Of a stretch of 32,000 bases of DNA, positions 1 through 32,000 are shown piece after piece. Each line of letters starts with the position of its first letter. Position 1 is the stretch's first letter. The stretch spans positions 2,280,001 to 2,312,000 of the forward strand of contig NZ_CP019633.1 of NCBI RefSeq assembly GCF_001997385.1, written 5' to 3'. The notes beneath the pieces are model-generated. The model did no database searches and was not told the DNA's origin. It was given only the letters and a program-made list of their open reading frames with translations. Source of the stretch: Sedimentisphaera cyanobacteriorum. Lineage in GTDB: Bacteria; Planctomycetota; Phycisphaerae; Sedimentisphaerales; Sedimentisphaeraceae. The translations under genes were made by a program, and so were the position numbers.

Positions 1-1
1 C

Positions 2-2929
2 GGAACAAACAACGAATTCGGCTTTGATTATCTTCGAGATAATATGAAGGTAAGCGCAGAGCAGCTCGTTCAGGGCAGGCTTGATTTCGCTCTGATTGAC
101 GAGGTGGATTCGATCCTGATTGACGAGGCGAGAACTCCTCTGATTATCAGCGGGCCGGCGCATGATGATGTTACCAGATACAAGAAGGCCGATTCGGTGG
201 TAAGGGAGCTTATGAGGCTTCAGGGCGGCTACAACAAGATTCAGGTTCAGATCGACAAGCTCGAGAAGGATATTGCAAACGCAAAGGGTATTTCCTCGGA
301 TTCGGCTTCCTCTCAGGAGCAGAAGCAGAAGGCGGAAAAAGATATTCAGGCAGCAGAGCAGAAGAAGCTCGAGCTGGAATCGGAGCTTGAAAGACATACA
401 CAGTATTACGAAGTTGAATACGACAAGAAATCCGTACACCTCACCCACGAGGGTATTGGTGCTGCGCAGGATATAGCGAATGTGGGCTCGTTCTATGTTG
501 GCTCGAATATGGACTGGCCGCACCTTCTCGAACAGGGGCTCAGGGCGCATGTATGCTTTGAGCGTGAGAAGGATTATGTGGTAATGGACGGAAAGGTTGT
601 GATCGTTGATGAGTTTACAGGCCGTCTTATGCACGGAAGGCAGTGGTCAGACGGTCTCCATCAGGCAGTTGAGGCGAAAGAGGGCGTTAAGATCAAGGAA
701 GAGAGCCAGACACTGGCCACAATCACCCTGCAGAACTTCTTCAAGCTCTACGACAAGCTTGCCGGCATGACCGGTACTGCAATGACCGAGGCGCAGGAGT
801 TTCTCGAGATATACGGGCTGGATGTTGTGTCAATACCCACAAACGAGCCCTGCATACGCGACGACAGGGACGATGTGATATACAAGACCATGCCCGAGAA
901 ATTCAATGCGATTGTCGAGGAGATCAAACGCGAGAGCGAAAAGGGCAGGCCGGTTCTTGTTGGTACTGTGAGCATTGAGAAATCCGAGGCGATTTCCAAT
1001 GCATTGAAGCGTAAATACGGCGTTGAGCATGAAGTTCTCAACGCAAAGCAGCATGCGAGAGAGGCCTCTATTGTTGAAAAGGCCGGCCAGCAGCATAAAG
1101 GTCGCGACGGGAAGATGTGGGGCAATGTTACCATCGCCACGAATATGGCCGGACGAGGTACCGACATCAAGCTCGGCGAGGGCGTGGCCGATGCCGGAGG
1201 CCTGCATATTGTGGGCACTGAAAGGCACGAATCAAGACGAATCGACAATCAGCTCCGCGGACGTTCCGGAAGGCAGGGAGACAACGGCTCGAGCCAGTTC
1301 TTCCTTTCGTTTGATGATGAGCTGCTCTCTGTTTTCGCAGGCGACTGGACAATAAAAGCGCTCACCAAAACAGGCTGGGAAGAGGGCGAGCCGATATACC
1401 ACAAATGGATCACCAACGGTATTGAAAAGGCTCAGAAGAAGGTAGAGGAAAAGAACTACGAGATAAGAAAATCGCTTCTGGATTATGATGAAGTGATGGA
1501 TTATCAGAGACGGGAATTCTATACAAGAAGAAAGAATGTATTAAAGGGCATAGGACTTCGCAGGATCATCGAGGAGATGATGGAAAACGTTGTTGCCGAT
1601 GCCTGCAATACGATACTCGCTGAGGATTACCCGAAAAACTGCATCGTTGAATGGCTTCGCGTGAATCTGGGAGTGGATGTTGAGCCCGGGCAGATTAAGG
1701 CAAATTCCACGCCCGAAGAGATCGAAGAGCTGGCAAAAGAGAAGGCCAGAAAGAATATTGAGAACGATATCTCAATAACCATGGGCGAGTATATCGAAGA
1801 CTCTTCGGATAAATCCACTTGGAAGCTCGATAAGCTGAGCAAATGGCTTATGAGCACCTACAGCGCAAATGTTCCGCTCTCAAAGCTTCGCAAGATGGAA
1901 GCCGATGAGATCGAGCAGACAGCAGTGGAAGCGGCAGCGGGTCAGCTGGAAAAGAAAGACTGCAGCAAGCTTGCAGAATTCCTCAAAGAGGGTTTCGCTG
2001 AACGCGTGTTCACCGATACGGTTTCTGCGAGGTTTGATATAAAGATCGACGCTGAAAAGATTAAGGGCAGCGAGCCCGGCGAGGTTCGTGATTATGTCCT
2101 CAAGCTTGTGTATGATAAGTACGACCAGCGGGAGATCGAATATCCTGTTGAATATGCTTTGAGCATGACATACTCCGGCGATTCAGCGAACGTTTACCAG
2201 TTCGACAGTCTCGCCAAATGGGCAAAGCATAAGTACAACGTAGACTTAAACCCGAGCGAGCTTCAAGATATGAGCTTCCATCAGGTGGAAGAAAAGCTCA
2301 TGGGAATAGCCCGGGAGAACACGCCTGAGAAAGTGCTCGCTGAGGTGGATGAAAAGATAGAAAGCCTTGGCGCAGAGGATGCGATAAAATGGTCCGGGCA
2401 GAGATTCGGCTTCAATCTTGAGGCGGAAAAAGCCCCGAAGACCGCCGAAGAGCTCAGATCTCAGGTTCACGAATTTATGCGCAGAGAGCTCAGCAGGCTC
2501 GAGAGATACGTTCTTCTTCAGGTGTTTGATGCGGCTTGGAAAGACCACCTCTACTCAATGGACAGGCTCAAGGAAAGCGTATCGCTTAGAAGATTTGCCG
2601 AGAAAGACCCTCGCATTGAATACAAGCACGAGGGCTACCGGATGTTCAATGATATGTTAGAATCTATTGAAAACCGCGTAACCGATACGGTGTTCAAGCT
2701 TAGACTCGAGGCGAACGCAAAAACGAGAAACGTTTACGGCAGCCAGCAGAGCGAGGTGCACCAGCAGGCCGACCAGTTTGCACAGAATGAGAAGCAGAGG
2801 GAGGCCGGCCAGGCGCCGAAGGCTTCACCGAAGCAGATTGTGAATAAATCGCCGAAAGTGGGCAGGAACGACCCGTGCCCCTGCGGCAGCGGAAAGAAAT
2901 ACAAAAAATGCTGCGGTAAAAATAAGTAG
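2..2929 (+). CDS. secA: Preprotein translocase ATPase SecA, 5'-truncated by the window edge
   Basis: Frame 2 is open from nt 2 and reads GTNNEFGFDYLRDNM, then DEVDSILIDEARTPLIISG (Walker B/DEAD motor). Later motifs are LRGRSGRQGDNGSSQFFLS and the C-terminal zinc finger CPCGSGKKYKKCCG. The Met at 44 in the ORF track is internal. Confidence 0.97.
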   Translation, partial: GTNNEFGFDYLRDNMKVSAEQLVQGRLDFALIDEVDSILIDEARTPLIISGPAHDDVTRYKKADSVVRELMRLQGGYNKIQVQIDKLEKDIANAKGISSDSASSQEQKQKAEKDIQAAEQKKLELESELERHTQYYEVEYDKKSVHLTHEGIGAAQDIANVGSFYVGSNMDWPHLLEQGLRAHVCFEREKDYVVMDGKVVIVDEFTGRLMHGRQWSDGLHQAVEAKEGVKIKEESQTLATITLQNFFKLYDKLAGMTGTAMTEAQEFLEIYGLDVVSIPTNEPCIRDDRDDVIYKTMPEKFNAIVEEIKRESEKGRPVLVGTVSIEKSEAISNALKRKYGVEHEVLNAKQHAREASIVEKAGQQHKGRDGKMWGNVTIATNMAGRGTDIKLGEGVADAGGLHIVGTERHESRRIDNQLRGRSGRQGDNGSSQFFLSFDDELLSVFAGDWTIKALTKTGWEEGEPIYHKWITNGIEKAQKKVEEKNYEIRKSLLDYDEVMDYQRREFYTRRKNVLKGIGLRRIIEEMMENVVADACNTILAEDYPKNCIVEWLRVNLGVDVEPGQIKANSTPEEIEELAKEKARKNIENDISITMGEYIEDSSDKSTWKLDKLSKWLMSTYSANVPLSKLRKMEADEIEQTAVEAAAGQLEKKDCSKLAEFLKEGFAERVFTDTVSARFDIKIDAEKIKGSEPGEVRDYVLKLVYDKYDQREIEYPVEYALSMTYSGDSANVYQFDSLAKWAKHKYNVDLNPSELQDMSFHQVEEKLMGIARENTPEKVLAEVDEKIESLGAEDAIKWSGQRFGFNLEAEKAPKTAEELRSQVHEFMRRELSRLERYVLLQVFDAAWKDHLYSMDRLKESVSLRRFAEKDPRIEYKHEGYRMFNDMLESIENRVTDTVFKLRLEANAKTRNVYGSQQSEVHQQADQFAQNEKQREAGQAPKASPKQIVNKSPKVGRNDPCPCGSGKKYKKCCGKNK

Positions 2930-2938
2930 GAGCATTAA

Positions 2939-3955
2939 ATGAAAATATGTATTCCGGTATTGATAATATCGATTCTGATTTCTGCCCATGCAGAAACGCT
3001 GGTGCTTGAAGATACCGGCTGGCAGCCGGCAGATAAGGCTCTAAGCGAAGTGCAGCTAAGCCTTGCGGAGATTTGCCGTCTTGCGGAGAATCAGGATAAA
3101 GACCGGCTCAGCGAAAAGCTGGAAGAATTTGAAACCGGCAATCCCGAGCTCTCTGGAGATGCTTGGGAGGCGTTTGCAGAGGCCGAGATGATCTATGCCC
3201 AGAGGGATGTGGAAGAGGCTGCAGAGAAGTTTTACGAAGTGCTGGATAATTATCCCATGAGCGAATTCTATCAGCCGGCGATGGAGGGTTTGTATCAGTG
3301 CGGAAAGCTCTATCTCTCGGGCAGGAAGAAAACGTTTCTTATGGTATTCAAGCTCAAGGCATACGACGAGGGCGAAGAGATTATGCGTTCGATTGCCGAG
3401 AGGGCGGGCAATGCCCCTATCGCTAAGAGAGCGTTTTACACCCTTGCAGAGAGCTATGAGAAGCGCGAAAAATACCTCGAGTCATACAACATCTGGGTTG
3501 AAATCGCCACGCGCTGGCCTACCGGCGAGGAAGGTCTGAAATCGCTTTACGAGATGGGCAAGAATATGCATCAGGCATACAACGGCCCGAAATACGACAG
3601 CTCCTCTCTCAAGAGCGCAGAGGGCTACTACGGGCAGTTCAAAAAACGCTATCCTTCAGAGGCCAAACTCAGGGATATAAGCGAAAAGATCGACCTCACT
3701 CAAGAACAGCAGGCATACAAGCAGTACAGAATCGCCATGCATTACTACCGTGTGGAAGACTACCGTACAGCCTTGGTTTATTTGGAATCTTTCCAAGAGG
3801 ACTGGCCGGATTCACAGTATTTTCAAGAGGTTGAGAAAACTGCCTCGCAATGCAGGAAAGAGCTGGAAAAGCTTAAGGATAAACCGCGTATCAGGCCGGT
3901 AGATAAGAATATCTTCTGGAGGTTCGCTCATTTCTTTGATTTTGATGTCAAATAA
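2939..3955 (+). CDS. Secreted TPR-like protein, possibly BamD/YfiO-like
   Basis: 338-aa ORF with AGGAG 6 nt upstream of the ATG. The N-terminal signal-like segment is MKICIPVLIISILISAHA. The body is helical-repeat-like, rich in A/E/Y. It sits between secA and an LptE-like lipoprotein gene. No diagnostic motif, so the family call is weak. Confidence 0.4.
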   Translation: MKICIPVLIISILISAHAETLVLEDTGWQPADKALSEVQLSLAEICRLAENQDKDRLSEKLEEFETGNPELSGDAWEAFAEAEMIYAQRDVEEAAEKFYEVLDNYPMSEFYQPAMEGLYQCGKLYLSGRKKTFLMVFKLKAYDEGEEIMRSIAERAGNAPIAKRAFYTLAESYEKREKYLESYNIWVEIATRWPTGEEGLKSLYEMGKNMHQAYNGPKYDSSSLKSAEGYYGQFKKRYPSEAKLRDISEKIDLTQEQQAYKQYRIAMHYYRVEDYRTALVYLESFQEDWPDSQYFQEVEKTASQCRKELEKLKDKPRIRPVDKNIFWRFAHFFDFDVK

Positions 3956-3968
3956 GAGGGCTTGTAAA

Positions 3969-4472
3969 ATGAAATGTGCTAAATTAATCACACTGCTCAC
4001 TGCTGCTGCCGGCGTTTTGATTATTTCGGGCTGTTCGGGATACACCCAGGGCTTTCCTTATCCCGAAAAGGTGCAGACTGTATGCGTGGAGATGTTTGAG
4101 TCCAAGAGCTTTCGCAGGGGGTACGAATTTGAGCTTACCGAAGCTCTCTGCAAACAGATTGAGGCGCAGACCCCATACAAGATCGTTTCCGACCGCTCTC
4201 GGGCAGACAGCCTTATTTACGGGGAGATTGAATCAATCTCCCAGACCGTTTTGAATACAGACAGCGAAACAGGGCTTCCTATCCAAAGAGAGCTCGCTGT
4301 TAATGCTGTGTTTACTTGGAAGAATCTTATAACCGGAAAGATGTACGCAAATAACAAAAAGATAAAGTCTGCCGGCACGTACGCGGACGGGCAGGAAGTT
4401 GAACTGGCAGGGAAGGTGGCTGTGAACAAGGCTGCCGAAAAAATAGTAGAAGCTATGCAGTTGGAATGGTAA
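3969..4472 (+). CDS. Small lipoprotein, LptE-like (LPS-assembly lipoprotein family)
   Basis: Signal plus lipobox MKCAKLITLLTAAAGVLIISGC. The ~167-aa size and the pattern (VQTVCVEMFESKS..., ADSLIYGEIESI) resemble LptE-family proteins. I chose the ATG at 3969 over the track start at 3936, which overlaps the upstream stop. Confidence 0.5.
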   Translation: MKCAKLITLLTAAAGVLIISGCSGYTQGFPYPEKVQTVCVEMFESKSFRRGYEFELTEALCKQIEAQTPYKIVSDRSRADSLIYGEIESISQTVLNTDSETGLPIQRELAVNAVFTWKNLITGKMYANNKKIKSAGTYADGQEVELAGKVAVNKAAEKIVEAMQLEW

Positions 4473-4538
4473 AAGCTCTAAAACTGCCGGGGCTCTTTAC
4501 TCAGCTGGTTAAAAATATACAAAAAGGATTAGTTATTT

Positions 4539-6671
4539 ATGGCAGAAGATAATAACAGCAATAAAGATAAACAGAAAAACAGTATTCCAAAGGTTCCGGG
4601 CGGGGGTAAGTTCAAGAAGCCTAACCCGATGGGTTGGCTTTTTATTTTTTCGGTGATGCTTTTGATAATAAGCTCTTTCGGCAAGCTCACCCCGACCGAC
4701 TCAATAAAATACAGCGAGTTTGAGAGACTGGTAAATCAGGGTTATGTGAGAAACGTAGAAATCGGTACAGGTTCTGTAACGATTGAAGGCGAGCTCACTG
4801 ATGCAGGCGTTCAGGCGAGGAAAAGAGAAAACCCGAACGCTGCGAACCGCTTTAAGACGCAGTATTCTCCGGAAATCCTTCAGGACACCAAAGAGCTTCT
4901 CGCAGAGAAGCAGGTTGACTATAAATTCGTTGCAGACGGTTTTTGGGTAACGTTCCTTATTCAGGTAGCCCCGTTTTTGATTATCATCGCCCTTTTCTAC
5001 TTCATCTTCGCAAGGAATATGAAAAGCGGCGCAGGCGGTATGCTGATGAACTTCGGAAGAAGCAAGGCAAGGCTTATGGGCGATGAGCAGAAGAAGGTTA
5101 CCTTCAAGGATGTTGCTGGTATCGATGAGGCCAAGGATGAGGTAGCCGAAACGATTGAATTTCTCAAGAACCCTAAGCGCTTTATGAAGATAGGCGGAAG
5201 GATCCCCCGAGGCATTCTTCTTGAGGGCCCTCCGGGCTGCGGAAAAACGCTTCTGGCAAAGTCTATAGCAGGCGAGGCGGATGTCCCGTTCTACAGCATC
5301 AGCGGATCGGATTTCGTTGAGATGTTTGTGGGCGTTGGAGCGAGCAGGGTGCGCGATTTGTTCAAGCAGTCTAAGGAGAACGCCCCGTGCATTATCTTCC
5401 TTGATGAAATTGATGCTATCGGAAAGAAAAGAGGCCCGGGCGTAGCAAGCGGCGGGCACGACGAAAGGGAGCAGACCCTGAATGCAATTCTCGTTGAGAT
5501 GGACGGATTCGAATCCACCGATCAGGTGATAGTGATCGCTGCTACAAACAGGGTTGATGTGCTCGACCACGCCCTGATTAGGCCGGGCAGATTCGACAGA
5601 CAGATTTATGTCCCGTTCCCCGATATCAAGGGAAGGCTCGAGATACTGAAGGTGCATTCAAAGAAAATCAAGATGAGCCAAAAGGTTAATCTCGAGGTGA
5701 TCGCACGAGGCACGCCGATGTTCAGCGGAGCTGAGCTTGAGGCGCTTATCAACGAGGCCGCTATCGGGGCAACAATGGCAAACAAGAATTACGTTGAACA
5801 GGACGATCTCGAAGAGGCGCGCGATAAGGTGCGCTGGGGAAGGGCTAAGAGAAGCCGCGTAATAGATAAAAAGGAAAAAGAGCTCACCGCCTACCACGAG
5901 GCGGGGCATACGCTTATCCAGAGTATGCTGGAAGATGCAGACCCCCTGCACAAGGTGAGCATTATCCCGCGAGGCCCCTACGGCGGAGCAACGTTCTCGC
6001 TGCCTGAGAAGGAGCGGATGACATTCTCCTCGAAATACTGCTACGCATTTATCAAGATATGCTTCGGCGGAAGGATAGCTGAGGACATATTTTTTGATGA
6101 TGTAACAAGCGGGGCACAGAACGACATCAAACAGGCAACAATGATGGTTCAACATATGGTAACCGACTGGGGGATGAGCGACAAGATAGGAATGGTTAAT
6201 TTCAGCGGGGATAACGACCAGAAGATGTTCGGCGGGAGAAAGCTGGACTGCTCGGAGAAGACATCCGAGGTGATCGATGCGGAAGTTAAGCGGATTATAG
6301 ACAGCTGCTACAATGAGGCCTATCAGCTTATACAAGACAACAAGGACAAGATAAAAGGGATTGCAAACGCCCTTCTGAAATATGAAACGCTCGATGCTGA
6401 AGAGGTTAAAACTATTCTCGAGGGCGGCGAGCTCACCAGACCTACAGTTTCCGATTTGGTAGAGGCGGAGAAGAATAAATCCTCTGAACTGAACACCCTC
6501 TTTGATGATGACGAAGATTCGCTCTACGATGACGAAGACGAGATAGACCTTGAAGACGACGAGGACGAAGACGATCTCTACTGGGACATCGATGAAGATG
6601 AGGATTTTGAAAACAGAGGCGAGGATCAGGACTCTCAAGACAGCAGCGATGATGATAAAAGTAAAGATTAG
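4539..6671 (+). CDS. ftsH: ATP-dependent zinc metalloprotease FtsH
   Basis: Two N-terminal TM segments, Walker A GPPGCGKT, Walker [10 protein letters not shown], and the zinc motif HEAGH. The C-terminal tail is highly acidic. Confidence 0.97.
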
Positions 6672-6713
6672 TTCTTAAAAAAAACAATCTGCAGAAATAC
6701 GCGAGGCGGGGAA

Positions 6714-8477
6714 ATGAAAAGATATTTTGCTGTTTTGCTTTTGCTCCTTAGCGGCGCAATTGCTCAGTCGGTCGATGTAATCAGCTATCAGGGCTACACA
6801 AGCAGGGCTGGAGCTGAGCTTGTCCAAGGCTCTCAGGGCACTCTTGCTGTTCAAGTTGAGTTTGAAGGCGATGAATACATTCATTACTACGCAGACGAAA
6901 ATACCGCTCCGGGCGGCTTAACACTTTCTGTTGCGCTTGCCGGCCCCGAGCTCTCAGCAGGCGGAGCTGTTTATCCCGAAACGAGCCTGTATATGGATAA
7001 GCAGGGCAAGAGCTATGAGGTTTATGAGGGCGATTTTTCCATCTATCTGCCCGTCAAAGAGAAGGCTGCAAACGCCGGCGTGGATGTAATAATCAAAGGG
7101 ATCGGCTGCGCAGGGGACACCTGCCTTCCTCCTTTCGAAAAAACAATCTCAGCAGAGCCCTCGGATAATCCGCAAACGCTCGATAAAGCCTTAACAGGCG
7201 AAAGGGGCTCAAAGCAAACTGAAACCGAAGCGGAAGAACCTGCGCAGAAGGCCGAGCCGTTTGAGCTTGGCGAGTTTCTTTTGTACTGCCTTTTGGCACT
7301 CGCAGCGGGGCTGAGCTTCAATGTTATGCCGTGCGTTTGGCCTGTGCTGCCGATTGCAGTGCAGAGGCTGGTTAATTTCGCAGGCCACGGCAGAAAGAAA
7401 CTCTTCGAGCAGGGGCTTGCGTATTCTTTGGGCATAATATCATTCTTTGCGATCTTCGCTGCTGCCGGGATAATAATCAAGCTCACAACGGGCAATGCCC
7501 TGAACTGGTCTGAGCATTTGCGGTATCCGCCTGTGCTTGTAACCACGGGGATGCTTCTTATAGTATTTGCGTTGTTTATGTTTGATGTGCTTTCTTTTGC
7601 TGTTCCTTCCTCGCTCTCAGGGGGCGGGCAGAAAAGCTCCGGCGGAGATCTTGCCGGCACAACCGTAATGGGATTTTTCGCTGCCCTTCTCAGCACGCCC
7701 TGCAGCGGTGCGATTCTTGCAGCGGTTTTCCTCTGGGCGCAAACGCAGACCCTCGCAGTAAGCACGGTGATAATCCTGCTTCTCGGCGTTGGAATGGCAA
7801 TACCGTACTTCCTGCTTGTAAACTTCCCCGCTCTTCTCGAAAAGCTGCCCAAGCCCGGGGCCTGGATGGAAAAATTCAGAAACGCAATGGGTTTCCTTCT
7901 GCTTTTTATCGCCGTGAAGCTGCTCGTCTCGCTCAACGCAGAGATGCTTTCCAAAGCGCTTACTTATGCAGTTATTCTGAGCTTTGCGGTTTGGATGTTC
8001 GGAAGCTGGGTAAACTTTACCACACCGAAGCGGAAAAAGATGATTGTCCGCGGGATAGCGGCCTTGATAGCAGCTGTTCCTGCGTTTATGATTTTCTCCT
8101 CAGGCGATAAGCTCATAGACTGGCAGCCCTACAGCACAGCCAAGATTCAGCAGAAGACAGAACAGCAAACGCCGGTGCTGATAAAATTTACCGCTGACTG
8201 GTGCACGAACTGCCATATTCTCGACAGTCAGGTGTTTCAGGATGAGAAAATTGCATCAGCCCTCGAAGAGAAAAACGTATATCCTGTCCTCGCAGATACA
8301 ACGCTCAGCTCAAACCCAGCTACGGAAGCGCTGAAAGAGGAGTTTGGAGAATCAGGAAACGTTCCGCTTACGGTGGTTATCTCGCCGGACGGAGAAAGAA
8401 CCAAGCTTAGAGGAATTTACAGTAAGAAGGAGCTGCTGGAAGTGTTGAACAATTTCAGCAAACAGCAAGATGGATAA
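6714..8477 (+). CDS. dsbD: Thiol:disulfide interchange protein DsbD (three-domain)
   Basis: Signal peptide. The nDsbD-like cysteine pair GCAGDTCLPP resembles E. coli GCADAGFCYPP. The polytopic TM core carries MPCVWPVLP and STPCSGAIL. The C-terminal thioredoxin motif is WCTNCH. Confidence 0.85.
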   Translation: MKRYFAVLLLLLSGAIAQSVDVISYQGYTSRAGAELVQGSQGTLAVQVEFEGDEYIHYYADENTAPGGLTLSVALAGPELSAGGAVYPETSLYMDKQGKSYEVYEGDFSIYLPVKEKAANAGVDVIIKGIGCAGDTCLPPFEKTISAEPSDNPQTLDKALTGERGSKQTETEAEEPAQKAEPFELGEFLLYCLLALAAGLSFNVMPCVWPVLPIAVQRLVNFAGHGRKKLFEQGLAYSLGIISFFAIFAAAGIIIKLTTGNALNWSEHLRYPPVLVTTGMLLIVFALFMFDVLSFAVPSSLSGGGQKSSGGDLAGTTVMGFFAALLSTPCSGAILAAVFLWAQTQTLAVSTVIILLLGVGMAIPYFLLVNFPALLEKLPKPGAWMEKFRNAMGFLLLFIAVKLLVSLNAEMLSKALTYAVILSFAVWMFGSWVNFTTPKRKKMIVRGIAALIAAVPAFMIFSSGDKLIDWQPYSTAKIQQKTEQQTPVLIKFTADWCTNCHILDSQVFQDEKIASALEEKNVYPVLADTTLSSNPATEALKEEFGESGNVPLTVVISPDGERTKLRGIYSKKELLEVLNNFSKQQDG

Positions 8478-9150
8478 TAGCGGTAATAATAAAATACTGA
8501 ATGAAGAAACATGGCGCATTTTCCGAATAATGGCGGAATTCGTAGAGGGCTTTGAGGAGATGAGCAGAACTGGGCCGGCAGTTTCAGTTTTCGGCTCGGC
8601 AAGGGCAGACGCCGGCAATGAATACTATCAGCTCGCAGAGCAGACATCAGCTATGCTCGCAAAGGCAGGATTCACAGTGATTACAGGCGGAGGCGGCGGG
8701 ATTATGGAGGCCGCAAACAAAGGCGCCTTCGAGGCCGGAGGCGAAACGATAGGCCTGAATATTGAGCTCCCGCACGAGCAGAAGCCGAATGAGTATCTAA
8801 CGCGAGGCTTGAGCTTCCGTTATTTCTTCTGCAGGAAGGTTATGTTCCTCAAATACGCAAACGGGTTCGTTGTTTTCCCAGGCGGCTTCGGAACTATGGA
8901 CGAGGTGTTCGAATCTCTCGTGCTTATACAGACATACAAACAGGCATACTTCCCTGTGGTGCTTATGGGCAAAGATTTCTGGCAGGATATGCTCGACTGG
9001 ATGATAGAGAAAATGTGCAAAGCGCACGAATTTATAACGCCGGAAGATATAGACTTTATAGACCTCACCGACGACCCGCAGGAAACTCTGGATATCCTCC
9101 TGAAATTCCACAGAAGACACGGGACAGGCCCCCTCCAGCCTATAAAGTAA
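8470..9150 (+). CDS. LOG family / TIGR00730 Rossmann-fold protein (cytokinin riboside 5'-monophosphate phosphoribohydrolase-like)
   Basis: Motifs GGGGGIMEAANKGA and PGGFGTMDEVFE. The ATG overlaps the dsbD stop (ATGGATAA, 8-nt overlap), which suggests translational coupling. Confidence 0.85.
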   Translation: MDNSGNNKILNEETWRIFRIMAEFVEGFEEMSRTGPAVSVFGSARADAGNEYYQLAEQTSAMLAKAGFTVITGGGGGIMEAANKGAFEAGGETIGLNIELPHEQKPNEYLTRGLSFRYFFCRKVMFLKYANGFVVFPGGFGTMDEVFESLVLIQTYKQAYFPVVLMGKDFWQDMLDWMIEKMCKAHEFITPEDIDFIDLTDDPQETLDILLKFHRRHGTGPLQPIK

Positions 9151-9175
9151 TCACTGAAGCGATTTAGAGCTCGAA

Positions 9176-9796
9176 ATGGAAAACTTCAAGCAAAATTTAC
9201 CTGAAAAGCAGATTATTGCGGTTTCTGCGAGTCCGAGAAAGGGCGGCAATTCTGATGCAGTTTTAGAAAGCATTTCTGCGGGAATCAGTGAAACAGGGAT
9301 TTCCTGCAGGCAGATTCAGCTTAGGGATTTGGATTTCAAGTCCTGCATTGGATGCGAAAGGTGCAGGAAGGACAAGATCTGCACAGGCCTCAGCGACGAT
9401 TTAACCGAGATTTACCCCTCATTCATCGAATCTCAGGGTTTGGTTCTGATTTCCCCAACGCACAACTACAACGTAACTGCAATGATGAAGGCCTTTATAG
9501 ACAGGCTGTACTGCTTCTACAATTTTGAGAACACCGTTCCCCGCAGATGGAGCAGTCAGCTCAGCGGACAGGGCAGGAAGGCGGCTGCTGTTGGAATAGC
9601 AGAGCAGATGAATGAGAAGGATATGGGCTTCACCATTCCATCTATGAAACTCCCGCTCGAGGCGCTTGGCTATGAATTTGCAGATGAGCTTGCTGTTTTC
9701 GGTCTTTTCGACAGGGGCAGAGCCAAAGACTGCCCGGATGTTTTGGATAATGCCCGCAAGCTCGGGGGAAAACTTGCCGACTCACTCAAAAATTAA
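9176..9796 (+). CDS. Iron-sulfur flavoprotein / NADPH-dependent FMN reductase-fold protein
   Basis: N-terminal FMN-phosphate loop SASPRKGGNS and the compact cysteine cluster CIGCERCRKDKIC (CX2CX2CX5C), as in Isf-type flavoproteins. Confidence 0.7.
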   Translation: MENFKQNLPEKQIIAVSASPRKGGNSDAVLESISAGISETGISCRQIQLRDLDFKSCIGCERCRKDKICTGLSDDLTEIYPSFIESQGLVLISPTHNYNVTAMMKAFIDRLYCFYNFENTVPRRWSSQLSGQGRKAAAVGIAEQMNEKDMGFTIPSMKLPLEALGYEFADELAVFGLFDRGRAKDCPDVLDNARKLGGKLADSLKN

Positions 9797-9831
9797 CTGC
9801 CTGACTTTAAAGCTTGCCGATAGTAAAATAA

Positions 9832-9867
9832 TTCGCAAATTCGCACTCCGTTTCGCCAAATCTGAGG
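9832..9867 (+). promoter_or_regulatory. Degenerate copy of the tandem TTCGYAAAATGGGG motif (site D)
   Basis: TTCGCAAATTCGCA, then TTCGCCAAATCTGAGG, with half-sites starting 20 nt apart. It ends 95 nt upstream of the pseudopilin-like gene at 9962. Only a partial match to the consensus of sites A-C. Confidence 0.25.
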
Positions 9868-9961
9868 TTACAAATTGGTGGAAAAAATGTTAAAATTGGC
9901 GTTTAAAAACCTTGCTTTTGAGTTATAATAGCCTTTATGTTTATTGTTGAAAGGTGAAAAA

Positions 9962-10837
9962 ATGAAAAAGGCTTTTACTTTAATAGAGCTTTTGGTTGTT
10001 ATATCAATCATAGCCCTTTTGATGGCTATCCTTATGCCCGCTTTGGGCAGGGCCAGAGAGCAGGCTAAAAACGTTGTATGCAAGACGAATATGCACGGCG
10101 CTGTTGTCGGTCTGAACGCATACCACGCCGACAACTACGACTACCCCAAGCACCCCTGCGCTCACGTGCGTCCGAATGCCCTCGCAAGAAACAAAACCTA
10201 CAACCCCCAGGACCCCGAAAACAGCGATACTTACACCTACAAGTATCTGAAGGGCTATATTGATGATGTGGGCGTGTTTAACTGTCCTCTTTCGGGATTT
10301 GATGAAACAGATATTGCTATGAATGCAGGCGGCGAGCCGCTTACATATCAGGAGGCCTACCAGAACAAAAACGACTGGTTCCATAAGTCGAACAACAAAA
10401 TCCTGAACTGCTCATACGCACTGTACTGGAACTACAAGCCGTATAAAAACAATCCGGGCGGGTTTGAAGGCCCGGGCAAGAGCTCCCAGTCCCAGTCCAG
10501 CCTGCTGATAAGCGACTACTTCGCATACTACAATCAGCTCAGGCCGTCCCAGAGCTGGGTTTGCACTCACAAGCTCGAGGGCGGCTCGCTTACCCGTTCA
10601 GACGGAATGCCCTATTACGCCCTGAAAGATGAAAGCCCCGGGCAGTGGGTTACTACTGATTCGGAGGGATTTACAGTGCTGAAAGAAAACTCGCCTTTTG
10701 ATGATATCAAGCTAAACTGCGGCTACACCGACGGGAGCGTGAAATCTATCAAGGGCAGCGATACTATGAGGCAGAGGGCATACGCAGGCGCGGATGCATG
10801 GTGCGAGCACTTTATGCCCTCAAAGAGGCGCTGGTAG
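9962..10837 (+). CDS. Prepilin-type N-terminal cleavage/methylation domain protein (pseudopilin-like, DUF1559-like)
   Basis: MKKAFTLIELLVVISIIALLMAILMPALGRAREQAK is a class III signal with the conserved Glu at +5. The C-terminal CGYTDGSVKSI resembles a degenerate H-X9-DG motif. The ATG at 9962 is preceded by AGGTGA, so I prefer it to the TTG at 9944. Confidence 0.85.
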   Translation: MKKAFTLIELLVVISIIALLMAILMPALGRAREQAKNVVCKTNMHGAVVGLNAYHADNYDYPKHPCAHVRPNALARNKTYNPQDPENSDTYTYKYLKGYIDDVGVFNCPLSGFDETDIAMNAGGEPLTYQEAYQNKNDWFHKSNNKILNCSYALYWNYKPYKNNPGGFEGPGKSSQSQSSLLISDYFAYYNQLRPSQSWVCTHKLEGGSLTRSDGMPYYALKDESPGQWVTTDSEGFTVLKENSPFDDIKLNCGYTDGSVKSIKGSDTMRQRAYAGADAWCEHFMPSKRRW

Positions 10838-10914
10838 GATTATAAGCCACCCGATTTATCTCTCAAGCAGCTGAAAAACAAATAATCCTATTGAGGCAGG
10901 ATTTGCAGCTGTCT

Positions 10915-10950
10915 TTCGCAAAATGGGGAATTGTTTTTCGCAAATTAGGG
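10915..10950 (+). promoter_or_regulatory. Tandem direct-repeat motif (site A)
   Basis: TTCGCAAAATGGGG-aattgttt-TTCGCAAATTAGGG, followed by TTGT. It ends 91 nt upstream of the Tat-FAD oxidoreductase start. Confidence 0.5.
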
Positions 10951-11040
10951 TTGTGCCTTTGAAGTTCGCCATTATATTAGAGGCCTGTTATTAAACAGCA
11001 AATTGTTTATTTTAACTGAATCTCAGCGGGAAAAACGGAT

Positions 11041-12837
11041 ATGATAAAAAGACGGGATTTCTTAAAGGCCTCAGCCGCAGCGGGCATTTCATTGAATTTC
11101 AGCCAGCCAGCCGCTTTTGGCGATTCTGATAAAAGCTCACTTCTGATTGAAGCAGTGCAGTTTGACAATACTGGCGGATGGAAGATTGATACGCAGTTCC
11201 ACAACACTCTGGGCTTCAGTTATTTGCTTGCCCACGGGATGGGCAGCCCTGTGAAAAACGCTCAAACAAAAGCCCTATTTAAGAAAGCCGGTTTGTATAA
11301 TGTCTGGGTGCATACAAAAGACTGGTGCCCGGGAAATTGGCACGCACCGGGCAGATTTAAGCTTAAGGTTGGCGGGGAATACCTAAACGAGATTTTCGGA
11401 AATAAACCCGGATGGAAATGGCATTACGGCGGGAAGATTCAAATCAGGCAGGGCGAAGCTCTTGTGGAGCTGGAAGACCTTACCGGCTTTGACGGGCGGT
11501 GTTCGGCGGTGTATTTCACTCAGGATGATAATGAAACGCCTCCGAATGATAGAGAAAAACTGCTCCGCTGGAGGCTTAATAAGAATGCAGGAGCTAAGGC
11601 GGCTGAAAAGAAAAAGTTTGATGTTGTTATAGCAGGCGGCGGTATAAGCGGCTGCGCAACGGCATTGGCCGCTGAATCTCAAGGCCTGAAGACTGCGTTA
11701 ATTCACAACAGACCCGTGCTGGGCGGGAACGCCAGCGGGGAGATTCGTGTTCATACATTAGGCCTCCACGGGAATGCCGGAGATATATTAAGCAAGATCG
11801 ATACCGAGCATTATCCCAACGGCTCAGAGAAGGCTTTTCACGATGACCGAAAACGCACGAAAAATATGAATGAAGCCGAAGGGGTATCCCAGTTTCTTAT
11901 GCACACGCTGATTTCAGCAGATTCACAAGGGGGCGAAATAAAATCAATTCAGGCCTTCGAGCATTTAACAGGCAGAAGAACGATTTTCGAGGCAGAGGTT
12001 TTCATAGACTGCACAGGCGATGGATGGCTCGGCCGGCTTGCAGGGGCAGATTGGGTTTACGGCCGCGAGCCGGAATCTAAATACAGCGAAGGCTGGGATA
12101 AGCACGGCGATTTGTGGTGTCCTGAGAAGGCGGATAATCGGGTGATGGGGACGAGCGTTTTATGGAACACTGAAAAGGGAAGCGAAGAAGTTCAGTTTCC
12201 GGAAGTTCCTTGGGCAATGCCCGTTGCAAAAGACCACACCTCTCCCAGCGGCGAGTGGTACTGGGAATATTCGCATAACAGCCTCAATCAGATCAGCGAT
12301 GCAGAACAGATACGAGACCATTTCTTCCGAGCTATATACGGCACATATTCAAACACAATCAAGCAGGACAAGCACAAAAAAAGAAGGCTCAAGTGGGTTG
12401 GGTACAATGCGGGGAAACGAGAATCTGCACGCCTGCTCGGGGATTATATCTACACGGGCAATGATGCGTTTGAGTCGAAAAAATTCAATGATGCGGTTGC
12501 GGTGGAGAAGCGCTCGATTGATGTTCATTATCAGCGATCGCTCACCGGCTCTAAGTATGATTTTCTCTCTGAGGCAATCTACCGAAAGCCTAAAGAGAAA
12601 TTTTATTACATCCCCTTCCGCAGTCTTTATTCTCGGAATATAGGCAATCTTATGATGGCAGGCAGATGCTTCAGCTGCTCGCACATCGGCCTTGGCGGGC
12701 CGCGTGTTATGAACACCTGCGGACAGATGGGGGCTGCTGCGGGATTTGCTGCTGCTCTGTGCAGAAAATTCGATAAATCCCCAAGGCAGGTTGGCAAAGA
12801 CCATATCGGAGAGCTTAGGAAGCTGTGCAAATTTTAG
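11041..12837 (+). CDS. Tat-exported FAD-dependent oxidoreductase with an N-terminal beta-sandwich-like domain
   Basis: Twin-arginine signal MIKRRDFLKASAAAGISL. A ~190-aa N-terminal domain precedes the dinucleotide-binding motif DVVIAGGGISGCATALAAE and RPVLGGNASGEIRVH. This is a paralog of the 20086 gene (shared GKRES.R..GDY and AGR..S.SH blocks). Confidence 0.8.
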   Translation: MIKRRDFLKASAAAGISLNFSQPAAFGDSDKSSLLIEAVQFDNTGGWKIDTQFHNTLGFSYLLAHGMGSPVKNAQTKALFKKAGLYNVWVHTKDWCPGNWHAPGRFKLKVGGEYLNEIFGNKPGWKWHYGGKIQIRQGEALVELEDLTGFDGRCSAVYFTQDDNETPPNDREKLLRWRLNKNAGAKAAEKKKFDVVIAGGGISGCATALAAESQGLKTALIHNRPVLGGNASGEIRVHTLGLHGNAGDILSKIDTEHYPNGSEKAFHDDRKRTKNMNEAEGVSQFLMHTLISADSQGGEIKSIQAFEHLTGRRTIFEAEVFIDCTGDGWLGRLAGADWVYGREPESKYSEGWDKHGDLWCPEKADNRVMGTSVLWNTEKGSEEVQFPEVPWAMPVAKDHTSPSGEWYWEYSHNSLNQISDAEQIRDHFFRAIYGTYSNTIKQDKHKKRRLKWVGYNAGKRESARLLGDYIYTGNDAFESKKFNDAVAVEKRSIDVHYQRSLTGSKYDFLSEAIYRKPKEKFYYIPFRSLYSRNIGNLMMAGRCFSCSHIGLGGPRVMNTCGQMGAAAGFAAALCRKFDKSPRQVGKDHIGELRKLCKF

Positions 12838-12967
12838 CCTTCAATACTCTTCTCGATACACGTATATAGCCGGCAAAGCCTGCACACTTTCTCATTCTGT
12901 TTGAATCTAACACTTCCTGCGGGGTATCCCTGCTGAGTTGATACTCCAAGTTTGCGCTTTTTGATTC

Positions 12968-13002
12968 TTCGTAAAATGGTGAATTATTTTCGCAAAATGG
13001 GG
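12968..13002 (+). promoter_or_regulatory. Tandem direct-repeat motif (site B)
   Basis: TTCGTAAAATGGTG-aattatt-TTCGCAAAATGGGG, followed by TTTT. It ends 295 nt upstream of the PEP-CTERM gene start. Confidence 0.55.
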
Positions 13003-13296
13003 TTTTATTACAAGAAAATTATGCAATCATATTATTTAAGTTTTGCTGAATGATTAAAGAAAGGTTTAGAGCTATAAACAATAATCCGGAAATTGAAAAA
13101 ATAGGTGTCAGGATAAATGGAAGTTCGGGTTGTTGTCAGCCTTTTATGTTAAAAGCCCTTAGTGATATTCCCTTTCACCGCAAATCTGAGCGGTAAGAAG
13201 CTGATGAACGCCCTTTCTGAATGCGTTCGGTGCGGGAATTTTTGTGTTTCTCATTAAAGAGTATTTTGTTATGTTAAATTTTTAAGGTGTTAGATT

Positions 13297-14184
13297 ATGA
13301 TGACGAAAAAGCTTTTCAAAAATTGTTTTCTGATTGTTAGTTTCATTTCTTTGAGTATTTGCGGCAGAGCTTACGGCTTGGCTGATGTTATTGAAACATT
13401 TAATGACTATCAGACCGGTGATTTGCGTGATACTTCCGGCAAAGGCACTGGATTTTCGAGTGAGGCTGATACATGGGAGGCTAATACAAGCCATTACAAA
13501 GCGAGGGAGGATGATCTATCTGCGCCGGCGGAAACCGGCTATGCCCTCGAGCAGAGCGGAACTGCTCAGAGCGTTCAAGGGCAGTCAACTAACCAGCGCC
13601 GTCAAAGCAGAAGACTTGATCACGAAGAGCTTGTAGGTACAAGCTGGTTTTCCTTTTTAGTGAAGAACACTAAATCTACTCAGATTGCAGGAATTGATTT
13701 TTACGACGGTTCATATTACGACAGCTACCATGTGGATAAGGCAAGGGAAATTTCCCTGCGGGGGACGAGCCTTTATGTTGAAGGAAGCGGCGGTACAGGT
13801 GAAAGCGGTATTGACGTAAGCAGCAAGACCTCTCTGAATGAAAACGCTTTAATACTCGGGAAATTTATGCCAAATGGCCTTTCCGAATCTGCTAATCTTC
13901 AGGTTTGGGTGAACCCTGATGTTTCTAATGACGCCGCCGGCCTTGGCACGCCCGATTTCGAGCAGCTCAGCGACCTTGGCTGGGGCAATATGGACAGGCT
14001 GAAAAATCTCGGCCTTCTCGCCTATGATACCGAAGGCAGCTGGGGCGGCCAGATTGATTCTTTGTATATCAGCAATGAAACTTCGGCTTTTCAGGATGTT
14101 ACCGGTGTACCTGAACCTGCCGCTTTAACCCTCTTAGCTCTGGGCGGTCTGGCGTTAAGGAGAAGGCAGAAACTTCGATCTTAA
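13297..14184 (+). CDS. Secreted PEP-CTERM-anchored protein carrying the shared N-terminal module
   Basis: Signal peptide MMTKKLFKNCFLIVSFISLSICGRAYG. The C-terminus VPEPAALTLLALGGLALRRRQKLRS is a PEP motif, a hydrophobic helix and a basic tail. The body is ~60% identical by eye to residues ~28-270 of the 17675 product. Confidence 0.8.
   Translation: MMTKKLFKNCFLIVSFISLSICGRAYGLADVIETFNDYQTGDLRDTSGKGTGFSSEADTWEANTSHYKAREDDLSAPAETGYALEQSGTAQSVQGQSTNQRRQSRRLDHEELVGTSWFSFLVKNTKSTQIAGIDFYDGSYYDSYHVDKAREISLRGTSLYVEGSGGTGESGIDVSSKTSLNENALILGKFMPNGLSESANLQVWVNPDVSNDAAGLGTPDFEQLSDLGWGNMDRLKNLGLLAYDTEGSWGGQIDSLYISNETSAFQDVTGVPEPAALTLLALGGLALRRRQKLRS
13939..13986 (+). repeat. 48-nt stretch identical to 18311..18358
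   Basis: GGCCTTGGCACGCCCGATTTCGAGCAGCTCAGCGACCTTGGCTGGGGC occurs in both paralogs and encodes GLGTPDFEQLSDLGWG. Confidence 0.9.
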
Positions 14185-14352
14185 GGAATTGGAATCCTTC
14201 ATTATTATTTTCCATATTTCCAAAACTGATTTGCTTGAGAATTAACGGAGAATAATAAAAAACATTTAAGGCTGCTTGTTAAAATGCTTTCAATCTTTTT
14301 TGCATGAATAGATTTACCAACCTGTAACTAAAAAAGCATTTCTTTTTCGGTC

Positions 14353-14387
14353 TTCGTAAAATGGGGAATTATTTTCGCAATTTGGGG
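14353..14387 (+). promoter_or_regulatory. Tandem direct-repeat motif (site C)
   Basis: TTCGTAAAATGGGG-aattatt-TTCGCAATTTGGGG, followed by TTGT. It ends 108 nt upstream of the GTG start at 14495. Confidence 0.55.
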
Positions 14388-14494
14388 TTGTAGAAAAAAG
14401 TGATTATGCGAAGATACACTCGACGTATATTTGAATTGTTATCGCAGCGGCTTCAAAGCCGAGAATTAAAATTAAATTCTTAAAAGGAGAAATT

Positions 14495-15307
14495 GTGAAA
14501 AATAGGAAAAATCGAACTTCCGGTTTTACTCTTATTGAACTGCTTGTTGTTATTTCCATCATCGCTTTGCTCATGTCAATTCTTATGCCTGCTCTAAATA
14601 AGGCCCGCGAACAGGCCCGCAATGTTGTATGCCAGAGCAATGTAAAGCAGTGGGGGCTTATTTTCAGTATGTACACCGATGACAGCGACGGATATTTCCC
14701 CGCAGATTGTCATAAAGATGACGGCAGATGGACGTGGTTTTTATCAATGAAGCCCTATTATGCGGGCAAATTTGAGATTCTTCTGTGTCCGACAACCAAG
14801 GCCGCTCCGGAAGACAGAGGGGGGAGGCTGAATAACCGCTGGCAGTGGAACGTCCGCTGGTGGACCCCGAACGTTTTTGAGACAGAGATGCTGGAAGACA
14901 GAGATGCCGAAGAGCTTGGAGGCAGCTATGGACAGAACTGGTGGGTTACGAGCAATGATTCATGGACTGCTACCTACCCTACAGAGAATAAATTCAAGCG
15001 GGTTGACAATGTTCAAAAGCCCTCTTCTGTTCCTGTAATCGGAGACTGCGGTTCGTTTGTGGTTCGCCCTACCAGATTTGCAGATCCTCCCGAAAGCGAC
15101 GGTGATTACTCTTATGAAAGCTCTAATGAGATGAAGCGTGTTTGCACGAATCGTCATAACAACGGCCGGGTTAACTGGGTTTTCGCAGACTTTTCCGTTC
15201 AGCAGGTTAAGCTCAAAGAGCTTTGGGATATACCTTGGCACCGCAAATGGAAGCCGAGGGAAGATGAGATCGAATGGCCGGACTGGATGCGTTCTCTGCC
15301 GGAATGA
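14495..15307 (+). CDS. Prepilin-type N-terminal cleavage/methylation domain protein (pseudopilin-like, DUF1559-like)
   Basis: GTG start preceded by AAAGGAGA. NRTSGFTLIELLVVISIIALLMSILMPALNKAREQARN has the canonical G/FTLIE cleavage site. The C-terminal HNNGRVNWVFADFSV is a divergent H-X9-DG-like motif. Confidence 0.85.
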   Translation: MKNRKNRTSGFTLIELLVVISIIALLMSILMPALNKAREQARNVVCQSNVKQWGLIFSMYTDDSDGYFPADCHKDDGRWTWFLSMKPYYAGKFEILLCPTTKAAPEDRGGRLNNRWQWNVRWWTPNVFETEMLEDRDAEELGGSYGQNWWVTSNDSWTATYPTENKFKRVDNVQKPSSVPVIGDCGSFVVRPTRFADPPESDGDYSYESSNEMKRVCTNRHNNGRVNWVFADFSVQQVKLKELWDIPWHRKWKPREDEIEWPDWMRSLPE

Positions 15308-15380
15308 CTGCGTTTTTAAGGCTTTTCTCTAAATCAAAGAGTATTTTTTAATGTTAAATTATTTTTTAAGGCGGAAAATT

Positions 15381-17633
15381 ATGATGAAGAAATTTTTACT
15401 GTTGATGGTTGTGTCCATTATGTGTTTGGCCGGTACTTCTCAAGCACTTTTTGTGATGGATAATTTTAATGAGCTTGATGTGGCAGAGATGCGCTGGACT
15501 GCATCCGACAGCGGCGTTGGTTTTGCCCCAGGCTCGGGCTGGCACGTTAATACCTCCACGATTCGTTTGCGGGATCGGGATCTGACAGCTCCTTCAAGTA
15601 CCAACTTCGGCTTAACCCAGACAGGAAATACACGTCTTGTTCAGGGTACTTATGAGGGCGAGCGTCAGCAGGCCCGTCAAATAGCCGAATTGATGGACGG
15701 GACAGTTTGGTTCAGCTTCTTGTACAAGCATGTTTCCGAAGGTTCCGGAGGCGGCCTTGGTTTCAACAGAAGCGGCTATTCCACAACCGCTCCGAGGGTT
15801 ATTGCTGATCAGGGCGATTTGATACTGGATTTCTCTGAGGATGAGTATGATGTAGTTTTATCCGATGTTTTGAACGCGGGAGAAACCTATCTGATTGTTG
15901 GAAGGATTGAAGTTGATGCCGGCGATAACGGCGAAGATTATGTTTCAGTTTGGCTGAATCCCGATGTAACCAATCCGGGCATGGCAGCAGCGTCTCAAAG
16001 CGGGGCAGATTTCGTAGGCGACGGCATTGATTATTTGTGTCTGCCCAGTTTTTACACAGGCAGTATAAACGTCGGCGGGGAGATAGATATGGTGTATGCA
16101 AGCAATGATGCTGATGCATACAAAGATGTTACCGGAGCGGATTATCCATCGTATGCCTACAGCCCAACCCCTTCAAATGGGCAGAATGGCGTTGGAGAAG
16201 TAACAGATTCACAGGTTGAGCTTACCCTTTCCTGGAAAACCGGCGCCGACCCTGATGGAGTGGAAGATTATGACCCGAGGATAAAGAAGCATTATGTTTA
16301 TCTAAACAGTGCGGATGAAATAGACCCCAACAACCCCGACCTGACACTGGTTGAAACAGTTTCAGTAACAGGTGCAGATGCCTCATCAAGCGTGCTTACC
16401 CTCGATTTAAACGGCCAATACTACTGGCTTGTTGAAGAGGGGCTGGAAGACGGACAGGGCGGAGTTTATCCTGCCGGGGATGAAAACAACTTTCAAGGAG
16501 AGCTTTGGTCTTTCCAAACAAAGGAAAGTGTTCCGGTAATCGAAGGCCAGCCTGAGGATCAGGTTGTGTTTGAGGGCGAAACAGCAAACTTTGAAATAAC
16601 AGCCGCTTCTGAAAAGCCAATAACGAATTATCAGTGGTATAAATCCACTGATGATACTAACCAAACACCTGCTGATGATACAGCTCTTGATTCAGGAGCT
16701 TCTCTTAATTTGATTGCTATTGAGAATGCAGCGGCTTCAGATGAGGGATACTACTATTGCGTGGTTTCAAACAGCGCAGGTGATAAAGCCTCGCAAACTG
16801 CAGTTTTAGGCCTCAAAAAGATTCTTGCACACTGGACTATGAACCAAAGCGATGTGCTTGGAGGTGAACTGCTGGATGTGCAAAGCGGAAATAATGCTGT
16901 AATTCAGGGAACGCCGGAATTTGCACAAGGGGCTGACGGCGCAGAAAACGGCGCTCTGGTTATCTCTGAAGACGTGTATGCTTCAGCTCCAGGGACTATA
17001 GACCCGCCATCTGATTTCGGAATGATGAGCTTGAGCGTCTGGGTAAACTGGCACGGGCCGTTAGGCTCTAATTACCAGAGGATTATCTCTAAATCCACAG
17101 ACAGCTGGTCGAGCACAAATTCCTCATGGACACTCGGTAATCAGGCTGGACAGCAGGGAAGCGGAAACATAAGCTACTATTCATACAATGCAGCGGGAAC
17201 CTCTTCAGCAGAGATGGTTAATGATCAGGCCGAATCCCCCGATACTTTCCAGCATTATGTCTTGGTTTATGACGGGCAGGAAGCTAAGACCTATTTTGAC
17301 GGACAGCTTGCTGCTGTGGATGAAATTGACGTGGCTGATTTCTACAATCAAGCCGCTGCTGCTGCGCCAATTGCAATTGGTGCCGGATACGCAGATGACG
17401 GGGCTCACCGATTCAACGGTGCACTGGATGATATTCGGATCTACAACTACAGCCTCTCTGCAGATGAGGTAGGAGACCTCTATTATGATGTAACTGGAGA
17501 GCCGGCATGTGTTTATCCAGTTGAATACGGCGATTATGACAACGACTGCGATGTAGATGTTGCAGATTTGATGATTTTTATTATGAACGGTTGGCTTGAC
17601 TGCGGTTTGTATCCAGAAGAAGGCTGCATGTAA
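15381..17633 (+). CDS. Secreted multidomain surface protein: shared N-module, Fn3-like, Ig-like, LamG (Laminin_G_3-like), 4-Cys dockerin-like tail
   Basis: Signal MMKKFLLLMVVSIMCLAGTSQA. The Ig-like block is YQWYK...DEGYYYCVVSNSAGD. The LamG-type ending is FNGALDDIRIYNYSLSADEVGDLYYDV. The tail is GDYDNDCDVDVADLMIFIMNGWLDCGLYPEEGCM. I prefer the start at 15381 because the leader is conserved with the 13297 gene, where the equivalent upstream ATG hits a stop after 4 codons. Confidence 0.8.
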   Translation: MMKKFLLLMVVSIMCLAGTSQALFVMDNFNELDVAEMRWTASDSGVGFAPGSGWHVNTSTIRLRDRDLTAPSSTNFGLTQTGNTRLVQGTYEGERQQARQIAELMDGTVWFSFLYKHVSEGSGGGLGFNRSGYSTTAPRVIADQGDLILDFSEDEYDVVLSDVLNAGETYLIVGRIEVDAGDNGEDYVSVWLNPDVTNPGMAAASQSGADFVGDGIDYLCLPSFYTGSINVGGEIDMVYASNDADAYKDVTGADYPSYAYSPTPSNGQNGVGEVTDSQVELTLSWKTGADPDGVEDYDPRIKKHYVYLNSADEIDPNNPDLTLVETVSVTGADASSSVLTLDLNGQYYWLVEEGLEDGQGGVYPAGDENNFQGELWSFQTKESVPVIEGQPEDQVVFEGETANFEITAASEKPITNYQWYKSTDDTNQTPADDTALDSGASLNLIAIENAAASDEGYYYCVVSNSAGDKASQTAVLGLKKILAHWTMNQSDVLGGELLDVQSGNNAVIQGTPEFAQGADGAENGALVISEDVYASAPGTIDPPSDFGMMSLSVWVNWHGPLGSNYQRIISKSTDSWSSTNSSWTLGNQAGQQGSGNISYYSYNAAGTSSAEMVNDQAESPDTFQHYVLVYDGQEAKTYFDGQLAAVDEIDVADFYNQAAAAAPIAIGAGYADDGAHRFNGALDDIRIYNYSLSADEVGDLYYDVTGEPACVYPVEYGDYDNDCDVDVADLMIFIMNGWLDCGLYPEEGCM

Positions 17634-17674
17634 ATTAAGCTGATGAGTAAAATCAATACAGAAAGGAAATTATT

Positions 17675-19954
17675 ATGAATAAAAAGCATACGAAAAAGTG
17701 TTTCCTCTTTTGCGCAGTCTTGTGTCTGGTTCTTTCGGGAACTCTTTACGGGCAGGCGGATGTAATAGCGACATTTAATGATATGACCACAGGCGGTATG
17801 CGGGAGAACGACGGTCAGCCGGCCGGTACTGGTGTTGGCTTTTCAACAGATTACTGGCAGGCAAATACATCTCACTGCAAAGTAAGGGAAGATAACCTTG
17901 CTGCACCTTCAAGCACCGGTTATTCGATTGTGCAGACTGGCACAGCTCAGTGCGTGCAGGTGCAGTCGATACACCAGAGAAGGCAGTATCGCGAGCTGAT
18001 ACATGAAAATCTCGTTGGCAGCTGCTGGATATCATTTCTTGCTAAAAATACAAAATCAACGAATGTTACCGGAATTGATTTTGATGAATATGTCAGCTAC
18101 TGGGTAAATAAAGACAGGGAAATCTCGCTTCGCGGGACAAACCTGTATGTTCAAGGCAGCGGGGGCACCGGCTCCGGCGGGATCGACGTTAGCAGTAAAT
18201 ACGCAATTGGCGAGACAGCCTTGGTTCTCTGCAAGTTTATGCCGAATGCGTATTCATCTCCTGCCCACCTGCAGGTTTGGGTGAATCCAAATACTGCAAA
18301 CGGTCCGGACGGCCTTGGCACGCCCGATTTCGAGCAGCTCAGCGACCTTGGCTGGGGCGAAATGGACAGGCTGAAAGGTCTCGGCCTGCTAGCCTATGAT
18401 ACCGACGACCACTGGGGCGGCCTGATAGATGCTGTATATATCAGCCAAGGTGATGATGCATTCTACGATGTGGTTGGCGTAAATCTCAATGCTTATTCCC
18501 CAAGTCCTGAAAGCGGAGAAGAAGGCGTGGGTGTTAAGAATAACGGTAATGTCGATGTTACCCTCGAATGGAAAACCGGAAGAGATGACAGCACCTCTGA
18601 CCCGCAGCCGTATAACCCTGATATCAAAAAACATTATCTTTATATGAGCAGCGGCGTGGAAGGTGATACTGACCTCGAACTTAAAGCCTCCCTTGATGTA
18701 ACCGGCCTTAATGAATCCTATTCGACAACTCTCAATCTTGACGGAAAATACTACTGGCTTATCGAAGAAGGCCTTGATGACGGCACAGGTTCAGCGAATC
18801 CTCCGGGCGACCCGAACAACTATGTAAGCGCAGTTTGGGAGTTTGAAACATTAAAGAGTGTGCCTGTGGTAACAGCTCAGCCGGAAGATGTGTTTGTTGG
18901 TATTGGAGATACTGCTGAGCTGAGCGTTAGCGTGTCCACTATGTCAAGCGAAAGCTATCAGTGGTATAAATCTCTGGATGATGCCGTTGATACTGGCGAA
19001 GATGATTCATTAATAGCCGGCGCTGATTCAAACACCTTAACAGTGTACTCTGCAGCTGTTGAGGATGAGGCATACTATTACTGCGAAATTACCAACAGCA
19101 GCGGCACAACCGTTTCTGATACAGCATCTCTGGGAGTAAAGAGACTGATGGCTAAGTATTCAATGGATCAGGCCGATTATGATGGAAGCTCCTATCTTGA
19201 CTCAAGCCCTGAAGATGGAACTGCACATGATGCACAGCTGGTAGGCGAAGTGGATGTCCAGTTTGTAACAGGAGCTGACGGCACGCCAAACGGTGCTGTT
19301 AAGATTGATCCTAACAGTGTTGCAAATGCAGGCACTTGGAATCCCTCAGAATTCAGCAATGAGCTTACTGCTGCTTTCTGGGTTGAATGGGACGGCGTAA
19401 GCGATGTTCGTCAGGGCTATCTGGGCAAATCGGTTGACTTGAATGCCGGAAATATGTGGTTTATCCGCGGTCAGTATGTCAGCAGTACAAGTATGAAGTT
19501 GATGAGAAACGGCAGCTACGGGCCTGCAGCAGGACCTTTGACTGATGATAACCAGTGGCAGTTTGTAGCGTTTACCGTCTCAGATAATAACGCAAACTGC
19601 TATGTGAATGGAATTAACAGCGGCACTTCCGATTTTACTTTAGGCTCAGACCCTGAAGACCTTGCAGCCCCTATCTGGATAGGGCGATTTAGTGAACTCT
19701 CGCCTGAAAGGATTGCGAACGCTTCTATGGATGATGTTCGAATCTACAATTACGCCCTGAGCCCGGAAGAGATTGCTCAGCTGTATTACGATGTATCAGG
19801 AGAGCCGATTTGCATAGACCCCCCAGACCCCGCTTACGATTTGAGCGGACCTGAAGGTATGCCGGACTGTAAGGTTGATATGTATGATTTTGTTCAAATC
19901 GCAAAAAAATGGTTTGAATGCGGCCTTTATCCGGCCTCCTTATGCTTTGAATGA
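17675..19954 (+). CDS. Secreted multidomain surface protein, paralog of 15381 (shared N-module, Fn3-like, Ig-like, LamG, 4-Cys tail)
   Basis: Signal MNKKHTKKCFLFCAVLCLVLSGTLYG. The Ig-like block is YQWYK...DEAYYYCEITNSSGT. The LamG-type ending is MDDVRIYNYALSPEEIAQLYYDV. The tail is DCKVDMYDFVQIAKKWFECGLYPASLCFE. Confidence 0.8.
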   Translation: MNKKHTKKCFLFCAVLCLVLSGTLYGQADVIATFNDMTTGGMRENDGQPAGTGVGFSTDYWQANTSHCKVREDNLAAPSSTGYSIVQTGTAQCVQVQSIHQRRQYRELIHENLVGSCWISFLAKNTKSTNVTGIDFDEYVSYWVNKDREISLRGTNLYVQGSGGTGSGGIDVSSKYAIGETALVLCKFMPNAYSSPAHLQVWVNPNTANGPDGLGTPDFEQLSDLGWGEMDRLKGLGLLAYDTDDHWGGLIDAVYISQGDDAFYDVVGVNLNAYSPSPESGEEGVGVKNNGNVDVTLEWKTGRDDSTSDPQPYNPDIKKHYLYMSSGVEGDTDLELKASLDVTGLNESYSTTLNLDGKYYWLIEEGLDDGTGSANPPGDPNNYVSAVWEFETLKSVPVVTAQPEDVFVGIGDTAELSVSVSTMSSESYQWYKSLDDAVDTGEDDSLIAGADSNTLTVYSAAVEDEAYYYCEITNSSGTTVSDTASLGVKRLMAKYSMDQADYDGSSYLDSSPEDGTAHDAQLVGEVDVQFVTGADGTPNGAVKIDPNSVANAGTWNPSEFSNELTAAFWVEWDGVSDVRQGYLGKSVDLNAGNMWFIRGQYVSSTSMKLMRNGSYGPAAGPLTDDNQWQFVAFTVSDNNANCYVNGINSGTSDFTLGSDPEDLAAPIWIGRFSELSPERIANASMDDVRIYNYALSPEEIAQLYYDVSGEPICIDPPDPAYDLSGPEGMPDCKVDMYDFVQIAKKWFECGLYPASLCFE
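18311..18358 (+). repeat. 48-nt stretch identical to 13939..13986
   Basis: Same 48-mer as in the PEP-CTERM paralog. Identity remains about 90% over 112 nt (18311..18422 against 13939..14050). Confidence 0.9.
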
Positions 19955-19996
19955 AAAATTTAATTTAATAATTCTTTAGAAGACTGTAATTTAATA

Positions 19997-20022
19997 GGGG
20001 CTGGGCTCTTCGGCTTAGCCCC
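19997..20022 (+). terminator. Stem-loop after the surface-protein operon (candidate intrinsic terminator)
   Basis: GGGGCTGGGCT-CTTC-GGCTTAGCCCC begins 43 nt after the stop at 19954. The outer 6 bp are perfect and the inner pairs include G-U. It is followed by CTATATTAA rather than a clean T-run. Confidence 0.45.
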
Positions 20023-20085
20023 CTATATTAAGACACGAACTGTTATCTATATCTGCAGCAACTGGGAAATTTGAGGTAATTTAAT

Positions 20086-22494
20086 TTGATTAATATAGAA
20101 CAGCCGGCCGATAAACGAGAGTTTAGGCAGGAAAATATTCAATGCGACCTTGCAGTTATCGGCGGCGGACTTGCCGGCGTATGCGCAGCTGTTACCGCTG
20201 CCCGAGAGGGCTTGAGCGTTGCCTTGGTTCAGGACAGGCCGGTTCTCGGGGGGAATGCATCCAGCGAAGTTCGTCTTTGGGCACTTGGAGCCACCTCTCA
20301 TAAAGGCAATAACAATCGCTGGTCTCGTGAGGGCGGGGTGATCGATGAAATACTTGTTGAAAATATATATCGCAACCCCGAGGGGAATCCTGTAATCTTC
20401 GATACTGTGATCCTTGAGAAGGTAGTCGAAGAGCCGAATATAAATTTACTGCTGAATACTTCGGCTGTTAAAATAACTAAAAAAGAAAATCAAAAAATTG
20501 AATCAGTAACAGCATTCTGTTCACAGAATTCAATTTTATACAATATTTCAGCTCCTTTGTTTTGCGATGCCTCCGGGGACGGTGTAACAGCGTATCTTGC
20601 GGGTGCAGAATTTCGAATGGGCGCCGAGAGCAGAGAAGAATTTGATGAAAAATTCGCACCTTCATTAGAGTACGGCGCATTGATGGGTCATTCAATCTTT
20701 TTCTATTCAAAGGATACCGGCAAACCCGTTCGCTTTGTACCTCCAAGCTATGCATTGAAGGATATAAAACAAATACCTCGATATCGCAATTTTGGGAAAA
20801 ATCATTATGGCTGTCAGCTTTGGTGGGTAGAATACGGCGGGCGTCTTGATACGGTGCACGATACAGAGAAAATCAAATGGGAGCTGTGGAAGATTGTTTA
20901 CGGGATATGGGATTATATAAAAAATTCCGGCAGCTTTCCGGGCACTGAAAATATGACTCTTGAGTGGGTAGGAATGATTCCCGGCAAGCGTGAAAGCCGG
21001 CGTTTTATCGGCGACTATATACTTGTACAAAATGATATAGTGCGTCAGAAAGAGCATTACGATGCTGTTTCCTACGGCGGCTGGGCAATCGATCTGCACC
21101 CGGCAGACGGGATTTACAGCAGACTGCCCGGGTGCGACCAATGGCATTCCAAGGGCGTTTATCAGATTCCATACCGGTGTATGTACAGCAAGGATATTGA
21201 AAACCTTTTCCTTGCAGGCAGGATTATGAGCACTTCTCACGTAGCAAACGGGTCCACCCGCGTTATGCTTACATGTGCGCATAACGCTCAGGCAGTTGGA
21301 ATGGCTTCAGTTTTGTGCGTTCGTGATAAATGCCTGCCGAGGGATGTCGCTGAGCCTGAGAAGGTTTCTCTGCTCCAGCAGAAACTTCTCAAATGCGGGC
21401 AGTACATCCCGGGCATTAAACTTGAAGACCCCGAAGATATAGCTAAAGAGGCCGCAATCAGCGTTTCCAGCGAATTGAAGCTTTCGAAACTTGATAATAA
21501 AGGCCCGCTGCTTACTTTACACGATTCAATGGCAATGCTCTTTCCGGCAAGAAAAGGCAGTAATATTTTTGTCTCATTTGAAATTTTTGCAGATAAAGAA
21601 ACTGAACTGATTGTCGAGCTCAAATCAAGCAGCAGGATTGGTAATTTTACTCCGGATCTGCTTCTGGAAAGGAAAAAGATTTCCATTTCCCCCAAAACTG
21701 CATCTGAAAGCTGCAGAGCTAAAGAAAAGGTGAAGTTGTATTCAGGTGCTGACGGGGGTGTTAATTCAGGGGCAGCTGCTTTTACGCAAAAGTTTAATCA
21801 AACCTCCGAGGACTCTTTCTCTCAGGGCAATATTGAAATTGAATTCGAGTCTATACTGGAAACTGATCAGTACGTGTTTATCTGCCTCCGGAAAAATCCC
21901 GATATCCATATCCGCTGCAGCAGTCAGCATATTACCGGGGTTCTGTCTGTAGTTTCAAAGGGTAATTTTAGAGTCAGCAACGGAAATATACAAAAGCCGG
22001 ATAAGGATATTGGCGTTGATGAAATGGAATTCTGGATTCCGCAGCGCTGGCCGAACTGTCATCTGCTCTCGTGCAGATTTAAATCTGCGATTGAAGCTTT
22101 CGGCCCTGATAATTTGACTAACGGATTTGCCAGGCCTTTCAAAGGGGCGAATGCCTGGGTTGCAGATTTTGATGACCGTTCACCGGAGGCTGTCCTTGAA
22201 TGGGAGAAACCAAAATCTATTAAAAAAATTGAACTGGCTTTTGATACCGATTTCGACCATCCAATGGAATCGGTTTTTATGGGACACACTTATCACACAG
22301 TACCTTACTGTGTTAGGGAATACCTTATATCAGATTCACAGGGCAGGGTGGTTTACGAATGCAGGGAAAACCATAAGACTCGTAATGTTATAACATTTGA
22401 TGAGCCTGTAACCACTGATAAGCTTATAATTCAGCTTCAAAGGCCTGATGTGAATATACCTGCTGCGCTGTTTGAAGTGCGGTGTTATGAATAG
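20086..22494 (+). CDS. Cytosolic FAD-dependent oxidoreductase with a C-terminal discoidin-like (galactose-binding-like) domain
   Basis: TTG start 10 nt after GAGG, with no signal peptide. DLAVIGGGLAGVCAAVTAARE and RPVLGGNASSEVRLW lie at the extreme N-terminus, so the start must be non-ATG. The C-terminal ~125 aa end in ALFEVRCYE, which resembles an F5/8-type-C domain. Confidence 0.8.
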   Translation: MINIEQPADKREFRQENIQCDLAVIGGGLAGVCAAVTAAREGLSVALVQDRPVLGGNASSEVRLWALGATSHKGNNNRWSREGGVIDEILVENIYRNPEGNPVIFDTVILEKVVEEPNINLLLNTSAVKITKKENQKIESVTAFCSQNSILYNISAPLFCDASGDGVTAYLAGAEFRMGAESREEFDEKFAPSLEYGALMGHSIFFYSKDTGKPVRFVPPSYALKDIKQIPRYRNFGKNHYGCQLWWVEYGGRLDTVHDTEKIKWELWKIVYGIWDYIKNSGSFPGTENMTLEWVGMIPGKRESRRFIGDYILVQNDIVRQKEHYDAVSYGGWAIDLHPADGIYSRLPGCDQWHSKGVYQIPYRCMYSKDIENLFLAGRIMSTSHVANGSTRVMLTCAHNAQAVGMASVLCVRDKCLPRDVAEPEKVSLLQQKLLKCGQYIPGIKLEDPEDIAKEAAISVSSELKLSKLDNKGPLLTLHDSMAMLFPARKGSNIFVSFEIFADKETELIVELKSSSRIGNFTPDLLLERKKISISPKTASESCRAKEKVKLYSGADGGVNSGAAAFTQKFNQTSEDSFSQGNIEIEFESILETDQYVFICLRKNPDIHIRCSSQHITGVLSVVSKGNFRVSNGNIQKPDKDIGVDEMEFWIPQRWPNCHLLSCRFKSAIEAFGPDNLTNGFARPFKGANAWVADFDDRSPEAVLEWEKPKSIKKIELAFDTDFDHPMESVFMGHTYHTVPYCVREYLISDSQGRVVYECRENHKTRNVITFDEPVTTDKLIIQLQRPDVNIPAALFEVRCYE

Positions 22495-22496
22495 AT

Positions 22497-22531
22497 GCTG
22501 CTTATATTTTTTACAAAAAAGCTAAAGCAGC
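22497..22531 (+). other. Imperfect stem-loop between the FAD oxidoreductase and the symporter gene
   Basis: GCTGCTT...AAGCAGC is a 7-bp outer stem enclosing TTTTTT-ACA-AAAAA. It starts 3 nt after the stop and has no trailing T-run. Confidence 0.3.
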
Positions 22532-22589
22532 TGAGCGAATCTGTTTACCTTAATACAAACTGCCTGTTCAAAAAAGAAAGGACTGCAAA

Positions 22590-24335
22590 TTGAACGGATT
22601 GGATTACATAGTACTCGGCTTTTACCTTTTAGGAATCTTGTTTGTTGGTATGCTTTTTACCCGCAAGAATAAGAGCTCTGCTGATATGTTTGCCGCAGGC
22701 GGGCAGTCCCCTTGGTGGACAAGCGGGCTGAGCGGGTTTATGACGATGTTCTCCGCAAATACGTTTGTAGTGTGGGGCGGAATTGCATATAAGTACGGTA
22801 TGGCAGCTGTTGCCATTAATTTGATGTACGGGGTTGCTGCGCTGCTGGTTGGGTATTTCGTTGCAGGTAAATGGAAAAAGATTGGAATAAAAAGCCCTGC
22901 AGAGTTCATTCAGCTCAGGTACGGGAATAAAGCGCTTCATTTTTATACATGGTTTATGATGACCTTCCGTATGGTTGGAACTGCCGGTTCGCTTTATGCG
23001 CTGGGAACAATTTTTACCGCTCTTCTGACCAATGGAGACTACAGCCTTTCAGCTCTGAATATTGCTATTATTATATTCGGCGGGATTGTAGTACTTTATA
23101 CGATGTTTGGCGGCCTCTGGGCAGTTCTTATGACTGATACTCTTCAGTTTATCCTGCTGAATCTTGCAGTATTATTTGTTGTTCCGCTGGCCTTTATGAA
23201 GGTAGGCGGGGTAGGAGAATTTATAAACAAGGCTCCTGAGAACTTTTTCCTGCCTGTGGGAGGCAGTTATACGTGGTTCTTCCTTGCAGGCTGGTGCGTA
23301 ATTCATTTCTTTATGATTGGTGCTGAGTGGGCATTTGTGCAGCGTTTTATATGTGTTCCCTCGGCGAAAGAGGCCAAGAAAAGCTCGTATCTGTTCGGTA
23401 TTTTATATTTGGTAAGCCCCTTGCTCTGGCTTCTGCCTCCAATGCTCTGGAGGGTGCAGTCGCCGATTCCTGAAGGCGCTACAGAGCAGGAAATTCGAGT
23501 TCTCTCGGAAAATGCGTACATCCTTTCCTGCAAATCTGTTTTGCCGGTCGGGATGGTGGGGCTGATGGTTGCCGCTATGTTCTCCGCCACGGCCAGTATG
23601 GTCAGCTCGCAGCTGAATGTTTTCTCCGGAGTGTTGACGAACGATATATACCGCCCACTGCGAGGCGGAAAATTGAGCGATTCTCAGATGGTCTGGGCGG
23701 GGCGTTATTTTACAATACTGCTCGGGGCAGTCCTTGTGGGGATTGCAATCTCAATCCCGTATTTGGGCGGTGCGGAGAAGGTTATTATATCCATTACTGA
23801 ATTAATGGTTGTAGCTCTGCTCGCACCAACCCTTTGGGGACTCTTCAGCAAAAAGATTAACTCCTTCGCAGTTTGGATCACAGCTTCGACAGGTTTCATT
23901 TCAGGATGCATTGTTCGTTTCGGTCTTAGCCCGGAGGGCTTTCTCAGCGGGTTTGAGCCGTTATCCGGATTAAGCAGCTGGGTGGGCTCTCATTCCACTG
24001 AAACAAAGACATTTACAGGCGTTCTGCTGCCTGTTATAACTCTTGCAGTAATACAGATGTTTTCAAGGAAAAGGTCTGAAGGGTATGATAAGATTCAGGC
24101 TCTGGAGGCTGAAGAGGATAAACTGAAAAGAAGCGGCGCTGTGAAGGCAAGCAGCCTTCCTGCGATTATTGTGGCATGGAGTCTTGCTGTATGCGGTCTG
24201 CTTATGCTGGTGTTGAGCTTTTTCGGCAAAGAATCTTCCGGTGTGATTCTAACATTCGCATTAACATTGTTTGCAATTTCCGGTTTTATAGTTATCGGTA
24301 TTTCAAGAATGAGCAAAAAGGGAAAGATAGGATGA
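22590..24335 (+). CDS. Sodium:solute symporter (SSS) family transporter
   Basis: TTG start after AAAGGA. The 581-aa polytopic protein has about 14 hydrophobic segments, and its N-terminal region (YIVLGFYLLGILFVGMLF.RKNKSSADMFAAGGQSPWW) is typical of SSS transporters. Confidence 0.8.
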   Translation: MNGLDYIVLGFYLLGILFVGMLFTRKNKSSADMFAAGGQSPWWTSGLSGFMTMFSANTFVVWGGIAYKYGMAAVAINLMYGVAALLVGYFVAGKWKKIGIKSPAEFIQLRYGNKALHFYTWFMMTFRMVGTAGSLYALGTIFTALLTNGDYSLSALNIAIIIFGGIVVLYTMFGGLWAVLMTDTLQFILLNLAVLFVVPLAFMKVGGVGEFINKAPENFFLPVGGSYTWFFLAGWCVIHFFMIGAEWAFVQRFICVPSAKEAKKSSYLFGILYLVSPLLWLLPPMLWRVQSPIPEGATEQEIRVLSENAYILSCKSVLPVGMVGLMVAAMFSATASMVSSQLNVFSGVLTNDIYRPLRGGKLSDSQMVWAGRYFTILLGAVLVGIAISIPYLGGAEKVIISITELMVVALLAPTLWGLFSKKINSFAVWITASTGFISGCIVRFGLSPEGFLSGFEPLSGLSSWVGSHSTETKTFTGVLLPVITLAVIQMFSRKRSEGYDKIQALEAEEDKLKRSGAVKASSLPAIIVAWSLAVCGLLMLVLSFFGKESSGVILTFALTLFAISGFIVIGISRMSKKGKIG

Positions 24336-24339
24336 TTAT

Positions 24340-27201
24340 ATGAACAAGACTGGTCTGAAGATAATACTGCTTGCATCTCTATGCGGTGCGGCATTCTCCG
24401 CTGAGCTGAAAAATGATGCTTATACTGTCCAAACGCTCGATCAGAGCAGGGTCGAACTGAGGCATAAAGATGCCGGCGTATGGGATTTAGAGATGCGGTT
24501 TTGCGTGCTCTTTACAGATAAAAATCCAAGACCTGCCTCGCGTCCGGGTGAAGTGCCGAATGTGAAGTACAATGTAGTTACATGGGAGAATAAGAGCCTT
24601 GAATCAGGTGCCGGGCTGGATTCAAGCCAGAGTGATTATTTGGCTGTAGGCGACGGATTCGATCCGAGCATACTTGAGGGCTCAAGGGACAGCCGTACCG
24701 CAAATCTCTTTTATGCCGCTCCGCAGGTGTCCGTTTCGGCTGAACGGATGGTGCACAGGGGCTCTTCGATTATATACGTTTTCCCCGAGCACCCCTTGTT
24801 TACTCTTCGCGCGAGGCTTAAAATCACAGAGGGTGATGCCCCGCCGGCTTTGGAATATAGCTTTACGCCGAAAAAGGACGGCTATTACTCTGTAGGATAT
24901 GCGGGCTCACCGGAATACCAGCTGGAAGAGCTTGATGAGATTTGGCAGCCGCTGCTCTGGCAGGAAAAGCGCTTCCCAAATAAGCCCTTTATGACAATGG
25001 CGTATCGCTGCACAATCCCCTCAGCTCTGATAACTAAAAACGGCAGTACTTTCGGGATGGTTGTTGACCCGGAGGAATATCCGTTTGAAGAGCTTCCCGT
25101 GTTTGATAATTCGCGGTTCGGGGTTGCCGTGCGGAATAAAGAGGGGCTCGCTGAGCCGATGGTTTTTGCGCCGGTGCTTGGCGGTATTAATTCCAAGATG
25201 AAGGCCGGGCAGAGCTTTTCATTCTCGCTCCGCCCTACTGCTGTTAAAGGCAGAACAACCGAAGCATTTGAATATATAGCCCGCAGGCTTTACGGCTTTG
25301 ATAACTACAGGAAAAATTCAATCTGTACTTTGAATCAGACGCTGGAAAATATGATTGATTACGGTATGAGCCGCTGGAGCCGTTTTCTGGAAGACCAGAA
25401 GGGCTGCAGCTATGCTACCGATGCGCCCGGAACGGTGAAAAACGTTTCTTCCCTGAATCCGCTTGAGCTGGCTATTGCTGCAGATAATGAAGAAATTTTC
25501 AAACGCAGGGCATATCCTTATATAGAGTATATGCTGTCTCGAAAGAAATTCCTGTTTACCACAAACGAAAAGCAGAAAATTCAAAGGCCTTCATACACAC
25601 TTGAAGGCCCCTGCGCCCCGATTTCTGAGCTTAGTTCATTGTTCGGCATTTTCGAAGAGGCAACGCCGGCGTTCAAGGAGCTTGCTGTTCAGGAATTTCA
25701 CCGCAGCCGAGTTCGAAATCTGGATGTTCAGCAGTCTGGAAAAAGCTGGGAGAATGCACTTTTCCTGTACGAGGCAGTGAAAGACAGAAAATATCTCGAT
25801 TTTGCAAAAAGCAGAGCGGATGAATATATAAAGCAAAGGGTTGAAAAGCCCCAGACTGCTTTTGACGACCCTCAGGCAGGTGCATTTTTCTTTTGGACAG
25901 CCTTCACCCCGAAGTTTATTCAATTGCTTGAGCTGTATGAGGTTACTAAAGAACAAAGGTATCTGGAGGCTGCGCATGAAGGGGCAAGAAGGTTTACCCA
26001 GTTTACTTGGATGAGTCCAAAAATCCCCGAGAGAGATATTCTCGTGAACGAGGGGGGCAAGGCCCCGCTGTACTGGTACTTAAAGAGCAAAGGCCATAAG
26101 CAGATGTATATTCCCGAAGAAAAAGTCCCGGCCTGGCGGCTCTCCTCCATCGGTCTTACCCCGGAGTCCACAGGTACCTGCACAGGCCATCGTGCGATTT
26201 TTATGGCCAATTATGCCCCTTGGCTGATTCGTATCGGCTATTACACAGACGATTCATTCCTCAGGGAAGTGGGGCGTTCTGCGATTGTCGGGCGATACTG
26301 CAGCTTCCCGGGATACCACATCAATACGGCAAGAACCACTGCCTATGAAAAGCCCGATTATCCTCTGCGCGAGCACAAGGAGCTCAGCGTGAATTCCTTT
26401 CATTACAATCACATCTGGCCTATGATGTCGATGCTTCTGGATTATCTGGTTACAGAGACTATGGCTCGTTCGGATAAACAGATCGATTTCCCATCTCACT
26501 TTATAGAAGGCTATGCCTACCTTCAGAATAAGTTTTACGGCACTCAGAAGGGACGTTTCTATGATTATCAGGACGCTGTGCTGTGGATGCCGAGCGGACT
26601 GCTGGACGTTGATAATGTTGAGATTAACTATATCTCGGCTAGAGGGGATAATGCCCTGTATTTGGCTTTTCTGAACGAATCGGATAAGCAGGCAGAAGGC
26701 AGGGTATCGCTGAATCAGGAGCTTGTTTCATTAGACAGCTGCAAAGTCCGGCTGCTGAGTGCAGGCGGGAAAGCCTCTAAGGAGATCTCTTCCGGGGATT
26801 TCGATATTAAAATTCCTCCCAGAGGGCTCACGGCAGTTGCGATAGAAGGCGCTGAAATCCAAACACGTTTTCAGCATAAGGTGATGGGGGTAACCGCTGA
26901 GGATGCTTGGGATAAAGGGTTTGTCGAATTTGACAGTCCTGCAGGCAGGGCTGCGGTTCTCAATCTCGGGAAAGCAGCGAAAACTGTATATGTCTATCTC
27001 AAAGACAGCAAGGAAGATTTCCGTAATGTCGATATGATTTATGATGACGGCTCGGGCAAAAACAGAATCCAAGACGATTCTTTCCCATGGGAGTTCACTG
27101 TCCCGATTGATTCGGCTCTCAGCAGCTTCAGCTTCGTTATTGAAGGCAGCGGGCAGGACGGTGAAAAGGTAATTTCAAAGGAATATTTATTGCAGAAGTA
27201 A
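24340..27201 (+). CDS. Large secreted protein of unknown family (possible glycan-active enzyme)
   Basis: The ATG lies 4 nt after the symporter stop. Signal MNKTGLKIILLASLCGAAFSA. 953 aa with no motif I can recognise. The only functional hint is its position between a sugar-type transporter and a multi-GH protein. Confidence 0.5.
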   Translation: MNKTGLKIILLASLCGAAFSAELKNDAYTVQTLDQSRVELRHKDAGVWDLEMRFCVLFTDKNPRPASRPGEVPNVKYNVVTWENKSLESGAGLDSSQSDYLAVGDGFDPSILEGSRDSRTANLFYAAPQVSVSAERMVHRGSSIIYVFPEHPLFTLRARLKITEGDAPPALEYSFTPKKDGYYSVGYAGSPEYQLEELDEIWQPLLWQEKRFPNKPFMTMAYRCTIPSALITKNGSTFGMVVDPEEYPFEELPVFDNSRFGVAVRNKEGLAEPMVFAPVLGGINSKMKAGQSFSFSLRPTAVKGRTTEAFEYIARRLYGFDNYRKNSICTLNQTLENMIDYGMSRWSRFLEDQKGCSYATDAPGTVKNVSSLNPLELAIAADNEEIFKRRAYPYIEYMLSRKKFLFTTNEKQKIQRPSYTLEGPCAPISELSSLFGIFEEATPAFKELAVQEFHRSRVRNLDVQQSGKSWENALFLYEAVKDRKYLDFAKSRADEYIKQRVEKPQTAFDDPQAGAFFFWTAFTPKFIQLLELYEVTKEQRYLEAAHEGARRFTQFTWMSPKIPERDILVNEGGKAPLYWYLKSKGHKQMYIPEEKVPAWRLSSIGLTPESTGTCTGHRAIFMANYAPWLIRIGYYTDDSFLREVGRSAIVGRYCSFPGYHINTARTTAYEKPDYPLREHKELSVNSFHYNHIWPMMSMLLDYLVTETMARSDKQIDFPSHFIEGYAYLQNKFYGTQKGRFYDYQDAVLWMPSGLLDVDNVEINYISARGDNALYLAFLNESDKQAEGRVSLNQELVSLDSCKVRLLSAGGKASKEISSGDFDIKIPPRGLTAVAIEGAEIQTRFQHKVMGVTAEDAWDKGFVEFDSPAGRAAVLNLGKAAKTVYVYLKDSKEDFRNVDMIYDDGSGKNRIQDDSFPWEFTVPIDSALSSFSFVIEGSGQDGEKVISKEYLLQK

Positions 27202-27211
27202 AGGTGTTTTT

Positions 27212-30200
27212 ATGCGTTTTTCAGTTTGTCTAATTGTGGTTATCATTGCTGCTGCTGTAAACTGCTTCGGTGCGGTGAATATATCGGGCCCTTCGGGGGC
27301 TGTTTCTGCTGAGATAGGGGTCGGGGAAAGCGGCTTATACTATTCTGCCGAATTCAACGGCATAACAGCAGTTGAAAATTCTGATATGGGTATTGAGATT
27401 GACGGGATTGATTATTCCGGGCAAAACACCCTAAAGGCAGAACAGATCGAAACCTATTCAATCGATCAGGCGTATCCTTTCCGGGGCGGCAAATCCGTTG
27501 CTCATAATTTCTGCAGCGGTATTAAAATCCCCTTGGACAATCAAACATCAGGCCAAAGATGGATTGTAGAGGCGCGGGCGTATGATGACGGTTTCGCATT
27601 CAGATATATAATCCCCTCTTCCTCGGTTCGCACAGTGAACAAAGAGACCACTTCGTTTAAAATGCCCGCTGAGAGTGATGTGTGGTTTTTCGAGAGAGAC
27701 AGCCACTGGAAACTCAAGACCTACGCAGGTGAATGGATGAAGGCTGATATTTCACAGATGCCTGAAATCTCTCCCGAAGGCCCTGTTCAGGGCGCATTGC
27801 TTCTTTTTGAGCTTCCCTCTGGCGGCTATGCCGGATTAACCGAGGCGGGGATGATGAATTATTCGGGGATGCGGTATGAGGCTGTTGGGAATAATACATT
27901 TCAGGCCAATTTCACAGAAGGTGTGTCCGGCTTTAGTATTGACGGAGATATTACTTCGCCCTGGCGTGTTGTGCTTTTTGCGAATGATTTGAATGAGCTT
28001 GTAAACACAGCGATTCCATGCAATCTCTCTTCTGAGCCTGAGCTGCCTTTGTATTCTAGTACTGATTACATTCAGCCCGGACGAAGCGTTTGGCGCTGGT
28101 GGAGCAAAGACACTGGCACTCCCGAGCAGGAAAAACAAATGATTGACTTCGCTGAGCAGCTCGGTTTTGAATATACAATTATCGATGCAGGCTGGGAAAG
28201 CTGGCCGGAGAAATGGACTGAGCTTGCTGATATATGCGATTATGCCGAGCAGAAGGATGTGCGCGTAATTGTATGGAAGCATTCAGGAGAGATAGACTCA
28301 CCTGCAAGCAGCTGGACGCAGATGGCCGGCTTCTTGGATAACATCAGCGATGCCGGCGCCGAGGGCGTGAAGATTGATTATATCAATGCTGAATCCAAAG
28401 ATAAGATCGATTTTGAAATTGCCGCCCTGAAGCTCGCTGCTGAAAGGCAGCTCGTTGTGAATTTCCACGGATGCAGCAAGGCGGCAGGCCAGAGCAGGAC
28501 TTACCCTAACGAGCTCACGCGTGAAGGCATTCGCGGGCTCGAGCTTAACAAAATGGGCAAACCCCTGCCTGCCGGCCATAATGCAGCGCTGCCATTCACA
28601 CGGTTTGTTTTGGGGCATGCCGATTATACACCTTTCACTCTAACTGCCGATAAACTCGGGAATACTACTGTTGCTCATCAGCTTGCCGGCGTGGTCTGTT
28701 TCACTTCGCCCCTGCAGGTGATTGCCGAAGACCCTGCAAAGCTTCTGGCAGCGGAGAATGCCCCTGTTACTGATATTCTTAAAGATATTCCGACAGTTTG
28801 GGATGAGACAATAGTTTTAGACGGCAGCTCAATTGGCGAGCTTGCTGTTTTGGCTCGCCGAAAAGACCACAGGTGGTTTGTTGGAGGTATCAACGGCGCT
28901 GGGCAGAGAGATTACAGCTGCGATCTGTCGTTTCTTTCAAATGGAAGCTGGTCTGCAAAGCTTTTACGCGATACGCCCGGCTCTCAGACAGAAACACAAA
29001 TCGATATATCTGAGGTTGCAAAAAATGATTCAATAAACATTCCAATCAATGAGGCTGGCGGGTTTGTCCTTGTTCTTACCAAAAATTGGATCTCAGCAAA
29101 TACATGGGAAGATAATTCACAAGACCATAAATGGTCCGAGGCTTCAAACTGGAGCACTGGCTCTGCCCCCTCTACAGCGAACAGCTGGATCAAGATAATC
29201 GGCGGGAGTATGGCGGCGCCGGCGGATTATCCTCAAATCAATTCTGTTGTGCAGGAAATTAAGAATCTGAAGATTGGCTCTGCAGGCTCAGGACAGGCCA
29301 AGCTTACTATAAATCCTGGAGGCGGGCTTTCCGTTGAAGGCATTATCAATCTCGGCGATTACAATAACCCGGATGTTGAGGGTGTTCTGATTATCAACGG
29401 CGGGAGCCTCAACGCAGGGACAGGCGCGGGGAGCGGCCAGCTTCGTGTCGGGGTGAGAAATACCGACGGGACAATTCATCTCAACGAGGGAAAGATCACA
29501 GCAGAGAATCTTTTCATCCCATACAGCACCGGCAGCAGCGGGCGAATTTACTTGAACGGCGGAACGCTTGAAGTTGAAAACCTTTATATGCGAAACAATC
29601 CCGATCTGAATCAGCAGTCTTTGATTGACATCGCAGGCGGAACGCTTGTTCTTCCGGGAAACCGTATTCAAACGGTAAAACAATTTACCCACCGCGGAGG
29701 AATCACCGCCTACAGCGGACGCAGCACTCTGCAGATAGATTACGGCTTGCGCAATCTCGGGAAAACCACAGTTACAGCAGAACCTTTTGATCCCTTTCTC
29801 GCTCATGCCCCGTATCCCGGCCACGGGACAAAAGAGGTTTCTTTGAACCCCGTGTTAAGCTGGGTTCCTGCAGAAGATGCAGTTTCTCAAGATATATATT
29901 TCGGCACTGATTATCAGCAGGTATTGAACGCTTCTCGATTGCCGGCGGATTTTGATGGAAACAGAACGGTGGATCTCGATGATCTGGCGTTTTTTATGAG
30001 TCAGTGGCTTCTTGGCAGTGATTATCAGCAGATAGTTTTGAATACAAAATATGTTCCTGCTTTGAGTTATTCTCAGGCATCTCAGCTGCCCTATAACGGA
30101 AGCCCTGCAGAGCTTTGCAGTCAAATTGAGATAGAGGACTACGATGAAGGAGGAGCGGGTGTCGGGTATTATGATACCAGCACCGGAAACAGCTACGGGC

Positions 30201-32000
30201 AGTACCGCTCGGACGATGTGGATATTGCAAAAATCTCAGAACTTGAAAACCAGTATGCTGTTATGGGCTCAGCGTCTGAATGGTTGGAATATACTGTTGA
30301 AAGCAGGGCAGGTGTATATGATATTTCAGTGCGTGCTGCATGCGCTTATGCCGGCAGAAGCATCACCCTGAAACTGAATGATTCAGAGCTTGCCGAGATT
30401 AACCTGCCCGATACAGGCGGCTGGGATGAGTGGCAGATGGTAACCGTTGAAAACGTTGAAATTGCTCAAAGCGGTGCAGGGGTGCTTCGCTTGGAGCTTC
30501 AGGGGGGCTTGATGGGGTTAGACCGCCTGCGGTTTATAAATACATCCAAGCCTGCCGATCTAAATGAAGACCAGAGCGTTAATCTTCTTGATGCAGCGAT
30601 TTTATCAAATAACTGGAAAAGGTTTGGCCCTTCTTCTTTCAAGGGCAGTCAAACAGAAAACACTTTCAGCCCGGGCAGCCTCGATTACGGAGAACGATAC
30701 TATTGGCGCGTTGATGCGGTTACTCCCGCTGAGATTCGCAAAGGGGATCTCTGGGAGTTTGACACTGAAATCTATGTGGATACCGAGAAGCCGGGATGGA
30801 AGCTTACATTTCACGATGAATTCAACGGCGCAGATTTAGACTGGCAGAAGTGGGAGAGCGAAAGCGGTTCGCCCGGGCATATCGATTCGAGCCGTTGGCC
30901 GGAGAATGCAGTTGTTGAAAACGGCAATTTGCGATTGCTTACCAAAAAAGAGCAACGCGGCGGGAAAGAGTGGACATCAGGCCACATCTGGTCGCGCATT
31001 TTCAAGCAGAAATACGGCTACTGGGAGGCGAGGTATAAGATTGCAGATTCAACAGGGCTTAATAATGCTTTCTGGATGATTGAAACGGGCGATTTTGAGA
31101 TTGATATTGATGAAGGCCATTATCCCGATCAGATGCATACCAACGTTCATAACTGGGCGGGAACCCATTGGGGCGAAGGACATTTGCTGGAAACTGGTCT
31201 CCCGCTCAGCGAGGAGTATCATACTCGCGCCCTCGAATGGACGCCTGAAGAGCTGATTTGGTATTTTGACGGCACGGAAGTTCGGCGCTGGAATTATGAG
31301 ACTAAGGACATCAGTCTTGACAAGCCTGTTGCAGTCCGGTTCAGTACAGCAGTTGTTCAGTGGGCAGGCGAAGTAACAGACGAGTTAGACGGAACTTCCA
31401 TGGATATCGATTACGTTCGAGTTTATGAAAGGTCTAACGAGGCCTTCAACCCATACCCTGAGGATAATGCCGCTGGAATCAGCACTGAGGTGAAGCTTGG
31501 CTGGGAATCCGGGATGCAGACTGCTCAAACCGGCGGACACCATATTTATTTCGGAACCAGCAGGGATGCGGTGCTTAACGCAGATACTCAATCGCCTGAA
31601 TATGCGGGCTGCTCAGATCAGCCGATTTTCGATCCGGGCTCTCTATCTGCCAACACCACTTACTACTGGCGCATAGACCAGACAGACGGCGAGCAGGTAT
31701 GGAAAGGCTTTGTATGGGAGTTTGATACCTGGCAGGACGCCCCGGAAAAGATTGCTCCTGATTCTCTTGAAGCCTTTGCCTCGGGAGTTTCTCAATACGG
31801 AGAACGCGAGCCGATATATGCCGTAAACGGGGCAGGCTTAACAGAAAGCGGGCATACCAATCAGGTGAATGAAAATATGTGGATGACCGACCAGCAGACA
31901 GGCTGGTTCAAGATCGATCTGAATAATCATTTTGACCTCCATCTTTTCGAAATGAAGGTTTGGAATTTCAATATGGCCGGCTATACCGAAAGGGGCGTTA
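27212..32000 (+). CDS. Giant secreted multi-catalytic CAZyme, 3'-truncated: GH97-like, beta-helix-like repeats, Fn3-like with nested CBM6-like insertion, GH16-like, Fn3-like, discoidin-like
   Basis: I translated frame 2 by hand from the ATG at 27212 (preceded by AAGGTG, 10 nt after the upstream stop) to the window end: 1596 codons and no stop. It is absent from the ORF track, presumably because it has no stop in the window. Signal MRFSVCLIVVIIAAAVNCFGA. GH97-like blocks are EGVKIDYI, LVVNFHGCSKAAGQSRTYPNELTREGIRGLE and LPFTRFVLGHADYTP. The CBM6-like block is IEIEDYDEGGAGVGYYD...GGWDEWQ...LRLEL. The GH16-like block carries FEIDIDE (ExDxxE) at 31097..31114. Confidence 0.85.
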   Translation, partial: MRFSVCLIVVIIAAAVNCFGAVNISGPSGAVSAEIGVGESGLYYSAEFNGITAVENSDMGIEIDGIDYSGQNTLKAEQIETYSIDQAYPFRGGKSVAHNFCSGIKIPLDNQTSGQRWIVEARAYDDGFAFRYIIPSSSVRTVNKETTSFKMPAESDVWFFERDSHWKLKTYAGEWMKADISQMPEISPEGPVQGALLLFELPSGGYAGLTEAGMMNYSGMRYEAVGNNTFQANFTEGVSGFSIDGDITSPWRVVLFANDLNELVNTAIPCNLSSEPELPLYSSTDYIQPGRSVWRWWSKDTGTPEQEKQMIDFAEQLGFEYTIIDAGWESWPEKWTELADICDYAEQKDVRVIVWKHSGEIDSPASSWTQMAGFLDNISDAGAEGVKIDYINAESKDKIDFEIAALKLAAERQLVVNFHGCSKAAGQSRTYPNELTREGIRGLELNKMGKPLPAGHNAALPFTRFVLGHADYTPFTLTADKLGNTTVAHQLAGVVCFTSPLQVIAEDPAKLLAAENAPVTDILKDIPTVWDETIVLDGSSIGELAVLARRKDHRWFVGGINGAGQRDYSCDLSFLSNGSWSAKLLRDTPGSQTETQIDISEVAKNDSINIPINEAGGFVLVLTKNWISANTWEDNSQDHKWSEASNWSTGSAPSTANSWIKIIGGSMAAPADYPQINSVVQEIKNLKIGSAGSGQAKLTINPGGGLSVEGIINLGDYNNPDVEGVLIINGGSLNAGTGAGSGQLRVGVRNTDGTIHLNEGKITAENLFIPYSTGSSGRIYLNGGTLEVENLYMRNNPDLNQQSLIDIAGGTLVLPGNRIQTVKQFTHRGGITAYSGRSTLQIDYGLRNLGKTTVTAEPFDPFLAHAPYPGHGTKEVSLNPVLSWVPAEDAVSQDIYFGTDYQQVLNASRLPADFDGNRTVDLDDLAFFMSQWLLGSDYQQIVLNTKYVPALSYSQASQLPYNGSPAELCSQIEIEDYDEGGAGVGYYDTSTGNSYGQYRSDDVDIAKISELENQYAVMGSASEWLEYTVESRAGVYDISVRAACAYAGRSITLKLNDSELAEINLPDTGGWDEWQMVTVENVEIAQSGAGVLRLELQGGLMGLDRLRFINTSKPADLNEDQSVNLLDAAILSNNWKRFGPSSFKGSQTENTFSPGSLDYGERYYWRVDAVTPAEIRKGDLWEFDTEIYVDTEKPGWKLTFHDEFNGADLDWQKWESESGSPGHIDSSRWPENAVVENGNLRLLTKKEQRGGKEWTSGHIWSRIFKQKYGYWEARYKIADSTGLNNAFWMIETGDFEIDIDEGHYPDQMHTNVHNWAGTHWGEGHLLETGLPLSEEYHTRALEWTPEELIWYFDGTEVRRWNYETKDISLDKPVAVRFSTAVVQWAGEVTDELDGTSMDIDYVRVYERSNEAFNPYPEDNAAGISTEVKLGWESGMQTAQTGGHHIYFGTSRDAVLNADTQSPEYAGCSDQPIFDPGSLSANTTYYWRIDQTDGEQVWKGFVWEFDTWQDAPEKIAPDSLEAFASGVSQYGEREPIYAVNGAGLTESGHTNQVNENMWMTDQQTGWFKIDLNNHFDLHLFEMKVWNFNMAGYTERGV
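29903..29932 (+). repeat. Direct repeat copy 1 (GGCACTGATTATCAGCAGGTATTGAACGCT) inside the giant ORF
   Basis: Encodes GTDYQQVLNA. It matches 30014..30046 (GGCAGTGATTATCAGCAGATAGTTTTGAATACA, GSDYQQIVLNT) apart from a 3-nt indel and a few substitutions. The copies start 111 nt apart. Confidence 0.7.
30014..30046 (+). repeat. Direct repeat copy 2 inside the giant ORF
   Basis: See copy 1. The two copies bracket the first dockerin-like F-hand segment. Confidence 0.7.

Follow-up and report, generated by a model that had tools for sequence, protein, structure and literature searches.

A conserved tandem direct repeat at predicted promoters of pseudopilin, LamG/Ig and PEP-CTERM genes in Sedimentisphaera cyanobacteriorum

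Several neighboring transcription units of Sedimentisphaera cyanobacteriorum are preceded by copies of the same direct repeat, which raises the question of whether this element is regulatory and, if so, what kind of factor reads it. The initial annotation had described four copies, sites A (10915-10950), B (12968-13002), C (14353-14387) and D (9832-9867), and we recovered their coordinates and sequences as quoted. We analyzed the motif and its surroundings in the window (the whole 32,000-nt stretch of DNA under study), in related loci and in a large genome set. Our preferred reading, to which we assign a probability of about 0.55, is that the tandem is the site of a factor encoded elsewhere that would drive the adjoining promoters by class II activation.

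The tandem motif and its predicted promoters

The gene cluster of the window is devoted to glycan utilization or sugar degradation (Table 1). Within it, the body of the PEP-CTERM protein shares 62% identity with the N-terminal domain of LamG protein 2. Only ~5% of the window is intergenic; sites A-D correspond to its four largest intergenic gaps, and tandems A, B and C occupy consecutive intergenic regions. All four sites are on the coding strand, and the motif end is separated from the start codon by 90 nt at site A, 294 nt at site B (ATG at 13297), 107 nt at site C and 95 nt at site D (counted from the ATG at 9963), close to the 91-295 nt given in the initial annotation. Two further statements made there also hold: by the half-site matrix the gene at 20086 has no upstream copy, and a domain search found a DNA-binding or regulator domain in none of the 17 genes of the window. 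A stretch at 27200-32000 is only apparently free of ORFs, being part of one long ORF that runs past the window end.

Half-sites that match TTCGYAAAWTGGGG with at most one mismatch occur exactly six times in the 32 kb, all on the plus strand and all intergenic, and all six are paired at 21-22 bp, yielding the three tandems A, B and C. The chance level estimated from 100 dinucleotide shuffles is 0.12 ± 0.33 half-site matches, and six were reached in 0/100 shuffles. When three mismatches are allowed, the 17 matches are not above the chance expectation of 11, thus the signal is carried only by the strong half-sites. The half-site has the 14-bp consensus TTCG-YAAWWT-GGGG, and the whole tandem block spans 35-36 bp. 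TTCG and GGGG are 10 bp apart within the half-site, close to one turn of the helix, with C3, G4, G12 and G14 invariant; its center is equally conserved, A6, A7 and T10 being invariant too. The four sites, all at chromosomal promoters, have exactly two half-site copies each. Iterons and partition arrays, which comprise three or more copies by rep/par genes, were rejected since each site has only two copies and lies at a promoter.

The place of site D in this set is less certain. On the half-site matrix, neither of its half-sites reaches 11 bits. A looser tandem form, TTCGY-N15-17-TTCGY, is found five times in the window (0.8 expected), and the stricter form TTCGYAA...TTCGY(N)AA is confined to sites A, B, C and D; site D is therefore not random. 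The inclusion of this site in the initial annotation is thus borne out by the strict tandem pattern but not as full membership, because the distal half is missing at the ortholog in the sister species S. salicampi; we regard site D as a doubtful member of the motif.

Table 1. Positions of half-sites, predicted promoters and genes in the window
Feature	Position	Strand	Description
Site D, degenerate tandem	9832-9867	+	TTCGCAAATTCGCA, CTCCGT, TTCGCCAAATCTGAGG; 20-bp period
Promoter block 3' of site D	9868-9929	+	TTACAA - 17 nt - TAAAAT (9868-9896); TTTAAA - 16 nt - TATAAT (9902-9929)
Pseudopilin-like gene 1	9963-10837	+	N-terminal methylation motif, Pfam PF07963; 3' of site D
Site A, distal half-site	10915-10928	+	TTCGCAAAATGGGG; 0 mismatches; 22.9 bits on the half-site matrix
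Site A, proximal half-site	10937-10950	+	TTCGCAAATTAGGG; 8-nt spacer, 22-bp period; 1 mismatch; 19.9 bits
Predicted promoter of the Tat-signal FAD oxidoreductase gene	10951-10978	+	From sequence and positional test
Site A promoter elements (prediction)	10951-10956; 10973-10978	+	-35-like TTGTGC, 16-nt spacer, -10-like TATATT
Tat-signal FAD-dependent oxidoreductase	11041-12837	+	PF12831; 3' of site A
Site B, distal half-site	12968-12981	+	TTCGTAAAATGGTG; 1 mismatch
Site B, proximal half-site	12989-13002	+	TTCGCAAAATGGGG; 0 mismatches
Predicted promoter of the PEP-CTERM gene	13003-13035	+	Register ambiguous
Site B promoter, register 1 (prediction)		+	TTTTAT and AATCAT (13025-13030)
Site B promoter, register 2 (prediction)		+	ATTACA (13007) - 17 nt - TATTAT (13030-13035)
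PEP-CTERM protein	13297-14184	+	3' of site B
Site C, distal half-site	14353-14366	+	TTCGTAAAATGGGG; 0 mismatches
Site C, proximal half-site	14374-14387	+	TTCGCAATTTGGGG; 1 mismatch
Predicted promoter of the pseudopilin 2-LamG-LamG operon	14388-14415	+	Positional test
Site C promoter elements (prediction)	14388-14393; 14410-14415	+	-35-like TTGTAG, 16-nt spacer, weak -10-like GAAGAT
Operon 3' of site C	14495-19954	+	DUF1559 pseudopilin 2 (14495-15307), LamG/Ig protein 1 (15351-17633), LamG/Ig protein 2 (17675-19954)

The distance between the motif and a -10-like hexamer is fixed. Using the pattern nAnnnT with at least 3/6 agreement to TATAAT, and scoring offsets 1-99, we found such a hexamer in all six of the six independent sites, beginning +23/+24 past the proximal GGGG; the mean count over these offsets is 1.4, and six is attained at no other offset. 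A -10-like hexamer at this distance would imply a weak -35 (TTGTnn) flush with the motif, which in turn would place the half-sites at approximately -70 to -36. The individual -35 and -10 assignments are predictions made in AT-rich DNA. The register at site B is ambiguous and the -10 at site C is weak, and both observations count against our preferred reading.

Distribution of the tandem in Sedimentisphaerales

We scanned 185,579 species genomes with the tandem pattern (~46 bits, with ~0.03 chance matches estimated) and obtained two loci. The first (L001) belongs to a Sedimentisphaerales MAG with 65% GC. Its tandem reads TTCGTAAAATGGGG-N7-TTCGCAAATTGGGG-TTGTAG, the TTGTAG flank being identical to the 3' flank of site C. 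The gene that begins 412 nt downstream of this tandem is a LamG/Ig homologue with 34% identity to LamG protein 1. The long leaders of site B and L001 share no sequence. The second locus (L002, Pyrinomonadaceae) is a 22-bp tandem array and was rejected as a pattern-driven match; the metagenome matches (L003-L007), which are multi-copy 20-22 bp arrays in unrelated GC contexts, were judged to be satellites or iterons and not homologues. A scan of viral contigs for the tandem gave zero matches.

The site C operon is syntenic with loci L008-L013, where identities are 49% for LamG, 58% for the pseudopilin and 54% for the FAD oxidoreductase. Here two copies of the tandem share a divergent intergenic region and each faces its own gene, and the FAD oxidoreductase ortholog of L008 is likewise 3' of a motif copy. 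At the same offset, the L008 ortholog of the site C promoter reads TTGTGT - 17 nt - GAAAAT. Half-sites recur every 21 bp at B, C, L001 and the two copies of L008; at A the period is 22 bp.

Similarity in the cross-lineage alignment is limited to the two half-sites, the TTGT flank and a short -10-like patch, the other intergenic DNA having diverged. The spacer AATTRTT and the 3' flank GGGTTKT, both described as conserved in the initial annotation, are conserved in the window; across lineages only TTGT is kept of them, and the spacer is AT-rich without a preserved sequence. Despite the divergence of the flanks, the tandem sequence is kept between genomes of 48% and 65% GC, and half-sites of at least 15 bits occur in 246 kb of related loci solely as these tandem pairs. 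The motif is real and conserved in three lineages. Its earlier description as a promoter-associated cis-regulatory element common to adjacent units is upheld, as it is kept at homologous genes in two other lineages, faces the genes and maintains a fixed -10-like distance.

In S. salicampi, the closest sequenced relative, the promoters of the pseudopilin and FAD oxidoreductase orthologs lack the motif; at the ortholog of site D the distal half-site is absent, and the 3' promoter block is nearly identical. Sites A and D, at the least, are therefore labile in evolution. The motif is also absent from the P0005 locus (L019, 38% identity), from L016-L018, and from the P0019 and P0022 loci (L021-L024, L022 being labelled Verrucomicrobiales); the contigs of the P0002 lineage (L014, L015), whose operon shows 52% identity, end short of the upstream region. 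Some of the copies are recent duplications: a 100-nt stretch is common to sites B and C at 71%, and one of 148 nt to the two arms of L008 at 82%. Thus, the copy number in one genome overstates the independent evidence.

Candidate regulators and alternative explanations

It is quite likely that the motif is a transcription factor site that controls these promoters, and the factor probably activates them. Judging from the sequence, two copies of the factor, or one dimer, would bind the two directly repeated 14-bp half-sites, which, repeating every 21-22 bp, share one face of the DNA. The proximal half-site would abut the weak -35-like TTGTnn, with the -10-like hexamer 16-17 bp further, so that a protein at approximately -70 to -36 could recruit or stabilize RNA polymerase at an otherwise poor promoter. 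The expected outcome would be co-induction of the pseudopilin/LamG-Ig operon, the PEP-CTERM gene and the Tat-FAD oxidoreductase gene.

The araI1-I2 site of AraC at pBAD consists of directly repeated half-sites with a 21-bp period, the proximal one reaching the -35. XylS binds at Pm to two 15-bp direct repeats, each formed by box A (TGCA), 6 bp and box B (GGTA), using two helix-turn-helix motifs per monomer (PMC5481539). The tandem studied here is similar to the Pm site in having two direct half-sites of about 15 bp, a 21-bp period and an apparently bipartite structure (TTCG-N6-GGGG versus TGCA-N6-GGTA), and to both systems in that the proximal site is at the -35 and a sugar or catabolic operon is driven (both predicted in our case). 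It differs from them in its unrelated sequence, the conserved central AAWWT, the lack of an adjacent AraC-family gene and the planctomycete host; a two-box AraC model has no need of a conserved AAWWT center, and this speaks against such a model.

By analogy, the AraC I1-I2 or XylS-type geometry appears to be the best fit, and in this form the tandem-activator geometry put forward in the initial annotation can be retained. Its second example, the OmpR/PhoB type, was rejected, as the 10-11 bp internal periodicity of such boxes is absent and the alternating 10-bp segments (TTCGCAAAAT / GGGGAATTATT) are mutually unrelated. The specific assignment of the bound protein to the AraC/XylS family, drawn from the same analogy, is tentative, and we would put it somewhat below an even chance. 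One related LamG/GH43 locus, L016, encodes a regulator that combines a periplasmic-binding-protein domain with an AraC-type HTH. The 22-kb syntenic loci L008-L013 contain no regulator gene, and HTH_18/AraC domains are found neither there nor in the window.

The same geometry would be expected of a LytTR-domain protein or another non-AraC tandem binder (SARP-type, LuxR/MalT-type), which we consider unlikely. LytTR proteins recognize two direct repeats of 9 bp (up to 11 bp) with a non-conserved spacer of 11-13 bp and a 21-bp period; these repeats are found 4-11 bp upstream of the -35, usually before the regulator's own operon, which is typically autoregulated (PMC6193735). The 21-22 bp period and the position just upstream of the promoter are compatible with this family and resemble the sites of AgrA, ComE and HdrR/BrsR. 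However, the unit here is 14 bp plus a 7-bp AT-rich spacer (7-8 bp among the sites), not 9 + 12, and the repeat abuts the predicted -35-like hexamer at 0 bp. Furthermore, the genes 3' of the motif are not regulators, whereas a LytTR regulator gene is typically beside its repeats and none is present at this locus.

A repressor operator, at which a tandemly bound protein beside the -35 would block RNA polymerase until released by an inducer (for instance, a product of glycan breakdown), is improbable. The site does touch the predicted -35, a position that would suit a repressor equally well, and the conservation of the site D promoter block in S. salicampi without the distal half-site indicates that a promoter can apparently exist without the motif, which favors repression. 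Nevertheless, the -10/start region is never overlapped by the motif, the adjoining -35-like hexamers (TTGTGC, TTGTAG, TTTTAT, TTGTGT) are poor, as in activator-dependent promoters, and direct repeats on one face that extend up to approximately -70 are typical of activators.

An alternative sigma promoter, either ECF-type or sigma-54, is very improbable. The homologous LamG/pseudopilin operons of the more distantly related loci L016, L017 and L018 (Sedimentisphaerales and other PVC bacteria) are located directly 3' of genes for an ECF sigma factor and a FecR-like anti-sigma factor, so that ECF control is usual for this gene family, and the target gene families are the same as in our locus: DUF1559 pseudopilin, LamG/Ig, PEP-CTERM and CAZymes. 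These loci carry the sigma/anti-sigma genes without the tandem or any similar upstream motif, whereas the motif loci carry neither gene; no ECF gene is present in the window, and the block shows no GGAAC/CGT-type signature (AAC -35, CGT -10, 16-17 bp spacer). For sigma-54, whose promoters carry GG-N10-GC (TGGCAC-N5-TTGCW) at a set distance from the start, the junction TGGGG-N-TTCGC is readable as GG-N10-GC at site C and L001, but this reading fails at site A (N11) and site B (GGTG), it would make the -12 TTCGC or AGCGC, and transcription would start within the conserved proximal half-site. Since the -35 and -10 are read by different sigma domains, a sigma promoter leaves the 14-bp direct repeat unexplained, and the unusual sigma-factor promoter offered as an alternative in the initial annotation was discarded.

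Least probable of all is a transcribed leader element (protein-binding or structured RNA) or a non-regulatory dispersed or duplicated repeat: the motif is on the coding strand throughout, local duplication is clear for some copies, and, with no predicted terminator between the genes, read-through transcripts would include it. Against this, Rfam gave zero matches at the gathering threshold or at E<=1, the five copies that were folded give inconsistent structures of no significance (z-scores from +1.4 to -2.2), the site B leader has no unusual fold, keeping a 21-22 bp phase while the spacer varies is characteristic of duplex DNA, and a simple repeat is at odds with the constancy of the sequence across 48%-65% GC with diverged flanks, the metagenome arrays being unrelated.

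Implications for Planctomycetota

Transcriptional regulation in Planctomycetota, especially in the anaerobic Sedimentisphaerales, is nearly unmapped, and our limited and narrow literature search returned no paper on such a site in planctomycetes (Sedimentisphaerales). The motif is newly seen, but elements of this kind are ordinary, and its presence in an understudied group does not overturn current understanding. The motif-free sister species, the ECF/FecR systems of distant relatives and the duplicated module together make a small case of regulatory rewiring of one cassette.

A bolder and rather improbable reading goes further: the tandem would be the operator of a regulator type undescribed in Planctomycetota, would have taken over from ECF sigma/FecR trans-envelope signaling, the usual switch of the pseudopilin (DUF1559)-LamG/Ig-PEP-CTERM surface apparatus, in one Sedimentisphaerales sub-lineage, and would spread to new genes by copying of a ~150-nt promoter module. 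If true, this would be the first defined regulon linking DUF1559 pseudopilins to specific glycan capture.

The DUF1559 pseudopilin-like family is very large and has no assigned function. The sharply defined and conserved putative operator described here would bring a pseudopilin, two LamG/Ig surface proteins, a PEP-CTERM protein and a secreted FAD oxidoreductase under a common switch. It offers a concrete bait for finding the regulator and the inducer, and it may serve as an inducible promoter module in a phylum for which genetic tools are scarce.

Motif copies in the window and their genes

All four copies of the tandem motif proposed by the initial annotation are present at the positions it gave, as read directly from the sequence, and they occupy the four biggest intergenic gaps of the window, about 5% of which was counted as intergenic. 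Half-sites are asymmetric and follow the consensus TTCG-YAAWWT-GGGG, of which C3, G4, A6, A7, T10, G12 and G14 are invariant in every strong copy. The two half-sites recur with a period of 21-22 bp, i.e. two helical turns, and are separated by an AT-rich spacer of 7 nt (8 nt at site A) whose sequence is not kept between lineages. Allowing at most one mismatch, TTCGYAAAWTGGGG is matched at exactly six positions of the 32 kb, compared with a chance level of 0.12 ± 0.33; none of 100 dinucleotide shuffles reached six. When three mismatches are allowed, 17 matches are found versus 11 by chance, and the pattern is not above chance; thus, only strong half-sites carry signal. Besides sites A-C, the only TTCGYAA...TTCGY(N)AA tandem in the window is site D, which scores below 11 bits per half-site.

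Coordinates of motif copies, genes and other repeats
Feature	Position	Strand or paired half-sites	Downstream gene or context
Site D	9832-9867		pseudopilin-like gene
Site A	10915-10950	10915, 10937 (+)	Tat-signal FAD oxidoreductase
Site B	12968-13002	12968, 12989 (+)	PEP-CTERM protein
Site C	14353-14387	14353, 14374 (+)	DUF1559 pseudopilin and two LamG/Ig genes
Last gene of the window	27212-32000		GH97-CBM-dockerin-GH16 protein, runs past the window's end
L008-L013, copy 1	begins 130 nt before pseudopilin start	+	pseudopilin
L008-L013, copy 2		-	transposase-like fragment, then FAD oxidoreductase ortholog
AATATTGTCGCACAC copies	L020 9891-9905; 12877-12891		S. salicampi, CP021023
ECF sigma and anti-sigma genes	L016 503-2726; L017 6928-9122; L018 7658-9875
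Tandem arrays	L002 1297-1392; L003 14-48; L004 864-899 (same as L007); L005 569-645; L006 878-931

Beyond the LamG/Ig genes lie a second FAD oxidoreductase, a sodium:solute symporter and a GH127-like protein. In line with the earlier statement that the window lacks a regulator gene, a regulator domain was found in none of its 17 genes. The last gene is a single ORF of at least 1596 codons with GH97 (N, catalytic, C), CBM35/CBM6 and GH16 domains and a weak dockerin match below the Pfam cut-off; it has no stop codon inside the window, and for this reason is missing from the ORF list and wrongly looks non-coding.

The PEP-CTERM protein (13297-14184) arose recently by partial duplication of a LamG/Ig protein: it shares 62% identity with the N-terminal domain of the second LamG protein (compared at 17675-18480) and has a PEP-CTERM tail in place of the Ig/LamG part. 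The ribosome-binding region of its gene (13253-13308) resembles that of the first LamG gene (15333-15392). The gene lies 294 nt from site B, and this gap (13003-13296) contains a terminator-like hairpin with a T-run (13127-13142).

Conservation, duplication and possible turnover of the motif

Scanning one genome for each of 185,579 species with the tandem pattern (about 46 bits, an estimated 0.03 chance matches) yielded two loci, L001 and L002. L001, a Sedimentisphaerales MAG of 65% GC, carries TTCGTAAAATGGGG-AAATATA-TTCGCAAATTGGGG-TTGTAG, of which the 3' flank TTGTAG is identical to that of site C. This site is intergenic and lies 412 nt upstream of a homologue of LamG protein 1 (34% identity over 546 residues); like site B it has a long gap, here of about 377 nt. 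A homologue search with LamG protein 1 led to the syntenic loci L008-L013 (about 49-58% amino-acid identity), where the gene order is FAD oxidoreductase, pseudopilin, LamG, LamG, FAD oxidoreductase, 580-aa protein, symporter, 939-aa protein and GH97, and where the tandem is present twice, both times in a single divergent intergenic region. Across the multiple alignment of all sites (A1), conservation is confined to both half-sites, the TTGT flank and a short patch some 23 nt further on. The related loci that were fetched total 246 kb, and every half-site of at least 15 bits in them belongs to one of these tandem pairs. From these copies, the alignment and the restriction of strong half-sites to tandems, it follows that selection acts on the motif at the homologous promoters of three lineages, with its orientation following the gene.

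Some motif copies within one genome are recent duplicates. Sites B and C have 100 nt in common at 71% identity, and in L008 the two copies form the arms of a 148-nt inverted repeat (82%) comprising promoter and leader (7955-8102 and 8757-8904), which suggests copying of the promoter module in the course of a rearrangement. Fragments that look transposase- or IS-like by eye lie between and beside these arms; they are ORFs of 145 aa and 70 aa, the longer of which has no Pfam match.

In Sedimentisphaera salicampi, the closest sequenced relative (locus L020), orthologs of pseudopilin 1 and the FAD oxidoreductase (80% identical to that of the window) are adjacent, yet the tandem motif was not found at this locus. 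The 80% identity suggests a Sedimentisphaera-like planctomycete (Phycisphaerae, Sedimentisphaerales) as the origin of the window. Upstream of the pseudopilin, TTACAAAT..GTGGAAAAAATGTTAAAATTGGCGTTT and TATAAT are nearly perfectly kept relative to the block downstream of site D, and the distal half-site of D is missing (alignment A2). Therefore, the membership of D in the proposed four-site set is doubtful, while A, B and C stand as conserved, promoter-coupled tandems. The block itself (about 40 nt; 9866-9905 versus about 8853-8892 in L020) is almost identical in the two species, with neighbouring intergenic DNA far less alike, and may be a core promoter or another conserved element. At the FAD promoter of S. 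salicampi, unrelated sequence stands in place of the motif (alignment A3) and includes the 15-mer AATATTGTCGCACAC, which the GH127 promoter of L020 carries too; this 15-mer may be a different operator, and hence reflect regulatory turnover between sister species. No S. salicampi protein was among the LamG protein 1 homologues found, so the LamG operon may be absent altogether from this species.

The tandem motif was not found at the distant LamG homologue loci L016-L018, in L019 (38% identity) or in L021-L024 (L022 is labelled Verrucomicrobiales). The LamG/Ig operons of L016-L018 sit directly behind genes for an ECF sigma factor and a FecR-like anti-sigma factor (555-566 aa, FecR/NPCBM-like); ECF/FecR control and the tandem motif do not co-occur in the few loci compared. 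A direct repeat at about 410-460, GAATTCCGGCAG / GAAATTCCGACAG, spaced about 30 nt apart, lies upstream of the L016 ECF sigma gene and may have a regulatory role there.

Predicted promoter and alternative interpretations

The proximal GGGG is immediately followed by TTGTGC, TTGTAG, TTGTGT or TTTTAT, and by TTACAA in site D. Offsets 1-99 after the motif were searched for a -10-like hexamer (nAnnnT with at least three of six matches to TATAAT, ±1 nt). Such a hexamer is present at +23 and +24 in six of six independent sites, with all other offsets below six and a mean over offsets of 1.4. A weak -35 (TTGTnn) would accordingly occupy +1 to +6 and be separated from the -10 by 16-17 bp, which would put the half-sites at about -49 to -36 and -70 to -57. 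The weak -35 hexamers count against the motif being a repressor operator, which is less likely.

A sigma-54 promoter was rejected, as GG-N10-GC holds at some sites only and the start would fall within conserved sequence. An ECF promoter was discarded given no matching signature, no sigma gene in the window and no similar motif at the ECF-linked homologous loci. For an RNA element there is neither an Rfam match nor a common or significant fold; the leaders of B and L001, both long, lack sequence similarity and match no known RNA family. Finally, iterons or satellites were dismissed, as the multi-copy arrays from metagenomes and a Pyrinomonadaceae contig are unrelated entities picked up through the tandem form of the query pattern.

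These arrays (L002-L007) consist of at least three tandem repeats of 20-22 bp containing TTCG[CT]AAnnTnGGG in unrelated genomes and metagenomes. One lies at the end of the Pyrinomonadaceae contig, and another follows a small ORF at a distance of about 440 nt; this ORF was suspected to encode a ribbon-helix-helix protein, and no Pfam match was found for it. The arrays were judged not homologous to the motif and are possibly iterons or partition sites.

Proposed mode of regulation

The predicted half-site placement is the one known from XylS at Pm, and AraC at araI1-I2 is arranged in this way as well. At Pm, XylS recognizes two 15-bp direct repeats, each composed of box A (TGCA), 6 bp and box B (GGTA); each monomer has two helix-turn-helix motifs, and the proximal site is bound first and the distal one next (PMC5481539). 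LytTR regulators share the 21-bp period, but their repeats are 9 bp long, are separated by 12 bp and lie 4-11 bp from the -35, usually before their own operon (PMC6193735), which is a poorer fit to the motif. Given the predicted promoter position, the likeness to XylS and the poorer LytTR fit, the most likely role of the motif is class II activation: a regulator encoded elsewhere would bind the tandem half-sites and activate weak sigma-70-type promoters. The regulator would most plausibly be of the AraC/XylS type and sense a carbohydrate. The earlier interpretation is retained in part, for A, B and C as a conserved tandem site coupled to a promoter, and site D is set apart as doubtful. The motif offers a way into gene regulation and the function of DUF1559/LamG in a phylum that has been little studied.

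Follow-up and report, generated by a model that had tools for sequence, protein, structure and literature searches.

The window analyzed here, a 32,000-nt stretch of the Sedimentisphaera cyanobacteriorum genome, contains two pseudopilin-like genes (herein pilA and pilB) among genes for secreted LamG-type proteins, a PEP-CTERM protein, FAD-oxidoreductases, a symporter, and a multimodular carbohydrate-active enzyme (CAZyme). The features described in an earlier note on this DNA were all found at or near the places it gave. The genes and regulatory elements are as follows, with the supporting evidence in parentheses.

9832..9869, + strand: degenerate copy of a tandem motif (TTCGCAAATTCGCA...TTTCGCCAAATCTGAGGTT), upstream of pilA (motif search)
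9962..10837, + strand: pilA, pseudopilin-like protein, 291 aa from ATG 9962, with an upstream TTG at 9944 (class III signal peptide, Pfam)
10915..10952, + strand: slightly variant motif copy (TTCGCAAAATGGGG-N8-TTCGCAAATTAGGGTT), upstream of the TAT-FAD-oxidoreductase (motif search)
11041..12837, + strand: FAD_oxidored (PF12831) protein, 598 aa, twin-arginine signal (Pfam, relatives)
12968..13004, + strand: perfect motif copy, ~290 nt upstream of the PEP-CTERM gene (motif search)
13297..14184, + strand: PEP-CTERM protein, 295 aa, stand-alone copy of the LamG-protein N-domain (Pfam, alignment)
14353..14389, + strand: perfect motif copy, 105 nt upstream of pilB (motif search)
14495..15307, + strand: pilB, pseudopilin-like protein, 270 aa, G/FTLIELL with Glu+5 (Pfam, family profile, AF2)
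15381..17633, + strand: LamG1, secreted 750-aa protein, in agreement with the NCBI record (Pfam, AF2)
17675..19954, + strand: LamG2, 759-aa paralog with the LamG1 architecture (Pfam, alignment)
20086..22494, + strand: second FAD_oxidored (PF12831) protein, 802 aa (Pfam; 801 aa and position kept in relatives)
22590..24335, + strand: sodium:solute symporter (SSF), 581 aa (Pfam; kept in the relatives' operon)
24340..27201, + strand: secreted 953-aa protein (939-aa, or ~940-aa, counterpart kept in relatives)
27212..32000, + strand: multimodular CAZyme continuing past the window end, with GH97 (N, catalytic, and C domains), CBM35/CBM6, a sub-threshold Dockerin_1 loop, and GH16

Three satellite units (pilA; the TAT-FAD-oxidoreductase; the PEP-CTERM protein) accompany a long operon with the order pilB, LamG1, LamG2, FAD-oxidoreductase, Na+/solute symporter, 953-aa protein, and GH97-CBM-GH16. 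The gaps are 41 to 131 nt, and no terminator-like site was seen between pilB and LamG1; together with the single common upstream motif, this makes cotranscription plausible. Signal peptides are not evident in the second FAD_oxidored protein, and the 953-aa protein has no Pfam family, its sole match being weak and GH127-like. The operon (pseudopilin-LamG-LamG-FAD-oxidoreductase-Na+/solute symporter-940-aa protein-GH97) and its motif are kept in relatives at 42 to 58% identity and in a different genomic context; there, the counterpart of the TAT-FAD-oxidoreductase is a 606-aa gene that is divergently transcribed, with an inverted motif copy in front.

The 37-nt motif is a tandem direct repeat (TTCGYAAAWTGGGG twice, 21 to 22 nt apart) that precedes four transcription units. 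As none of 100 shuffled sequences gave two matches, its occurrence is beyond chance, and it resembles an operator common to the four units. The proposal that each prepilin-type gene follows a shared motif stands for pilB, which has a perfect copy, and is weakened for pilA, which has only the degenerate one.

Both pilA (MKKA/FTLIELLVV; Pfam N_methyl E = 5.8e-7) and pilB (...RTSG/FTLIELLVV; E = 5.1e-8) encode a class III signal peptide (short basic leader, G or A at -1, F at +1, Glu at +5), with N_methyl and TIGR02532 above cut-offs, in keeping with their description as prepilin-type genes. The C termini are indeed degenerate relative to the H-X9-DG motif: that of pilB (RHNNGRVNWVFADFSV) reads H-X10-D (H-X10-D-F), that of pilA (DDIKLNCGYTDGSV) contains TDGSV and no His, and neither protein matched the H-X9-DG model (TIGR04294) at E ≤ 0.01 in an NCBIfam scan. 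Assignment to DUF1559 (PF07596) across the globular part was considered and rejected: pilB scores 23.4 bits against a cut-off of 23.3 but covers only positions 2 through 50 of the 268-position profile, and pilA has no Pfam match to it. The pilB family (consensus RHxGxxNxxFxDxSV...WPDWM; ~260 to 300 aa) is very large, taking in 7,726 of 8,000 scored candidates at E ≤ 1e-3. The two window proteins have only the α1 helix in common (59% over 63 aa), their heads being unrelated; full-length relatives of pilA are pseudopilins adjoining LamG cassettes in two related loci (L078 and L016), and both head types recur beside such cassettes in other genomes. The AF2 model of pilB (pLDDT 90) has a 51-residue α1 helix (residues 13 through 63) and a small β-sheet head. 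Compared with the PDB, the whole α1 (mature residues 1 through 61) of the family profile matches filament-forming pilins, with Thermus thermophilus PilA4 at E = 1.4e-14, and also geopilin, PilE1, Myxococcus xanthus PilA, and GspG (1e-5). Pilins are the sole PDB matches of pilB, and comparison of the AF2 model with the PDB found no solved relative of the head. Six-gene tandem arrays of pseudopilin genes also exist without CAZymes.

Neither the Pfam scan nor reading of translations revealed T2SS or pilus machinery genes among the large open reading frames (ORFs) of the window (BamD-like, LptE, DsbD, LOG-like, and flavodoxin-like proteins were scanned; SecA and FtsH were judged from their translations alone), and the isolation of the prepilin-type genes from such genes therefore holds within that set. 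The window has no prepilin peptidase, assembly ATPase, platform, or exosortase gene; GspD, GspE, and GspF are absent from it and from every inspected related cassette; and no pair of SusC-like TonB-dependent transporter and SusD-like protein was found among its ORFs or the called genes of related loci.

LamG1 begins 73 nt after pilB, and the two ~750-aa secreted paralogs reported there are present and share 36% identity. LamG1 comprises a signal peptide, an all-β N-domain without Pfam family (residues ~25 through 245), an Fn3-like sandwich (260 through 380), an Ig I-set domain, Laminin_G_3, and a tail with four Cys and a single F-hand. Of the proposed domain types, LamG (Laminin_G_3, 68 and 72 bits) and Ig (Ig_3/I-set, 36 to 44 bits) exceed Pfam thresholds in both paralogs; the Fn3-like segment has no Pfam match but is a confident β-sandwich in the AF2 model. 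The fold of modeled LamG1 matches AbnA domain 4 (TM 0.73), a trans-sialidase lectin domain, and BoNT Hc, all lectin or carbohydrate-binding jelly rolls, and the N-terminal slot of relatives variously holds F5/8 type C, PA14, LamG, CBM96-like, or CBM4/9-like modules and, in one case, a pectate lyase. These fold matches and known CBM types support the earlier reading of the LamG proteins as binding-type, and we regard both as putative glycan-binding proteins.

In 153 of 192 cases the tail lies at the C terminus. Among 35 tails, the four Cys are invariant or nearly so and flank one dockerin-type calcium loop (D-x-N/D-x-D-x-x-x-D) with a following amphipathic helix. A profile of the 35 has solved dockerins as best PDB matches (2y3n_B, E = 2.8e-4; 5nrm_B; 5nrk_B), followed by EF-hands, while the tails alone have no Pfam match at E ≤ 10. 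The dockerin-like description consequently stands for the single calcium-loop/helix motif and conserved Cys and not for a two-repeat dockerin; a true Dockerin type I (PF00404) was rejected, the tail having a single repeat rather than two ~22-residue F-hands and falling below the Pfam threshold. Among the scanned proteins, none was assigned to a cohesin family.

The PEP-CTERM protein is, as the earlier note held, a third paralog reduced to the N-module: it shares 62% identity over 272 aa with the N-domain of LamG2 (residues 1 through 269), the genes are 79% identical at the nucleotide level along a stretch of 228 nt, and its C terminus (VPEPAALTLLALGGLALRRRQKLRS) has the PEP motif, hydrophobic helix, and basic cluster (Pfam PEP-CTERM, 20.5 bits versus a cut-off of 20.7; E = 4.9e-4). 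In a stricter test across 83 related loci, 25 of 31 small PEP-CTERM proteins match a LamG-protein N-domain, the best match lying within the protein's own locus for 16 of the 31 (35 to 87% identity). This gives a pairing rule, of which we found no description in the literature, whereby the PEP-CTERM passenger is usually a copy of the N-domain of a LamG protein in its own locus.

The comparison set of 83 loci comes from 46 genomes. Tandem LamG genes occur in 55 cassettes, an ECF sigma/anti-sigma pair in 41, a pseudopilin in 32, and other tail-bearing proteins in 24. Pseudopilin-like genes account for 29 of 326 genes at offsets 1 to 2 from LamG clusters versus 6 of 387 further away (odds ratio 6.2, or ~6-fold; Fisher P = 5.6e-6, an optimistic value because the loci are phylogenetically non-independent). 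Of the 46 genomes or samples, 22 show the linkage, and a reverse search starting from pseudopilins also reaches neighbors of Ig/LamG proteins. With this enrichment and the order pilB-LamG-LamG kept in relatives, the expected co-occurrence of the two families is borne out, and a functional linkage of pseudopilins with LamG cassettes is supported. The pseudopilin is nevertheless not obligatory, as 61% of cassettes lack one within 10 kb; where present (39%), its position varies and the heads are unrelated. More constant partners, both unused in the earlier model, are the PEP-CTERM N-domain copy and the ECF sigma/FecR-NPCBM anti-sigma pair, the latter being a commoner LamG partner than the pseudopilin. 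In the Sedimentisphaera lineage, the LamG pair occurs without sigma and anti-sigma genes and under another cis-element. We class the locus as a polysaccharide utilization locus (PUL)-like cassette type of Sedimentisphaerales, for which we likewise found no published description.

We give about an even chance to an explanation in which the region, where pilin-like genes adjoin those for secreted lectin-type proteins, is a polysaccharide-utilization regulon of S. cyanobacteriorum that supplies binding proteins, an anchored module copy, and pseudopilins aiding outer-membrane transfer or retention. LamG1 and LamG2 would be exported by Sec and bind glycans, with specificity set by an N-terminal jelly-roll module that differs from locus to locus. 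The Fn3-like, Ig, and LamG domains would form a constant chassis, closed by a tail of one dockerin-type Ca2+ loop and helix stapled by disulfides; attachment or sorting is the probable role of this four-Cys tail. A cell-anchored copy of the specificity module would be presented by the PEP-CTERM protein. The pseudopilin-like proteins would be substrate-induced subunits that, once processed by prepilin peptidase, join a type-IV-filament machine of T2SS/T4P-like kind whose genes lie elsewhere, most likely to help move the co-encoded tail-bearing proteins across the outer membrane or to help retain them there, for which a long retractile fiber would not be needed. The locus proteins might instead work within the enlarged periplasm, away from the surface.

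The earlier note had proposed that the pseudopilins form or prime a surface fiber that displays or retracts the LamG proteins for polysaccharide capture; in such a model, display might run through the dockerin-like tail, and retraction would draw bound polysaccharide to or into the cell. The homology of full-length α1, with Glu+5, to assembled type IV pilins and the linkage to LamG cassettes are consistent with such a fiber, and there is precedent in Streptococcus sanguinis PilC, where a pilin carries a ConA-like lectin module (PMC6497953). Planctomycete pili from crateriform structures have also been discussed as a glycan-uptake device of unknown mechanism (PMC12673574). We consider it doubtful: retraction ATPase, platform, and secretin are absent from the locus and inspected cassettes, most cassettes have no pseudopilin, those that do have a single gene and not a major-plus-minor pilin set, and the pilB head has no solved relative to suggest a docking surface. 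Another possibility, to our minds distinctly unlikely, makes the LamG/Ig/tail proteins mainly sensors rather than capture devices, whose N-module binds the inducing glycan while the chassis signals to an envelope system (the FecR-NPCBM anti-sigma factor in relatives, a presumed motif-binding regulator in S. cyanobacteriorum), the pseudopilin being peripheral. The sigma and anti-sigma genes do accompany LamG genes in 41 of 83 loci, usually directly upstream, and a common signaling interface would need the combination seen here, a variable N-module on a constant chassis; yet the Sedimentisphaera lineage retains the LamG pair with another cis-element and without that pair, FecR-type signaling normally requires a TonB-dependent transducer, of which none is present, and tandem duplication (two to four copies), the pectate-lyase member, and tails on large CAZymes better fit a structural or attachment role.

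That the pseudopilins never enter a filament and, anchored by α1 in the inner membrane, act in the periplasm, for example by escorting or binding imported oligosaccharides for the symporter or by chaperoning Cys-rich exported proteins, seems very unlikely. The Pfam name of DUF1559 ("SBP_bac_10"), the SSF symporter kept in the operon and also found near another pseudopilin gene, and the uptake of macromolecules into an enlarged periplasm by planctomycetes (PMC12673574) are in its favor. The pilB model, however, has pilin-type architecture and no periplasmic-binding-protein fold, its PDB matches being pilins only, and the near invariance of the GFTLIELLVV...P α1 among thousands of family members suggests that they interact with a shared assembly machine. 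Normally, moreover, SSF transporters work without binding proteins. Least credible to us is that numerous pseudopilin genes are scattered among secreted-protein operons and that LamG adjacency is a by-product. The family is huge (in Planctopirus limnophila, DUF1559 is the largest paralog group, with 68 paralogs; PMC10632474), its genes also lie in tandem arrays and next to secreted proteins other than LamG ones, and they take up no fixed place in a cassette. Such scatter sits poorly with a six-fold enrichment at offsets 1 to 2 over the flanks of the same loci, with an order kept across ~50% sequence divergence and a changed genomic context, and with the recurrence of both pilA-type and pilB-type heads beside LamG cassettes elsewhere.

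Among known systems, the DUF1559/H-X9-DG proteins of Planctomycetota, Verrucomicrobiota, and Lentisphaerota resemble pilA and pilB in their class III signal peptide and GFTLIELLVV sequence, and the pilB family in length (~260 to 300 aa), massive paralog expansion, and, in its consensus, a C-terminal H-x9-D-x-S-V-type motif; they differ in that the pilB match stops within the first ~50 profile positions and pilA has none, and for the preferential placement in LamG/PEP-CTERM glycan cassettes shown here our literature search turned up no earlier report. T2SS pseudopilins (GspG-K) and type IV pilins share with pilB the processing motif, Glu+5, and a ~50-residue α1 homologous to PilA4, PilE, and GspG, whereas the window genes lie away from ATPase, platform, secretin, and peptidase genes, and the pilB-type head is larger, with no solved relative. 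Modular pilins such as S. sanguinis PilC likewise associate a pilin with a ConA/LamG-type lectin module, grafted there onto the pilin and here a separate Sec-exported polypeptide.

Like a cellulosome dockerin, the tail is a short C-terminal Ca2+-loop-plus-helix (F-hand) common to many secreted carbohydrate-binding or -active proteins of these loci, and its profile matches solved type I dockerins; unlike one, it has one repeat instead of two, four flanking conserved Cys, and a sub-threshold Dockerin_1 score, in a diderm PVC host with no cohesin among the scanned proteins. The cassettes parallel Bacteroidota PULs in being substrate-specific loci with a regulator (ECF sigma/FecR-type anti-sigma in relatives), tandemly duplicated β-sandwich putative glycan-binding proteins, CAZymes, and a transporter. 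SusC/SusD, a TonB-dependent transporter, and lipoprotein anchoring are lacking; the window has pseudopilin genes, an inner-membrane SSF symporter, and predicted PEP-CTERM anchoring with paired soluble and anchored copies of the specificity module. The 13297..14184 protein resembles PEP-CTERM/exosortase proteins in its VPEP motif, hydrophobic helix, Arg-rich end, secretion, and glycan-related locus; it is set apart by a Pfam score just below threshold, a window free of exosortase genes, and a passenger that is a copy of the neighboring LamG protein's N-domain.

The window comes from Sedimentisphaera cyanobacteriorum (Phycisphaerae); the LamG1, pilB, and PEP-CTERM proteins listed below each match an NCBI protein of that species at 100%. 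Every credible gene in the window has + orientation, and 31 of the 32 1-kb segments across 1-32000 show positive GC skew; both are consistent with a long co-oriented leading-strand block. Housekeeping genes lie 5' of the glycan-related genes: SecA and FtsH were recognized from translations alone, and BamD-like, LptE, DsbD, LOG-like, and flavodoxin-like proteins by Pfam matches. The glycan-related block begins at ∼9.8 kb and comprises the following features.

9832: 37-nt tandem repeat (the motif), degenerate copy
9962-10837, + strand: pilA, pseudopilin-like gene
10915: motif, slightly variant copy
11041-12837, + strand: PF12831 "FAD dependent oxidoreductase" with a twin-arginine signal (TAT-FAD oxidoreductase)
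12968: motif, perfect copy
13297-14184, + strand: PEP-CTERM protein
14353: motif, perfect copy
14495-15307, + strand: pilB, pseudopilin-like gene
15381-17633, + strand: LamG1, secreted protein
17675-19954, + strand: LamG2, secreted paralog of LamG1
20086-22494, + strand: second PF12831 protein, 802 aa with a ∼370-aa C-terminal extension
24340-27201, + strand: secreted 953-aa protein
27212-32000, + strand: giant enzyme running past the window end

Recurrence of the motif is far above chance expectation, and its copies precede four units: pilA, the TAT-FAD oxidoreductase gene, the PEP-CTERM gene, and the pilB operon. The earlier note had described a motif shared by the two pseudopilin genes; both indeed have a copy (that of pilA degenerate), but the motif is not specific to them, as the oxidoreductase and PEP-CTERM units have the motif too. 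From pilB onward the intergenic gaps are 73, 41, 131, 95, 4, and 10 nt, and no terminator-like site was found between pilB and LamG1; together with conserved gene order in relatives, these features point to a single operon that extends from 14495 past 32000 and whose visible end is the GH97-CBM35/6-GH16 enzyme. Homologs of LamG1 at 42 to 53% identity belong to operons with their genes in the same order: pseudopilin (275 aa, 58% identity to pilB), LamG, LamG, FAD_oxidored (801 aa), a 580-aa protein, SSF, a 939-aa protein, and GH97. These operons adjoin other housekeeping genes (Obg, pantothenate kinase) and keep the motif 5' of the pseudopilin gene, with an inverted copy 5' of a divergent FAD-oxidoreductase operon. 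Between two divergent motif copies, the related loci L001 (7900-8920) and L003 (5650-6624) contain small ORFs of 58 and 40 aa with an inverted duplication of ∼30 nt on either side (…TCTACAAACCCTCGGGGTTCAGGACTAAGC… / …GCCTTAGTCCTGACTCCGAGGGTTTGTAGA…), and an rve-type integrase gene lies near the L001 region; this regulatory-region insert looks like a mobile-element remnant.

The two PF12831 proteins are conserved members of this glycan operon, with counterparts in the related loci L001 (5586-7406 and 14669-17074), L005 (8242-11031), and L090 (8870-11068); in relatives, such proteins have a Golvesin_C domain or are encoded next to the pseudopilin gene. The 953-aa protein matched no Pfam or NCBIfam family and has only a weak GH127-like stretch (residues 453-546); relatives keep it in the corresponding operon slot as a gene of 939 aa (L003, 18499-21318), which makes it a candidate uncharacterized glycoside hydrolase or lyase. 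In the giant enzyme a single polypeptide joins GH97, CBM35/CBM6, and GH16 with dockerin-like loops at residues ∼912-933 and 1113-1139; in the relatives, GH97 has a gene of its own.

LamG1 and LamG2 have signal peptides and match Ig_3/I-set and Laminin_G_3 above Pfam thresholds. They had been described as ∼750-aa secreted paralogs with Fn3-like, Ig, and LamG domains, and the Ig and LamG assignments stand; neither the N-domain nor the "Fn3-like" domain matched a Pfam family, and only six homologs of the PEP-CTERM protein were found, so that assignment of the N-domain to a known family was rejected; both domains are confident β structures in the AF2 model of LamG1 (mean pLDDT 79; N-domain ∼85-95). 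A start at 15381 fits the NCBI record (750 aa), the homolog alignment, and the leader duplicated from the PEP-CTERM gene. The model matches jelly rolls of lectin and carbohydrate-binding type (AbnA GH43 domain 4, the trans-sialidase lectin domain, botulinum Hc, and neurexin LNS). In distant relatives the Fn3-like, Ig, and LamG domains and the tail are constant, whereas the N-terminal ∼200-300 aa vary; ten sampled relatives have F5/8 type C, PA14, Laminin_G_3, weak CBM96 and CBM4/9 matches, pectate lyase, or nothing known in this slot. The variable CBM types, the constant chassis, and the fold matches support a putative glycan-recognition module on a constant chassis. In one family member among loci L010-L088 the N-terminal slot is occupied by a catalytic domain, Pectate_lyase_4, with the Fn3-like motif after it, so the chassis can carry enzymes besides binding modules. 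Identity of the LamG proteins as fimbrial subunits of the TafC type, a component of haloarchaeal Tat-fimbriae, was rejected (NCBIfam, 44 bits against a cutoff of 410, LamG domain only). An estimate of family size from a 1.84-billion-protein library was uninformative, its matches being dominated by giant multi-Ig/LamG proteins.

The PEP-CTERM protein is 62% identical to the LamG2 N-domain and ends in VPEP, a hydrophobic helix, and RRR, bearing out its description as a third paralog that keeps the N-module alone. Its leader, ribosome-binding site, and first codons (∼60 nt) are 83 to 87% identical to those of LamG1 (13253-13308 vs. 15333-15392), and its coding region is nearest LamG2 (79% nucleotide identity, 13846-14073 vs. 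18218-18445); such a mosaic points to gene conversion between these three paralogs. The arrangement recurs: a stricter C-terminal test gave 31 small PEP-CTERM proteins in the related loci, 25 of them with a match to some LamG/tail protein over its first ∼200-300 residues, and for 16 the best match is a LamG protein of the same locus (35 to 87% identity), though N-domains vary between loci. Cassettes therefore tend to hold the specificity module twice, once fused to the chassis and secreted, and once by itself on a PEP-CTERM anchor. The window obeys this pairing rule, of which we found no description in the searchable literature.

The tail has the consensus C-x8-D-x-N-G-D-C-x-V-D-L-x-D-F-A-x-x-A-x-x-W-L-x-C-G-L-Y-P-x3-C, lies at the extreme C terminus in 153 of 192 matches, and is also present on large CAZyme-like proteins. 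Solved type I dockerins are the top matches of its profile (E = 2.8e-4), with EF-hands next; the term "dockerin-like" is upheld to this extent, but the tail is a single repeat and falls under the Pfam Dockerin_1 threshold. The GH97-GH16 protein farther 3' in the operon has internal copies of the loop, one called Dockerin_1 by Pfam at a sub-threshold score.

A scan of GTDB species genomes, with ORFs called and labeled by HMMs built for the purpose, found 79 loci, very few of them outside Sedimentisphaerales, Anaerohalosphaeraceae, and other Phycisphaerae MAGs and often several to a genome. A typical cassette runs from an ECF sigma factor (∼180 aa) and a FecR-NPCBM anti-sigma factor (∼560 aa) through one to four LamG/tail proteins, with an optional PEP-CTERM protein before them and, after them, an optional PEP-CTERM protein and an optional pseudopilin, to a large tail-bearing protein or CAZyme. 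Among 83 nonredundant loci, 55 have at least two LamG genes, 41 the sigma/anti-sigma pair, 32 a pseudopilin, and 24 other tail-bearing proteins. The anti-sigma factors of L005 (1041-2726), L006 (7455-9122), L007 (8175-9875), and L090 (4024-5709) join a FecR domain to a C-terminal NPCBM/NEW2 carbohydrate-binding domain, which suggests that the anti-sigma factor may sense glycan directly, without a TonB-dependent transducer. In the Sedimentisphaera lineage the tandem motif stands in place of the sigma/anti-sigma pair, and it was not found 5' of sigma genes elsewhere. An ECF promoter was thus rejected, the motif being absent 5' of 47 ECF sigma genes in related cassettes, and we read it as a lineage-specific operator; its 21-nt phasing suggests that a dimeric activator may bind. 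No convincing sigma-70 -35/-10 pair was found around the motif. A riboswitch or structured leader 5' of the PEP-CTERM gene was also rejected (13005-13300 folds no better than shuffles, z = +1.2), and there are no Rfam matches anywhere in the window.

Both prepilin-type genes reported from the sequence are real: pilA and pilB score above threshold for N_methyl and TIGR02532 and have the processing motif with Glu+5, and their C-terminal H-X9-DG is degenerate, as the earlier note had said. Membership in DUF1559 fared less well, being marginal for pilB and negative for pilA. The two proteins have only the α1 helix in common (59% over 63 aa); the heads are unrelated. The pilB family is very large (7,726 of 8,000 scored candidates at E ≤ 1e-3, mostly full length, ∼40% identity), with a nearly invariant α1 and a C-terminal consensus RHxGxxNxxFxDxSV...WPDWM. 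The AF2 model of pilB (pLDDT 90.4, pTM 0.86) has a 51-residue α1 helix and a small sheet. A periplasmic solute-binding protein, as the Pfam name "SBP_bac_10" implies, was rejected, since the model is pilin-like and its matches are pilins only. DUF1559 outnumbers every other paralog group of P. limnophila and has no known function (PMC10632474); we found no functional study of DUF1559, H-X9-DG, or planctomycete pseudopilins in the literature searched.

Pseudopilin genes are enriched near LamG genes, a linkage that the earlier note had proposed to test. They account for 20 of 196 genes at offset 1 from the LamG/PEP-CTERM/tail cluster, 9 of 130 at offset 2, and 6 of 387 at offsets of at least 3 (offsets 1-2 vs. 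≥3: odds ratio 6.2; Fisher p = 5.6e-6, an optimistic value because the loci are mutually related), and at least one pseudopilin-LamG cassette occurs in 22 of 46 genomes or samples. Seen from the pilB side, the best homologs likewise adjoin Ig/LamG proteins; examples are S. salicampi, with pseudopilin, Ig/LamG, Ig/LamG, GH2, and a locus with ECF-LamG-pseudopilin-FAD_oxidored. The pseudopilin may lie 5' of the sigma gene, 5' of the LamG genes, or 3' of them, and pseudopilin heads are of unrelated types; pilA-type heads lie beside LamG cassettes in two other genomes (29 to 33% identity, full length). The linkage is therefore real yet facultative. Neither this enrichment nor the cassette itself was found described in the searchable literature. 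More distant pilB homologs have another large secreted protein as neighbor or belong to a tandem array of six genes. An array of this kind, at L092 (5213-10812), has six pseudopilin-like genes (259 to 306 aa) head to tail, with no CAZyme or LamG neighbor, so the family also occurs in a pure "pilin cluster" context.

The window block is well supported as a substrate-specific regulon by which glycans are recognized outside the cell or in the periplasm, depolymerized (GH97, GH16), and imported (SSF), with two PF12831 flavoproteins. Its pseudopilins would be substrate-induced subunits of a type-IV-filament machine encoded elsewhere, and would help to export or retain the co-encoded tail-bearing proteins; we give this whole explanation an about even chance. 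The pilB family profile matches the full α1 of filament-forming pilins and GspG, and S. sanguinis has a pilin with a ConA-like lectin module (PMC6497953); as the earlier note had said, no T2SS or pilus machinery gene was found within the window. Beside these observations stands that note's model, in which the pseudopilins form or prime a surface fiber that displays or retracts the binding proteins; we consider it unlikely. Foldseek with the pilB model gave weak pilin matches alone, via α1; that the pseudopilins stay in the inner membrane or periplasm, with no filament assembled, is improbable given this and the profile match. A signaling role for the LamG proteins, which share cassettes with sigma/anti-sigma pairs and their tail with CAZyme-like proteins, is rated slightly above that, as quite unlikely. 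Least probable of these is that pseudopilin and LamG genes have no specific coupling, a reading to be weighed with both the enrichment and the variable gene positions and heads.

The window locus and its 80-odd relatives provide a concrete recurrent cassette from which three testable rules follow: pseudopilin genes are overrepresented next to LamG/Ig/tail proteins; the specificity module is present in each cassette as both a soluble chassis fusion and a PEP-CTERM-anchored copy; and a single-repeat dockerin-like tail is common to binding proteins and CAZymes. Because S. cyanobacteriorum is available in culture and its genome is small, experiments on expression, fractionation, and binding are within reach. 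Even if the pseudopilins prove irrelevant, the cassette defines a Sedimentisphaerales PUL type and aids annotation of many "hypothetical" proteins.

The literature does not yet explain how planctomycetes take up macromolecules, or how they and their relatives capture polysaccharides with no system of the SusC/SusD type; pili have come up in this discussion (PMC12673574). A bolder and rather improbable reading makes the cassette the PVC equivalent of Sus: substrate-induced pseudopilins with variable heads would be loaded into a shared T2SS/T4P-like machine and, with the dockerin-like tails of co-encoded lectin-type proteins, would capture specific polysaccharides and pass them to the periplasm, the PEP-CTERM-anchored copies of the specificity module acting as cell-side receptor. 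If true, this would provide a function for the largest unexplained planctomycete paralog family and explain "selfish" glycan uptake without SusC/SusD. The components are of known kinds (pseudopilin-like DUF1559/H-X9-DG relatives, Ig/LamG, PEP-CTERM, dockerin-like loops, and ECF/FecR systems), and we rate the cassette as a PUL-type system with its own surface-protein logic.
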